DNA of 64,000 nucleotides from Caecitellus pseudoparvulus. Its lineage: Eukaryota; Protista; Bigyra: Bicosoecida. The DNA is taken from assembly GCA_965644315.1 (NCBI GenBank), contig CBFFRQ010000068.1, positions 1,054,001 through 1,118,000 of the forward strand. Direction: 5' to 3'. Below, one piece after another: positions 1 to 64,000 of this stretch. The notes under the pieces were generated by a model. The model saw only the letters and a program-made list of their open reading frames with translations, had not been told where the DNA came from and did no database searches. The position numbers and the translations under genes are program-made. How positions within the stretch are numbered: the first letter of the stretch is position 1; the number at the start of each line of letters is the position of its first letter.

Positions 1-414
1 GCGACCGGCATGGCTGAGGGCGAGTTCGGGGGACATGGAAGCGACGATGAGGGGGATGTCGAGGCGCTGTTTGGAACAGATGACGAAGATGACGACGATG
101 TAACCCAGACCGCGTCAGGAGCGGGAGCGGGCGGTCAGCCAAGCCTGCAGCGGATGGACTCGGCGGCGACACAACCAGAGACCCCTGCTGAAACTCAGGC
201 AGAAACCCAGGCAGAAACCCAGGCAGAAACTCAAGCCGAAGCCTTGGCAGAAACTCAAGCCGAAACTCAAGCTGAAACCCAGGCAGATACTCAAGCTGAA
301 ACCCAGCCGACAGTGGGCGGGCACAAGCGCCCGAACGTGGTGGAGTCAGACAGCGACTCCGGCAGCGAAGCTGCCTCCAGCAGCAAGCGGGCCCGAAAAG
401 AAGAAAGCATGTGA
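1..414 (+). CDS. 3' end of a gene truncated by the window edge; acidic disordered tail with AETQ repeats and a basic NLS-like end (KRARK)
   Basis: Frame is open from the window start to TGA at 412-414; acidic D/E tracts; 10 AETQ-type repeats; CAATGCA 3' motif follows at 419. Confidence 0.65.
   Translation, partial: ATGMAEGEFGGHGSDDEGDVEALFGTDDEDDDDVTQTASGAGAGGQPSLQRMDSAATQPETPAETQAETQAETQAETQAEALAETQAETQAETQADTQAETQPTVGGHKRPNVVESDSDSGSEAASSSKRARKEESM
187..306 (+). repeat. 12-bp coding tandem repeat x10 (GCNGAAACYCAR, encoding AETQ)
   Basis: Units visible directly (gctgaaactcag gcagaaacccag gcagaaacccag ...), varying mainly at third codon positions; one AEAL and one ADTQ variant. Confidence 0.95.
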
Positions 415-426
415 AGATCAATGCAC

Positions 427-3400
427 TCAGCTACTTCGTAGAGTCTGCAGCAAGTCACTCAGAGAGTCCTCCTGAGCCACAGCGGACACCGCGACGACGT
501 CGAAGGCCAGCTCCGGCAACTTTCGTGTCAGTGCTGAGAGGCGTGTGCCACGTGCAGTTGGCAACGAAACACGTGCTTGGGACGCTGGCGCACCCGGGAC
601 TGCAAAAGCCCGCCTCTCACACTTCTCATCAGGGAGGTGCAGCCAGTCCCCAATCCTCCATCGCAACTCTGCAAGGGAGCGCAGAGACGCTGCATCTCCA
701 CCCTCACTGGGCAGGCAAGACTTGAACCGCTGCTTCACGATGACGTCTACAGTTGGTGTCCAGCGGTATTGTTGGCGTGCTCCTTGCAAAGGAAGCAGGT
801 CATGCACCCACGCTTCGCAGTGGGATTCCCGCGGTGCAGCCACGTCCACCCCCTGCACAGACCTTCCGGTTTGGCTTGAAACGGCAACTTCCACACACAG
901 CCAGCTACTCAGAGCGTCCACTCCGACATCCAGATCGACTTTCAAGCCTGCAAGGTGGTGCAGCGCAGCGTCCCAGGGACTGGAGCGTTTGCTTTTCGGG
1001 CCATTCAAGTTCAGGTGAACTGACCAGGCATGGCCACTGGCATCCACAGGCTGCCCTTCAATCCACGGGAGGCGAGCGGAGTTGTTCTGCAGTGTACCGG
1101 AAAACGAAATACAGCTAGCTTGGGCCTGCAGGTCTCTAGCAGCCGTCATCCACCACTCTGCCCGGCATGTTGGAATGCCAGCCATGGCCCACGAGGTGGA
1201 CCCCTGCGCAAAGGCCACTGCCTCTCCGGTGCCATCAACAATGCTCCACATGCTCTTGCAATCGTGAAGCGACGGGCCCACAGAAAACCACAAGCACGCC
1301 GCCCTGCGAACACGTAGCCGCGTTGTCGCGTGGTTCAGGCCCTTTGCTCCCCCGAGGACTAACTCAGAGAGCGTCGAGAACCGCACCGTTCGTGGTTGAA
1401 ACGACTCGCCGCCACACAGCGGGCCACCAAGAATGAATAGATCACTTGCCGAAGTGCACACTGCGTATGGCTGCACTGTGTACCTGGACACATGGCGCTG
1501 CGTGTTTGTGATGCGCACGGTGCAACCTGGGGCTAGGGCCGCCGGTGGTGGCGTTGTGGCCAAACACTTCACAAATACAGCCACAGAATTCATGTGCGAG
1601 TCGACTACAGTCACTCGCCAAGACTGGTCCTGCCTGCTTGCCCGGGGAGCAGTACTGGCGTCCACATGGACCGAAACAACAGTGCCGACAACATCGAAAA
1701 GCGATGTGACCCCCAGTGATCGTGTCTTGGGAGGCTTCGCCAGGCTGGTGCCCGCAAGCTCTGACACAAGTGGCGGTAAAGTAAGCGCATCTTCCCTGAG
1801 CCAACCGAGCGGCATGCACCCCCTCGGGCTGTCGGAGAGCGGACCAGGCTGGAGCCGCACAGGTGGCCCTGCATCTGAGGGTTTAGATATTACACTTCCC
1901 GGAGGAATTGGGCTCTGCATCAGGAAGGTACTTTGGGAGCCGATAAAAGTCATCCATGTGGCCCTTCTAGAACCTTCGCATGTCAATATTGTGACGTGCA
2001 GTTCTCCCTTTGCTGTGCGCCGAGTGTTTGGCCAGTCCACAGTGACCACGGTGCCGTCCGGCTCTGCCACAGGGGGGCTCGCCGGTCTTAAAAGAGTGGT
2101 CGACACGGGGTCGATCCATAGCGTTGTCATCCCAACCAAGCCCCGAGCTCGTTGTTGCGCTGGCCTGCGGACCCCCTCGCCTCGTGACAGCTGCAGAGCA
2201 GCTGCCAGGGAGAAAGCCGCATGTGCAGTGGCAGGGAGATCCTGTCGTGAGGCGCTGTCAGGGACAGCTTCGCTGCCATCCTCCCCTGAAAGCAGCGCCC
2301 AGGAAGACAACACTGAAACATGGGTTGAAATGAACACCTCCTCCGCATTAACCAGGGCTCGCAGCAAGTCGGGTGTCGGCTCCGCCGTCCACCCGACTAT
2401 GAAGGCGGTCCTGGACTGGGGCTTGGGGCGCAAGAGGAAGTGGCCCCCCTCAGGAGCCAGCGAAATCCATGCGAACACCTGGCGTTTGGCAGGCAGTGCA
2501 TGGTGTGGGCCCAGACACCGCAAACTCGCTGACACGATGCGGCCGCTCCGTGACGCCCACGCGGTCGCTCTGTTCCGCAGTGGGCTGCGTGTTTCGCCAA
2601 GGCACCGCTCAGCGTTTCCTAGCTCTAACAGCGACGACATAAGAGGGGGGATGGCCTCAAGCGCCATGGGCCACAGCCCACCGCGCACGTGCCGAGCCAG
2701 AGTGCTCAATGCTTCGACCATGCTTAGATTTCCCGCCCTGCGGCATGCGAAAGCTAAAGCCCACGAGCGTGCTGAGGGCTGCACCAAGGACAACTGTAGC
2801 TGTTCAGGGGGGCTGAATGGACTAGTGGGTGCCTCAAGAATTCTAAACTGTGTCCATGTTGTGGGGACAAAACCGACAGGCTCTTCTTCCGCCGAGATGC
2901 GAGCCTCGACAACATTGTAGATCAGTACCACGGAGCCCTGCCGGAGACCAGGCGGGAAACAAGGGCACGGTGCACCCGCATACAAGACACAAGTAGAGGA
3001 CCTATCCAAGGCGATGCAGGCCTCTGTGATGGCAGTCACTCTGCCTTGCAAGTGCTTCAATCCCAGGGCAGCCGGTGGTGGTCGCGGAGTGTGTGCCTTG
3101 CGGCTGACTTGGAGCGCGCGGACGGAAGCTCTCCCTCCAGCTATCAAGGGAGCGTCAGTGCGCACGATCATCCCAGGGAACAGTGCAGCAGTGCTGGCCT
3201 TTGCAGGCCCGCTGGCAAGGTTCAAGGTGGCTGGCTCGGTCCAGCCTTTCCCGCGCACGAGCACGCGAGGAGTACCCTTCCTCGGGAGTGCGACGCCCAT
3301 CACCAGGAATTCTCTACTCCTCTCTATACAAAATGGTCCGAATAGTGCCTCCTGGCGGCGCAAGAGCACTTGCCAATCGTTGCTCTCAAGCACTGCAGTC

Positions 3401-3774
3401 CGTCCGTCATCCTGCAGCATCACTTGCCACGAGTGCAGCAGCACCACGGCCTCGTGCAAGGGAACAAGTGAGCGAGACAAGCAACATCGCAGACGCAAAT
3501 GTCCATCTGTCGCCACAACAAATGCGCAGTGATGCTTCGACGACCAGCGCTGCACGGTACCGACCAACAGCGGCGTTTCACCGCGAAACGGCAGTTTTTG
3601 GAGCACTTGTTTTGAAGACAAGTCAGAAAGCTGGAGGAGGGGGGAACCACGCAGCGCCACTACTGCTGATTGTGCATGAGGCCCACTTGCATCCAGCTGG
3701 AAGAGCGCTGCAAGATCACGAAAGGCCTGCATGAAGTTCAGCCGAAAAGATAGGCCGACTTGCACTGCTCTCAA
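427..3774 (-). CDS. CTC1: CTC1-like multi-OB-fold protein (CST complex large subunit); start uncertain
   Basis: 1115-aa ORF. Segments PPGLRQGSVVLIYNV, LAPGCTVRITNTQRHVSR..QPYA and WSIVDGTGEA resemble, in order, conserved CTC1 segments (GLRPG.., LLPGA.V.F....R.VS....Y, L.VEDGTAEA) as I recall them. Confidence 0.6.
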   Translation of the reverse strand: MRAVQVGLSFRLNFMQAFRDLAALFQLDASGPHAQSAVVALRGSPLLQLSDLSSKQVLQKLPFRGETPLLVGTVQRWSSKHHCAFVVATDGHLRLRCCLSRSLVPLHEAVVLLHSWQVMLQDDGRTAVLESNDWQVLLRRQEALFGPFCIERSREFLVMGVALPRKGTPRVLVRGKGWTEPATLNLASGPAKASTAALFPGMIVRTDAPLIAGGRASVRALQVSRKAHTPRPPPAALGLKHLQGRVTAITEACIALDRSSTCVLYAGAPCPCFPPGLRQGSVVLIYNVVEARISAEEEPVGFVPTTWTQFRILEAPTSPFSPPEQLQLSLVQPSARSWALAFACRRAGNLSMVEALSTLARHVRGGLWPMALEAIPPLMSSLLELGNAERCLGETRSPLRNRATAWASRSGRIVSASLRCLGPHHALPAKRQVFAWISLAPEGGHFLLRPKPQSRTAFIVGWTAEPTPDLLRALVNAEEVFISTHVSVLSSWALLSGEDGSEAVPDSASRQDLPATAHAAFSLAAALQLSRGEGVRRPAQQRARGLVGMTTLWIDPVSTTLLRPASPPVAEPDGTVVTVDWPNTRRTAKGELHVTILTCEGSRRATWMTFIGSQSTFLMQSPIPPGSVISKPSDAGPPVRLQPGPLSDSPRGCMPLGWLREDALTLPPLVSELAGTSLAKPPKTRSLGVTSLFDVVGTVVSVHVDASTAPRASRQDQSWRVTVVDSHMNSVAVFVKCLATTPPPAALAPGCTVRITNTQRHVSRYTVQPYAVCTSASDLFILGGPLCGGESFQPRTVRFSTLSELVLGGAKGLNHATTRLRVRRAACLWFSVGPSLHDCKSMWSIVDGTGEAVAFAQGSTSWAMAGIPTCRAEWWMTAARDLQAQASCISFSGTLQNNSARLPWIEGQPVDASGHAWSVHLNLNGPKSKRSSPWDAALHHLAGLKVDLDVGVDALSSWLCVEVAVSSQTGRSVQGVDVAAPRESHCEAWVHDLLPLQGARQQYRWTPTVDVIVKQRFKSCLPSEGGDAASLRSLAELRWRIGDWLHLPDEKCERRAFAVPGAPASQARVSLPTARGTRLSALTRKLPELAFDVVAVSAVAQEDSLSDLLQTLRSS

Positions 3775-4051
3775 AACAGGCAGCAGTCACGATGAACTCC
3801 TCATCAGGGAGAGCGGGTGACGGCGCTGGCAAAATAACCTGGCCGGGCATTGCCCAATGATACACATGGCTTTTGGGGGTTTGGTATTCAGGTCCCTCTG
3901 CCTGTCTCACAACGCTGCTTCCCCTCTCTCACCAGGGCAAAGCAGGGTGGCCACGATCCTGCTTCCTGAGACCCACCCGCTTGTACCTTGACGCCATGGC
4001 TGCCTCAGCAGTGCATGGTGCTGGGAGTTCGAGTCTACAATCATACGGTGC

Positions 4052-5215
4052 GTGGTATGCCTGATCGTGTGCTCGAGGTCAGCGTGCAGAGCGTCGCCCG
4101 TTGGCGTGGTGGAGGGTCGGCTTCCGCAGGTAGCACACACTTCTCTGTCACCTCCCGCAGAGTGGGCGCCTGTAGACAAGGCGACAGTGGCCCTCATAGA
4201 ATTCACACTGCAGACAATGCTCCCTACGAGCATCCTCGAGCAGGTGTGCTCCTTTTGGGGGGTGGAGGGAATCAAGACGATGCGGCTGCTCAGCAAGAAG
4301 TGGGACATGTTCACGCGTGAGAAGATTCCCGTCGTTCTCAGATGCCGGTCAGCTGAAGATGTCGAGCTGATTGAAAGCAAGGTGCTCCGGTTCTCGGTCA
4401 TCCGCGGCATCGTCGCAAAGTGTGTGCTGTTGGAGTCTTCTGCGAGCATTTGCCGAGGCATTCAGGCAACAGGCGGCACTTTGGAGCAGCTGGATTTGCA
4501 GTGGAACTCGCTGACAAAGGAGCACTTAGTGCATGTCTTAGACACGCTTGGTTATGCCCGCATGCTCAAGTTCCTGCGCCTCAATCGCAATGACATGCAG
4601 ATGGGCACGTATGCTCTCGCAGATGCCCTGCCGAACCTGCCCAAGCTGACGGAGCTGTGGATGAGCAACAACAACATCACATCCACAGACTTGAAGTGCC
4701 TCGTGCCAAAATTGGCGTCAGTGTCCCAGCTGAGCGTGTTGAACCTGAGTTCGAACCCACTCGGGGACGAGGGCGCCGCGTGCGTTGCTGAGGTGCTTCC
4801 CTCCCTGACAACCCTGAGGGTGCTGGACCTGTCCAACTGCAAGATCACAGACAAAGGGGCCCTGCAAATCTGCACGGCTTTGAAGGATGCTGGCATTCCT
4901 CTTGACTCGTTGCGCTTGGACGTGAACCAGGTGAGCCAAGGGTATCCCTTGGCAAAGTGTTTCTCTGGGTGGCAGGTGGCTGCGCTGGACTTAAGGGGCA
5001 ACAGGCTGGACTTGGGGGACGCAAAGGCCATCTGGCATGAACAAAGGCGTGGGGGGGGGACAGCTACCATAACATACGTGTCCTCTGCGAAGACGTCTCG
5101 CCACCCGTACGTCACGTCACGGATGCAGGAGTTGTACTTAGGCCCAGACGATGATGGGGATGATGACTACGACGCTGCTGGTGCTGCTGCTCCAGCAGTG
5201 GTGTGGAAGCAGTGA
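4052..5215 (+). CDS. F-box-like + RI-type leucine-rich-repeat protein; true start may be in a small upstream exon near 3996
   Basis: LPTSILEQVCSFW...MRLLSKKW resembles an F-box; 28-aa LRRs such as LSVLNLSSNPLGDEGAACVAEVL and LRVLDLSNCKITDKGALQICTAL. Confidence 0.8.
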   Translation: MVCLIVCSRSACRASPVGVVEGRLPQVAHTSLSPPAEWAPVDKATVALIEFTLQTMLPTSILEQVCSFWGVEGIKTMRLLSKKWDMFTREKIPVVLRCRSAEDVELIESKVLRFSVIRGIVAKCVLLESSASICRGIQATGGTLEQLDLQWNSLTKEHLVHVLDTLGYARMLKFLRLNRNDMQMGTYALADALPNLPKLTELWMSNNNITSTDLKCLVPKLASVSQLSVLNLSSNPLGDEGAACVAEVLPSLTTLRVLDLSNCKITDKGALQICTALKDAGIPLDSLRLDVNQVSQGYPLAKCFSGWQVAALDLRGNRLDLGDAKAIWHEQRRGGGTATITYVSSAKTSRHPYVTSRMQELYLGPDDDGDDDYDAAGAAAPAVVWKQ

Positions 5216-5359
5216 AGTACACGGTATTTGCGCCTGCCTTTCGCGCGGATGCGCTGCTCGTGCCATGCACGGGGGCCGGTTCCCTCGACGCATAGAGGCA
5301 CACAAGACAAATTCAAACTGCCAGGGCCGAGCTGCTGAGTAAACGTTCTCCCTGCTCGC

Positions 5360-6861
5360 ATGCTGGGGCTTCCCTCTGCTTTCTGTGCCAGCATGTCTGC
5401 ATCCTTCAACACCTCTAGCCACTTTGGGTGTGTGGCGCCTCCAAGCGGTGGCCTTGCCATCGTCTCCACCTCCGGCTTCAAGACCCAGTTCTTCAATGCT
5501 CTCATCGGAACGCTGGCAGAGGGCCACCTCGTTGGTGATACAAACTTGGCAGTTCTGGTGGGGGGCGGTGCCAGGGTATGTGGCTCACTGCGCCACGGCA
5601 GCACCTGCCCGGCAAGGCTCCCCCATCCCCTTCCTTGCACAGCCAGCTTTTTCGCCCAACGAAGTGCGACTGCACGATATTGTAAAAGATGAGCCCTTGG
5701 TTGCCCTTGAGTTTCCAGCGGAGGTGCTTAGGGTTGTGGTCAACGCAGCCTTGTACGTGGCGTTTCGCCAGCGTTGCTGGATGGGGCGCTGCACGGTCTC
5801 CTGGCCCCTGCGCAGTTTCTGTGCCTTGACTGGCGACAACAAAGTCTACGTTGTTGACATTTCGAACATGAAGGTGGTGCACTCATTCGACGTGTGCCCT
5901 CACCCCAGCAGTACGGATGCGCGCACAAGCCGGCAAGGCTGCTGGCCTCAACGCGTCCCCTCCCCGACGCCACAGGGCTGCTTGCTCTCGCCTACAACCC
6001 CCAGCGATCCTTCTTAGCCTTCCCAAACAGTTCTGCACTAGGTGAGGTGACAGTCTACGATGTGGCAAAGCAGTCAGCCGTCAATATCGTCAAGGCGCAC
6101 GTAGGCAGCTTGTCGGCACTTGCCGTGAGCCCGACGGGAACCATGCTTGCCACAGCCTCGGACAGTGGCACCTTGGTGAGAGTGTTCAGCTTGCCTGGTT
6201 GCGAACGCTTGCACACGTTTAGGAGGGGCGCGTCTCCAGCGAAGATTACGGCCCTGCAGTTCGCTGACTTTGGCACTGGGCCGGAGGAGGTCTTGCTGGT
6301 CGGCTCCAACTCTGGCACCGTGCACGGCTTTGCCATCGAAGGTCCATTCCTCGAAAAGTATAAGCGCAGAGAAGTATCATTGTACTCTTCCAGTGGGAGT
6401 CACTCACACGCAAGCTCTGACTCTGCACCTGATGACTCCATCATGTCGACTGTGCGTTTCTCCGCTTCCAGCCGCCGTGGACAAGCTGAAGCACCCCCTC
6501 CACCCTTCCCCCTTCGCAGCTTTCGAGCGTCGTCGCAAGCGTAGCATCAGCTGGCGCGGCCACTGTAGAGGGAACCAGGTCTGTTCTGCGCATCCAGCTT
6601 CCGCAGTCTGGCAGTGTGGCTACCCGAGAGGTGCTCGCCTTCGCTGTGCATGCACTGGAGGCCAGTGGCACTGTGGTGACTTGCATTCTATCCAGTGGAG
6701 CAGCACTACAGTACCTTGTGCCCCCAGCATTGGAGTCAAGCCAAGTTAAGCTGATTGGCGACTTTTCCTTGGAAGGCGTGGTTCCTGACAGCAGCCCAGA
6801 GCCGCAGGCGGGGGTGGCCGAGGCTGCTGATGCCCCCGCACAGGATGCTGCCGATGAGTGA
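5360..6861 (+). CDS. ATG18: ATG18/WIPI PROPPIN beta-propeller, multi-exon
   Basis: AHVGSLSALAVSPTGTMLATASDSGTLVRVF..HTFRRG..SNSGTVHGF contains the FRRG phosphoinositide-binding motif; pieces lie in ORFs 5360, 5385, 5894 and 6616 in different frames, implying introns. Confidence 0.88.
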
Positions 6862-6876
6862 CGACACTTGTCAAAG

Positions 6877-9023
6877 TTAGGCGTCCCAGCTGCTTTCTAG
6901 AAAGTCTTCCTCCGCTGGTTTTCCCGCGTCGGGCGCTTCATCACTCTCTTTTCCTCCACCGCCACTGCCAGGTGGCTGCACGTGCGAAGCCAAAACTCGG
7001 GGTCCAGGTGGGAGGGGGCGCCCGCTGCCCCGCCGCGCTTTCTGCAACAGCGCCCGACCCCCAGTTAGTGGCACGAGAGGCCTTGTTCCCGCTGGCTGTG
7101 GTCGCGGGGCGCTTGGGAGGGGGCGGGAGCAGCGCGGTGCTGCTTCCTTGCCTTCCCCTGCGATGTTCGGGGACGCCGCGGCGTCCCACGAGTCCCAGTC
7201 AGTTCCTGAAGAGGCTTCAGGAGTCTGGAGCTCTGAAATTGCCGAGTGTCTTGTGTGGGGTCCATCTTGGGCCGTCTGGGGCTCTGCTTGGGCTTGCTGC
7301 GTAGGGGGATCAGCCAACTCTGAGCCGACATCCAGCGGCAATGCATGGGGTTGCCCACGGGGTTGCCGCGGGCGGGCCACAAGGGACTTGCGAAGCCCTC
7401 CACGAGCTCGAGTACGCGCTTCTGCTTCCATGCGCTCCTCGTACGTTGCTTGGAAGGCCGCAGTGCTCTCTGAACTGTCTGAATCAGCAGCTTCAATGAT
7501 GAGCTCACGTTGGGACGTGAACATATCCTGCTCGAAGTGCTTGGCACGACTACCCCGAGACCGCTGTGGCTGTGTCAAGCTAGCTGGACCAGATCTGCGA
7601 GGGGCCGGGCTGTCCTGCACTTCTTCCACGTCGAAGCTCGCGCTGAGGGCAGCACTGAGGGGCGCACAAGGCGTGCTCCGCCGCCTGTTGGAAGGGGGGG
7701 GCGTACCTTGCTTGCCAGAGGGGGAAGCAATGTCTGACGGCACGCGCAGCACCGGAGACTGAAGCGTCGGTGATTTCGGCAGCTCTTGTGTTTCATGCCT
7801 TCCTGCACGCGCTGATGGTGCTGCTGCTGCTACCAAGATTGGCATCCCCCTGTCGCCCGGCTGCTGCCCCCGCGGGCTGTGTGCGCTTCCGTCACTTGCG
7901 TCCGCAGATTCGCACATGAGCACAGCATTTGAGGACTCGCGACGAACAGTGGGGGTGGTCTTGGATGTGTTTTGGCTGGCAACGCCGCGGATTGCCCGCA
8001 TGTAGTCAGGGATGCACGGTTCAACGCCGTACCCAACAGGCCAGGCCAGAGGGTTCGGCAGGCCACAGTACCGCTGCAGGCCTGCAACGGCAGAAAAGCA
8101 GGGCTGGAGCGCCCTTAGAGGGTATTAACAAGGCTCTCGGATCACCCACCTGAAGCCCACATGTTGGCATCCCTTACAGTGGAAGCCCGCACGAAAATGC
8201 TCTCCCTTCGAGCCTTGATCTCCACAGTTGTTGCCTGTGTGATGCGGAGCAGGGGGCGTGACATGCGATGGTATTTCACTCTAAGCCAGGACACTGCTAC
8301 TGCACTGACTGCATGCTTCTCGATGGCCTTCAGTTGGCCGTCCTCGAGCGGCACTTCTGACAACCCTGAAATGAGTTCCTCCGCGCGCAAACCGGTCTGT
8401 GCTCGGAAGAAGCCTTTCGCAGCAGTGAGCACACAATGCGTGGAACTCATCCATCCAGTACTCACCCCTAGATGGACGACATCGATAACGTCGCTGTGAG
8501 AGGGATTTGGGGCGCCTTTCGTCGTTGGGATTGCGCCACGCAACTGCTGCAGCACGCACCGAAGCCAGAGCAACTGCTTTGCAAGCAACGGAGTTTGATA
8601 CTGCTCCCTGTGCAGGATAGAGTCGATCCAAAAGCATTGGAGGCTGGGACTACCAAGCACCATTCTCCTTCCGTGAGCAGCTTTCAGCACGTCAACCGTG
8701 CAAGTCAACGGCATGGAAACGCCTCGGAAACGACCACTCACTCCGTGTCATAGTATGCCAGCACAAGCTCCCTTCCATGCTCGCCAAGCCTATCTTCCAG
8801 GGCGTAAAAGCGCTTGACCCAAGCTGATGAGAACAAAGATGGGCTGTGCTTGAGGCGCTTGAGAAAGCCGCTCAGCTTTGGCGGCCTCCGTTGTCCAGCT
8901 GAAGCCATGGTGCACTTGGCACGCCCCTCTTGCAGTGAGCAACTGGCCCGCGTGCAGCGATGGACAAGGTTGCCAATGTCGCACGTACAATGCGTTGAAT
9001 TGCTGCGCAGTTGGAACTGCCAA
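6877..9023 (-). CDS. PH-domain protein with long disordered C-terminus, multi-exon (joining of the C-terminal exon inferred)
   Basis: An exon at ~8742-8885, absent from the ORF track, reads KLSGFLKRLKHSPSLFSSAWVKRFYALED..LVLAYYD (PH beta1-3) and ends at a GTGAGT donor; ORF 8142-8741 ends TVEIKARRESIFVRASTVRDANMWAS (PH beta6-7 plus Trp helix). Confidence 0.7.
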
Positions 9024-9047
9024 GACAGCCTCCCCCAGTGTCCGGTG

Positions 9048-11801
9048 TCAAGACCCGATTACCGAGGCCCGCCGAGAGAAAAAGGCGCCAAGTTCGCGCT
9101 TCATCTCTCTCCGCTGGGCCTGAGAAGGTTTGGAGTCCCCTTTCCCCCCTAGCTCTTTGGGGCTTCCAGATGAATCGAGCCGCATCACGCTTCCACGGCG
9201 ATGCCGCGGGGTCGCCAAGGCTGAGCCTTCCCGGCTGGGTCCTGTTGCGTGCTTGGGTCGTCGAGGGGGCGGGCGGGGCTTCGTTGAGACTGCTGGAGGA
9301 GGCGTTCGGGCAAGAGCACGGTCAATGGTGCCTGGCTTCTCGGCTTGAGGATTTTGACGTGTTGGGGGGCTCTTCTTCTGCTTACGTTCCAGTCGCTCAA
9401 GCTTGCGCTTTGCTGTTCGGTGCAGCTGGTTGAGCTGCCTGACAAACGCTTGTGCCGCTTGGACCAAGTCCTGCAGTTTGATTTTCACAGGGTCCTCAAG
9501 GAAGAACCTGCATGTCAGCTTGTACTGGTTCTGGACCTTTGCCAAGGACCGCTCCAGCTCAGACATGCAGGCGCGGGCAGCGTCCTCCACTTCAGACACC
9601 GCGGCAGCCTGCTCGGGAGGAGTGGTGCTCTGCGTTCTGAGGAGCTCACAAACGAGGCAACCCTTCCTTAGGATGGAGATGGCGACGTCTGATGAGTCAA
9701 GGGAGCAATCGATGGGAGTCGCCGCCATGAGCAGCGGCAGCTCCTCCTCCACTTCCAGGAGTGCGGGGCTGGCTTCAAGCAGCCCCTCCACCATGAATCC
9801 ACCAAATGTTTGTCCTGCAGGTCCACGTGAGGTGAGGAGCAGGGGGAGGGAGGACAGCTTGAACCCAGACACTGCTGTGTCACGAACCCCGCCAGCAGTT
9901 TGAATGGAGTTACCAATCTGCAGCACCACACCTAAAATGTCAGCCATGCGTTCAGAGTGCCGAAGCTCCCGGCACATGGCAGCCATTTTTTCAAGTTTCT
10001 CGCTGCACGACTGTACTGTGTGCTTGAACGTGCGGGCGAAGTGCAGGAATTGGATCCGTTGCTGGGCACTCGGGACAGGCAAAACAACCTGAGCGATAAA
10101 CTGCTCGGGTACGTCGAGGAGGGCAGGCTTCCCAGTGAATGCCTGGACTTGCTTGATTTCACTGGCAGCTGAGAAAATGCTGAGGGCGCCCAGGGTTTCC
10201 AGCATGTCCACATCGATATCAAAGCTGGCATCCAGGCGCAGCAGTGCATCCGCCAGCTCGGCAAGCCCTACCCTCGACACGACCCTGGACAGAGTGATGC
10301 CCAAATTGCGTCCTTGATTTGAAGAGAAGAATGTCACCTTTTTTGTCTTGAGTTTAGGTGATGGAGTTGCCTGCCCAGCACCGCCTTTGCCCGTGGCGGA
10401 CACTTGCTTGTCCAGCTTGAAGGCATCAGCCGCCTGCTCCAAGAACCTACTACCAAGAATCCCTGAGCCTGGGGATGCACGCGCGCTTCGAATTCTTCCC
10501 GCATCACCTGCTTGAGACATGCGGCGCCCACTGGCGTCGAAAATCGTGCCCTCGACGTCCTGCCCCTCCTGTACAGCTCTCCAGTGCAGACGGGCCATTT
10601 TTGGCCCGAGCTTTGCCTGCCGCTTCGCCTCAGCTGCGCGTTCTTTCCTAACCTTCTTTTGGTGCTTTCTCCCAGCTTTACAGGCGAGGCCAAGCACAAG
10701 GACCTTCGCGCAGCGCTTGCGGTGTGCCCGCCTTCGAACAGACCACCCTCCAAACCCAGCTGCAAACGCCTTTACCCGCCTCCTCCTCGCATGTCGGAGG
10801 CGGGATTCTAAGCACAGGCACCCCACTGCAAACACCCCACAAACACGAATCGCTGATCTGCGACGGTGCGCCCTCCATACAGGGAATGCCAGGCTGTACA
10901 GGCGCACCATGCACAAGGTCCAAAGCTCCAAGCCGGTTAGGGGCACCTGCTTCACGCGCAACCCGGAGGGAGTGCGCGGCACAGAAGTCGGTGGCTTGGA
11001 GGTAGTACTTGAGAGTTGAGCGGCCCTTTTCTGATGGCTTGGCTCTCGGCTGGTTGCAATGTGAGGCGCCTCGTCCAAGGTTGAAACACAGCCGCCCTGC
11101 CGGACACCGTTCACCGCCCTGGCTGACCGTGGGGATGGAAGAGTGGTCGTTCCTGTGCTGGCTCCGAAGCCATGGGCAACCTGAAAACTCATCACTTCAG
11201 CTCGCGCCGCCGAGGGCTCGCTAGACTGCAGTCCAAGGCCGAAGTCCCCAAGTTCAGCATCCAGTCCAACTGGCCCAGAGAATGCAGAGGTGACAGCCTG
11301 CGTTGGGCGGGCGCAGAAGACTCTGAAGCAAGTTGGGGGCAAGAAGCAGAGATTGTCCCTGGTACGCACAAGCTGTGAGCCTGTCTGTGTCGGCACCTCG
11401 CTCGCAGCGTTGTTTGGCCGTGTGTGAAACGCCACGGGACCATGCCTGCTTGCCGAGTGCTTCTCCTGCTCATGCTGGTGGAACCACTTGTACTCATTTC
11501 CCCGGCCAGTCAAAGCTGTGGACTGATACACTGATACATGTGCTGCATGGCCCCGCTTGCTCCAGGTGCCGCCCTTCCCATGCGAGGGTGCAGCTGTTGG
11601 AGAGAACGTGCTGCGCGGCACTGGGTCACTGCGCCAAACTAGCTTGCGCGCGTGCTGTCTGGCAACTTGAAACAGCCAGTCACGGTCTTCGGCAAGCCTT
11701 GCTGCTCGGAGGGTTCCGCTGCTTGACAGCAAGGGGATGTCCACTGCAATGCTGCTCTCAGCCTGCCAAGCGTGAGGTTCAGTGCCGCAGAAGGTATACA
11801 T
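9048..11801 (-). CDS. Formin (FH2 domain) without an evident FH1; may have an upstream exon to ~12110
   Basis: Lasso MARLHW..GTIF, knob NQGRNLGITL, VPEQF, post ILGVVLQIGN..GFKLSSL, and CRFFLED. Confidence 0.88.
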   Translation of the reverse strand: MYTFCGTEPHAWQAESSIAVDIPLLSSSGTLRAARLAEDRDWLFQVARQHARKLVWRSDPVPRSTFSPTAAPSHGKGGTWSKRGHAAHVSVYQSTALTGRGNEYKWFHQHEQEKHSASRHGPVAFHTRPNNAASEVPTQTGSQLVRTRDNLCFLPPTCFRVFCARPTQAVTSAFSGPVGLDAELGDFGLGLQSSEPSAARAEVMSFQVAHGFGASTGTTTLPSPRSARAVNGVRQGGCVSTLDEAPHIATSREPSHQKRAAQLSSTTSKPPTSVPRTPSGLRVKQVPLTGLELWTLCMVRLYSLAFPVWRAHRRRSAIRVCGVFAVGCLCLESRLRHARRRRVKAFAAGFGGWSVRRRAHRKRCAKVLVLGLACKAGRKHQKKVRKERAAEAKRQAKLGPKMARLHWRAVQEGQDVEGTIFDASGRRMSQAGDAGRIRSARASPGSGILGSRFLEQAADAFKLDKQVSATGKGGAGQATPSPKLKTKKVTFFSSNQGRNLGITLSRVVSRVGLAELADALLRLDASFDIDVDMLETLGALSIFSAASEIKQVQAFTGKPALLDVPEQFIAQVVLPVPSAQQRIQFLHFARTFKHTVQSCSEKLEKMAAMCRELRHSERMADILGVVLQIGNSIQTAGGVRDTAVSGFKLSSLPLLLTSRGPAGQTFGGFMVEGLLEASPALLEVEEELPLLMAATPIDCSLDSSDVAISILRKGCLVCELLRTQSTTPPEQAAAVSEVEDAARACMSELERSLAKVQNQYKLTCRFFLEDPVKIKLQDLVQAAQAFVRQLNQLHRTAKRKLERLERKQKKSPPTRQNPQAEKPGTIDRALARTPPPAVSTKPRPPPRRPKHATGPSREGSALATPRHRRGSVMRLDSSGSPKELGGKGDSKPSQAQRREMKRELGAFFSRRASVIGS

Positions 11802-12275
11802 GCTGATTCAAGCACAAGGCGCAAGTGCGCGAGCAAGGGACAAAATTTGGGCACTAGTGACGACCTGGCAGGTGGAAGGGTCTGTTTTGCAGGATAATTC
11901 AAAATGCATCGCTTCCGCGTGCCTGGGCATTCGGGGCGCCATCGGGAAAGGCTGCTGAAGCAAATGAATCCAGCTACAAGCGATTTCCAGCCGCAGTTCC
12001 GGCTCGGAAGCATAGCAGGGGATGAACAGTGTCTTCTTGGCAGGTAGATCGATTCTATGTGTGCCTCTTTCTGCGTGCCTGCCCCGAGCGAGGAAGTGTT
12101 GCTGTGCCATTTCGGAGCGGCGGCCGGCAGCAGCAGCGCGAAAGTCTCCACAGTTCACATTTCACGACCTGCCAAGCAGTTCGAGGTTCAATCAGCGAGC
12201 ACTCCATTTGGTGTCTACGTTAAGGTGTGCCAGCAGTTGCTCACCCCCCCCCCCGTGCCTTTTCCCTCGCTGAAG

Positions 12276-13282
12276 ATGCTTGGCCGGGGTTTGGCGTTGG
12301 CAGCACTGGCTGCCGTCCTGGCGTTGGGATCTGCCAAGCGCTCTTTCACAAGCCTCATGTTCCAGGTGGAACCCAAGACCGAGGACTGTGTACATGAAGA
12401 CCTGAAGGCTGGCTCCGAAGTTGACGCGCAGCTGCTCGTCACGCGAGGTGGCAAGCTGGACGTCCGATTCCGGGTGCGGCATCCCCGCTGCCAGGCCGCG
12501 AGGATCCACGCAGTGCCACCACACAACGGGGCCGATGTTTGCAGATTGAGAACCCCTATAAAGCAGTCCTCTATGAGCAGTTGCTCTTCTCCAACATCGA
12601 CGACCGCACCGGCCAGGTTCTGTCCACCATCGTGAAGAAGGTGAGCTGCTGCGGCTTTTGATGGTGCTGCCGCTTGCACGAGACGGTGGCCTGACCCTGC
12701 ACAGGGGTACAAGTTCATCGCTCAAGTGGATGGCACATACGCCTTTTGTTTCGACAACAAGATGTCTCGGTGGACGGCCAAGGTCATTGACTTCGACATC
12801 ACTGTGAATGGTACGTCCGGTGGCTGGCATGACGCTCGCCTTCGTCCCCGAACCCACGCTGCTCCACTTGCGCAGACAAAGTGGTGGCTGGCGGCGGGGC
12901 CAGCGAGAAGGACGAAGCAGGGAAACCTGCGGAGGTGTCTGTCATGATGTCCTCGGTCACGGCTCTGGGGGAAAGCATGGAGAAGATCTCCACGCAGCAG
13001 AAGTACCACCGCCAGCGCGAGTTCATGAACCGTGACAGTGCGTGCAAGCTGGCCGGGTGCCGTGCCGCTGTCTGAGCAGCACCTCCACCATTGCTTGCAT
13101 TCACTAGTCTTGCGCTGCACCTACCCCGCTCCCCGCGCTGCGCAGCCATGGAGTCTAGCTGTGTGCGTGTTGCCTGGTTCACGGTCACGGAATGCTTGGT
13201 GTGTGTCGGCTTCAGCTTGGTGCAGCTGTTCATGGTGCGTTCGTGGTTCAACACGAAGAGCCGATTGCCCACTCGGGTGTAG
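12276..13282 (+). CDS. p24/emp24/TMED cargo receptor (signal peptide, GOLD domain, coiled coil, TM), multi-exon
   Basis: MLGRGLALAAL signal peptide; FQVEPKTEDCVHE, VTRGGKLDV, GTYAFCFDNKMSRWTAKVIDF, QKYHRQRE; TM then VRSWFNTKSRLPTRV*. Confidence 0.92.
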
Positions 13283-13312
13283 GTGCCTGCAATGCATGCT
13301 CTCTACACACCT

Positions 13313-16123
13313 TCACTCTGTGCTGGCGCTTGCTTTAGCGAGCGTGGCCAAGTCTTGGCGCAGCCTGTTCGTCTCTGCCATGTGCTTAAACAGGAGGCTC
13401 TTCAGGGTTTGCACCGCATTCTCATCAGCACCTGCAGCAGTCACTAGTGAAATGGACTCGGCATCAAGCCCCAGCTCAACTGCGAGAGCCGAGGCAGCGT
13501 CCGCCCCGCCTGCTTGATCAGCCCCCACGCCACTGCCGCCCTTGCCTGTCGCCCCCGTCATCCCTCGAAGCAGAGTCTTCTTGGCATTGAGCTCTTCCGA
13601 TACATCCTGCACGATGGCCTCCAGCATGCGAATGCGCTCGCGCAGGTGCTCGTTTTCGGCCAGCACTCCTGTCAAGCGCTGACCAAGCATGCGCACTGTG
13701 TCAGCATCTTCCGGGGCAATGGTGACGGCAGAGCTGGGGCCTCGAGCAGTCCCCGAGCCACCAGACGCTGGTGGAGCAGGGGCAGTTCCTGCCAGGCCGC
13801 CCCCTCGCAGTGGCGCCCGCACGGGTGGCGCTGTGAGTGCGCCCATGACACGGCCGAGCATGCTGCTGCTGCTGGCGCGAGCGTGGCTTTTGCGCCCCCC
13901 TCCTCCGGGAGACACCGGCGACCCCATGCTTCCGGTACTGTGCATGCGAGCAAGTTGCGGCCTGGGACCACGGTGGCCAGAGGGAGAGGCGCCTGGCAGT
14001 GGCGGGGGCGTGCCAGGCGCAGACAGGGGAGACTGTGACCCGCCTCCACCTGGTGATGACGGCGGCATGCCGACTGTCGGTGCCGCCAGCGCCGTGGCAA
14101 CTTGCTGCTCTGCCTGGGCCACCTGCTGCTGAAGGCTTTCGACCTTCTCTTCCAATGCCTTCTCCCTCTTTCGCCCCTTGGCCACCTCGGCGCCCAGGTC
14201 CTTCTTGAGCTGCTTGTGCTGCTTCACAGCCACCCGGTGGTCGGACGCCAGGCGGGACACTTTCTCCGTCAAGGACTCTACTTCCTCCTCGAGGCGCGCC
14301 ACTTCGGCTTGGGCGGCATCCCGCGCAGCCTGCAGCTCAGCCAGCTCCGCCCTGGCGCTGTCTGCGTCAGCCTTTGCCTCTCGGTTGGCGCGCTCCGCCT
14401 CACTGGCATGCTCTTGGGCCTCCCTGCAAGCCGTCTCTGCATCGCCCAGTCGACTGGTGAGGTCCTTCACTTCCTCTACAGCGGCAGCGGCTCGTTCTTG
14501 TGCCTCTGCCAAGCTGGCCTCGGCAGTCTCGGCACGCTGCGTCGCCGCCTCTGCCTCCGACTCGGCGTTCACCGCGCGGGAGGTACTTGCAGCGGCCTCC
14601 TGTCGCGTTTCAGCAAGTTTGCGTTCGAGATTGTCAGCCCGCTTCTTCGCGTCAGCAGCCTCCTCGCTGGCTACCTTCGCCCTCTCCTCCGCCTCCCCGG
14701 CAGCCAAGGACAGCACCCGTACGCGCTCCTCCAGGGCGACGAGCTTCTCGCTGGCCTCTGCTGCTACTGAGGCTGCTGCGGCTGCACTCTTGGCCACACG
14801 CGCCTCCTCCAAGGCTGCATCTCGAGCAGCTTGTAGCTCCTTCATTTCAGCCGCGTGGCTGCTGGCAGTTTCCTTCAGCACTCGCTGCATCTCGCTCTGC
14901 ACCGTCGCGACTGACGCTTCACTGGCGGACTTGGTCTCGGCCGCCACGTCACTCAACTCATCGACCTGAGCTTTCAACATTGCCACTTGCTCCTTTGCAG
15001 CGGCCAGGTCACCTCGTGAGGACGCCAGCTCCTCCTCTTTCTGCCTGACTTTGGCAAACACACCTGCCAAGTCTTCGGCCGCGTGGGCCTTAGCTTGTTC
15101 CAGCTCAGCCTGCAGAGAAGCCACCGCAGCTTCTTGCTCCTTCAAATCTGCTTCCAGCTTCTCGCGTTCTTCCCGGGCAGCTTTCGCAGCACGCTCACGC
15201 AGCCTGACCTGCCGCACAGCATCTTCACTACCTGAGACCAGCGCCGCCTGCACGTCGGCAAGCTGCGAGCGGGCCTGTGCAAGCCGCTCCTCGTCCCCCC
15301 CATCTTCAGCCTCTAGCTCTTCGATTTCCTCAGTCAGCTCCTGCACTCGGCGCTGCAGAGCTTGTGTTTCAGCTTCGTCTGCAGCTGGAGCTGCCGCCGC
15401 GCCTGCACTGGCGTCTTCAGCCACCATTGCCTTGTACTTCTCCAGCTCCTCGGCATTCTCTCTCAGCAAACCCTGCAGAGCTCGAATCTGTTCACGCAGA
15501 ACGTCCCGTTCTTCCATCATGCCTTGGAGTGCCTGCAGAGGGACGTCGCTGGCTGCGTGACATTCTGCGGCAGTGCACTTGAGCAGAGCCTGTCTCCGTC
15601 CACCTGCCGCGCAGGCAGGCCGGGAACGCACACCACCGGCCCCAACAGGAACCCAAGTAGTATACGTTCACCCCATGTCCATTCACGCTTGCTGGGCGCG
15701 CCTCTGCGTGTTGCTGTGGCAGGCACTCACGGAGGCGTCCTTGCTGGCCTCCAGGGCAGCTTGTGCTTGGCGCAGGGTCGCATCCCCCCTATTGTTCAAT
15801 TCCCGCAGCACGATAACATCCTCCTTTGCGGTTTTCAGCTCTTGTTTGAGCTTTTCATGCGCCCGCTGAAGCTGATGCAGCTCAGCTTGCACCTGGCTTG
15901 CATCCGCCATTCCCAACAAAAAAGCGCACAAGCAATTACCGCATGTGCAGCGTGCATTGGCTGCCTCAGAGAGCAGTCAGGTACTGCGAGGATGTCGCAG
16001 GTGCGACTGCAGACGAAAATTGCCCGCGGCCTTCTCAGTGCTGCCGTCATCCGCCCCGTTTTTGGGAGCCCCCTCCGACATGGCCATGATGTTTTGGACG
16101 ACTGCTGTGTGTGCCTGCTTCAT
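13313..16123 (-). CDS. Long coiled-coil protein with GRIPAP1/GRASP-1-like C-terminus, multi-exon, start uncertain
   Basis: Ala/Glu heptads over ~450 aa; LKKDL..EV.K.RKR, LGQRL....ENEHLRERIRMLE.....EEL..KK.LL and LKSLL...M.E..RL.QDL..L match the GRIPAP1 tail pattern as I recall it; extra coiled-coil exon at 15683-15931. Confidence 0.6.
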
Positions 16124-16329
16124 TCCGAGATTGCACGCCCCAGCAAGCAGACTGAGACCGACAAAATAGTACACCTGTGATCTTCTCAGGTTGAAAAATC
16201 TGCTGCGGCGGCCCTAAAATCTGCCTTTGCTCTGCGAACTCCCCGGCTTCTCACCGTGTGCATTGGTTCGCTGGGCGGAGATCGAGTCGGAACTGCTTCC
16301 CCGAGCCACGGGCAGCTTTCTGTCGGAGA

Positions 16330-18878
16330 ATGGCTCGCAAGCGCGCCGCTGGCAAGCGTGCAAGTTACAACCGTGCATGCGCAGAGGTATGTTCCGTTAG
16401 GCTGGGCACTGCGTGCCTTTTGATTACCTGCTGCTGCCTGTGATTGTGGCACTTCCGACAAACAATTTCCGCCGGCTTGCACTTCCGCCCGGCGCGATCG
16501 AACCTCATCCCGCGCTACCCCGCATCCCGATTCGCACAGTGCTCGAAAGTGAAGAAAAAATGCGATGGCTCTCGCCCCTGCTCCCGTTGTGCCCGTCTGA
16601 GTGCGTTGCTCAGAGAGCCGAGTCTCGCCGGGCCACCCTGACCGCCACGTCACCTTTCTGATGCACAGGTTTGCCGTGCACGGACAAAATCGACCACCGC
16701 TTCCGGCGACGGGAACGGGACGACGAAGAGTCGCTGCCAGGGGATGCTGCAGTACACGTGGCTAAACGCCAAGCAGTGGCTGCGGCGGGATCCCGATCCC
16801 CCGTGCCTGGCACTCCGGCTTTCGCAGAGCCGCCTGTGCCAGTGTCATCAGGCGTCACCGCCGCTATTTCATCCCTGGCCGATGGCCCCGGGGGCTCTGC
16901 CTTGCCCCATGCCACCCTTCTTGGTTTGGGTCTCTTTCCTTTGCTGCAGAGCGCCATGGCCCAGGCAGGCGGTGCGGGCGCGTCGTCCGCCATGAGCATG
17001 GCTGCCCTAGGAGGCCCCTCCATGGCGCTGGCCGCACTCGCCAACCCAAACAACGCGCTGAACCAAATCCTCAGTCAAACGCTGATTAATGCCAACGCTG
17101 CCGCCACCGCAAGTGCCTCCAGGCCCATGCTGGACTGGAATCAGGCCGTGGGCGACCTGTCCACTCCACAGCCTCCTCCACGCATGTGCCTGGGCGCCAC
17201 AGCAGCTGCAGCAGCACACCTAGCCTGCCACATTCCCGATACCCAAGGAGCAGCGTCCTCTTTCCCAGCACAAGGGCGCGCATTGTCCCAGCGCGACACG
17301 ATGCAGGGTGACGCATGTGGTCAGCTTGCCCCTCCAGGAGCGCCCCCACGTGTGATTCCCCCTACGGCGTCAGCAGATGCATGCTTTCTGCAGGACGTGT
17401 CTCAAAGCACTCAATTACCGTGTGGTCTCGAGGGGGAGGACCCCATCGTGCACTTCTCCAACTCTATGCGACTTGCCAAGTGCCCCCTGCCAACTTGCCG
17501 CATGGTGTTCGACGCTAAGTTCAATACCCCCGTCTGTGTACATGCCAACAGGGGCATAGCTGGCTTGTTCAACTGGTGCACTCACGATCTCATCACCCCC
17601 ATCACACGCGTCCCGGCCTACATGCTGTGGATTGATCCAGTCGCTGCCAAGTCGCGGCTTGCTGCAACCCTGGCGGCGAAGCAGCGAGGCCTCGGGCAGT
17701 ACTCAGTTCGCAGTACCTTCCTGCGCCCCAAGTCCACCACGAGAGGTGGTTTCTTTGACCCCCTTGAGGCAGAGTGGGAGCGCTTCTCCTGCACGGAGGT
17801 CGTGCGCGTGGAGCGAGCCAGCAATGGCGCCACTATCCTGTCCGTCACCCTCATGGACATGCGTGAGCTGGCGCCAGAGCAAGCTGCTGTGTCCAGTGAG
17901 GTTAAGTTGAAGGCTGTTGCCTTGGGGAACCTGCTGTCCAAGGCTCTGGAGGAGACCAATCGACGCGCGGAACAGACCCTGGACGGTGTGCCGCCCGTTT
18001 CCCCGCCTCCCCGGCCACCAGGCACACCAGCTCGCACTGCCCTGGAGGCTTGGCACGGTGCCCGCACAACGCTGGCAGAGCTGCCCCCGGCCAAGCGCAT
18101 GTTCGAAGCCCGCACATCTCTGCACTTGGGCCAGACCAAGAGCCTCCTCACTACATCCGTGCGCGCGCTGGGCTGCATGGCGTACCTTGCCTACATGGTT
18201 GGCATGTTCTGGACTGGCCACCCAGCAGCAGTCGAAGCCTTGAGAGCGTTTGATGCTTCGCGGCTTGCGCCTGTTGACGAAGCTGGTGCTTCCACCACAA
18301 GCGGCACGCAAGGCAAGAGTCACCCCACCATGTTCAACGCGGAGGCTGGGACAAAGACCACCGCCACTGTGGATGCAGCCAAGAGCACCCAGCAGCACGA
18401 AACTCCCTCTGTGGACCCCCCTGCAGCCGCCCCAGCTCTGGACAGCCTTTCGGCTGCTGCCATGGCAGCTTTGCAGGCCGAGATCCACGACGCCCGCCTT
18501 CGGGGAGAGCAGCTTGCGCAGTCAGCCGGCACTGCTTCGTCCAAGACGAGCGGTGATGGCCGCGAATGGCCCGAAGATGCGCACAGTGCGGCGTCTCGTG
18601 CGACTCACACCGCTGCTGGCGACGTTGGGGCGCCTGCAGTTCCAAAGGCGGATGGTGACCCTGCCATGACCCATGCGGCTCATGATGCCTTGTCTACATC
18701 TGGCTTTACTCTCGGGTCAGCATTTTCCGACACTGGCTTTGATGAGCTCATGCATCCAATGGCAGCAGGCGGCGTGCGCCATGCGGATGGTGCTCCCACG
18801 GACATGTCAGCTGTCGCCGCGCAGGGCGGCGTCATCCACCTGCTCACGCTGGGCGGCGCCTCCCCCCTCATGTTGTAG
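16330..18878 (+). CDS. Zn(II)2Cys6 (GAL4-type) transcription factor with central PAS-like region; exons 16330-16386, 16540-16600, 16669-18878
   Basis: Splicing GT-AG introns 16387-16539 and 16601-16668 yields RACAECSKVKKKCDGSRPCSRCARLSLPC, an exact Cx2Cx6Cx5Cx2Cx6C, in frame with ORF 16671-18878. Confidence 0.88.
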
Positions 18879-18916
18879 GCACTGAATGTGAATACTCTGT
18901 ACTCTCGCGGCATTCT

Positions 18917-18926
18917 CAATGCATTG
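18917..18926. terminator. Palindromic CAATGCATTG, candidate shared 3'-end/polyadenylation signal between convergent genes
   Basis: Lies in the 52-bp spacer between stops at 18878 (+) and 18931 (-); the same (C/G)AATGCA motif follows many other stops in the window. Confidence 0.5.
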
Positions 18927-18930
18927 CACG

Positions 18931-21900
18931 TCACTTTTTGTCTGCTTCATGCTCCTCCTCTTCTTCCACCACAGCCACCATCATGGGGGCTGGGGGCGCG
19001 AGGCGCCGTCTGCCGCCTGGTGGCGGGCCAGGTGCAGCCGCCCCACTGCTGCGGGGTGGCGGCTTGGGTTGGAAGAATGCAGCCCCACCTTCGCCTGCGC
19101 CAGGTGGGTGGCGCGGCGTGGGGACTTCCCCTTGCCGGAGGGTCTGCGCCTCGGGGTCCATTGTCATGGCTTGCATGACCAAGGACCCACGCTTGTTGCG
19201 TGCCCTGTTCTTGACACTAATGGTGTCAATGAGGCTCGCACGCCGCTTGTGGGGTGCTGTGACGGGGGAGTGGTCCTCCTGGTCATCGTCCAGCAGGTCG
19301 CGCCTGGTCATGGTGCGCAACGTCAGCGCCTCCTTTGACGCAGACGCATCCGACACCTTGACCGCATCCAAGGCTTCAGATACAGCTGCGTCATCCACAG
19401 CAGCTTCCAGGCCCAAGCCATGGCTCGGCATGCCTTCGTTGGGGTCTGTCAGCACCATGACCCAGAAATAGAAGCGATGCACGAAGCGGAAGGGGGATAC
19501 CTCGACTGCCTTCCCCAGGTTGAAGGTACCAGCCTGGTGCACCAACACTGCTCGCGCCAAGGCAAGGCAGCGGACGTCCACATCCTGTGGTTCCATTCGC
19601 GTGAAGAAGTCGATGATCTCTGGCTCTTGTACGAAGTCACACACGTACCGCCAGGAGGCCTTCTGGCCCAGCAGTAGGCACATAGCCGAGCCAATCATGG
19701 AGGAAGCAGTGTCCACCGGCTCCTGGCGCCGGAACGCGTTCAAGTCTGCTCGGTCCACATCCAGCAAGCCTCGTCGCACCCATCCCAGTGGAGACCGGCG
19801 AGAAAGCAGCGTCTTGGTCAAGCCCTCCCGCTTCCACATTTTGAGCCGCATGCGAGCACGCCATGCTGCCGAGCGCAGCGCAGCCCGAGATGCGATGGTG
19901 CTGGCGCGGTCCACGACTTTGTTGTTGCTAGCAAGGGCAAAGACCGTAGCCCCCATCACCCGGTGCGGGAACTTGGGTGGCGGGCCGTCGCGGTCCAGCA
20001 CTCGACTACTCTTCCCAGACAGCTTCAGGAAGGAGTGGGCCTTGCGCAGACCACCATCCGAGCGCATGCTTGCTGCACTGCCCTTGCTGGCCAGAGACTT
20101 GCTCCGTTCATCGTCAGAGTGGCCCTCCTCACTGACAGACTGAAGCGCATGGTGCTGCAGAGAAGCACTGGAGGCGCCGTGCTGAGAGCGTGCACGCTCT
20201 CGAGCCAGCTCATTGCGTTCCCGCCTGCGTTCCAGCTTGCGCTCGCGGATGACGCGATCGATGTACTGTACAGAAGACAGCCTCGCAGACCGCGGCAGCG
20301 GAATATCCTGCGCCCTCATGCGTGAGTCAGAGATCAGGGAGACCAGCCACCTCAGCATTTTCGCCAGAACAGTCCCGGTCTGGTACTCCTTTTCATAGTG
20401 CATGGACAGCAGGCGGCGGGCGCCGAGGATGGTGGCGATGTAGTGACGCTTGCGGTCACTCAGGTCTGCTCGGCGGAAGTTCATCATGCGGGCAAGCAAA
20501 TCATCACCCTTCTGCATCAGATCTTGCGCGCTGGACCACTCGGGCACCTTGTCGAAAAGTACACACACGCAAGCACCGAAGCACGCTAGGGGCTGAATGG
20601 TGGAGTCCATGCCTGCCATGATGGCAACGTCTGCTCCTTTGACCGTGGACAGCTGATGCCGGGCCTCTCGGAGCTGCACAGGAGGCTCATCTGGCGTTTT
20701 TGTACGCAGGATGCTAAGCTCCACGTCCTCGTCATCGCTTTCACTGTCAATGACTTCCTCCTCCCGGTGAGATGCCGCGCTGGTGGTCCTCGGAGACTCA
20801 CCACGGGGACTGCCAGCTCGCCGGCGCTCCTTCCTGTCAGCCCGCTGACCAGCGAACAGGCGCCGGAAGTGCTCCAAGTGCTCTGGGGCCAAGGCGTACC
20901 CCTTCTCCGCGAGGACTTCCCCGATGTCCTTCCCATCCGCCGCTTCGGCAGCAGCTGCAGCCGCTGCTGCGGCAGCCGCCTCTGCCGGGTTCTTGTACCC
21001 CATCTCCCGGAAGATCTCCACGATCTCCTTGTCAATGGCTACACCAGCCATGCCCCGCAGATTGGAATCCTCATCTGGCACCCAGTATGCCATGATGAGG
21101 CACCAGTTGTGCAACACTGCAAGCGCGGCGAACGAGGCACCGACGGCCCCTGCCTCAGTGGCCGTGATGCCTTCTTCTTTCTCTTCACCCGCAAAGGCAG
21201 TCTTGCCGGCGGAGGACATATCTGTGTACTCATCGTCGTGAGGACCGGCAGCACTGGCACGCCCGTCCTTGTAGTCCGTGATACCCACTGCCCGCTTGAC
21301 AATTTCCATGGACTTGGCAACATCCAAGGTGTGCTTGGGGTGGCGCCGCAAAATCTCGCGAGCGACCCGGCGTGACAGTGGCGCCAGCATGGAAGGGTGC
21401 ACCATGGAAAGCTTCATGACGAAGCCCTTCTTGCGAATCACTTTTTTGGCCGTGGTCCAGGATGGCTTAGGCACGTTCAAGAGCGTGCACAAGGCGCCTG
21501 CAATGATGATCATGTCTTCTGTCGGCTCTGCCACGCGCGACAGCTCCAGCAGCATGTCCACGGTGAGGCAATCTAGGATGCGCTTCATGTTCTCCATGAG
21601 CTCAGGCGTCACCTTGATCTGAGCAAGTTCTTCCTCATCCACCTCATCTTCTGTCTTCTCCTGCACAGCATCGTCCGAAGAGTCACTCGCTTCAGCAAGC
21701 TCATCGTCGTCGCTGGCGTCTGCTAGCTCACCAGCGTCAGCGACACCAGCGTACTCTCCAACAAGGCCATCCTCCATGCTGTCCAAGCCTTGTAGCACCC
21801 GCTGATGAGCTTCGACGGTCTTCAACTCATGGTGAGGCCGCCAGAAAGAATTGTACAGGCAGTAGTGGTGCAAGAGGTCAAACACAGGATACACAATCTC

Positions 21901-24900
21901 TGGACTTGCCACCAGCACGTCCGGGGCAGCAGTGTCCTTGCTCATAACCTGGTCCCCCGTCTTTCCTTCTGAGTCGCGCCCGGGGGCTTTGGGCACAGGC
22001 GCGGCCTCAGCGTCAGAGCCACTGCCAACGCGTTCTGCGCTTTCTGCTTGATGAAGTCTGGCTGCTCGTTGCGGCGACGTGAAGTGTGCTCTTGCAGGAA
22101 CAGGGCTATCAGACTTTGAGTCACTCGCCGCGGGATCCGCGTCTTCGGAGTGGCTGTTCACAGGAACGCTGGTCAAGATGGCACCGAAACGTGACGCCAG
22201 ATCCTCGTTGTGCAAATTGCACACCCGAGGCAAAGCGATGTCGTGGCGCGGGTGCTTGCGGAGAATTGCACGGGAAGCGCAGCGCAAAGCCGCAGCCAGG
22301 CGCTGGGGCTGGGTCTTGGCCATGGTCTCGCGGAACGCTGGGTTCACAGCCAGCGCACGGCCAGCTTCCCAAGATGGGTGTGGATCACCGTGCAACGTTG
22401 ACAGTGCGCAAGCGACGATCACCATGGCGATTGAGGGAGAATCCGTGTCGAACGCAGCTTCCACTGCCTTGGGATTCAACTTTGAAAGCAAGTCGTGCAG
22501 GAGGTCAAGGTGTGCAGGCGTCACCCACAACGTCTTGTTCTCCGGAAAAACCCCAGACTCTGGTGGAATTTCCTCAAAGTCGTCTTTCACGCCAGCCTCT
22601 TCGTACCGCGCTTCTGAGGTCTGCTTGGCCACGTTTGCCATTGCTTCCAAATCATCTTGATCTCGCTTGCGGGCAAGAGCAGCTGCCTTGCCACGACCAA
22701 GCATGCCCCGGGCTGCAGCTTGGATGATGGTAGCAGCTGCATCTGCCTCGCGCAAAGCGTCGTTCCTCCAGCGCTTCAGGCGATTGGCCAGCTTGCGAGC
22801 GACGTGTCCCCGCCAGGCAGCTTGAATGCGAGAAGCTGCATCGTGCTCCATGGCCGCCTGAAGCTCGGCTTTACGGGCCCTGGCCTCTGCTCTGCGCCGA
22901 GCGTTCTGCGGGCCTTGGTACCCAACCTCTCGCGGGTTCACAACGTCCTTTCGCCCACCTCGTCGCTGTTGGGCTTCCTTCAAAGCCATGCGGCCATATG
23001 GCGAGATGATGGCAGACACTGCATCTTCCTCGTCGCTACTCTCCTCGGAAAGGTGGTCATCGACGCCCCCTGCAAAGTCCAGCGCATCCAGCACAGGCTG
23101 CGCTTCGTGTACGAGGGGAGTCTGCCCTGTTGCCTGCCGGATACTGTCGACGGTGCTGATGGGACCGGTGGCTGCCTCAGATGCCTCATCATCACTCCCA
23201 TCTGGAATAGTCCCGTCCGGATGCACGAACACAGGCTCCAAGCCACCCACTGCATCATCAGCAGCAAGTTGACGAGCCATCGCAGCCTGAAGAACTGCGC
23301 TATCCTTGGGCGGCACCCACTTCACATCAACATGCGCTTCGGCTGCATGCTCGCCCGCTGCACTGCGACCGAATACGTCATCCACTGGTAACCATTGTGG
23401 GTTGTCCGCGACGTCAACTGCATCAGGTACTGCAAGTTGGAGAGAATCATCGTCTTCCTCACGACCCTGCTTAGATTCTTGTGCAGCGCCGTCAGCATCT
23501 GCAAGGTCCTGAACAGTCAAGCCAGTAGCTGAGGCTGCAACATCATCCGCCACAGGCAACCCAGACAATGAACACACCGCCGCCGTGCCCCGTGCCAGCA
23601 GTGACTCCAGAGGCACCAACACCGTGCCCAGCTCACGACCACTCGCGTCCACCACCGCCACCTCCGCCACGGCGTCACGACCACGCACGCCAGACACAGG
23701 CAGCTCCAGGCTCTCGCTCCAGTGCGGCTCACCGTCCGCACCCACATCCACCACACTGCTCGTCACCTCAGACCCCCCCACCCGCACACGCACAGCAGTG
23801 CCCACACACCCCGCGTCACCGCCCGCGCCCACCACCAGGTCCCGCGCCGACATCGGGTCCACACTCACCGTGCCAGCGTGCAGGGACGGGTCCCCGCCCG
23901 ACGACAGCACGTGCTCGCCATCGGGTGCGTACGACACACGGGCCTGCACCTGCCCCGCCGCACGACCACTCCCATCACGCAGATCGTGCCAGGTCCCGTC
24001 AGGACCAGAGTCAGACACCTTCACAGCCGGCGCCGTGCTGCGTGACGCCGCACTGCTCACCGCTGCAGGCACACTCTGCCCGCTGGCAGCCACCACCGCC
24101 GCCGTGCCCCGTGCCAGCAGTGACTCCAGAGGCACCAACACCGTGCCCAGCTCACGACCACTCGCGTCCACCACCGCCACCTCCGCCACGGCGTCACGAC
24201 CACGCACGCCAGACACAGGCAGATCCAGGCTCTCGCTCCAGTGCGGCTCACCGTCCGCACCCACATCCACCACGCTGCTCGTCACCTCAGACCCCCCCAC
24301 TCGCACACGCACAGCAGTGCCCACACCCCCCGCGTCACCGCCCGCGCCCACCACCAGGTCCCGCGCCGACATCGGGTCCACACTCACCGTGCCAGCGTGC
24401 AGGGACGGGTCCCCGCCCGACGACAGCACGTGCTCGCCATCTGGCGCGTACGACACACGGGCCTGCACCTGCCCCGCCGCACGACCACTCCCATCACGCA
24501 GATCGTGCCAGGTCCCGTCAGGACCAGAGTCAGACACCTTCACCGCCGGCGCCGTGCTGCGTGACGCCGCACTGCTCACCGCTGCAGGCACACTCTGCCC
24601 GCTGGCAGCCACCACCGCCGCCGTGCCCCGTGCCAGCAGTGACTCCAGAGGCACCAACACCGTGCCCAGCTCACGACCACTCGCGTCCACCACCGCCACC
24701 TCCGCCACGGCGTCACGACCACGCACGCCAGACACAGGCAGCTCCAGGCTCTCGCTCCAGTGCGGCTCGCCGTCCGCACCCACATCCACCACACTGCTCG
24801 TCACCTCAGACCCCCCCACCCGCACACGCACAGCAGTGCCCACACCCCCCGCGTCACCGCCCACGCCCACCACCAGGTCCCGCGCCGACATCGGGTCCAC

Positions 24901-27900
24901 ACTCACCGTGCCAGCGTGCAGGGACGGGTCCCCGCCCGACGACAGCACGTGCTCGCCATCGGGTGCGTACGACACACGGGCCTGCACCTGCCCCGCCGCA
25001 CGACCACTCCCATCACGCAGATCGTGCCAGGTCCCGTCAGGACCAGAGTCAGACACCTTCACAGCCGGCGCCGTGCTGCGTGACGCCGCACTGCTCACCG
25101 CTGCAGGCACACTCTGGCCGCTGGCAGCCACCACCGCCGCCGTGCCCCGTGCCAGCAGTGACTCCAGAGGCACCAACACCGTGCCCAGCTCACGACCACT
25201 CGCGTCCACCACCGCCACCTCCGCCACGGCGTCACGACCACGCACGCCAGACACAGGCAGATCCAGGCTCTCGCTCCAGTGCGGCTCGCCGTCCGCACCC
25301 ACATCCACCACACTGCTCGTCACCTCAGACCCCCCCACCCGCACACGCACAGCAGTGCCCACACCCCCCGCGTCACCGCCCGCGCCCACCACCAGGTCCC
25401 GCGCCGACATCGGGTCCACACTCACCGTGCCAGCGTGCAGGGACGGGTCCCCGCCCGACGACAGCACGTGCTCGCCATCGGGTGCGTACGACACACGGGC
25501 CTGCACCTGCCCCGCCGCACGACCACTCCCGTCACGCAGATCGTGCCAGGTCCCGTCAGGACCAGAGTCAGACACCTTCACCGCCGGCGCCGTGCTGCGT
25601 GACGCCGCACTGCTCACCGCTGCAGGCACACTCTGCCCGCTGGCAGCCACCACCGCCGCCGTGCCCCGTGCCAGCAGTGACTCCAGAGGCACCAACACCG
25701 TGCCCAGCTCACGACCACTCGCGTCCACCACCGCCACCTCCGCCACGGCGTCACGACCACGCACGCCAGACACAGGCAGCTCCAGGCTCTCGCTCCAGTG
25801 CGGCTCGCCGTCCGCACCCACATCCACCACACTGCTCGTCACCTCAGACCCCCCCACCCGCACACGCACAGCAGTGCCCACACCCCCCGCGTCACCGCCC
25901 ACGCCCACCACCAGGTCCCGCGCCGACATCGGGTCCACACTCACCGTGCCAGCGTGCAGGGACGGGTCCCCGCCCGACGACAGCACGTGCTCGCCATCTG
26001 GCGCGTACGACACACGGGCCTGCACCTGCCCCGCCGCACGACCACTCCCGTCACGCAGATCGTGCCAGGTCCCGTCAGGACCAGAGTCAGACACCTTCAC
26101 CGCCGGCGCCGTGCTGCGTGACGCCGCACTGCTCACCGCTGCAGGCACACTCTGCCCGCTGGCAGCCACCACCGCCGCCGTGCCCCGTGCCAGCAGTGAC
26201 TCCAGAGGCACCAACACCGTGCCCAGCTCACGACCACTCGCGTCCACCACCGCCACCTCCGCCACGGCGTCACGACCACGCACGCCAGACACAGGCAGCT
26301 CCAGGCTCTCGCTCCAGTGCGGCTCGCCGTCCGCACCCACATCCACCACACTGCTCGTCACCTCAGACCCCCCCACTCGCACACGCACAGCAGTGCCCAC
26401 ACACCCCGCGTCACCGCCCACGCCCACCACCAGGTCCCGCGCCGACATCGGGTCCACACTCACCGTGCCAGCGTGCAGGGACGGGTCCCCGCCCGACGAC
26501 AGCACGTGCTCGCCATCGGGTGCGTACGACACACGGGCCTGCACCTGCCCCGCCGCACGACCACTCCCATCACGCAGATCGTGCCAGGTCCCGTCAGGAC
26601 CAGAGTCAGACACCTTCACCGCCGGCGCCGTGCTGCGTGACGCCGCACTGCTCACCGCTGCAGGCACACTCTGCCCGCTGGCAGCCACCACCGCCGCCGT
26701 GCCCCGTGCCAGCAGTGACTCCAGAGGCACCAACACCGTGCCCAGCTCACGACCACTCGCGTCCACCACCGCCACCTCCGCCACGGCGTCACGACCACGC
26801 ACGCCAGACACAGGCAGCTCCAGGCTCTCGCTCCAGTGCGGCTCGCCGTCCGCACCCACATCCACCACACTGCTCGTCACCTCAGACCCCCCCACCCGCA
26901 CACGCACAGCAGTGCCCACACCCCCCGCGTCACCGCCCACGCCCACCACCAGGTCCCGCGCCGACATCGGGTCCACACTCACCGTGCCAGCGTGCAGGGA
27001 CGGGTCCCCGCCCGACGACAGCACGTGCTCGCCATCTGGCGCGTACGACACACGGGCCTGCACCTGCCCCGCCGCACGACCACTCCCATCACGCAGATCG
27101 TGCCAGGTCCCGTCAGGACCAGAGTCAGACACCTTCACCGCCGGCGCCGTGCTGCGTGACGCCGCACTGCTCACCGCTGCAGGCACACTCTGCCCGCTGG
27201 CAGCCACCACCGCCGCCGTGCCCCGTGCCAGCAGTGACTCCAGAGGCACCAACACCGTGCCCAGCTCACGACCACTCGCGTCCACCACCGCCACCTCCGC
27301 CACGGCGTCACGACCACGCACGCCAGACACAGGCAGCTCCAGGCTCTCGCTCCAGTGCGGCTCGCCGTCCGCACCCACATCCACCACACTGCTCGTCACC
27401 TCAGACCCCCCCACCCGCACACGCACAGCAGTGCCCACACCCCCCGCGTCACCGCCCGCGCCCACCACCAGGTCCCGCGCCGACATCGGGTCCACACTCA
27501 CCGTGCCAGCGTGCAGGGACGGGTCCCCGCCCGACGACAGCACGTGCTCGCCATCGGGTGCGTACGACACACGGGCCTGCACCTGCCCCGCCGCACGACC
27601 ACTCCCATCACGCAGATCGTGCCAGGTCCCGTCAGGACCAGAGTCAGACACCTTCACCGCCGGCGCCGTGCTGCGTGACGCCGCACTGCTCACCGCTGAA
27701 GGCACACTCTGCCCGCTGGCAGCCACCACCGCCGCCGTGCCCCGTGCCAGCAGTGACTCCAGAGGCACCAACACCGTGCCCAGCTCACGACCACTCGCGT
27801 CCACCACCGCCACCTCCGCCACGGCGTCACGACCACGCACGCCAGACACAGGCAGCTCCAGGCTCTCGCTCCAGTGCGGCTCACCGTCCGCACCCACATC

Positions 27901-30900
27901 CACCACACTGCTCGTCACCTCAGACCCCCCCACTCGCACACGCACAGCAGTGCCCACACCCCCCGCGTCACCGCCCGCGCCCACCACCAGGTCCCGCGCC
28001 GACATCGGGTCCACACTCACCGTGCCAGCGTGCAGGGACGGGTCCCCGCCCGACGACAGCACGTGCTCGCCATCGGGTGCGTACGACACACGGGCCTGCA
28101 CCTGCCCCGCCGCACGACCACTCCCATCACGCAGATCGTGCCAGGTCCCGTCAGGACCAGAGTCAGACACCTTCACCGCCGGCGCCGTGCTGCGTGACGC
28201 CGCACTGCTCACCGCTGCAGGCACACTCTGGCCGCTGGCAGCCACCACCGCCGCCGTGCCCCGTGCCAGCAGTGACTCCAGAGGCACCAACACCGTGCCC
28301 AGCTCACGACCACTCGCGTCCACCACCGCCACCTCCGCCACGGCGTCACGACCACGCACGCCAGACACAGGCAGCTCCAGGCTCTCGCTCCAGTGCGGCT
28401 CACCGTCCGCACCCACATCCACCACACTGCTCGTCACCTCAGACCCCCCACACGCACACGCACAGCAGTGCCCACACCCCCCGCGTCACCGCCCGCACCC
28501 ACCACCAGGTCCCGCGCCGACATCGGGTCCACACTCACCGTGCCAGCGTGCAGGGACGGGTCCCCGCCCGACGACAGCACGTGCTCGCCATCTGGCGCGT
28601 ACGACACACGGGCCTGCACCTGCCCCGCCGCACGACCACTCCCATCACGCAGATCGTGCCAGGTCCCGTCAGGACCAGAGTCAGACACCTTCACCGCCGG
28701 CGCCGTGCTGCGTGACGCCGCACTGCTCACCGCTGCAGGCACACTCTGCCCGCTGGCAGCCACCACCGCCGCCGTGCCCCGTGCCAGCAGTGACTCCAGA
28801 GGCACCAACACCGTGCCCAGCTCACGACCACTCGCGTCCACCACCGCCACCTCCGCCACGGCGTCACGACCACGCACGCCAGACACAGGCAGATCCAGGC
28901 TCTCGCTCCAGTGCGGCTCACCGTCCGCACCCACATCCACCACACTGCTCGTCACCTCAGACCCCCCCACCCGCACACGCACAGCAGTGCCCACACCCCC
29001 CGCGTCACCGCCCACGCCCACCACCAGGTCCCGCGCCGACATCGGGTCCACACTCACCGTGCCAGCGTGCAGGGACGGGTCCCCGCCCGACGACAGCACG
29101 TGCTCGCCATCTGGCGCGTACGACACACGGGCCTGCACCTGCCCCGCCGCACGACCACTCCCATCACGCAGATCGTGCCAGGTCCCGTCAGGACCAGAGT
29201 CAGACACCTTCACCGCCGGCGCCGTGCTGCGTGACGCCGCACTGCTCACCGCTGAAGGCACACTCTGCCCGCTGGCAGCCACCACCGCCGCCGTGCCCCG
29301 TGCCAGCAGTGACTCCAGAGGCACCAACACCGTGCCCAGCTCACGACCACTCGCGTCCACCACCGCCACCTCCGCCACGGCGTCACGACCACGCACGCCA
29401 GACACAGGCAGATCCAGGCTCTCGCTCCAGTGCGGCTCACCGTCCGCACCCACATCCACCACACTGCTCGTCACCTCAGACCCCCCCACCCGCACACGCA
29501 CAGCAGTGCCCACACCCCCCGCGTCACCGCCCACGCCCACCACCAGGTCCCGCGCCGACATCGGGTCCACTTCCAGCAATCCAAAGAAGTTGGGGTCTTC
29601 TGTGGCATGCAATCGTGTTCTACGGATGTCTGGTGTGTACGAGATGGCACTTTGCAGCTTTCCTGCATAGCGGCCGGACTTGTCGTGCAGGTCGTGCCAT
29701 TTGCCATCTTCACCGCTGTCCGAGACTGTGACGTCTGCGTTCTGTGGAAAAGGAGCTGCTCGCGTTTGGGAAGCTGCTGCTGTGGATGGAGACGCTGCCT
29801 TGGTTGCCACGCTGCGGGGAACCACGCCTCCCAACGCAATAGTAGCCGCCGCTGTTCCAGAGTGCAACAGCTCTTCCAATGGTACAAATGCCGAGCCCAC
29901 ACCGTGACCAGTGGCAGCCGCTCTCCCTGCTGGGCGATGGAACTGGACCTCCAGCAGGGCATCATCATCCACGTGAAGGTCTTGAACGGGGACACGGATA
30001 GAAGACCTGGCTGGCATGCCCGAGCGGTCATCTATGGGGACACGAACCTTCCCACGAGTCCCCGCTATCCCAAAGGTCAAGTAGCTGCCAGGGGGAGGCT
30101 TGGCGTCTCGGCCTGCCATTGACATCTGGGTCAGGGAGGATGGTCTAATGGTCAGGTAGCCTTCGTGCACATGGGGGTGTGCATCGCCTGCGATGACATT
30201 CTTCACATCTGGCGTGTACTCGATGCCAGCACGCATGCGCCCAGCAGTGCTGCCGTCCTTTCTGGATGCGAAGAGAATCCACGGGCCGTCGCGGGTGCGG
30301 CCCAGGTGTGCAGAAACACCTGCCGCTTGGGAAGGGTCTGCCTTGGGGGGCAGGAACCGACCACCGGGGAAGGGCCCTCGAGCTTTCCCGACACGGGGGG
30401 AACGAGCACCCCCGATTCGCGCAATGCGTGCTTGACCTCTGGGCTGAGAGGGGGGCAGCGAGAGCCCGGTCTTCGGGTTACGGTTGAAGTCCAGGCAGTG
30501 CTCAAGCCCTGTTTGCAGCAAGGTGTACAGGGGAATGCGGATGAGACCCATGCGGTCGCCCCCCATTCGGTCGAAGATGTGCAGCTCAACAAAGGTGTGC
30601 TTGCTTAAGGGGGTTCCATCCAGTGGGACACGGATGGGCTCGGTCAGCATGGGCACGCGACGGGTGTCCACGGTCATGGACTGCACCTCTCTCCGGCCAA
30701 GCCGGACAGAGATGAATGCTGACCGAGAGCCGACGATGCCCTTCAGGCCCTTGATGCCATTCAGACTCAGCTGGATGTCACCTTCCATCACAGGGACGAC
30801 TGCCCGCTGCTTCAGCCGGGTGCGTGCACCACGTGCGATACGGAAGCGATCGTACCGTGCGGCGTTTCGGTAGTCTACGCCCACCTGGCGTTGAAACCTG

Positions 30901-31730
30901 TACCGCTTCTGCTTGATGCGAACTTGGCGCAGGCGATACTTGTCGCGTGGGCGGGCGACACGTTTCTGCTTGCCACCATAGATGTGCTTGGCCACAGACA
31001 GCCGTGCGGTGATGAGCTCTTGGGCGCCACGCATGCCTTTGTTGTGCCCGTACCCCAACTTCCGTAGGGTGGCGGGGGTCAGGTTTGGCAGCTCTTTGGT
31101 GCGCAGGGCTTGACTCAGGAGTGTTGCTGAAGAGTCCACCTGCCTCATGTCACGCAGCCTGCCACGGTTTGGGCCACGCCGGTTACCCCAATGCTTCCGG
31201 CCGCTCCGGGCAGCCGGTGCACGGGCACCATGGGCAACCATGGCGCCAGCTGCGGAAAGGGAGCCGCTGGACCGAATCCCAGCGCCAGACGCGGCATGGG
31301 GAACACCTGGCATGGGAGGTCGGACGCCCTCTTCTGCGAAGACGGGCAGGGCAACCGGGGCTGGTGGTGATGTTGGGCAGCGTAACTTCGGCGTTTCTTC
31401 GAGGTGAGGGGGGGGACTTCGTGTGGGCTATGTGAAGCACTCACGGTGATACTTTGACTCGCTGTAGCTCATGTAGGCAGCTTGCTCTCCTAGAAACGCA
31501 TCCAGGCTGTCCGCATCTGTCGCTGAGGAGCCCCCGGACCGCCCGGCCCGGCGTCGTGCACTGGCCATCTGGTGGTTGGCACGTGCTCCGAGCGATTCTG
31601 GCATATGGGAGGAGGAGGGCCGAGAAAATGCATATGGAGCGCCTGGTATCACGCCACAGCACAGGCCACAAGGCCCTGCACGGCATGGGGTGCTTTGCGT
31701 ACGACGAGACACTTCGATGGCATGCATGTC
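18931..31730 (-). CDS. Giant (~4,200 aa) protein: basic N-terminus, ~14 C2-like domains, 2 IQ motifs, 4 dynein-stalk MTBD-like modules; split by a 1-bp frameshift at ~28444-28449; start uncertain
   Basis: ORFs 28434-31313 and 18931-28437 are continuous in repeat register. A phase-1 intron 31444-31334 (GTGAGT..TCGCAG) joins the upstream ORF 31428-31742 in frame. IQAAWRGHVARK and IQAAARGMLGR are present. Confidence 0.85.
23575..29570. repeat. 519-bp (173-aa) coding tandem array, ~11.5 periods with 12 C2-like cores, near-identical
   Basis: Equivalent positions recur at 23722, 24241, 24760, 25279, 25798, 26317, 26836, 27355, 27874, 28393, 28911 and 29430 (spacing 519, once 518). Confidence 0.98.
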
Positions 31731-32146
31731 GCTGAGCGACATTGGGCCACAGGCCGCACAAGGTCACGCACCGCGCTTGAAGCAACTTCAGCTCAAAGAG
31801 TGTCTGGATTGGAAATGTGCATCCGTTCGAGATCGTGCTGACCATGTAGTGTGAATGATTTATGACTGTCTCTCGCTATTGCCAGGCTTCACTCCACGAA
31901 GCAGGGGCTCGCCTTCAGCAAACCGCTCGGAGCAGCAACATACAAAATTGCGGCCCCAAAGTTGGCACTCCGGATCACTCCATGCCGTCACTATCTCTCT
32001 GCTCTTCTTATTCACCCTGTCTGCGGTTCCACTGGCGAACCAGCTGTCTGCGCTGGAGTGGCAATTTCCGCCCCAACGCCAACGCGCATGAGCGGTGGCG
32101 GAATGCTGCACTGAAGTGGTGAGAGCCGGTTTCATCGGACGGCATC

Positions 32147-33873
32147 ATGTCTTACAACAGTATTGCGAATCCTGCGGTGTGGACGCTGGCAGGGTTGTAT
32201 GCTGCCGTATTTGCGCTGACTCTGGCTCAAGTGGTGGGCATCGTCAAGGCTCGTCACAACCTTCGATCGTTCCTGTTCGTCTTTCTCCTCCTGGTGGGCG
32301 TGTACATTCCACTCCGAGCAGTTATAATATTTGCAAACGACACTGACTCCACTAGCCCCGTCATCATCTTGTACTTGCTCCCCATCAGCCTGCAAATCAT
32401 GGCCTTCTCTCTGTGGGCGCTGTGGTTCAGCACGGTTGAGGGAGGGTGGAGGTGCGTTTGAGCCTGCTGCAGAGTTCTGCTTCCACGAGCACTGTCACCC
32501 CTACTTGGCTGTACAGGGAATGCGGCGTTCGCCAGTGCCGGCTGCCCATCAACTTCTGGGTCTTCGTGTTGGCCAACACGGCGTGCTTGGCGTTGAACGT
32601 GCTTGTCATCGTCACCACACTCATGAACACCAGCAGCGGCCGCTTGATTCAAATCAGTATTCAACTGCAGCAAGCCTTCACAGCTGCTTCGTTTTTAGCG
32701 CTGGCTGCCATTCTGGCTGCGTACACTATTCGCTTCGCAAACCTGCCTGCCGCCCAGTACAGCCGAAGTGTCTTGCCGAGGCGCCCAGCTGTGCTTGTGT
32801 CTCTGTCTACGTCCCTGGTGCTCATATTTGCCTTGAGGGCCATATATGAGACGCTTGCCTCTTCGCTGGTGTGGCAGCTGCGTCCCTTCCCGCCTCTCCT
32901 GTGGTCTCACGCGGCGTTCTTCGTCCTCTTTGACCTGGTGCCCCTCGCCATCGCACTGTCACTCACCATCCGCATCCCGCCACCGCCCACCAAGGATGTT
33001 GCATGGGGTGCTGCTCCATCCATCCCATTCGACGAAGGCTCGCTCCAGATGGAGCCCGCGGATCTGCTCCAGGCTGCGCTGTTGGGCACACAGGAAGATG
33101 AGCAAGGTGCCCTTGAAAGTGGAAATGGTCGTCCAGCTCAGGCAGCCGATAAAGGCAACCACGAAAGCCGAACAGCTCCCGGTACGGGCGGCCTTGATCA
33201 GTCAGCATCTGGTGCCTTTCCGGGTCTGTCGCCGCCGCTGGGGCCCGCCGTGCCAAACCTCCCCCACGTGCTGAGTCACACCAGCCTGCGCTCGGCAGAC
33301 AGCACCTCCAGCGCCGAAGAGACGCGTCTTATGCTCCCTGGTTCGTACCGGTACAAGGGCATGGAGTCACCGACCCGGTCGATGCCAAACGCAGCCCTGG
33401 CTGGGAGCTTCGTTGGATACCCCGCCAGCGCCAGCTCCAGCTGGGGAGTGCAGCACGCCACATCAAGCGGGCAGGCACATAGCTGGAACACACGCTCTAG
33501 GTTACGCAGCACGAGTGAGGAAGCTACTGATGCTGCCGGGCAAGGGGCTGGCGTGTATGACAGTGGACAGCACATGCTGCAAGCTGACCGCTACGACGTG
33601 CCCGTACAGGGTTCATCGCGCAGCATGTCTCATAGAGGCGATTCTCGCGGGAGCGGCCTTGCCATGGCTGCTTTGCCTGACACTGCTGCACTGCGCCAAA
33701 CCCCGACCCAAGGCACCGCGCTGGACGCGCTGACTCTGCCGTCACCTGCGTTGGTAATCGCCACACCCAGCCAGAGTGGCATGAGGACAGCATCCCCCCA
33801 CGGCCTTTCTCACGCTGATGCTGTCGGGTCTTTGTATGAGGAGAGTCCCTCAGCCACGAATTTGATGGGTTAG
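32147..33873 (+). CDS. Multi-pass (~7 TM) membrane protein, TOM1/THH1/GPR137-like, with long Ser-rich tail; at least one intron
   Basis: Hydrophobic helices in ORFs 32147-32461 and 32446-33873; LYLLPISLQIMAFSL, LIFALRAIYE and FFVLFDLVP resemble GPR137/TOM1 family motifs. Confidence 0.7.
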
Positions 33874-34131
33874 GGTTATGCTGCGGTCTGGCAGCGCAGC
33901 GACACGGCGAAGCCCCGTGTTGCCGAACGTGTGCCCTTCTTGAGTAGCCAACAACCATCATAATTCAATTACCCTACTCTAGCCCCTGAGCATGTTGTAC
34001 GAGCGCAGGTTCGTGTCTGGACCTCTCAAAGATTTCATTTCCCGCACGTTGAGGCAAGCCAGCGCAACGGCACTGGGGCCGTTGCTGGCCACGCGCGCGC
34101 GGCCTGAGCAACCCCCGGGTTCATAGACACC

Positions 34132-37100
34132 ATGGCAGCATCTTCAGCTGTATCAGTCCGCGATACCCTCCTTGGCCTCTCTGCCAGTGATGCAGATGCC
34201 CGGATTTCGGCGCTGCGCACGCTGGCCAGCCTCTCAACTTCCGCACATGGCCTCACCAAGCTGCTTGCAGACAGCACCTCCTTGCCCCGCATGTGCTTCT
34301 TCGTGGCAGGGTTAGCAGAGAGCCCTGTCTTGGTGGATAAAGAGACGGCGACGCTTTCTCTTTCCATCCTTTGGGCGATGCTACAGAGCGATGGTACGCT
34401 TGCCTGCACGCAGCGCTGGCCCTGGCACAGGGCATACGTAGGCCTCCTCCTCGCAGATTCGCTGGCAAAAGCCATCGCAGCGGAGTGTGGTTCGCGCCCA
34501 ATTATGTTGGCATTGAAGATTTCAGAAGCTGATGCTCAGATTGCCATCCCTGCGTTTCACCTGCTGCGGAGGCTGGACAAGCTCGGTAAGCCCAGCGACC
34601 ATCTTGACCTGCGCTTCTCCTCGCACCGTGCTTTGCCCCGCTCTCGTCCAGAGAAGGGCACGGCTATGACAGCTCGCTTGGAAGGGTGTCTGGACCTCCT
34701 GCTGGAGTGCCTGGCCTTGGAGCCTGCACCACCGGCGCTTGCTATGGAGCTGCACGCTGCTTGCGTACAGCTCCTCGCAGCCTATTGCAAGTCGAACGGT
34801 GAGAGGACCGCCCTGCGTGCGTGGATCAAAGTGCTGCTGTAGTTCCTTATGCTGCTCTCCTTCCCCAGACAACAATATGCGCCTGTTTGTGCGCAAGTAT
34901 GGCATCTCGCAGCTGCTCGAGCTCCTCCCTGCTGCGACGGCTGCAAGTCAGTCACCCCTGCATGGCCTCGCTGCACGCTTCGTCGAAGGGACCTTCCAGC
35001 TATTCGCTGCTGCCTGCAAGAATGAAGCGTACTTGCACGCCCTTCTAGGTGTAGATGGTGCCTGCCAGTCAATCACGTTGGCCTTGGACGCTTGCGCAAT
35101 GTTTCCGCAAGCCGCAAGGTTTGGTTGTACGCTTCTCGCGACTCTCAGCTCACATGACGTGGCATGCGAAGAGCTTTGGGCGGCAAAGGCACCTTCCATG
35201 CTCTGGCGCATCATCCTCGATTACGCGCTGCACGGGGCCCTTGCACCCGGCAGCGGAGCACAACCTGAGCCAGCGTCAGGTCGGGTATGGAACTCTCCAC
35301 CCACTGCAGTCCAAGGCCGGGTGGTCATGAAAGGTGCAACTGGAGCCATGTGGGCGCTGCTATCTTCCCCTCCGCCTTCAGTCGTAGCTGGCTCGGCTCT
35401 GGCAACAGAGGGTGCAGATGTCTGGACGCCCCTCGCGTCGCGGTACAAATTGCCGGCTGCGCTTCCAACTCAGCTGGCAGCCTTGGGCCCGGAAAACGCG
35501 CAGCACTTTTCCCCTGCGAGATTTTCCCACTTCCATTCCTCCACCCTGGCTGGCCCTGGTGGTACGCCGCCCAGCATGACGCACCAACTTTCGCTGCATT
35601 TAGGTGAGTCTGCCGTTCCTTCACCGCTGCCACCAGGCATTCTGATCACGTCAACAACAGGGTCCAAGCAAATGCGTGGGCCAGGTGGCATCAGCTTCAA
35701 TTCTGCCCGTGTGTGGGCGCTGCCTGCTCGCTATTTGCACGCATTGCCAACCACTTTGGATCCGCTGCTGGCGCACTCAGCGACGGCGAGCAGCGTATGG
35801 AGGCGGGAATGCGTGGGCGTAGGGCAGATCTCTGGTTCTGCGAGTCACAGGGGGGCCGTATCATGGCATGCTATTCTCCCTGGTGCATGGAAGACGCTGA
35901 TTCTGCAGCACGCACGCGCACCTGGCCTGCCATCCACTCCGCGCTCCTCAGAGCTTGGGCAGGACAAGGACGGCGGCGACGGCGAGGAGGGGGGTGACCT
36001 CGCCCATGGCTTGGGAAGTAGCGGTGCGCTACTGGCGGCAGTTGTCTCGCGTGCAGCTGTGTCCCATCCAGCTGCAGTGCACGGGGGTGGAAACGTCGGG
36101 CCCGGTGCGCGACCCTTTCCTGACGCGGACTTGACCTCGGCCAAGTCTGCAGCAGCGGCGCTGGCGGATGCAGCGAGCAAGCTGAGCCAAGAACTCCTCA
36201 CAGTGTCATCATTTGTCCCCCGAAGTGCCACTGACACACCCTGCTCTGTCGGGCTGGACGCAGCTGGCACGGACGCGTCCAGCGCGGCGGAGCAAACGGG
36301 GGAGGGAGTGGCAAGTGGTCCCCGGCCGGCAAGCTCCCCTGCTGAGGAGGTTGGAGATTTCGTACCGCCGAGGCTGGCAGTCAGTGATGTGAGAGATGGG
36401 GCCAGTGCCCACCTCGGTGCCGGTGCCCTGTCGCTTGAGGGCGAGGGCATAGTGCAAAGCCTTGAACCTGGCAGCAGTCGAACTGCGGCTTCAAGCATCG
36501 CTTCCGGTAGCCCTGGCTCTGAGCACTCACAGGAGTCAGATCCTGCCGCATCTCTCCCTGTTGTGCACAGTGTTCGTGGCAAGCAGCGTCTTCGTGGCTC
36601 ACGCTCGTCAGGCTCGCTCAAAAGCGCGGGCAAGACGGTTCTTGGCGGCCTGCCGACTGCCGCCAGTGCCCCAATGCCGTCTCCAGCACCAGATGGCCCG
36701 ACTTACCCGGCGTGCTCAGCATTCAAGGCAGAGGAGGTGCCAAGCCCGGCCAGTCCTCCATATGATCCGAGTTGTGAGACGTGGGCCCATGTTCCGCACT
36801 GGTTCCCAGAGCTGCAACTTGACGCCGCAGTGGACGCATTTGCACGCTTAGCCTGGCGAGACGGAGAGCAGAATGCTGCGGCTTGGGCACATGCCTTGGC
36901 ATCTGCCTCACCTGCGTCGGACACAAAGCCGGGCTGCCTCATGTCCTTCCTGTGGCAGAACTTTCCTCACCTTGCGCCAGTGGACGCTGCAGAGAGCCTT
37001 TTCGCCGAGGGGGGCCAGTCTCCAACACAATGGGCCTGGCACTGTCTCCCGGGACCGCGCAGCACACCCGTGCTGCTTCCCGCAGTGGTGGCGGATGTCA

Positions 37101-40100
37101 CCATCCCTGACAGCGAACAGGTAGCAGCACCCCTTGGCGCGCCTCTGCCCGCGTGGGGCACTCAAGTCACCCAGCCACCTGCATTTCCAAGCCCACACGA
37201 AGTGCCACGTTTTCCTCCGCATGTCTTCTTGACCCCCAGTGGCATCGCCACCACGCGCGCTTGGACTCTGCGGGCTTCCCAGATTCCGTCAGTGCTGCAA
37301 GCTGGCCCCCCTCCACCCTTGACCCTGGAGCACATGGTGCCTGTCGCTCAAGAGCAACGACAAGTCTTGGGGCAACGCCTAATGCTCAGATCTGTGGCCC
37401 GCATCGTCAAGGCCCTCGGGTTGGCAGGCATGGTGGCGCCGCCGACTGGGCAGTCTGAGCACGTGGTGTACAACGTTTACGGGGCTGAGGAGGGCACAGG
37501 GGCTTGCACGGTTGACTTGCCGGTGGGTCCTTTGGCCCCCGCCATCCCCACGCAGGCATGGGCCGGGGTGTGTGCCGCGTATGCAACTCAGATCTACGAC
37601 ACAGAGTTGGGGCCAGAGATCAGTCCCCCCTTGCCTCTCTCGCGGCTGGGGGTCGCGATGGTGCAGGGGTCACCCCCCGCATCGGGCGGGCAGAGAGGAC
37701 AGGCCGTGGCTGGTGACGAGGACGACGATGAAGATGATGAGGACGATGAAGCGGGGCGTGGTGAGGGGGGAGGTGGGGGGAGCCGCGGCGGGGGGATAGG
37801 CAAGGGCTTGGAGGCCGGGGAGGAGGAGGAGGAGTATGCGTCTGCCCCTGAGGATGTCCAGGACGAAGAAGGGCGAGATGACTCTGGGGCGGTTACGCTG
37901 TCCCCTGTGCCGCCGCGGCAGGGCGTCGTCAGCCCAGGTAGCCTGCTGGCGTCGTCCGGCCGCGAGCCGACACAGGGCAGCGCAAGCATGCCGGGCGACG
38001 AGCTGGAGGCGTTTCCCCGGCCGCAGTATGAGACTGATGAAGCCACGCTTGGTCGGGCCATTGCCGTGGATATCTCATCCATCACAGCAGCAGATTCGAC
38101 TGCGCAGGAGCCTTGGCCAGCCTGCCTCCATTTTGAGTCGCGATTTGAGAGTGGAAACCTCCGCTCAGCAACGCGAGTCGGCCCGCGAGAGTATGAACTC
38201 GCCCTTGAGCCAGACACAAACACCTGCCGACACACACAGTGGTTCTTTTTTGCGGTGTCGGGCATGGAAACCGAGTCACAGCCAGACTCCATGTGGCGGG
38301 GGCAAGATGTGCAGCCCGTGTACACGTTCCACCTGGTGAACTTGGAGAAGACAGATTCCTCGTATAACCATGGCATGCGCCCGGTTGTCTTCTTCGTCGG
38401 TGAGGACGACACGACGTCATCGGTGCCGCTGTGGGAGGCATGGGAACAGCGGGGGGACACTGCGGCCAGCGAGCTGGCCGGGCGCTTCCCCATCCTGCAG
38501 AGCAGCAGGCGTTTGTGGTTGCCGCCCATTCCAGGCGCTGGCTGGCGTCGAGCTGGGGAAGGCATCGTGTACTACCAAAACCACTACAGCAAGGTGAAGA
38601 AGATGCCGATATTGAGCCGTGTTGAGCTGCCTGGCAAGGGCGTGGATGAGGGGGAAGTGGACGAAGATGCAGAGGACGAAGACGACGAGGAAGGTGACAG
38701 CGACGGGGCAGAGGGGCCTGTCTTGGCCAAGGCAGGCGATGCCCCGGTCTCCCGGCTCTACACTGAGACGTTCAACATCACCTTCCCTGCGGGGACGAAG
38801 GCTGCCTTCCTCGCGTACTGCTTCCCCTACACCTACACTGACTTGAGTTTGGACATTTGCAGGTGGAGGTGGCGGTGTGAGCGTGTGTCCGGGGGCCAGA
38901 CAGTGGGGATCACAGAGCTTGCACATCCCCCCATGCCAGACTGCTCCGATTCTGGCGCATCGCCCTCCACAGCACAGCTGCAGGAGCGCCAAGACGGGCC
39001 GTGTGCTCTGGCTAGCCACCTTAGGCACGATCCTGTGCACAGCAGCTCCGGCAAGGGCCGCTTCCCGGGAGCCTTGGGTTCTGCCGGCACACATGTGCCG
39101 CTGGGGTCCACCTTCTCTAGCAAGATTATGGTTGAGAGCATGCTTTGTCGAAGCATCAGTGGAAACGCCTTGCCTCTCCTGACCATCACTGACTTCGGGG
39201 ATGGGGTAGCTGGCGCAGCTAGCGGCGCGGTACCTGTCATTCCCACTCCTGCCGCACCTATCCCTGCCGCAGGCGCCCCACTGCATCTGCGCCCAGTCGT
39301 GGTGCTTTCAGGGCGTGTGCACCCCGGCGAGACCAATGCCTCGTGGATGATGCGGGGGGTGCTGGATATGCTGACGTCTTCGTCCCCAATTGCCGCGGCA
39401 TCCCGCTCGCGGGCTGTGTGGAAGGTCGTGCCCTTCCTGAACCCCGACGGAGTTATCAATGGGCATCACCGCACCAACCTTGCCGGGGTGGACCTGAACC
39501 GGCACTGGTCCACGCCTACCCCGTCTGTTGCCCCCACCGTGTGGCACTTGAAGCGACTTCTTCATACAGTGCAGCGCCGCGGCCGATTGGTCCTGTACTG
39601 TGACTTCCATGGGCACTCGAGGCGGAAGAACATCTTCACCTTTGGCTGTGAGGTTTCCGTTAGCACTGCTGGGCCGGCAGCTGCTAAGGACGCCGCTGGC
39701 TGGTCTGCTTGGGTGCAGAAGGTGTTCCCTGCCCTCCTGGCTGCACGGGCTGACGACTTTGCCATGAAGAACTGCGCGTTCAAGGTGCAAAAGAGCAAGG
39801 CCAGCTGCGCCCGCGTGGCTGCGTGGCGGGATACGCCCATGGTGAACTCTTTCACGATTGAGGCATCCTTCGCAGGAGCCGACCAAGGCGCACACGGAGG
39901 CTGCCACTTCTCCACACAGCACTATGAGGAAATGGGGCATCACTTCGTTGCTTCTATGCACGACCTCATGGCTTTGTACCATGACCTACCCATCGCAGGG
40001 TCTGTGGCTGGCGTGGGGCCACAACAGCCCACGGCAGGCTCGGCTTTGGAGGCGCTGGTGTCACTGCCCACTGAAGCTGCCCGGACAGGAGCCTCCTTCG

Positions 40101-40990
40101 CCAAGGCATGTGTTCCTCCACCCCACGTCCTGCGGGGCAGTGCCCCGTGCCCCCCTAGCGCCAGCTGCGCGTCCCTTCTGAAGCACCTGAGCCTGCCGAA
40201 CAGTGCGCTGGCTGCCCTGGCTGGGACTGCCCCCATGTCAGCTCTGGCGGCAGCCTTCGGTCCCAGCCTGGCAACGTGGCCGCTCTTCCTGCCTAGCTTG
40301 CCTGAAGCCGATGTGCAGGTCATGTGCTCCACTGCTGCCTCGGTAACGGCGAGCCTCGCTGGCTGGTGTGAGGGCGCGGAAGACATGGGTGCTGGCGCGT
40401 TTCCCTGGCCGCTGGTCCTGGCACCCTTCAAGAATCTTCCCTTGGGGGGCGTGGCCGACTTGATGGCTACACTGAAGCTCGCACCCAAGTCCCGTGGCGC
40501 ACAAGCAGCTGCGGAGGAAAACCCTGCCCAAGGTGAAGCAGCCAGCACTCTCTCCCGGCGAAGCTCCAAAGCTGCACTACCCAAGGCACGCTCGTCGGCG
40601 AGCATGCGCAGTGCAGGTGCGCTTTCGGGCACCGGGGGTAGCACTCCGCGAAGTTTAGGAGTCGGTGGCGAGCTGGCGGGCCTTGTGTCATCCTGGCTGC
40701 GCGCGGGGGCGCCTAGTGCCAAGACTCCGCTGTTGATGCCCACAGCCATGGCCCGTGCCATCAAGACTTGTGCCGGCCTTGCCAAGGCGGCCGCCCAGGC
40801 TGCAAAGAAGAGTGTAGGCAGGAAGAAGCGTGTGGCCAAGAAGGGCGCAGGACGGACACGGCAGGCCCGGCGAACGCCCACAAAGCGCCCCACCACGGGT
40901 GGCAAAGGCAAGAAAGGCACCACTAAAAAGAAGAAACCCGTGCCAAGCGGCACGCCCAAGAAGCGGGTCGCCGCAGGAGCCGGTACGTAG
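34132..40990 (+). CDS. Cytosolic carboxypeptidase (M14D, CCP1/Nna1-like tubulin deglutamylase) with N-terminal ARM-like region; introns in the 5' part
   Basis: FESRFESGNL, HTQWFFF, AYCFPYTYTDL, RVHPGE, PFLNPDGV, DLNRHW, DFHGHS and SFTIEAS give the complete zinc and catalytic set; Lys/Arg-rich tail. Confidence 0.93.
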
Positions 40991-41073
40991 GTGGCGTTGT
41001 TTGCCTTAGGAGGCAGCAAGTCCACCTCCAGTGCCTTGGCAGCAGCCCCGGGGCGCTCAATCCGCTGGTGGCC

Positions 41074-41407
41074 ATGCCACGCAATGTATTGAAGGCCAAC
41101 TTGCCTACGAAGCTCTGCCAAGTGTGTGGGCGCCCGTTTACGTGGCGCAAGAAGTGGGAGCGAGGTGCGCAAAGGTGCTCATCTGACGTCACGCATACCA
41201 AATACCGCACCTTGCCCCCGCTTTGCAGATTGGGAGCACGTTACTGTCTGCTCAAAGCGGTGCAAGAGCGCGAAAAGGCGCCCGAGTCTACATGAGCAAG
41301 TGCATTTCTCTGCGGCAGCTGCAGCAGCCGCAGTGGCGGGGCCTACGCTGGTCCTCGACACTGAAGAAGAGGTGCCCTGCATACCTCACAACGAGCCGCA
41401 GCGGTAG
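41074..41407 (+). CDS. DUF2256-family small Cys4 protein; intron 41165-41228
   Basis: Spliced product [43 protein letters not shown] matches the DUF2256 signature (LP.K.C..C.RPF.WRKKW...W..V.YCS.RC); 64-nt GTGCGC..TTGCAG intron. Confidence 0.9.
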
Positions 41408-41412
41408 GAGGC

Positions 41413-43422
41413 CTAGGCAATGCTGGAGTAGACGAGCCGAGCAAACTGCTCTGCTTTGCTCTCGTCATCTCTGCTGTCGCCTTCAGTGGCCGTGCTGCTG
41501 TCAGCCCAACGTGCCTGGGGCACTCGCACGCGAGGGTGGCGCTTGAGTGCGCCGATGGGCAGCGCGCTCGGCTTCAAGACTCCTTGTGCAAAAGCAATTG
41601 ACAGGATTTGTACAGGGCTAATCAGACCCCCTTGCCATGCAGTCACACTGTGCAAGGTGCCAACCAGCCCTTGGCTGTCTCGTGCCAGGCACCCCGCCAG
41701 GACAGGGTGGAGGAAGCGCGCAACTTGTGTCAGGCACTGCACTGAGCTGTGTGCCGGCGGTGGGAGGGAACTTGCAGCGGAAAGGGTCGTGTCCAGGGCA
41801 TGGTGCCACTCCCACTGAGTAGGAAGCGAGTCTCCCATGCAGGCGACGACGAATGCATCCGCCACAGCTATGGGCAGGAGGCTGTGCACACAGAATCGCC
41901 GGAGCAGGCGGCGCGTGTGCATCGCCGGCACGGAGCTACCGGCAGCTTGGGCTGCTGCCTGTGCCCGTAAAAGTTGCTGCAGGGCGTGCAGGGGGCTCAG
42001 GGTGCCCGCCTGCACGCTGCGCAGGACCATGCCCATGTCCCCGCCCGACAACTCACGTTGCAGGGCGACTCTGTGCCACGTGCCCTCGCTACCACCCACC
42101 TGCTCGGCGCGGGAAGCGGCCAGCCACACTCTGCGGAGCGCCATGACGGCAGCAGGCTCAGTCGTGGCATCGGGTGTTGCCCCTGCGTCTGGTTCACACA
42201 CAGTTGGGATGTTCCCCGCGCCACAAATGGCCGCAGCCAGGTCGCCTGCCACCCCCTTCACCAGTTGCTGCATGCCTTGAGCGTCAGGGAGTTGGGGACG
42301 GCGATCAGCAGGCAGGGGCAGGAAGTGCAGGCGCCGGGCCCACTCGGCTGCCAGGGGCAGTGTGGCTTCTGCGGTGCTCCAGAAGAACTGACAGGCAGCG
42401 AAGGGCTGCACAGCCACTTCAGCGGCCATGGTGGCCGTTAGCTCTGACAAGGACGGCATGCAGCGGCGGAAGGGAGCAGTGCCCGGGTCGGGCGCCGTGG
42501 CCGCTCCTTCCTGCAGTGCCGCTGCTTTGAGCGCCTTTGGGAGCTGGCACGGGCGAGGAGCGCAACTGTCCACGACGACAAGGGGTGTGTCCAGGCTCCC
42601 GATGAGGGCGCCCAGGTCTTGGTATCCCCCAGGACTGCCGACGGCGTCCGTGAAGGTGGCACTGGCAGCCACTGCACGGGCAACTCGAGCCACGAGGGCG
42701 CCAGCCTTGCCAGGCGTCGCTTGCAGGGGGATGTGCCGGGCACCTCCCCGCTTGCAGTTGGCATGGAAGGCACGTAGGGCTGGCAAGAGCGGGTGGTTTC
42801 CGTCTTGCATAGCTTGCGATGCCTGGGGTGTGTGGGTGGTCAAGACCAGCAGAGGAAGGCCGCATGCGTGCGCCAGCCAGCCGGCACTCCACAGCGCCCA
42901 ATTGTCACGCGCCCGCAGACACCCCCGCGACCAGTACACAAAGCTGCGAGGGGGGGATTCCTCAGGTGGTACTTGAGGGGGGAAGACGACCGCCCTCGCA
43001 GCAATGTCCGCCGGCCAGTGCCTCCACAGCACACGCTGCAGGGGGTCGCTGCTCGCCACGGCACTTCCTCCGGCGCCTGGCGGCAGTTCCGGGGGACACA
43101 CTGGTCGCACAGCCTGAAAGGCCGCGGCATCTTGAATCTTTGGCTGTGCTGGTGCCTGTGCCTCGGCTGCATCTGCAAAGGCGCTTGCCCACTGCTGGCT
43201 CCGAGTCGCGGCAGCAGCGGCTGCGGCCGCCGCTTCTTCTTCCCTTGCAGCCCGCAAGGCTGCCCTGCGAGCCTTCTTGCGCTCCAGGACTTCTTCATCT
43301 TCTTGAAATGTAGGGAATCCCTCTTTCTTCCTGGTGATGGCGGGCCACGGTCGACGGCGCAGCGCCGTCTTGGCCTTGAGCGCGCCGTTGCTCATCCACG
43401 CGGCGAGTTTTTCTGCCGACAT
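41413..43422 (-). CDS. Photolyase-related protein: class II CPD-photolyase-like N-terminal domain, FAD-binding domain degenerate or absent
   Basis: FVYWSRGCLRARDNWAL..A...A....LPLLV and PLVVVDS resemble photolyase alpha/beta domain motifs; only a weak G.LSP remnant follows. Start placed at MSAEK (the ORF is open to 43578). Confidence 0.65.
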   Translation of the reverse strand: MSAEKLAAWMSNGALKAKTALRRRPWPAITRKKEGFPTFQEDEEVLERKKARRAALRAAREEEAAAAAAAAATRSQQWASAFADAAEAQAPAQPKIQDAAAFQAVRPVCPPELPPGAGGSAVASSDPLQRVLWRHWPADIAARAVVFPPQVPPEESPPRSFVYWSRGCLRARDNWALWSAGWLAHACGLPLLVLTTHTPQASQAMQDGNHPLLPALRAFHANCKRGGARHIPLQATPGKAGALVARVARAVAASATFTDAVGSPGGYQDLGALIGSLDTPLVVVDSCAPRPCQLPKALKAAALQEGAATAPDPGTAPFRRCMPSLSELTATMAAEVAVQPFAACQFFWSTAEATLPLAAEWARRLHFLPLPADRRPQLPDAQGMQQLVKGVAGDLAAAICGAGNIPTVCEPDAGATPDATTEPAAVMALRRVWLAASRAEQVGGSEGTWHRVALQRELSGGDMGMVLRSVQAGTLSPLHALQQLLRAQAAAQAAGSSVPAMHTRRLLRRFCVHSLLPIAVADAFVVACMGDSLPTQWEWHHALDTTLSAASSLPPPAHSSVQCLTQVARFLHPVLAGCLARDSQGLVGTLHSVTAWQGGLISPVQILSIAFAQGVLKPSALPIGALKRHPRVRVPQARWADSSTATEGDSRDDESKAEQFARLVYSSIA

Positions 43423-43599
43423 GGCAGGCAGGGGGTCTGGCGCTGGCGTCGGCTCTGGATGGGAAGCCGTAGTGTTTCTTCTTCGCTTTGTCCCTCGCTC
43501 TGGCCGCCCCCTCGCCGAACGACTGAAGACCGGGGCCAGTGGAGCAGCGAGAGTGCAGTCGATTTCCGCACGGGCCAAGGCAGGCCACTGCGGACCAAA

Positions 43600-44422
43600 G
43601 CAGCAGTGGAAAGGGGCGGTTGCAGGCTCAGATCACTGTGCAGTTTCATGGTCATGCCACTCACCAAGGCGTGTGTGTGTCCAGTGGGGTCCCCGTGCAG
43701 CACGAGCCGTGGGGCGCGCTGCACGCTGTCCCAAGCCACGCGCACTTGCCGAGCAGGCTGTGCAGCACACAGAGCTCGCTCCGCCAACCTGATCAGGCAG
43801 GCAGGGGCCGCGCAGTGCTTGCATGGACATGTGCAGGTGGCAAAGGCGGCCGTACCGGACGCATGCAAGCACAGGAGAAGGCAAGTCGGGGCTGCCGCCG
43901 CCGCGCACAGAGTTGTCTGTGCAGCGGGCGTTTGAACGCAGCTGACGTCGGGGGGGCGGAGGAGTGCAGGCACTCATGGCGCGGGGGGGGAGATAGGAAG
44001 CACTGGAGTGGACATTCACTGCAGCTTGCTGTGTTGGAAACCAGCTCCTGGTTGTGCAGCGCCCGCACGAGTGTGGAAAAGTGCACGGAGTGCCACGTGC
44101 CACACCTGCAGAAGCCAACAACCCTGACTCCCCCCCCACGGCAAGCTGTGGCTTGAGCAAGTCTGATAATAGCCCTAGCAGCCACAATGTTTCTCTCCAC
44201 AGTCCATCCGGTCGCTGTGTGCCCCTCAACTGCCTCGCGCCTGTGCCCTGCACTGCGAAGCTCGTGCACGGTGCACTGCAGCAAGCCGTTGATACGCCGC
44301 CGACGTGACAGGAGCTGTATCGCGTGCGACGTAGAATACGCCCAGTGAGTGTGTGAGCGCGCTGGGGAGCAACAAACCATGAAGGTGTTACATTCAGGGC
44401 ACAGACATGACTCTTCAGTCAT
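43600..44422 (-). CDS. Possible small Cys/His-rich protein of unknown function (exon structure unresolved)
   Basis: ORF 43793-44488 with MTEESCLCPEC, CRCGTWH and CSECPLQC fills an otherwise empty ~1 kb in a gene-dense window. Confidence 0.3.
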
Positions 44423-44643
44423 GGACGGCGGCGAGGCCGCCGGCGCTGCTGCGCAGGGCAGGATACACGTGTAGAGCGGTGCTGCCACTGCCTCCGCGCT
44501 GTGTGTTCCCGCCCTTGCCTTGCACGTGGCCTGCTGGGCGCGCCAGCTCTCCTAAGTCACGCCAGATGAATGACCTCACATAAGTGTTCGTGGGTCGCAG
44601 GTATTCAGTCCCCCGTGGGCATCAGCAGCCTCAAGCAGTCGTC

Positions 44644-47600
44644 ATGGCAACGGCCTCAGCAGGTGCTCATGGCACGCCCTCCATGCCTGCCAATCTTTCC
44701 TCCCACGGTCAGTTGAGCCACATCGCTGCAAGATTGCCGCCGGAAACCGCCCTCCTGGGAGTTTTCCGGCGGGCAGCTGTTTCTCGCCTCGTGTCCGGCT
44801 TGTTGGTCGTTCGGCTTGCATGTGCAATGATTGACGCGCCCTGGCCAGGCATCGTCGCAGGGACTCCCCCGTTTGCCTGTGTAGAATTCTGCCCGGGGTC
44901 GAAACTTGTCCCCAACAGGGTCGTTTGTCATCACCATTGGTCCTTGCCGCCTCCACACCCGCTTGCTCTGCTCCTCGTTCGCAGAGCCGCCAGCAAGCTC
45001 GGCAGCTGCTTCTCCAGCTGCCACGGCCAAGCAGTCAAACAGCTCTCCGCCTGCAGCCGCTGGCGTGCCAGCGGTGCCCGTCTCTGAGCCAGAGGCAGCA
45101 GCCCCTGCTGCATCTTCCACAGTAGCCACTCCTGCTGACACTTCCAGTGCGCCGGCGCCCTCTCCTGCGCCGCAGGCGGCGCCTGCCACTGCCGCTGCGC
45201 CCGACGCTGCTGCAGCTGCTGCTCAAGGTTCTGAAGCTGACAAGCCGGCCAGTTCTGGGCCAGCTCCCACCGCGCCAGAGGCTGCCCCCCCTGCCACTGG
45301 TTCAGATCAGCCTTCTGCTAGCCCCGTCCCCGCCCCTGCCGCGCCTGCTTCCAGCTCGCAAGGGCCGCCGCGCATTGACACAAGTGCCCCCTCCAGGCCT
45401 AACCCCGAGACCCGCGGGCCGGTTGCCCAAGCCTCCGAGTTACTGAAGCAAAGCAAGCCTAACGAGGCGCGGGAGCTTCTGCAAGCAGCAGTGGAGAGCA
45501 ATCCCTCCGATGGCGAGGCATGGCTGCTTCTGGGGCGTGTCTTCTTTGCATCGCAGTCCTTCACCGAGGCGCTGGCGTCGTACAGCAATGCCATGGAGGT
45601 GAACGCCAGCGATTACAGGGTCTGGTTCCACATCGGCGAGCTGTACTCCGCATGTGAACAGTTCCATGACGCTGAGACAGCCTACAAACATGCTCAGAGC
45701 TTGCCTGGCGCCAACATGGCCGTGCTGCAGCAACGCCTTGCAGCTGTGGGTGAAGCCGCTGCTGCAGCGGCAAGTGCGCCCAACCCGGCAGCGCCGCCTG
45801 CCGCTCAGCAGGCTCCTCCACCACATGCCAACACCGGTGGGCCCTTCCCGGCCACATCACAGGCCCCCAGCCATGCCCCGCCACCCCCTCCCCAAACCCA
45901 GCAAGGGCACCCCCAGCAGCAGATGGGCCAACCTGACACGGCGCCGGCACCCCGGGACAGCGCCCACACTGTCGTGCCACCTCGCCTGACAGAGAGCCAG
46001 TACGAGCACAGCCATGGCCGCAGCGTGTTCAGCACTCTGGGTGGCGCCACCACCCACAACCCCAGCCAGCGCCTGCCGCCTTCCGAAGTCACCGTCACCA
46101 CGGGAGCGGGCTCCATGGGCAAGTTCACCTGCCTCGCAGCGCCGCTGTCCACGCTGCAGGAGCACTGCGTGCCCTCCAGTCTGACCCAGACCGCGCCTCT
46201 GAAGGACCTGCTGGTGGACACACCCCGAGCCCTGTCCCAGGTGCTCGCTGCGGAGGACGGCGGGCGGGGGTCCGGGCCTGTGCCGCCCGAGGGGCCAGGA
46301 GAGGATGTTTGGCTGCTCCCCGTCTCTGTGCTGCGCCTGTGGTTTCTGCTGGCGGTGTCCGACCACTCTCGACACACGGCACACACCCTGTACCCTGACC
46401 AGCACCAGGCACCCCCCCCCCTGCCCCCCATCCACTACAACCTCCTGGGGGACCTGGCCATGGAGGCCGCTGCAGCAGCAAGTGGCGGTGCCCCTGTGGC
46501 CCAGCCCGTGCCTGTCGGCAGCGAGGGCATGGGGCACTACCCTGCCGGCCCAGCAGCGCCCCAGCCCTCCCACGGTGGCCACCTCGCGGCACCACCACCT
46601 GCCCCGCAAGCCCCCGCCGCAGGGGCCAAGGTGGAGCCCGTGACAGCTGCAGAGGTGCGTGCGATGTTTGGGGCGCGCTTCGCCAACCGCATCCGGGGGC
46701 GCAAGGGCATCCGCCTCATGGGCGTGCCGCCGCCCTCTGCCAACCCGCCGCCGCCAGGCGAGGCTGCTCGCCTCGCAGAGGCTGCCCGCAGCCTTGTCGC
46801 GTGCATGGGCGCCAACGCAGTCCCGGCGCCTCTGTGGAGCTGGACCCTCGCTGAGCTGGGCCTGCCACGGTCCATGCGAGGCGGCCCGGACGCGCCCCCT
46901 GACCTGCCCCTGCCGCAGTGGGCCGGTGCCCTGCGCCAAGCCCAGCCCACCGTGCCAGGCGTGGCTGTGCACGTGGAAGAGGGCGGCAGTGGCGGGCGCA
47001 TCCTGCTGCGCCTGCCCAGTTGGCCTCTCAAGGCGCGGGCCAGCCGCCGGGTGGCACGTCTGCAGCGCCTGCGGGTGGCAGGTGCGGCGGATGTGGGGTC
47101 TGACGATGAGATCTCCTCCGTGGACACCGCCGATGACGAGGATGAGGACCGCTTCGTGCCTGTGCAGCCAGTGGGCAGCGCTGCGGGTGGTGCTGCGTCC
47201 AGCCGCTCCCGCCCTCAGTCCCAGACGACAGCGGGTGCCACTGGCGGTGTCAAGCGGCCCCGGGCACCCTCAGGCACCACTCACCCCTCCCAGGGCCCCC
47301 CAGCCTCCAACCCGGCCTGGGCACCTGGCATGCAAGCCGGCACTCAATTCGGGGTACCACGGCAGATGGCAGGGGGGGGCGCCCCCCCCTCATCCGGAGT
47401 GCAGGGAGGGTACGTCCCCTCAGCACAAGACTTCCTCGGCCACGGCCAAGGGGGCGCTGCCAAAGCCTCTGGCCCTGGCGCGCCGCCCCACCCAGGCCAA
47501 GGCGACTACCGCCAGATGCAAGCTGCCCCTGGGCATGGTGGCTTTCCTGGGGGTGGGTACGGCCACCCTGGGCAGGGGGGCGCAGGGGGGGGCCCTGGAC

Positions 47601-48160
47601 AGTACGCTCCCCAGGGAGGCGGCTTCCCGCCCCCTGGCACATCTGGCTTCCCCACTGGCGGCATGCACCCTCACATGGCTGGCCCGCAGGGTGGCTACCC
47701 CGGTCACCCAGGCATGGCGTACGGACCCCCCCCTGGCACAGCTGGAGGCGGCTACCAGTACCCCAGCCAAGGTATGCCCGGGCAGTACCCCCAGTTCTCC
47801 ATGGCTCAGCAGCACCCTGGTGCTCAGCTGTATGCCAACTCGGCGCCTCCGCACGGCGTGCAGCAGTCACAGCAGCAGGCATATGGCATGCACCCAAGCG
47901 GCGCACAGATGCAGCAGCAGCAACAGCAGCAACAGCAGCAGCAGCCTCCGCCTGGCTACTTTGACCCAGCTCAGCACATGCAGCAGGGGAGAGGGTACCC
48001 TGGCCAGCCAGGCATGCCCCAGCACATGCAGTATGGCGGGCACATGCAGGGCTACGCGGGCGGCCCACCGCCTCAGGGCTACCCAGGCCAGTTCGACCCT
48101 GCTGCCATGGCATATTACCAGCAGCAAGGGCAAGGCCCGCCGCCTGGGCAACAGCGTTAG
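44644..48160 (+). CDS. TPR protein (about 3 TPRs, Cyc8/Ssn6-like) with P/G/Q/Y-rich low-complexity C-terminus; start uncertain
   Basis: SDGEAWLLLGRVF and VWFHIGELYSACEQFHDAETAYKHA..LQQRL resemble the terminal TPRs of Cyc8; poly-Q near 47911-47945; main ORF is 44906-48160. Confidence 0.75.
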
Positions 48161-48200
48161 ATGGGGCTGCATGGGTGACTGCGGTGCTCACAATGCATTC

Positions 48201-48659
48201 TCATGCCCCGCGCGCACCGGGTGTTGGGCGGGAGCAGTTTGCCTGCAGGTCCAGCACCGCGAGCCGCAGCTGCAGCACTTCGCGTTCAAGGGCTTTCAGG
48301 CGGCCGTTGAACGACACAGGCTGCTCAGCTGTCTGGTCGTCGACGAGGCCCTCTCTCTGTGCCAGGTCCTCTCGGCCAATGTCTTTGAAGAAATTCCGCT
48401 GGCGGGCCTGGGACGGGAGCAGAGGTTCGCGGCGTTTCACTTGAGTTTCGCACAGGCGTGGTCGGCGTGGCACTGCGGCCTGCAGCACCTCACCCTGTAA
48501 TCAGTGGAGAGCGAGTTCATGATCATGAGCCCAAACAGCACCAGGGCAACTGCTGCTAGTGCGGTGCATGCCAAATTCCTTCGCCACCAGCTCACACGTG
48601 GTGCACCACCATCCTCTCTCCCTGCCTCCCCCAGCATGCGGTCGCGTTCAGCACTCATG
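48201..48659 (-). CDS. Small single-pass membrane protein with C-terminal coiled coil; one intron
   Basis: MSAERDR..TM(LACTALAAVALVLFGLMIM)..TDYR, a phase-0 GTGAGG..CCCAG intron, then ARQRNFF..RLKALEREVLQLRLAVLDLQ. Confidence 0.6.
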
Positions 48660-48767
48660 GCGTCACAGCCGCGACCTGCAGCAAGCTGTGCATCCACTGC
48701 ATCTACGTGCATTGACCCCACACAGGCAACGTTTTGGCGCACACTGAGCACAGTTTGGTCCACGACA

Positions 48768-50826
48768 CTACACAGGGGGGTCCCCGGCAAAGGGGACACC
48801 TTCCGTGACAGAGTCATGCAAAAACGCGGCATAGCTGACGCCCGAGGCGCCTTGCATGGGGGCTGGGATCCTCGGCTGCACAGAGTAGGCGTGCATCGTC
48901 GGCCGCGCCGCTGCCCAGCGGACCAGCACACTGCGCTCAGTGGGCAGCACCCTGTCCGCAGCCTCCACTGGGTGAAGGAGGCGCCCAGTAATGCCAACAG
49001 CAGCCCCAGAAGCCTTGCGCTCAGCTTGTTGGTGCCGCTCGCCATCTTCATCCCACTGCCTCTGTCGTTTGAACGAGAGGAAGCACACGCCCGCACACAG
49101 CACCAGCGCCAGCAGGGCCACCAACCCAAGCAGCGGGGCCACCGCCACACTCGTGGGAAACCCTGGCAAGGGGCCGTCTGCCGCCAGGGACAGGAGGATG
49201 TAGGTCGCAGTGAAGGGTGCCAGGAAGCAGCAGCCTCCCAGCGCCGCAGCAAAGCCCGCACAGGCGATGGCCAGGGAGCAGCCCCTGCGGTTGGAATTCA
49301 CGACACAGTTCGCGACAGCGCCTCCGCACACGGCCAGCATCAAAATGCCCTGCACGATCCAAAACGGCATGAGCACCATGTGCACAGGCATGGAATCGCC
49401 TGCGCCGTCCAAGCGGACACACAGCAGCACGAGGGCAATGAGGCATGGCAGCACGCCGCAACACCCCACCACGCCCAGAGCAGCCATGCCTTCCTGCCCG
49501 GCGTCGCGGAAACACCATCCAGAGGGCCATGCAAGCGGGATCAAACAGACCGTGAGCCAGACTGGGATGAGTGCTACTGACCACGGGAATGCGTCGCCGA
49601 CAGCCAGGCGCGCGAGAATGCCTGCGGGCGCAAACACGGCAACGCAGCACAACAACGTGCCAGCATGGGCAAACGCGAGCCGCCGCTCCACAAGAACTTC
49701 CCGCATGCACACTCCAATGATGTTGGCTTCTTCAGGGATGTCTGTCCACATGCTTTCCAGTGCTTCCGGGGTGTCCAGGGGCTGCACCGGCGGGAGCTGT
49801 TGGCGCCGTTCACACAGCACACAGCACACCGCCCGACAGAGACAGATTGGTGGGCAGCAGCCCTTGTGCCGTGAATCACACATCGGCAACGTCGGCAACG
49901 ACTCGTCTTGGCAGCTGCGCGTGAGGCAGCAAAGACAAGCCGTGGCTCTCAACACCAACCACCCAAGTAGCGTTTCGCGGTGAGATGGAGTTGCTCCGAC
50001 GCGGGCAAGAAACAGCGCGTAGGCCACGATGCACCCCGTGCCCCACAGGCACACCGCCAAGGCCAACGGAAGTGTAGGCGCCCAAACTGGCACCTCACCA
50101 TCCACGGCGACGGCCACAAGCCACGCAGACGCCACCAGCAGGCACAGAGGCAGCCAAGTCAAGCCCATGAGCCCCCACCAGGTGAAGCGGCAGCGCAGTG
50201 CATGCACGCGTCGGGCATTCACAGCCACTGCCATGGCCTGCTTGCGCCGCACCTTGGAACTTTCCAGGGTTTGCTTGCGGGAGGCCAGGGACGTGCCGTA
50301 CTGCTTGCGCTGCGCTGCACTGTGCTTCGCGAGGTCGGCTGGAAGGCTTGCCACTCGAGCAATCGCTGAGGCTGTCCGAGAGGGGGACGCGCTCGCAGGC
50401 GCGCGCGGCTCAACTTTCCCCACAGCCTGCAACACATCCGTGGGGGTGTCACCAAAGTCCTCTCGGTGCCTGCAAAGGTGCCGCGGGGAGGGAGTGGAGC
50501 GTGTCCAGCGGCCAGCCAGCACCAAGCCAGCGACGACAGCAGACGCACAGTCGAATCCATAGCGCCGGGTGGCCAGCGCATGCCTGCATGGCTTTGCTTG
50601 TCATACTCAGAGCCGCAAGATCCGCGGCTGGCAGCGAAGAGAGCACCAGTGGCAAAGCGGAGGCTGCGAAAGTGAGGCGTGGAGCACGGCGCCGTGGGCA
50701 GGAGTTTCATCAGCTCCGCTCCGCAGCAAGCAACACACCTGCGGGAAGTTTGCCCAATCGCCCGGCCCCTCGCTGCCAAGGGATTCGCTCGAAGGCATCT
50801 GCCAGCTCCTCCGTCAACTGCGCCAT
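48768..50826 (-). CDS. N-terminal F-box fused to a TMEM185/TMEM60-like multi-pass membrane domain; two 5' introns
   Basis: Spliced N-terminus reads LGKLPAASALPLVLSSLPAADLAALSMTSKAMQACAGHPALWIRLHREDF (F-box); TM hairpins with W.P.LPL, PWSVALIPVW, VRLDG..PVHMVLMPFW. Confidence 0.72.
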
Positions 50827-51129
50827 GCTGGCAACGACACGAGCGTGGCCGCGTTTCGGGCGAAACTCTATGCTGCACCAAGCCCTGATGGGCTGACGGG
50901 GCACATGCACCAGGGTCCCCATGCACTGGAGTCCGGCATGAAGCCACTGCTAGAGGAGGGGGTGGTCTCCATTTGATTGCAGGCCAGGAGTGTTCGTCGC
51001 TGCAAGCTGCGTGCCTGGCGCTGGCGCAAACCTGCCAACTCGCTTTGCCCGCGGGGTGGCCCAGCGTACTTGTTGGCACTGGGCCCTGGCAGGGTTTGCA
51101 TTGCCTGGCAGTGGGCATGGCAGCGATCA

Positions 51130-53879
51130 TTACCCGGGGGGGAAGCCGTAGCCCAGCACCTCAAACAACTCAAAGCGCCCAGACTTGAACACGCGCTTGA
51201 GGTTTCCATCCAGGTACACATCCTCGTCAAAGTCAGCGGCATCTGTCTGACGTGGCCAGTGGTATGCGTTCTCTCCCAGAACATACCGCACTCCCCAGCG
51301 CCGCATGAGGTTGACGCAGTTCTGGTCGGAGTCCTTGAGCATGTGGTCCAGGATGGTGCGGCGGTCGCGGTCCCGCTCGTAGTAGTCGTAGCCGTGGCTC
51401 CACATCCAGCCGTTGTAGGAGATGAGGGAGGGGTGCCCTGCGTACAGGCCCACAGGCGTGATGTGCGTGTCGTGGTGCACCATGACGGACTTGGGTGGCA
51501 CGTGGCGGCGGATCCACTCCCCCATGTTCTTGAAGTCCTGGTCATACAGGACATGGTACAGGCGGTGTTCGCGGGCAACGGAGAGGGCGCCGGAGAAAGC
51601 CCCGTAGTACGCGTAGAAAACCATGCCGGCCAGCGCCGCCAAGGCCAGGGGCACTGCCACCACGCCAGGCGCTGCAATCTTCCACGTCCACCCGCCCATG
51701 CCACGCAGGGGCAGCTTCTCCCCAGAGAATGCCGTCTCGCCGCGCTGGCCTGGCTTGGGGGCGTCGTCTTCCTTCGCCTTGCGAGGCGCTGCCTCTGGCT
51801 GTGGCAGGCCGCGCAGAGCACGGGCGGCGGCGGTGAGCGGGTACGCCAGCAGGTCTGCCCCTGCGCCGCACAGGATGAAGAGGGCAATGTAGAGGATCTT
51901 GCAGTTGTCACGGTCCCACGGTTGTAGCATGACGTAGTTGCCAAAGGCCCACACGAACAGACCGCCAGCCACCCACTTGGCGGCATCCACATCCCGCGAG
52001 CCGTTCCACTTCTGCAGGGCTGCGTCGCCAGCAGCAGCCATGGCCGACAGCGGCGCGTAGCTGTCCGTGACGCTCTTGATGTACGCTGTGAGCTCCTCAG
52101 GCTCCAGGGGCTCCTGCACGCCCCCACCGAAGAGGTACCCCAGCGGGTGGGTCCGGTCCCCGCTGTACGTGGGCGCCTGGCGCCGGAGCGGCTTGCCGGT
52201 GCCTCCGAAGGGCGGCAAGTCGCTGGCACCGAAGAGCTTGCCAGGTGCAGCGCCCTCCTCCTCGTCGCTGTCCTTGGCGCGGGCGGGGGAAGACGGCGCT
52301 GCCGCGGCAGCAGGCGGGGTGGGTGCCGTTTTCGGGGCGGCGGTGGGTGACGTCGCATGAGCCAGCATGGCCCGAGCAGCGGCTAGGTACCCCTGTGCAG
52401 CAGGGATCCACACCCACGCAACGGCAGCAAAGGCGAGGGGGATGCAGGGGCCCAAGGCTCGCCACCAGAACCAGAAGAAGTGCGTGACGTCGGCGGGGTA
52501 GTTGAAGCCAGGGGGCTTCCAGATGGGCCGGAACTCCATGAAGGAGCCCTTGCCACTGGGGCCGTTGCCAGTGGTGACCATGTTCAGGAACTGGCTCATC
52601 TGGGGCACGCCCATGGCCACGGCGGCAATGCCGCCGACGAGCCATGCCCACAGCACGGAGGGCGACCGCAGCCACCAGAGAGCATCCAGAAGGAAGACGA
52701 CGAGGATGACCAAGCCTGCGCCGAGGAAGGAGTGCGCCTGTACCATGGGCAGGGTGCCGCAGCACATGGCGGCGAGGAGGATGCCCGTGCGGCGGGCAGC
52801 TGGGGAGACGGGGTTCACCCTGGACGTCACTGCCCACACCATGAGGAAGGCTGCCAGCACCATGGGGTAGGCGAAAGTGGCGCCGCGCTGGGGCAGGTAC
52901 ACGTGGGGCATGAAGGCGAACCAGAAGACGTTGCCCTTGTCCCCGACGTCGTCCTGGATGGGGTCGTACTCCTGCATCACCTGCTCGAATCCGAACTTGT
53001 GGTAGAGGTTGATGCCCCCCTGACCACCAGCGAAGACAACCATGGCAGTGGACAGGGCAGCAGCGATGTCCGAGCGGGCCAGACGGCGGTTGAAGGTGTA
53101 CAGGAGGCCCATGCAGGAGAAGAACATGAACATGCCGGGCCACATCATGGCGTGGCGCATGCCGTCCCCCATCCAGTACAGCACGCCGGCGTGCCAGTCC
53201 GGGATGAAAGGGTACGTCATGACCTCTCCCGCAAAGATGGGCGAGTGCATGGTGCCCCATGCGACGTCCTGGTTGCGGCCGTAGATGAAGGAGTTCGCGA
53301 AGTGCATGTGAATGGGCATGTCTGCCCAGCATGAACCGCCCGAGTACACGTTGCCCTGCTCATCCTCAGGGAAGAAGCGGGTCAGGTACAGCGGCACCAT
53401 GAGCACGCCCCACACGATGAGGGTGGCGAAGAGCATCCACTCAGAGGAGAGGGAGGCCAGCCAAGACTTGGCTGCGGGACCAATGCGGCGTCGGAACTCC
53501 CCCAGCTCTGCCCAGGCGATGTACAGCATGAGCAGCGTGCTGACTGTGATGGAGAGTCCCCTGCGGAAGTTGCGGCGGCAGCAGGTGCACGGCGTGGTAA
53601 GGCAGGCAGCGCCTGCTGCGCAGCGACGCACCCCAACTCGTTCAGGAGGCAAGACACCAAGTACGTGATCCATGCCGCGAAGATAGTGCCGACTGGGACG
53701 CTCGCCAACGCAATTTCCGTCAAGCTCAGGAACGGCGACGTGCGTGCAGTCAACACAATGAAGGCGCAGCCCAGCGTGAGTAGCCACCAAGCAGTGCCGG
53801 GCAGGAGGGGCCATGTGGCATCCACATGCACACACTCCAACCCACAGTCATACGGGTGTCCGTCATCCACCGGCTTCAT
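51130..53879 (-). CDS. Multi-pass membrane protein, putative GT-C-fold glycosyltransferase; intron near 53570-53630
   Basis: More than 10 TM segments; first luminal loop WADMPIH...SF...P.FAG....YPF; LPQR, QAHS, QPWDRDNCK and GWMWSHG motifs; soluble C-terminal domain ending WGVRYV; strongly C/G-ending codons. Confidence 0.7.
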
Positions 53880-54101
53880 CTCTCCGGCTGGCGGGCAGCG
53901 CCGTCACGCGACTGAGCTGCAACAGCTGTCCTGCCTTCTTCCGCAGGCGGCCGCTGCGCAGGCGAACTGCAAGGCGTGCAATGCCAAGGGGAGGGGCCCA
54001 GCCACGCTGGGGAGCAGCAGGGTGTGGTTCGATCTGCACCCCGTCGCAGCGACGTGGTGAGGCGACTGGCATTGGATTGTGGGTGAGGAGGGATTGCCCC
54101 C

Positions 54102-57100
54102 TCAAACGTCCAGCATGCCTGGTCCTGGGCAGGGGTCTAGCTGTGGCCGCAGCAGGTGCCGCACAAACTTCAAGAAGCGCACGACGTACAGGTCTGGGTT
54201 CACAGCTGACACGTCCACGTCCACGTCTGCGTGCCTGAGCACCTTCAGTCCGTGCTCCAGGGCCTTGCGCGTGTCGTAGGTCTGCAGGAAGTCAATGACC
54301 CCCACCTGCAGCAACACGTGTTGCCTGCGCGTCAGCTCAGCCAGGCCACCGCCGCCGCCATCTCCCGCTGCATCGCCGCGCACAGACGCCTCCACACGGC
54401 CGCCGGGCCCTGCCTTGCTGTCTGCAAGGGAGTCTGCCCCCAGCAGGCTGGCCTGCAATTCAGGAGCAATGCCGCTCTGCTGGGGCCTGGGTTGGGAAGG
54501 CGCCTGTGGCGCAGCTGCCCCAGCGACTGGCTCGCCCTCCTCTCCTGGCACTGTCGCCTGCAGCATGGACATGGGCGACCAGGCGGTGACCGAAAAGGTG
54601 TCCGACCAGTCCCACGGAGCCCGCCCTGCGCTGTTGTGCCCCGCTGGGTGGTCGGCACTTGTCGCGGCCGCCTCGTCGTCACCTTCCTTCTGGGCACGGG
54701 GGACCCGCCGCCGGCGCTCCGCTGCCGCGAGCGCGACGTCTGCCGCCTCCCACAGCGGGTTGCGCGCCGCTCTCGCCACGCCCCGGACAATGCGCGAGCC
54801 CTGGGCGAAAGACAAGTGCTCCCTCTTCATGAGGGGCAGAGGCAGCTCCACATCGGGAGCGCGCCGCAGCGCCCTTGGGTCGTTGTACGCCACTCGGCGG
54901 CGGGCGAGGGAGGATGTGGACCGCGGCGAAGCGAGGGGGATGACGTTCACCAGCAGGGAGTAGTCCATCATGCCGTGCGCGGCCAGGAGGCGGGCATCCC
55001 GCTGCAGCTGGCGCAGCACCGACTTGGAAGTGGTGTCGCACAGGGCTGGCAGGCCCCGTGGGTACAGCCGGCGGAAGTCTGTGTCTTGCATGAGCACGCC
55101 GTGGCGCACGACCCGCCCACGGGCGTCCCTGGACTCCAGACTCTTCGTCATGCGGGCTGAGCGGCCCACTGTCGAGCCCTTCAAGTCAAACGTCTGTGCG
55201 TGAGTGCCGACCTCAGTGGCGGGGAAGACATTGCCCATAAGGGCGAACCAGACCCGTCCCGCCCCCTGCAGCTTCAAGCCGAAGCAGCCGTAGAAGCGGC
55301 AAAGAAGGGAGCCCGGGTTCCCCCGAAGGTGGGCGATGTACGCCGGCAGCAAGTGCATGAGCACCTCCACCTCTGTCTTGGTCAGCGTCTTCACCACCAG
55401 TGACTGGTCCAGGGAGCGGCAAAAGAAAGAAGAGGAGCCGGCGTCCGAGAAGTGCGCCTTGAGCAGGCCCAGGCGCAGAGCGTGAGGGTCCAGCATGGAC
55501 ACAATGTGCGCCGTGCTCAATCCCGCAGCTCGCCGCAGGGTGGCGAACGCCTCATCTGCCAGTGATACCACTTCAAACGTTTCCAAGGCGCTGCTGCCGC
55601 GCTGGGCGGGGGATTGGCCCGGCTTGGCCGGGCGAGGCGTGCCCACCTGCGTTCCCAGTGCGCCTGAGAAGTACAGCTGGGACAGCAAGGGCTCAGCATC
55701 CTCTCGCTCTGGTGCCAAGTGCGGGCGCATGCCCGCCAGGAGGTCCCCCATGGGCGTGCCCGGTATCCACTCCTCCTCCCCCACCGACGCGTCCTCCTCG
55801 CTGTCAGAGGTGGAGCAGTCTGACAGCTTCGCCAACTCGATGGCGGAGGCAGTGGGCTGGAGGCCTTCACTGGGCCCCTTCACGAGGGAAGACGGCGACA
55901 GCGTCCCCCGCATGTGGGGAAAACGGCTGATGGACCGAGGTGGCGCAAGAGACGAGGGTGCGGTGGGGTCGCCGTCTTCCCCTTCCTGCAGCCGGTGCAG
56001 TGCAGAGGCCGCAGCGGCAGACGCTGCTACCTGGGGGCGCACAGGCCCATAGGGACGAGGCTGCACACCCCTCGAACCAGGGCTCACCGGGGGTGTTTCG
56101 GAACTTGCCAGCGCCCCAGCGAGGGCTGCTGCTCGGCCTGGGGCCTCGGACCCTGAGCGGCTGCGACGAGAGTGCAGCACCGTCTGGCTCTGTCGCTTGA
56201 GCTGGGCGTGCTGGCGCAGCCGCTGGCCCAGCAGACTGTGGGAGGCCTCACCGTCGCCTCCCTGAGCAGCACCCTCCTCTTCCGCAGTGCCGAACGTATC
56301 GTCACGCAAGGGATCGGGGGGGGTGTCCGTGCCAGCTACACTGGCTTTGCTCCGGCGACCAGGCCCAGACTCCACGTCAGCACGGGGGCGCGCCTGGGGT
56401 GCCAGGCCGCCCCCCCGCCGTGTATGGGCGGCAATGGTGCGCTGCACCTCCTCCCGCCGCCCCACGATGCCCCGGACGACCCGTTGCTCCTCCTCGTCCC
56501 ACGCAATGACCTCACCCTCCTGGGCTCCACGCCACTCGAAGACGCCGCTGCGCTCCCCCAGCCCCACCGCACTGGGGTCCCCTGACGCTGCCCGGGCCGA
56601 CACGGAACGGGATGCGCCCAGGGCCGCCAAGATGTCCCCGAACAGCCCCCGACCGCCGCTTTCGTCCAGCCGCGCGTCCTCGGCAGCCGTCATGTCCACC
56701 CGCCCATGCTGGGAGTCCATCTTCAATTCCATCACGCCGTCCTCCGGGTCACCCACCGCGCCGTGGTACATGTTGCCCCACACGCCACCCTCGCCACCCA
56801 GACAGTCCCCCACTGCGCCTGACCGCACTTCGGGTGCTGAGAAGCCACGCAGCAGCCCCCCGCCACCCGCACCCGGCGCCAAGCCGCTGAAAATGTCCAC
56901 ACCAGCGTGCAGCCGCTGCGCGACGGTGTACGCGATGCGGTCCATTTCGGCCTGGGCCTGGGCTTGCGTTGCACCCTTGACACGGAAGCGACTCAGCATG
57001 GCCACATGGCGGCGCACGGTGCTGCGTGCCTGCAGCAGCGTCGCGACGGGCCGCTTGGGAAGGCCGGCGAACTCCTCCACCCCCACCAGCTCGTCCCGGT

Positions 57101-59725
57101 TGGCGATGGAGGCGCGTGGAGAGGGAGTGGGCGCTGCCGTCTCACCCTGCTGCCCCGCGTCTCCCATGAACGCGGCACCGATGACCCTCACCTCATCTTC
57201 GGGGGGGCGCACTGGCATGTGCGCTGTGAACATCAGCACGCTGTCCATGACATCATTCATGTCGGCGCCAGAGCCCGGAAAGCGGCCCATCAGTGCCCGC
57301 TGGGCGTGCTTCCGCGCGCCAGGCACGGACCCGCCCTTGCCCAGGGGCGCAGCTCCCCTGCGCACCCGCCCATCATGTGCCCGGATCATGCCTACATGCG
57401 GGGCCAGGGAGCTGCCCATTGGCATGAGGGGCAGCCGGTGGTGCCCGCCATTGCCGCCATGGCCCTGCCCGCTCCCTCGAAGCCCACCAGTGGTGGCTGC
57501 TGCGGCTTCTGCTGGCAAAGATCCCGTGCTACGCACAGCGCGCAAGGGACGGGCAGTGGCCTCTTGGGCACTGGTGTGGGGCCCGATCGCAGGGGGAGGT
57601 GCAGGATGCGCCTCAGTCCCTCCCCCGCCCTGCGCCTCCTTCACCACCCGCTGGGCAGCCTGTGCACGCAGCTGGGAGCGGTACACTGCCTCGTTGTGCA
57701 GGAGAGCCTGGCACAGGCCTGACAGCATGCACATTCCGAGCTCCGCACGCAGGCCTGCGGTAACGTCCCAACCTGAGCCCACCTGGTTGATGGCGTCTTC
57801 GCGCACAGTGGTGGTGCCACTGCTGCCAAGAAGAGACGCTTGAATGTGTCCGAGACCGTGATGGAGCTGACCGCCTCGTGGCTGGGGGGTTGCCACGGTG
57901 CCCCCTCCACTGTGGGGCGCTCGGCCCTGGCGACCTGCCACACCAGCAGAGGGTAAAGGACGACCCTCCTGTGTGCGACTGGCGGCGGGCTGGGGTGCGG
58001 ACATAGAGGAGGCGGGGTCAGCACTGGCAGTGGGCGTGCCTGCGCTGCTGCCACCACCTCCAAAGAAGAACCGTCGGATGCTGTCGGCACTGGGGGTGTC
58101 GGGGGGTGGTGCGCCACCTTCCTCGCCCGTGGAAAAGACAGATGCACCAGCTGTGTGGCTGAGTCCACCAGACGTGTAGCCACGAATCATGGCCACGCCG
58201 CCACTGCCACCAACGCCACTGCCGCCTGCATGAGGGCCGGCTTGCGCCACGACGCTGGGCGCTTGGCTGGGTGGTGCAGACGCCTTGTCCATTGCGCCGT
58301 ACACCGCATTGGTGGGGCCTAGCTTGTGAGAGGCCACGATGGGCGTGGCTTCGCCCAGACCTGACCCTCCGTGAGGACTCTCTGCCATGTAAGCTGCCCA
58401 GCTGTCGGCTGACACCTCCGAGGCGAGGCTGACTCCACCTTCTGTCATGCCGGAGGCAACACTGTCACCATCTGAAGGCCGCCTGCCAGAGGGATACCGC
58501 AGACGGGATTCCTGCAGCAGTTTCTCCACAGCTGTGGTGTGGGAGTTGCGGGAGCGCCGCGTGGCTGCCTGCCTGTGACCCGAGGTGTACCGTGGCACGC
58601 AGCAGGAGGGCACGCAGTGGAAGATGCCCAGCTGGCGCAAGAGCAGAACCCAGGCCCCTGGCTCGGACAGACGGATGGCAGCAAAGACAGCAGCCTGTCC
58701 AGACGCCGTAATGGCGTCGGCCACGGTGAGCCAGACCTGCTTGGAGTCATCGTCCACGAGGTAGTGCAGCATGGGGAAGGTCCACAGCACCGCAAAGGCG
58801 ACGGTGTACGTGGAGTGCCGTCGGCACAGCTTATTTCGCACGGCTCTAGATGCCCGCGTCCCACTGCGCAAGCGCAGCCCCGCATACGCCAAGGACAGAA
58901 TGCAGAAGATGAGGCAGATGACCAGGGGCACTTCGAACGTGAGGGCTTGCGCTTGCTCTGACCGAATCCAACACGTGTGATCCATGACCCGTGACTGCAC
59001 GTCAAAGATTCCCACCAGCACCGTTGCAAGGATGCTCACAGGCCAGCTCACAGCGTGGTACCATCGGCTGATTGAGTGGAGGAGCGTCAGGGAGTTTCAT
59101 GTGAAACGCGCATCAACCGCCAGGCGCGGTGCTGCACTCACTAGTTTGACCTCGTGGTGCGGAGGGGGTTTCTAAGCACTGAAATGAGGTCAAACACCCA
59201 GAACTGCGGTTGGCGCGCGAGAGCAGCTCCGTGCACGTGGCCAGGGACCGCTCAGGGCGTTGGCAAGGAAGGCTGCGCTCATGACGCGCTGATGCGCAGC
59301 CTGCCGCACTCACAGCATTCCACAAGACAGTCTGCAGGCCAAAAAAGGTCTCTGCCAGTGCTGAGGACAGGCAGTTGTCCGGTATCAGGTGGAAGGAGTC
59401 GCGTGGGTGGTGGTCACCGCCTAAGTACGCTACAGCCGTGACCTGTGACGAGGATGCGTGAGCATCCTGGCAGGCGCGTGATCCTGCGCTGGGGCGCCCC
59501 TGCACTCACTGTGAACTTCAAGGAGTATAGCAGGTCCCAAATGGTGATCATATGGATGATGCGTGAGGCAGGGTCCAGCTTTCCTGCCGGCAGGGCAGCG
59601 TACACAGTGTACACGGCACAGGCGCCAAGCACCGACAGCAAGCCAAAAGTGAGGTGAACGAAGACGACATCGTCGTACGTATCTGACACTGGTGTCTCCA
59701 CCGTCTCGGTAAGGTTCCCCAGCAT
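54102..59725 (-). CDS. GPCR-PIPK (GK family): N-terminal 7TM receptor fused to a C-terminal phosphatidylinositol-phosphate kinase; introns in the 5' part
   Basis: TM1 FGLLSVLGACAV, TM2 MITIWDLL, later CWI; linker motif LRx9GL at ~57714-57753; kinase motifs SFF..S.D...VVKT, SLLCRFYG, MGNVF, FDLKGS, MDYSLL, GVIDFLQ, SAVNP..Y..RF. Confidence 0.92.
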
Positions 59726-59935
59726 GCTGCCTCGAAAGGCGCCTCGCCACCAAGCAGTGCTGGCTCCCCTGCCAGCGCCGAGTCTTGCTGGGCGCTGCCT
59801 GCGTGGGCGCCGGTGGCCGTGCCGAGCCCAGCACGCTGCAAGCTGCACGCTGGGGGTGTCACACTGGGAGGGAGGGGGGTTGAGTGATTTTTGAGAAGCA
59901 TGTGTGCATTCCGGGGACGGGGGGAGGGGGGGTGT

Positions 59936-61940
59936 CTACTGCTGCTGAGGGGGGTTGATCTTGATGTGGTCGTCGATGCGCAGGATGGAGATGGCCGCCT
60001 CTGTCGCAAAGCGCAGGGACTTGACCTTGCTCATGGCAGGCTCCACAACACCTGCAGCCAAGTTGTCCACCACCTTGCCTGCCACCAAGTCCAGCCCGTA
60101 GTGCTTGTAGTGCTCCTTGGCCGCGTCGCTCTGTGCGGCGTAGTGCCGGGCACACAGCTGTGCAGCCAGCTCCGTGGCGTCCTGCGCCGCGTTCACGGCC
60201 AGGGTGCGGGGGATGACCATGAGGGCGTCTGCGAACTCCTTGATGGCCAGCTGCTCCTTGCTGCCCAGGGTCTTCGCATACCCGGTGAGGTGCACGTTCA
60301 GAGCAGCCTCCACGCCGCCGCCGCCCACGACGAGGTTCTTGCTCTCCAGCACGCGCTTGACGACGCAGAGCGAGTCGTGCAGGGACCGGTGCATCTCGTC
60401 CAGGTGGAACTCGTTGGCCCCGCGCAGAACGATGGAGGTGGCGCGGGACGTCGCGCAGCCTCGGATGAAGATGAGCTCGCCATCCCCCACGCGCTCCTCT
60501 GACACCTCCGCCGCTGCGCCCAGGTACGCAGGGTCGAAGCTCTCCTCGCCCTCCAGGTCGCCCAGGTTGGGCAGCACGGCGCCGCCGGTGGCAGCGGCGA
60601 TGCGCTTCAAGTCATCCTTCTTCACTCGGCGCACGCCGATGACGCCTGCCTCCACCAGGTACTTCATGCACAGGTCGTCGATGCCCTTGGTGGTGAGGAT
60701 GACGTTCGCGCCGGCGGCGATGATCTTCTCGATCTTCTCCTTGGTGATGTCAGCCTCGCGCTGGCGGATGGCCTCCAGCTTGGCGGGGTCCGACACCAGC
60801 ACCTGCACGCCCAGCTGCATGCGGTGCTTCTGCAGGTTGAAGTCCAGCAGGGCGATCTTGGCACCCTGCACACTCGTGGGCATCTGCTGGCTGCCACGTG
60901 TGCAGTTCAGGGCGAAGCCCTTCACCAACATGCTCTCTGAGCTGCTCTTGCCGTGGGACTTGAGGATGTTGATGGCTGTGATGGGGAAGCGCACCTTGCC
61001 GGACTTGGGGTCCTCACGGCGCACTGCGGTGACGGCGTCCACCACCATGTTTGCGAAGAAGTCTGAGTTGGAACCGATGATCTTGCTGGACATGGAGGTC
61101 TGCGCCGAGGCGGGCGGGACGGGGTGGCGTGCGTTGCCGGTGCCGTTGACAGCGAAACGCTAGCCCAGCACAGGCTGCGCCAGCCTGCACGCACCTTTGC
61201 AGCGCTGATCAGGAACTCCCGGTCGGTCTCAGCTGTGGGAATCAGCATCTTGCCCTGCGAGGGGGGCACGTGGACAGGTGCAGGCGAGCAGGCGCCGAGG
61301 CGGGGACTGCATCGACGCGGACGCTGGGGGGCGCTGCCAGCGTTTCCGTGCCGTCAGTACAGCCAGGCTCTCCAACTCACCTTAATGTACCTGATGGCCT
61401 CCTTCATGGCCATGCGGTACCCTGCCATGATGGTGGTGGGGTGCACCTTGTTCATCACCAGCTCGTTTGCCCGCTGCACAAGGTTTCAAGGTGAACGCGA
61501 GGGAATGCAGTGCCTCGCCAGCAGCATCGCCTGCCTTGCCCGCACGCACCCGCAGCAGCTCAGAGGCAATGATGACGACAGAGGTCGTGCCGTCGCCCAC
61601 CTCCTGGTCCTGCAAGTCAGCCAGCTCCACGAGAACCTGGGTGCAGCGCGGGTAACGGGCGTGACAGCGTCGCGTGCGAGGCCTGAAGCTGGGGTGCCGT
61701 TGGCATCAAAAACCGCACCTTTGCCGCGGGGTGCTCCACCTCCAGCTGCTGCAGGATGGTGGCACCGTCGTTCGTGATGGTCATCTCGCCGATGTCGTCC
61801 ACCAGCATCTTGTCCAGGCCAACAGGGCCCAGGGAGCTCTTCACGATGTTCGCGATGGCCAAGCACGCCGTCACATTCTGTGTGCGCACATCCTGGCCGG
61901 TGGTGCGCTCACCGTCCAGGGTCAAGGTCGTGGCTGCCAT
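59936..61940 (-). CDS. TCP1: T-complex protein 1 subunit alpha (CCT1); introns 61718-61637, 61549-61474, 61380-61255, 61194-61100
   Basis: [51 protein letters not shown] and [20 protein letters not shown]; four phase-0 GT-AG introns restore a continuous protein. Confidence 0.97.
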
Positions 61941-62085
61941 GGTGCGGGGCGTGAAAGGAACAGCAGAAGCACAACAAGTCGTCGTCCTTCAGTGGCGTTC
62001 GCTGCAGCGTGTGGGATTTGTCGCCCGCACGCAGTGTGCGCACCCGCTGTTGGCGTGGCCTTGCATTCTCCCGTGTGCAAGCAGG

Positions 62086-64000
62086 TCACGGCCCATCGCT
62101 GGAGTCCGAGTCGCCGTCACCCTGCCCCTCCCCCCGCTCCTGGAACATCTCCCGCACCGCCTCCGACCCCAACGCCTGCTCCCCCAGCAGCTCCTCCCCA
62201 GACCCCCCCTTGCCCTCGCTGCCAAAGCTACGGTATCCAGACCGGCCCAGGGCGGGGCTTGGGGACAGGGCCATGTCCAGGCTGGCCTCGGAAGCCATGC
62301 GCCCGTGGCGTGGTTCTGCCTCTTCCCCGCGCGTCGCCACAGATAGCAGCGGCTCGGCTTCGTCAGAGGACAGGCGCCGGCGCTGCTCCGCCACCCGCCC
62401 CGAGTCCTGCGCGGCGCTGGGAGGGGGGGACTCAGCTCGACGCACGGGGCCCAGGAGTTCATCGCCTTCGCCTCCACCTGGGGGGCCCTGCGGCGTCGCC
62501 AGCACAGAGGAGGGTGGGGGGGGCGTCCCTTTGCGCTCCACCTTGAACCCCACATCGGATGAGGGGCCGCCCCAGCCGGACCCGCCCTTGGGCGAGCCGC
62601 CCACCTGCGGGGGCTCACCCGGCAGAGGACGGCTGTCCACAGACAGGGACCCGTCCACGGAGTCACCCATGGCGTCGTGAATGACGGGGGAGTCTCCCGA
62701 GGAGGTGGCCGAGCGGACGCCAAAGCCCCCTCGGCGCCCCAGGCGCCCTCTCTCCAAGCCCCCTGCCCGGCTGCGGGGGGGCAGGGCGCCTCCCCGCTCA
62801 GCTTTGGCCAGCGGGACAGCCTCTGCCTCGTCGTGGGCCTCGTGGGAGTCAGAGTCCACCTGCTTCGTGGCCCGTGTCTCCGCGGCTCGCTTGGCCACGG
62901 CGGCCCGCCGGGCCATGATGGCACGCTTGCGCCGGTACTTGGGGTCCGAGCGCACGCTGTACAGCCAGCAGTAGTACATGCCGCAGCCGAAGACCAGGAT
63001 GAACACCAGCACGCCAATGCAGATACCGATGATTTCCCACAGGCTGAGCCCCGTCTCGGGGGTGTTGCTCGCACCAGCCACGTCCTGCGTCACCTCTGTG
63101 CTGCCTGTGAAGCTGGCGTCCGCGACAGCGGCGGTGTCCACTGTCGACGCCACTAGCATGATGCGGGGCACGCCAGCTGCGTCCACCTGACTAGCCGCAG
63201 CCTGTGCACGCCTGCGCAGGGACGTGGTGCTGGTCGCAGCCTGCCTGGAAGCCACAGCTTGTGCCGCAGCGTACACGGCTTCAACGCCGACGCGCACAGC
63301 TGACGACGCGGACTTGGCGCCATTGACCAGCTCCTGCACGGCAGCGGGTGCGGCGGCCTCTCCTACCGCACTGGACCCCGGGCTAGCGATCTCCAACTGC
63401 ACATCCACACCTTGTGCACAAGTGGCGGCCCTGCCCAGGCCGCCGCAGGACGCCGCCCCGGCCACTGCCACGGCACCGGTCGCCGCCAGCCGGTTGCCTG
63501 CCGCGTTCACCCGCACACGCTGCACGGAGATGGAGGCGGCCACAGCGACATCCACGGCAAGGCTGGTGACCCAGGCCTCCCCCACGGCGCCGTCGTCGCC
63601 CACGTGCACGCCGGCAGCCACAAACGCCCCAGCGCCCCCTGTCACGCGGTGAAACGGGTACTCCGCTCCATACCGCGCCGTGGTTGTGTCCACTGAGGAC
63701 CCTGTCAGGGTGGCTGCGCGGGCTAGCACCGCGTCCACGACAGCCTGGGAGTAGCTGGACACGGGCAGGGTGAGTGTGGAGAGGGAGGTGCCGCAGGCCA
63801 CTGTGCGGCAGCTGCGGGACACTGACGGCCGCGTCAAGGCCGAGCAAGAGCCGTTCACACCCGACCAGGGGCTGAACAGCTGCGTGGGCACACCCGCCTC
63901 CAGGGCACTGCTGTAGCTCTCAGGGTCCGTCGCTGGCGTGAAGGAACCGGTGCCGTCACTGCGCCGGGTGGGGCCGTCGTACAGGACAGCCTCGCACACT
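62086..64000 (-). CDS. 3' part of a single-pass (type I-like) membrane protein with a Cys-containing, TSP1-like ectodomain end; truncated by the window edge
   Basis: CSALTRPSVSRSCRTVAC (TSP1-like end); TM LWEIIGICIGVLVFILVFGCGMYYCWLY followed by a basic stop-transfer segment; disordered tail. Confidence 0.75.
   Translation of the reverse strand, partial: VCEAVLYDGPTRRSDGTGSFTPATDPESYSSALEAGVPTQLFSPWSGVNGSCSALTRPSVSRSCRTVACGTSLSTLTLPVSSYSQAVVDAVLARAATLTGSSVDTTTARYGAEYPFHRVTGGAGAFVAAGVHVGDDGAVGEAWVTSLAVDVAVAASISVQRVRVNAAGNRLAATGAVAVAGAASCGGLGRAATCAQGVDVQLEIASPGSSAVGEAAAPAAVQELVNGAKSASSAVRVGVEAVYAAAQAVASRQAATSTTSLRRRAQAAASQVDAAGVPRIMLVASTVDTAAVADASFTGSTEVTQDVAGASNTPETGLSLWEIIGICIGVLVFILVFGCGMYYCWLYSVRSDPKYRRKRAIMARRAAVAKRAAETRATKQVDSDSHEAHDEAEAVPLAKAERGGALPPRSRAGGLERGRLGRRGGFGVRSATSSGDSPVIHDAMGDSVDGSLSVDSRPLPGEPPQVGGSPKGGSGWGGPSSDVGFKVERKGTPPPPSSVLATPQGPPGGGEGDELLGPVRRAESPPPSAAQDSGRVAEQRRRLSSDEAEPLLSVATRGEEAEPRHGRMASEASLDMALSPSPALGRSGYRSFGSEGKGGSGEELLGEQALGSEAVREMFQERGEGQGDGDSDSSDGP

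What the first reader, a model, noticed from the sequence alone, without database searches (positions are those of the whole stretch)
18931..31730. Giant motorless protein combining ~14 C2-like domains, 2 IQ motifs and 4 dynein microtubule-binding-domain-like modules: a candidate membrane-microtubule tether
Seen: one minus-strand gene ordered as basic N-terminus, 2 diverged plus 12 homogenised 173-aa beta-rich repeats, 2 IQ motifs (~22690-22840), then 4 related helical modules separated by acidic disordered linkers. Known: the repeats fit the C2 pattern (V.V..ARDL...V.V.....S.V......P.W.E.L.L.....V.V.D....LG...VPL.SL...W.DL......G.V...VSY), IQxxxRGxxxR binds calmodulin-family proteins, and the modules fit the dynein stalk-tip pattern. 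I see no AAA P-loop. Inference: a multivalent linker holding microtubules (for example cortical or flagellar-root bands) to a membrane or spacing them like a ruler, regulated through calmodulin. I do not recognise this architecture from any described protein.
Basis: partly seen in the sequence, partly recalled or inferred. Interest (0 to 1): 0.92.

Follow-up and report, generated by a model that had tools for sequence, protein, structure and literature searches.

The report
Motorless protein with four dynein microtubule-binding domains
A flagellated marine protist encodes a roughly 4,100-residue protein with no motor that joins 14 C2-like domains, two calmodulin-binding IQ motifs and four true copies of dynein's microtubule-binding tip, and it belongs to a widespread protein family that I could not find described.

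Summary
One minus-strand gene (18931-31313) encodes:
- a very basic N-terminus;
- 2 diverged plus 12 near-identical 173-aa repeats;
- 2 IQ motifs (Pfam E 2.9e-9);
- 4 related helical modules.

The single frame break is a run of six G (28444-28449) where the other eleven copies have seven. I take it for an assembly error, but this is unproven.

The modules are homologues of the dynein microtubule-binding domain (MTBD):
- A profile of the four modules alone hits dynein MTBDs in the PDB at E 3e-5.
- A profile built only from motorless family members hits them at E 3e-16.
- An AlphaFold model (pLDDT 91) superposes on dynein MTBDs at Z 14, rmsd 2.5 Å.

There is no AAA ring and no stalk.

The repeats are probably C2 sandwiches. 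Three weak lines of evidence agree. The repeats are acidic and do not look calcium-binding, so the membrane half of the "tether" idea is weak.

The genome holds five such motorless paralogues beside at least 20 real dyneins. At least 150 protein clusters elsewhere match the module profile, mostly of non-dynein length, among them Cafeteria, Cyanophora and Fabomonas; many also carry IQ motifs. A non-dynein chain bound to Toxoplasma intraconoidal microtubules, probably ICMAP2, shares the fold (Z 8.2).

Most likely function: a static, multivalent microtubule binder or cross-linker. Microtubule binding was not tested.

The parts
18931..31313 (-). Whole gene: about 4,127 codons if the single frame break is read through. 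No intron was seen in the part covered by RNA-library contigs.
   Evidence: ORFs. Collinear contigs from RNA libraries span 19017-23328 and 18910-24050. Of 40 listed strain differences, 28 fall on third codon positions; 27 are synonymous and 13 are not.
30789..31313 (-). Very basic N-terminal region (175 aa, pI 12, net +35). It includes a motif at 30945-31118 that is shared with the paralogues.
   Evidence: The motif is 41% identical over 61 aa to paralogue P0125/C57, E 6e-7. The same motif is visible by eye in paralogue C69a.
30207..30788 (-). C2-like domain 1 (diverged, basic, pI 11.3)
   Evidence: Alignment A3. Language-model neighbours: C2, score 0.95, 181 shared features. Charge.
29628..30164 (-). 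C2-like domain 2 (diverged; 47% identical to the homogenised unit)
23302..29582 (-). Array of 12 homogenised 519-nt (173-aa) C2-like repeats. The last unit has a diverged C-terminal half ending near 23302.
   Evidence: 0-8 nt differences per unit. C2 evidence. DNA-run depth rises from about 82 to 540-850 over the repeat part laid (23484-24050), about nine- to ten-fold beyond 23676.
28444..28449 (-). Frame break: a homopolymer of six G (C on the + strand) where the other eleven comparable copies have seven.
22693..22836 (-). Two IQ motifs (IQAAWRGHVAR and IQAAARGMLGR)
   Evidence: Pfam PF00612, E 2.9e-9, 2 stretches. Positions.
21823..22545 (-). MTBD-like module 1. Core pI 9.0, with an insert of about 95 aa, predicted disordered from its composition, before the last helix.
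21064..21627 (-). MTBD-like module 2. Core pI 10.1, with an insert of about 45 aa before the last helix.
20854..21012 (-). Element between modules 2 and 3 (FREMGY...poly-Ala...HFRRLF) that is conserved in the paralogues. Function unknown.
   Evidence: The similar stretch in P0129 was seen.
20308..20685 (-). MTBD-like module 3 (compact, pI 9.2)
19432..19794 (-). MTBD-like module 4 (compact, pI 6.1). This is the module that was folded.
   Evidence: AlphaFold2 pLDDT 91.3, pTM 0.85. Foldseek: the top 39 PDB hits are all dynein MTBDs. VIA-align Z 14.0, rmsd 2.5 Å over 117 residues. ESM Atlas TM 0.74.

Best explanation
**What it is (shown).** This is a real, transcribed gene of a flagellated, stramenopile-like marine protist. 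It encodes a non-motor protein of about 4,100 residues. From N- to C-terminus:
- a highly basic N-terminus;
- 14 C2-like beta-sandwich domains, 12 of them recently amplified or homogenised;
- two IQ motifs;
- four domains homologous to the globular microtubule-binding domain at the tip of the dynein stalk.

It has no stalk coiled coil and no AAA+ ring.

**How it most likely works (inferred).**
- Each MTBD docks on the tubulin lattice as dynein's does, at the intradimer groove, once per 8 nm.
- With no stalk to shift helix registry, binding is static rather than cycled by ATP.
- Four MTBDs on flexible linkers of 65-175 residues give avidity. They could hold neighbouring dimers, protofilaments or microtubules together, for example in flagellar roots or cortical bands.
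- The IQ motifs recruit calmodulin- or centrin-type light chains next to the first MTBD and may tune binding with calcium.
- The C2-like array forms a projection or spacer tens of nanometres long, with an unknown partner. The partner is more likely protein than lipid.
For: **MTBD homology**
- A profile of the four modules alone, searched against the PDB, gave dynein heavy chains for 36 of 37 hits, best E 3.2e-5.
- Profile A5, built from 43 modules of motorless multi-module proteins only, gave dynein heavy chains for all 60 hits shown. The best was DNAH6 at E 3.3e-16, covering positions 6-119 of 129.
- Pfam MT (PF12777) matches 25 of 48 multi-module family members. None of them shows a dynein AAA domain.

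**Fold**
- Module 4 model: pLDDT 91.3.
- The Foldseek top 39 hits are all dynein MTBDs, with TM up to 0.75.
- VIA-align gives Z 14.0, 13.9 and 13.9, while unrelated rows score 3.2 or less.
- In the ESM Atlas, dynein stalk clusters score TM 0.73-0.74 and the next best 0.39.

**Precedent for a motorless MTBD-fold domain on microtubules**
- Chain 9ya2_L of the Toxoplasma ICMT-1 structure matches at Z 8.2 over 120 residues.
- By its numbering and size it is probably ICMAP2. The paper places ICMAP2 between protofilaments 3 and 4 at an 8-nm period, and its loss separates the two microtubules (PMC12819142).

**Other points**
- Module cores 1-3 are basic, pI 9.0-10.1.
- IQ motifs. IQ recurs in 10 of 48 family members.
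- C2.
- Real gene: RNA-library contigs cover it collinearly and stop just past the stop codon. Differences between strains are biased to third codon positions.
- Flagellate: at least 20 dynein heavy chains and two RSP3 genes.
Against: - Microtubule binding was not tested.
- In dynein, affinity is set by the stalk and helix H1 (PMC6629372). A stalk-less domain could rest in a weak-binding state.
- Module 4 is not basic (pI 6.1), and several inserts and linkers are acidic.
- Pfam MT and C2 both miss this protein itself.
- The C2 model is poor (pLDDT 42).
- The alignment used to fold module 4 (A4) contains some fragments of real dyneins. This may have helped the model towards the MTBD fold.
- The frame break could be real.
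- The identity of chain 9ya2_L as ICMAP2 is my inference. The paper's list of accession codes does not match the PDB title on which microtubule 9YA2 is.
Confidence: 0.6

Rival explanations
1. This is the reader's specific version, a membrane-microtubule tether. The C2 array binds a membrane, with or without calcium, while the MTBDs hold microtubules, and calmodulin acts as the switch.
For: - The repeats are C2-like, and many multi-C2 proteins tether membranes (established knowledge).
- The first C2-like domain and the N-terminus are strongly basic and could bind acidic lipids.
- An earlier unchecked note in this genome reports a motorless MTBD gene with a prenylation signal.
Against: - The 12 homogenised repeats are acidic, pI 4.7.
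- They do not reach Pfam C2.
- As I read the loop motifs, most canonical Ca2+-binding aspartates are missing.
- No transmembrane segment or lipid anchor was found.
- Three of the five paralogues have the MTBDs without a detectable C2 array, so C2 is not core to the family.
- C2 folds in centriole and cilium proteins such as CEP120 bind proteins or tubulin instead (recalled, not tested).
Confidence: 0.2
2. The modules keep the MTBD fold but no longer bind microtubules. In this reading they are protein-protein interaction or scaffold domains in a large structural protein of some other assembly.
For: - There is no stalk.
- Modules are only 18-27% identical to each other and about 8-16% identical to dynein MTBDs.
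- Modules 1 and 2 carry long inserts before the last helix.
- Module 4 is not basic.
Against: - The family consensus keeps the hallmark core (the ..P..-hydrophobic helix-..LLG..P.W.. pattern) and basic residues in the helix after the conserved Trp. In the HMM alignment that helix lies opposite the dynein stretch I take, from memory of dynein MTBD structures, to be its tubulin-contacting H3.
- The only non-dynein structure with this fold in the PDB search sits on a microtubule.
Confidence: 0.2
3. The locus is broken. In this reading the G6 frame break is real, so only a 959-aa N-terminal product is made, or the two halves are separate genes.
For: - The assembly shows a stop two codons after the break.
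- I could not check the break in reads, because the repeat collapses in short-read contigs.
- A metagenome scan for this copy found nothing.
Against: - The break is a one-base loss in a G7 homopolymer inside a near-identical repeat, which is a typical long-read or polishing error.
- The downstream 3,168-codon frame is fully open.
- The C-terminal part of that frame, about 1,500 codons of 18973-23497, shows differences between strains that are mostly synonymous and no indels.
- It is covered by RNA-library contigs.
- The closest paralogue has the same order of parts in one 3,396-codon frame.
Confidence: 0.15

Closest known systems
Dynein heavy chain microtubule-binding domain (Pfam PF12777 'MT'; e.g. 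PDB 3ERR, 8I3J, 6RZA)
   Same: - Homologous sequence: E 3.3e-16 with a profile built from the motorless family only.
- Same six-helix fold: Z 14, rmsd 2.5 Å.
- The best matches are axonemal inner-arm dyneins, DNAH6 and DNAH2.
   Different: - No antiparallel stalk coiled coil, AAA+ ring, linker or tail.
- Four copies in tandem.
- Two copies carry long inserts before the last helix.
- This protein itself is below the Pfam threshold.
Toxoplasma gondii ICMAP2 (TGME49_224700), probably chain 9YA2_L of the intraconoidal microtubule structure
   Same: - A large non-motor microtubule-associated protein whose resolved globular domain has this fold: Z 8.2 over 120 residues.
- It sits on the lattice between protofilaments at an 8-nm period and links two microtubules (PMC12819142).
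- No domain was recognised in it by sequence (PMC10774369).
   Different: - Only one resolved domain.
- 8% identity.
- I did not test a sequence relationship.
- No C2 array is reported for it.
- The assignment of the chain to ICMAP2 is my inference.
Motorless tandem-MTBD proteins, undescribed (e.g. Cafeteria roenbergensis KAA0178163.1, Cyanophora paradoxa EP00741_P000183, Fabomonas tropica EP00163_P015671, and four paralogues in this genome)
   Same: - 2-7 MTBD-like modules in proteins of non-dynein length, often preceded by IQ motifs.
- Paralogue C69a has the same order of parts: N-terminal motif, C2-like units, IQ, four modules.
   Different: - Most lack a detectable C2 array.
- Some carry ankyrin, TPR or NACHT domains instead.
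- All are annotated as hypothetical.
Multi-C2 proteins (ferlins, extended synaptotagmins; centriole and cilium C2 proteins such as CEP120 and RPGRIP1L)
   Same: - Tandem C2-type beta sandwiches.
- Dysferlin C2A is the best PDB profile hit.
- Ferlin, Munc13, E-Syt and CEP120 C2 domains are among the Foldseek hits.
- An RPGRIP1 C-terminal C2 cluster is among the language-model neighbours.
   Different: - No transmembrane anchor or SMP domain.
- The repeats are acidic.
- The units are near-identical copies, 14 in a row, fused to MTBDs.

Membership tests
Dynein heavy chain | Ring of six AAA+ modules with P-loops | tested here: not met
   Pfam finds no AAA or dynein motor domain in any piece. The only GxxxxGK[ST] match lies in a disordered insert.
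Dynein heavy chain | Long antiparallel coiled-coil stalk flanking the MTBD | tested here: not met
   The modules align only to the globular core. In the model only a short helix precedes the domain and the last helix ends within it. The flanks are low-complexity linkers, so probably disordered.
Dynein MTBD domain (PF12777 core) | Significant sequence similarity to dynein MTBDs | tested here: met
   E 3.2e-5 with the four modules alone. E 3.3e-16 with the motorless-family profile.
Dynein MTBD domain (PF12777 core) | Reaches Pfam's gathering score | tested here: not met
   No PF12777 hit at E up to 1 for this protein. 25 of 48 relatives do reach E 1e-3 or better.
Dynein MTBD domain (PF12777 core) | Six-helix MTBD fold | tested here: met
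   pLDDT 91.3. Z 14.0, rmsd 2.5 Å over 117 residues to 8I3J, and Z 13.9 to 3ERR. TM 0.74 in the ESM Atlas. Caveat: the input alignment held some real dynein fragments.
Dynein MTBD domain (PF12777 core) | Binds the tubulin intradimer groove | not testable with these tools
C2 domain (PF00168) | Reaches Pfam's gathering score | tested here: not met
   No C2 hit at E up to 1.
C2 domain (PF00168) | Eight-stranded C2 beta-sandwich fold | tested here: inconclusive
   The model has eight strands but pLDDT is 42. Nearly all of the top 50 Foldseek hits are C2 domains, best E 3.5e-3. Language-model neighbours are C2 for two repeats that share 26% identity, scores 0.94 and 0.95. Dysferlin C2A gives the four best profile hits at E 0.5-1.3.
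C2 domain (PF00168) | Calcium-binding aspartates in loops 1 and 3 | not tested
   This is my reading of the motifs only. The loop-3 position reads D-A-S rather than D-x-D, and the loop-1 'DPY' is absent. No structure-based mapping was done.
IQ motif (PF00612) | Reaches Pfam's gathering score; IQxxxRGxxxR consensus | tested here: met
   36.3 bits against a cut-off of 20.3, in two stretches. Both motifs fit the consensus.

The most novel reading that the evidence does not exclude
Dynein's microtubule-binding tip has been freed from the motor and reused as a stand-alone microtubule-docking module. In this reading it founds a widespread eukaryotic family of tandem-MTBD proteins, often with IQ motifs, that I could not find described. 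These proteins would set 8-nm-periodic cross-links or projections on stable microtubule arrays under calcium control. Toxoplasma ICMAP2 would be a distant member already seen on microtubules, and this gene would be the largest example, fused to a 14-unit C2-like ruler.
Probability: 0.45. Interest if true: 0.85.

Novelty: new variant of a known kind. Interest (0 to 1): 0.72.

Why it matters
- I know of no described example of the dynein MTBD working outside a motor, and my searches found none. Here it is at the end of an ATP-driven stalk in none of the family members.
- Stand-alone tandem copies would be a new class of microtubule-associated protein, built from a domain whose tubulin footprint is already known at atomic resolution. 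That makes binding site, periodicity and valency directly predictable and testable.
- The finding gives a fold-level domain identity to the microtubule-bound part of what is probably Toxoplasma ICMAP2. That protein keeps the two intraconoidal microtubules together and is needed for normal rhoptry docking and discharge.
- It offers candidates for the still unidentified proteins that link flagellar-root and cortical microtubules in many protists.
- It raises an evolutionary question: how can an allosterically gated domain become a constitutive binder?

Tried and rejected
- **Pfam on the protein's pieces:** it sees only IQ.
- **Tandem Repeats Finder:** it cannot see the 519-nt period, because its limit is 500. 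I measured the period with a script instead.
- **Word-indexed homologue search with the C-terminal 1,118 aa:** it found only a 99%-identical record filed under Symbiodinium sp. KB8. Low-complexity words probably swamped the candidate list, since the exhaustive HMMER search found the family.
- **Homologue search with the C2 profile A3:** nothing at E up to 10 in the 87-276 aa length range.
- **Local search of the C2 profile against all family proteins:** only marginal hits. The best were P0142 at E 4e-4 and one domain of P0130 at 0.008, in a database of about 170 sequences.
- **Single C2 repeat against PDB sequences:** nothing relevant.
- **Structure of the repeat from a 3-row alignment:** a poor model, pLDDT 42.
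- **P0125, P0129, P0130 and P0122:** I first took them for orthologues in other organisms. They are 98-99.6% identical to paralogues in this same genome, so they do not show conservation across species.
- **Deep profile A4 against the PDB (E 5.5e-42):** discounted, because A4 contains fragments of real dyneins. It was replaced by the clean profile A5.
- **Metagenome scan for the frameshifted repeat copy:** 0 matches.
- **Complex prediction of a module with tubulin:** not run. The tubulin ORFs lack their first exons, and a joined model was not to be built.
- **Literature searches for a motorless dynein MTBD:** nothing found.
- **Reading through the frame break:** not done. The pieces on either side were searched apart.
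Full report
**1. What is in the sequence**

On the minus strand, an ATG-started ORF of 959 codons (28434-31313) and an ORF of 3,168 codons (18931-28437) abut inside a tandem repeat.

- The repeat unit is 519 nt (173 aa). Twelve units carry the same DPMSARDL motif at a strict 519-nt spacing.
- One interval is 518 nt. There a run of seven G is six G, at 28444-28449.
- Units differ from the commonest one by 0-8 nt.
- Two diverged units lie upstream. They are 47% and 26% identical to the homogenised unit.
- Downstream come two IQ motifs and four mutually related helical modules.
- The first 175 residues are extremely basic.
- The long antisense ORFs over the array are a by-product of the G+C-rich repeat.

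I searched the pieces on either side of the frame break separately.

**2. Is it a real gene?**

Contigs from public RNA libraries, at 95-99% identity (so related strains), lie collinearly on the C-terminal third.

- One 4,312-nt contig spans 19017-23328 without a gap. Another set spans 18910-24050.
- These two libraries, X15 and X10, have nothing on 18300-18875 beyond the stop codon. The clear DNA run X1 covers that part fully, and X13, which is probably DNA, covers most of it.
- No indels or splice joints were seen in the coding part.
- Of the 40 listed strain differences, 28 are at third codon positions; 27 are synonymous and 13 are not. The frame is therefore under purifying selection.
- In the DNA run, depth rises from about 82 to 540-850 over the repeat part laid, about nine- to ten-fold beyond 23676. 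That fits roughly ten or more copies.

Contigs cannot show transcript ends, and the repeat collapses in them. Continuity across the array and the state of the G run therefore remain unverified. A one-base loss in a G7 run inside a near-identical repeat looks like an assembly error. I put the odds of that at about 3 to 1.

**3. The organism**

- Neighbouring genes are eukaryotic: a formin, a cytosolic carboxypeptidase, PIP5K and CCT-alpha.
- The best named relatives of CCT-alpha are oomycetes (70% identity) and Cafeteria (67%).
- The assembly is 30.6 Mb. It has at least 20 dynein heavy chains and two RSP3 genes, so the cell has a motile flagellum.
- Proteins 99% identical to two of this genome's MTBD genes, the window gene and paralogue C69a, are filed under "Symbiodinium sp. 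KB8". That record's own CCT-alpha is only 60% identical. I read this as contamination of that assembly by this flagellate.
- The genome does have introns, mostly near 5' ends. The CCT-alpha ORF lacks the first 128 profile positions, and the tubulin ORFs lack their starts. An unseen 5' exon of the present gene cannot be excluded.

**4. The helical modules are dynein MTBDs**

*Sequence*
- A profile made from the four modules alone, searched against all PDB sequences, returned 37 hits. Of these, 36 were dynein heavy chains aligned at their MTBD, best E 3.2e-5.
- An exhaustive HMMER search of 1.84 billion representative proteins found 153 proteins at E 1e-3 or better. Most are far shorter than dyneins and have 2-7 matched stretches. 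True dyneins appear only near E 1e-4.
- Some short hits turned out to be dynein fragments. I therefore rebuilt a clean profile from 43 modules taken only from multi-module proteins of non-dynein length. It matches dynein heavy chains exclusively among the 60 hits shown. The best is DNAH6 at E 3.3e-16, across the whole domain including the last helix.
- Pfam's MT model matches 25 of 48 such proteins, and none has a dynein AAA domain.

*Fold*
- Module 4 folded with pLDDT 91.3 and pTM 0.85.
- The top 39 Foldseek hits in the PDB are dynein MTBDs.
- VIA-align gives Z 14.0 (8I3J, rmsd 2.5 Å over 117 residues) and 13.9 (3ERR, 5AYH). Unrelated chains score 3.2 or less.
- In the ESM Atlas, dynein stalk clusters score TM 0.73-0.74 and everything else 0.39 or less.

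There is no stalk and no AAA ring.

**5. A precedent on microtubules**

The only non-dynein entry in the structural list is chain L of 9YA2, titled as Toxoplasma intraconoidal microtubule 1. It matches at Z 8.2, rmsd 3.7 Å over 120 residues, with chain residues 1207-1455.

- Of the ICMT-1 surface proteins in the paper, ICMAP1 has only 1,232 residues. ICMAP2 has 1,678, with about 10% resolved as a globular domain.
- The chain is therefore most probably ICMAP2. [quoted passage not shown] Its deletion separates the two microtubules (PMC12819142).
- An earlier study found no recognisable domain in it (PMC10774369). Neither paper mentions dynein in this context.
- Caveat: the paper's "respectively" list would make 9YA2 the second microtubule, whereas the PDB title says the first. 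The chain's identity is my inference.

**6. The repeats are probably C2 domains**

- Pfam C2 does not see them.
- Protein-language-model neighbours are C2 clusters for both the homogenised unit (score 0.94; 27 of 30 hits) and the most diverged unit (score 0.95; 24 of 30 hits). These two units share only 26% identity.
- A three-row profile has dysferlin C2A as its four best PDB hits, but at E 0.5-1.3.
- The AlphaFold model is poor (pLDDT 42) yet has eight strands. Nearly all of its top 50 Foldseek hits are C2 domains, best E 3.5e-3.
- I put the C2 fold at about 85%.
- The homogenised unit is acidic (pI 4.7). Only the first diverged unit is basic.
- By my reading of the loop motifs, the calcium ligands are mostly missing. 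This was not tested structurally.

**7. Family context**

The genome has five motorless paralogues:

| Paralogue | Size | Parts seen |
|---|---|---|
| Window gene | about 4,127 codons | N-terminal motif, 14 C2-like units, 2 IQ, 4 modules |
| C69a | 3,396-codon frame | same N-terminal motif, duplicated C2-like units (by eye), an IQ motif, 4 modules |
| C57 | 1,742 codons | 3 modules, no detectable C2 array |
| C69b | 1,840 codons | 2 modules, no detectable C2 array |
| C65 | 1,821 codons | 2 modules in the genome scan (4 in its near-identical protein P0129), no detectable C2 array |

- Outside this genome, relatives include Cafeteria (its four modules are near-identical repeats), Cyanophora and Fabomonas.
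- IQ motifs precede the modules in many relatives: 10 of 48 by Pfam.
- The conserved core of the family is therefore IQ plus tandem MTBDs. The C2 array is a lineage-specific addition.
- Earlier unchecked notes of this scan flag the same kind of gene elsewhere in this genome.

**8. Mechanism**

*Shown:* the domain content, the homology and the fold.

*Inferred:*
- Each MTBD binds the tubulin intradimer site as in dynein (PMC6629372).
- Without a stalk the binding is not ATP-gated.
- Four domains on flexible linkers give avidity and could cross-link neighbouring dimers, protofilaments or microtubules.
- The IQ motifs bring calmodulin-like light chains next to the first MTBD.
- The C2-like array is a long projection or spacer.

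The membrane-tether version is possible but is the weaker half of the idea. A complex prediction with tubulin was left out because it would have needed joined exons.

**9. Verdict**

- The domain calls are right: MTBD and IQ are firm, and C2 is probable.
- The proposed function is plausible for microtubules and weak for membranes.
- The architecture and the family appear undescribed in the literature I could search.

Noticed in passing
window 34739-40990 (+): A 2,083-codon ORF carries the N-terminal and M14 domains of a cytosolic carboxypeptidase, the enzyme type that deglutamylates tubulin. It lies two genes from the MTBD gene. Adjacency in a eukaryote is probably chance.
   Followed up: no
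window 59936-61093 (-); loci L012-L017: The CCT-alpha ORF starts at profile position 129 of 490, and the alpha- and beta-tubulin ORFs lack their first exons. The genome therefore has 5'-proximal introns, although many ORFs run for several kilobases without one.
   Followed up: partly
P0001, P0122 (public records) versus the window and G000:C69: Proteins 99% identical to two of this genome's MTBD genes (the window gene and paralogue C69a) are deposited as 'Symbiodinium sp. KB8' unnamed products on short contigs. That record's own TCP1 is only 60% identical to the window's CCT-alpha. This looks like contamination of that assembly by this flagellate.
   Followed up: partly
G000:C69, about 1267242-1277428 (L007 and L011): The closest paralogue is a 3,396-codon open frame. 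It has the same N-terminal motif, C2-like units in a block that is duplicated nearly identically (about residues 740-1130 and 1340-1700), an IQ motif and four MTBD-like modules.
   Followed up: partly
window 20854-21012 (-) and 30945-31118 (-): Two short elements are conserved among the paralogues and have no known family. One is an N-terminal motif, 41% identical over 61 aa to C57. The other is an element between modules 2 and 3, of the form 'MGY..P.EAAA...GY', around a poly-Ala run.
   Followed up: no
window 23568-28715 (+) and 23585-29731 (+): Very long antisense ORFs (1,715 and 2,048 codons) lie over the repeat array. They arise because the G+C-rich repeat lacks stop codons in those frames, and they are not genes.
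   Followed up: partly
window 9048-11801 (-), 54102-59051 (-), 41413-43578 (-), 13313-15631 (-): Other neighbours are a formin (FH2, E 3e-40), a 1,649-codon PIP5K, an ORF with a photolyase-domain hit, and an ORF with a weak PUMA coiled-coil hit.
   Followed up: no
alignment A6 members (public proteins): Some tandem-MTBD proteins of non-dynein length carry ankyrin repeats, or TPR plus a NACHT/AAA_16 module, instead of IQ motifs. The stand-alone MTBD seems to have been recruited into several architectures.
   Followed up: no

Follow-up and report, generated by a model that had tools for sequence, protein, structure and literature searches.

Stand-alone homologues of the dynein stalk-tip domain occur in four copies on a motorless scaffold protein of Caecitellus pseudoparvulus

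In the literature that we searched, the microtubule-binding domain (MTBD) that caps the dynein stalk is regarded as a part exclusive to dynein, and our search found no paper describing dynein MTBD domains outside dynein. A locus in the bicosoecid Caecitellus pseudoparvulus raises the question of whether this domain can also live apart from the motor. In a 64,000-nucleotide stretch of contig CBFFRQ010000068.1 (here called the window), a first-pass annotation made from the sequence alone had proposed four copies of an MTBD-like module at about 19450-22510. The boundaries that we obtained agree with that proposal within about 20 nt, and all four copies lie in one open reading frame (ORF; Table 1).

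Table 1. Features of the MTBD-like locus. Residue numbers are counted from the codon at 28437.
Feature	Position in window	Strand	Residues	Basis or remark
ORF, 3168 codons	18931..28437	-		uninterrupted; spans all four MTBD-like copies
Array of near-identical 173-aa units, weakly C2-like	23368..28437	-		period of 173 aa
Two IQ motifs	22684..22845	-	~1865-1882 and ~1899-1918	Pfam PF00612
MTBD-like copy 1	21829..22530	-	1970-2203	HMM convergence; copy-1 type profile
MTBD-like copy 2	21073..21618	-	2274-2455	AF2 model, VIA-align, hhalign
Conserved segment, EIVEIFREMGYKNPAEAAAAAAAAAAAE...GYALAPEHLEHF	20800..21057	-	~70-85 aa long	alignment A4
MTBD-like copy 3, compact, without insertion	20323..20673	-	2589-2705	AF2 model, Foldseek, VIA-align, hhalign
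MTBD-like copy 4, compact, acidic	19438..19788	-	2884-3000	HMM convergence, copy-4 clade, hhalign

The ORF consists of the 173-aa repeat array, the two IQ motifs, the four MTBD-like copies, and a tail rich in Pro and Arg. A frameshift at about 28434-28452 breaks the giant reading frame within the array; beyond it, the coding sequence probably extends into the upstream ORF 28434-31313. The IQ motifs are of the calmodulin-binding type (two stretches matching PF00612; E 3.8e-8, 32.9 bits against a cut-off of 20.3) and lie as a pair about 50 residues upstream of copy 1; IQ motifs are also present in the relatives P0016, P0021, P0022, and P0009 and in paralog B. Low-complexity linkers flank the MTBD-like copies, the one between copies 3 and 4 being strongly basic. 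Within the giant scaffold protein the four modules occupy the C-terminal third, where long disordered linkers connect them. The conserved segment adjoins copy 2 downstream and is common to all paralogs, with a mean column identity of 57%; it has no match in PDB or Pfam.

The 173-aa array is context for the MTBD-like modules, not part of them. It comprises nine full units plus partial ones and runs on in the upstream ORF to about 30806. Against Pfam C2 the unit reaches E 0.007 and 17 bits, under the cut-off of 22, and a profile search of PDB returned seven marginal matches (E 0.4-1.4), all of them C2 domains, from extended synaptotagmins, dysferlin/ferlins, and MCTPs. We refer to the array as weakly C2-like, an assignment that falls under every curated threshold.

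The four copies represent a single domain of about 115 residues and six helices (H1-H6). Iterated HMMs started from any single copy converge on the same four sites, with domain scores of 63-136 bits, and find one to six copies per relative, confirming that the copies are repeats of one module. They are also as diverged from each other as had been claimed, with 12-15% identity to copy 3. In copies 1 and 2, the long insertions annotated ahead of the last helix are likewise real: in every paralog, a variable low-complexity stretch is followed by a conserved helix, LHxWCLLMAxWxP. Copy 1 has its core (H1-H5) at residues 1977-2091, a low-complexity insertion of about 90 aa (~2092-2180), and a last helix at ~2181-2203 (VYPVFDLLHHYCLYNSFWRP), whereas the core of copy 2 extends to residue 2387 and is followed by a disordered insertion of about 45 aa (~2388-2431) and a last helix at ~2432-2455 (ALAVLHNWCLIMAYWVP). 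In the copy 2 model this last helix packs into the fold. The corresponding W-helix of copy 1 probably belongs to the domain as well, judging by its conservation in paralogs A and B and in P0009.

Are these modules related to dynein, or do they represent a generic small helical bundle that resembles the MTBD by chance or convergence? A search with a single sequence against dynein MTBDs in PDB reaches only E ~0.8, and neither the region nor any single copy matches Pfam PF12777 at E<=10 (the model covers the whole 344-position stalk and has a cut-off of 24 bits), as a chance resemblance would predict. Profile comparisons, however, point firmly to homology. Searched against PDB, a profile of 48 rows built from the copies and their relatives retrieved 82 sequences at E<=1; all of the top 60 are dynein heavy chains (best E 1.6e-17, covering 4-114 of 127 positions). 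Aligned with hhalign to this genome's own dynein MTBDs, the modules give a probability of 99.1% (E 9e-19) over 116 columns spanning H1-H6; the value is still 98.4% after removal of the most dynein-like relative, and 0.3% in the reversed control. Each copy type alone scores between 90 and 97.6% (copy-1 type, 90%, E 1.7e-6; copy 2, 96.9%, E 1.3e-10; copy 3, 97.6%, E 3.2e-12; copy 4, 96.3%, E 2e-9). An HMM of the genome's own dynein MTBDs assigns 32 bits to the region, whereas 2000 shuffles reach 8.2 bits at most and no other ORF of the window exceeds 3 bits. The Pfam stalk-family search proposed in the first-pass annotation fails for the window's own copies but succeeds for their relative P0017, which passes the PF12777 threshold with 92 bits at positions 101-227 of 344, the MTBD part, and provides a transitive link to Pfam.

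AlphaFold models of copies 2 and 3 extend the comparison to predicted structure. For copy 3 (pLDDT 96.2, pTM 0.89), the top 37 Foldseek matches are all dynein MTBDs (TM 0.53-0.76), and VIA-align yields Z-scores of 11.6-14.2 against dynein MTBDs, dropping to 4.7 or less for unrelated folds. The copy 2 model (pLDDT >90 in the core, <50 in the insertion, and ~80-93 in the last helix) aligns with dynein MTBDs over model residues 2-191 with Z-scores of 7.9-12.1, the next fold having a Z-score of 3.4. Both models are slightly closer to low-affinity crystal forms than to microtubule-bound ones, which may reflect only training bias. Middling structural Z-scores are common among small helical bundles, but here the matches are dynein MTBDs exclusively, and the profile E values of 1e-17 to 1e-19 come from the full domain in register. 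The predicted similarity to the dynein stalk tip therefore held up in both profile and structure, and chance resemblance is effectively refuted. We conclude that the four segments are homologues of the dynein MTBD (H1-H6), anciently duplicated.

The rest of dynein does not accompany these domains. Pfam detects no AAA+ ring, linker, or tail: the C-terminal 1456 aa give only the IQ motifs, and neither the remainder of the ORF nor any paralog yields an AAA-like domain. The coiled-coil stalk (CC1/CC2) is absent as well: the models show a helix of 9-12 residues ahead of H1 and no chain beyond H6. Because four copies without motor or stalk are present in one protein, the dynein MTBD is able to stand on its own as a module. 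Such a picture could in principle also come from a pseudogene, from the decayed remains of a dynein gene, or from mis-assembly, as the frameshift falls in the repeat array and near-identical repeats are prone to assembly error. Yet the ORF is intact over 3168 codons through all four copies, there are no AAA+ remnants, and four paralogs in the genome have an identical module order. In addition, two independent metagenome contigs contain the same 1736 C-terminal codons with no indels, and their 54 synonymous and 17 nonsynonymous differences correspond to a dN/dS of 0.10; the gene is under purifying selection. We give an artefact of this kind virtually no credence.

The multiplication of the module is old, in agreement with the first-pass annotation. 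In a phylogenetic tree, the copies group by position across paralogs (SH-aLRT of 99 for the copy-4 type, 91 for the copy-3 type, and 86 for the copy-1/2 type), so the multiplication predates the gene duplications. Between the family and all dynein MTBDs lies a long branch. Relatives elsewhere are few, with 25 matches in a set of 1.84 billion representative proteins. In this genome, at least eight non-dynein genes carry an MTBD-like domain; three of them, beyond the multicopy genes, have a single such domain each, and one of these three ends in a CaaX prenylation box (CIIM). The relative P0022 has a weak C2 match. Together with the weakly C2-like array, these occurrences hint that the domain recurs with putative membrane anchors.

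We next consider whether the modules retain the ability to bind microtubules. The H3 basic pair, W..AKR in the dynein consensus, is kept in full by copy 2 (WTTAKK), is reduced to one residue in copy 1 (WEAGRA), and is missing from copies 3 and 4 (WSSAQD and WRYVCD); among all family modules, at least half keep both residues. Copy 2 is also the most basic copy (pI 10.0), while copy 4 has a pI of 6.1. We infer microtubule binding by the modules, with copy 2 as the strongest candidate. Not all four copies need bind tubulin, because copies 3 and 4 lack the H3 basic pair and copy 4 is acidic.

We favor, with a probability of roughly 0.6, the interpretation that these are stand-alone dynein-MTBD homologues, without stalk or motor, that dock on microtubules from a scaffold bearing IQ motifs and a C2-like array. 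The modules would probably serve as the microtubule anchor of the giant protein. Each would dock on the tubulin lattice via its H1/H3/H6 face, like the dynein stalk tip, and, without a stalk registry that could change the affinity, would do so constitutively. On flexible linkers, the four modules could provide avidity or cross-link neighbouring microtubules. The IQ motifs might bring in a calmodulin-type light chain for Ca2+ control, and the C2-like array might link the microtubule with another surface, probably a membrane; both of these roles, Ca2+ control and membrane tethering, are speculative.

It is also conceivable, though in our judgment rather unlikely, that the modules derive from the MTBD but have changed function, keeping the fold for another partner (cytoskeletal, membrane, or each other), or that only copy 2, and perhaps copy 1, binds tubulin. 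The loss of the basic pair from copies 3 and 4 and the low pI of copy 4 fit such a change, as does the long branch that sets the family apart from all dynein MTBDs. Each copy type is conserved across paralogs despite the 12-15% identity among copies, which suggests position-specific roles, and for DNAHX, a non-motile dynein, it has been argued that insertions in the MTBD impair binding (PMC11785096). On the other hand, at least half of the modules retain a dynein-like H1, H2, H3, and H6 signature that includes the basic pair, the same fold is found on the microtubule surface in a non-dynein chain, 9ya2_L (PMC12819142), and no datum points to another partner.

In this window, the MTBD is a unit that stands alone in a scaffold without a motor, has been multiplied, and is under selection. 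A broader generalization, which we regard as doubtful at present, is that the dynein MTBD is not a dynein-only part but an autonomous, portable microtubule-docking domain with hidden motorless carriers. By the same reading, the domain may have been combined at least three times here with putative membrane anchors (the C2-like array, the CaaX box, and possibly others), and if so, these combinations would form a new class of tethers between membranes and microtubules. ICMAP2 of Toxoplasma and unnamed axonemal proteins may be anchored to microtubules by the same fold. In the extreme version, the family could descend from a MAP domain that existed before dynein and was later built into its stalk. 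The stand-alone modules also bear on how dynein gained its MTBD. The modules form a natural stalk-free set with which the intrinsic microtubule affinity of the domain can be tested against the share imposed by stalk registry. In stramenopile-like protists, few linkers are known for the microtubular roots and cortical arrays, and the modules point to a MAP or tether of a new kind there. They also offer a handle for annotating orphan microtubule-bound densities such as the globular domain of ICMAP2.

In its architecture, the protein follows the same logic as multi-C2 membrane tethers (extended synaptotagmins, dysferlin/ferlins, and MCTPs) and tandem-repeat MAPs (tau/MAP2/MAP4 and doublecortin), in which weak binding modules are arrayed on flexible linkers to achieve avidity. 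To our knowledge, a dynein-type MTBD occurs in none of these proteins. The domain itself is closest to the MTBD of dynein heavy chains (the corresponding part of PF12777; 3ERR, 6RZB, 8I3J, 2RR7, and 6KJO), with which it shares the six-helix fold, the order H1-H6, and, in register, the signature L..A..AL..L...D..E, P..V..V..AVC.LL, W..AKR.L....FL..L, and S.AA..L..WV; a proline after the last helix is common to dynein and copies 1 and 2. Unlike dynein, the protein has no antiparallel coiled-coil stalk, with just a 9-12-residue helix stub before H1 and nothing after H6; it has no AAA+ ring, and its four copies stand in tandem on disordered linkers. The modules have no "flap" and no obvious affinity switch by helix sliding; in addition, copies 1 and 2 carry long disordered H5-H6 insertions, and copies 3 and 4 are without the H3 basic pair.

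A second motorless arrangement of tandem stand-alone MTBD modules is found in P0017, an 894-aa metagenome protein (JGI 3300005281) with six such domains, which was recovered by sequence search with the window's region (E 5e-6). P0017 is far more dynein-like and clusters with the MTBDs of dynein, not with this family (SH-aLRT 99), and its domains have short linkers, no insertions, and no IQ motifs; it may represent an independent escape of the domain. A non-dynein microtubule-associated protein of Toxoplasma gondii offers a structural parallel. Chain L of PDB 9YA2 (9ya2_L), from the intraconoidal microtubule, superimposes on copy 3 with a Z-score of 8.3 and an rmsd of 3.6 A over 117 of 130 residues, while module profiles found no sequence similarity to it. 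Its length and numbering indicate that it is probably the globular domain of ICMAP2 (TGME49_224700). The chain has 162 modelled residues across numbers 1211-1457 of a large, mostly unresolved protein, implying that it, too, contains an internal unresolved insertion. ICMAP2, described as having "no recognizable domain" (PMC10774369), forms a globular density with 8-nm periodicity on the outer microtubule surface and holds two microtubules together (PMC12819142, PMC10774369). It differs from the protein described here in having a single domain, reported to lie between protofilaments. Finally, DNAHX and DNHD1 (PMC11785096) are also dynein-derived proteins that are no longer motors, and their MTBD tolerates disordered insertions (before H3 and in H5). 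They have kept the whole heavy chain, including tail, AAA+ ring, and stalk, whereas in C. pseudoparvulus the MTBD alone remains, and it has been multiplied.

The window has a GC content of about 60% and contains long, intron-poor genes on both strands. An ORF scan placed the four modules that the first-pass annotation had likened to the dynein microtubule-binding domain (MTBD), copies 1 to 4, within a single giant ORF, and our redrawn boundaries agree with that placement to within about 20 nt. From N to C terminus, the 3168-aa product consists of an array of 173-aa units, an acidic linker, two IQ motifs (Pfam PF00612, 32.9 bits), copies 1 to 4, and a Pro/Arg-rich tail. Because an upstream ORF stops inside the same array in another frame, the complete gene probably spans about 4100 codons and is split by a frameshift. 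The frame switch lies within the array (...RVGGLR-stop versus ...RVGGSEVTSS), and it may be genuine or may stem from misassembly of near-identical repeats. Two metagenome contigs carrying the gene, L040 and L041, begin within the array and thus do not cover the frame break.

Features of the giant gene, its surroundings and the three further genes with an MTBD-like domain
Feature	Position	Strand	Remark
Giant ORF	18931-28437	-	3168 codons; contains all four copies
Upstream ORF	28434-31313	-	960 codons; ends within the 173-aa array, different frame
Frame switch	28434-28452	-	within the 173-aa array
173-aa units	23368-30806	-	9 full near-identical units in lower ORF; more and older units upstream
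Copy 1	aa 1970-2203, nt 22530-21829	-	
Copy 2	aa 2274-2455, nt 21618-21073	-	
Copy 3	aa 2589-2705, nt 20673-20323	-	
Copy 4	aa 2884-3000, nt 19788-19438	-	
Segment behind copy 2	20800-21057	-	about 70-85 aa
Carboxypeptidase ORF	34739-40990	+	2083 codons
Gene 1	G000:C64:110665-111003 (L046 ORF 1101-2582)		494 codons; acidic low-complexity N-terminal half
Gene 2	G000:C43:566170-566502 (L047)		mini-protein, at most 179 codons; poly-Glu tail
Gene 3	G000:C96:306925-307281 (L048)		open frame of 2302 aa across the match
Positions without a contig name are those of the window; G000 is the C. pseudoparvulus genome.

The Pfam dynein stalk "MT" family (PF12777, 344 positions), proposed as a check on the modules, was not found on any window copy taken singly. 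A single-sequence search of the PDB gave only marginal matches to yeast dynein MTBDs (E about 0.8), which are unconvincing alone. Iterated HMMs started from any single copy converged on the same four sites (63-136 bits) and found one to six copies in every relative. In line with the high divergence claimed in the first-pass annotation, pairwise identity among the copies is only 12-15%. Nineteen dynein stalks from this genome, cut down to their MTBD part, gave us a dynein MTBD profile that matched copies 2 and 3 in register. With this profile the copy region scored 32 bits, whereas 2000 shuffles never exceeded 8.2 bits and no other window ORF rose above 3 bits. When a 48-row alignment of the modules was searched against the PDB, 82 sequences were found at E<=1, the best 60 of which were all dynein heavy chains, with DNAH6 at the top (E 1.6e-17, positions 4-114 of 127). 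Direct comparison of this alignment with the own-genome dynein profile by hhalign gave a probability of 99.1% (E 9e-19) over 116 columns from helix H1 to H6. The probability was 98.4% (E 4.9e-15) without the six copies from P0017, an 894-aa motorless metagenome protein whose six tandem MTBD domains are very dynein-like, and 0.3% in a reversed-sequence control; the four positional types scored 90%, 96.9%, 97.6% and 96.3% for types 1 to 4, respectively. P0017 itself was found by sequence (phmmer, E 5e-6) and lies above Pfam's own PF12777 threshold, with 92 bits in four stretches covering positions 101-227 of 344, the MTBD part only. Profile searches, unlike Pfam or single-sequence search, match dynein MTBDs, and on this profile evidence the copies are homologous to the dynein MTBD.

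We then considered the predicted fold. Copy 3, modelled with AlphaFold2 from the 48-row alignment and no templates, reached a pLDDT of 96.2 and a pTM of 0.89. Its superposition on PDB structures with Foldseek bore out the proposed likeness: the best 37 matches were all dynein MTBDs, 26 of them with a probability of at least 0.92 (TM 0.59-0.76, rmsd 2.1-5.7 A, 115-140 columns) and the remaining eleven with TM 0.53-0.70. Against all representatives, VIA-align ranked five dynein MTBD structures first (Z 14.2, 13.2, 12.7, 12.3 and 11.6), followed by three microtubule-assembly chains (Z 8.6, 8.3 and 7.0) and the low-resolution dynein MTBD-tubulin models 3j6p_D and 3j1t_A (Z 6.7 and 6.1), with unrelated folds at Z<=4.7. 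For copy 2, the model was built from eight paralog and ortholog rows and included the insertion; the core has a pLDDT above 90, residues 117-161 are disordered, and a confident last helix follows. The match of this model to dynein MTBDs (Z 7.9-12.1; next fold, Z 3.4) extends over residues 2-191. Long insertions before the last helix had been claimed for copies 1 and 2; the claim is right for copy 2, since its post-insertion helix packs and falls within the dynein MTBD match, and for copy 1 it rests on a tryptophan-containing helix that paralogs A and B of the same genome and the relative P0009 all conserve behind a variable low-complexity stretch. The models of copies 2 and 3 both lack a coiled-coil stalk: a helix of 9-12 residues precedes H1, and the chain exits right after H6. 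As modelled, copies 2 and 3 show the dynein MTBD fold.

Outside the modules, the 173-aa units appear weakly C2-like in sequence. They match Pfam C2 at E 0.007, below the cut-off, and all seven marginal matches in a PDB profile search fall on C2 domains, from dysferlin, MCTP2 and E-Syt2. Right behind copy 2 lies a segment with an invariant poly-Ala core that is shared by all paralogs and the relatives P0004 and P0009 and has no match in the PDB or Pfam. About 3.4 kb from the giant gene's probable start (31313) is a second microtubule-related gene, which encodes a cytosolic carboxypeptidase (Peptidase_M14 plus CCP N-terminal domain); this family includes tubulin deglutamylases.

The gene is under purifying-type constraint. 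L040 and L041 share its last 1736 codons and the gene neighbourhood, and differ from the window gene by 54 synonymous and 17 non-synonymous changes with no indel, corresponding to an omega of 0.10 overall and 0.07 for the pooled modules. The genome (30.6 Mb, at least 20 dynein heavy chains) contains four paralogs of 1745-3396 codons that share this set of modules and its order. The four-module array is older than the gene duplications, because in our tree the copies cluster by position across paralogs (SH-aLRT 99 for type 4, 91 for type 3 and 86 for types 1+2). Constraining all family copies to one clade was not rejected (p-AU 0.71), and the tree (128 columns, many unresolved forks) did not resolve the dynein class from which the modules came. 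By comparison with this old multiplication, the module was multiplied in tandem recently in P0008, a 954-aa metagenome protein with four identical 257-aa repeats and one MTBD-like module in each.

A word-indexed homology search with residues 1900-3168 found no match, probably because its candidates were crowded out by low-complexity words; one with P0017 returned only P0017. The family came to light when 1.84 billion representatives were searched exhaustively with phmmer, which yielded just 25 proteins. None of them is a dynein, and most are from the same organism or close kin. Two of the 25, P0001 and P0002 (CAE7520818.1 and CAE7277001.1), listed in NCBI as "unnamed protein product [Symbiodinium sp. 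KB8]", are 99% identical to the window gene and to paralog A. Since the genome is so small and its HSP90 has its nearest named sequences in oomycetes and diatoms (73-75% identity), these entries probably represent a stramenopile contaminant of the dinoflagellate assembly. The HSP90 placement makes a stramenopile-type flagellate the most likely source of the genome, and together with the alternation of genes between strands it speaks against a trypanosomatid origin, which the GC content and the long ORFs had suggested. Among the relatives, IQ motifs recur in P0016, P0021, P0022, P0009 and paralog B, and P0022 also has a weak C2 match; in the N-terminal parts of the paralogs, Pfam found one IQ motif and nothing else.

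A genome-wide search with the module alignment recovered 19 copies from five paralogs, dynein heavy chains, and three further non-dynein genes with a single copy each, in which Pfam recognized no domain. The product of gene 1 carries the domain at aa 356-468 (43.7 bits with the module profile, 22 bits with the dynein MTBD profile). Its last four residues, CIIM, form a CaaX prenylation box, making it a candidate prenylated microtubule anchor. The retrieved portion of gene 3 amounts to 1446 aa, ending at the locus edge, and has a coiled-coil N-terminal part. Given these three genes, the free-standing MTBD is a recurrent building block in this genome, and in two, perhaps three, cases the domain adjoins a putative membrane-anchoring device.

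These results led us to consider how the modules could act. The dynein MTBD makes contact through helices H1, H3 and H6, and the module family retains the dynein signature in H1, H2, H3 and H6. At least half of all modules keep the basic pair behind the H3 tryptophan. The basic residues looked for on tubulin-facing H3 are both present in copy 2 (WTTAKK), reduced to one in copy 1, and absent from copies 3 and 4. Copy 2 is also the most basic copy (pI 10.0) and copy 4 is acidic (pI 6.1); linkers 1-2 and 2-3 are acidic, and linker 3-4 is strongly basic (pI 11.6). The dynein MTBD docks at the tubulin intradimer interface with an affinity governed by stalk-helix sliding (PMC6629372). Homology, fold and selection are what the analysis demonstrates. 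Microtubule binding by the modules, which we infer, would make them constitutive, stalk-free anchors that gain avidity from their number; copy 2 would be the main binder, and a specialized role is possible for copies 3 and 4. The IQ motifs would recruit a calmodulin-type subunit and the 173-aa units would supply a second surface, giving the giant protein a speculative role as a tether.

Of the three microtubule-assembly chains matched by the copy 3 model, two come from axonemes: 9fqr_Xl (bovine sperm, Z 8.6) and 9e5c_2e (Trypanosoma brucei, Z 7.0). Neither was among the sequence-search matches; they may be non-dynein proteins or dyneins with a truncated gene model, the latter being proposed for 9fqr_Xl. 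The third is 9YA2 chain L of the Toxoplasma intraconoidal microtubule (Z 8.3, 117 residues aligned), which had no detectable sequence similarity to the module profiles. This chain has 162 modelled residues numbered 1211-1457, and because its length and numbering fit, it is most likely the globular domain of ICMAP2. That domain belongs to a protein of 1678 aa, about 10% of it resolved, and is bound at 8-nm intervals along the outside of ICMT-1; without ICMAP2 the two microtubules come apart (PMC12819142). An earlier study recognized no domain in ICMAP2 (PMC10774369).

In the literature, we found dynein-type MTBDs described in dynein heavy chains only; "MTBD" outside dynein appeared only for TTLL11, in another sense, and in mentions of PF12777 in genome surveys. 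The nearest described case is the non-motile dynein heavy chain DNAHX, which has insertions within its MTBD and keeps the whole heavy chain (PMC11785096). The domain itself is known; what is new is its free-standing, multiplied and motorless use alongside IQ motifs and C2-like units.
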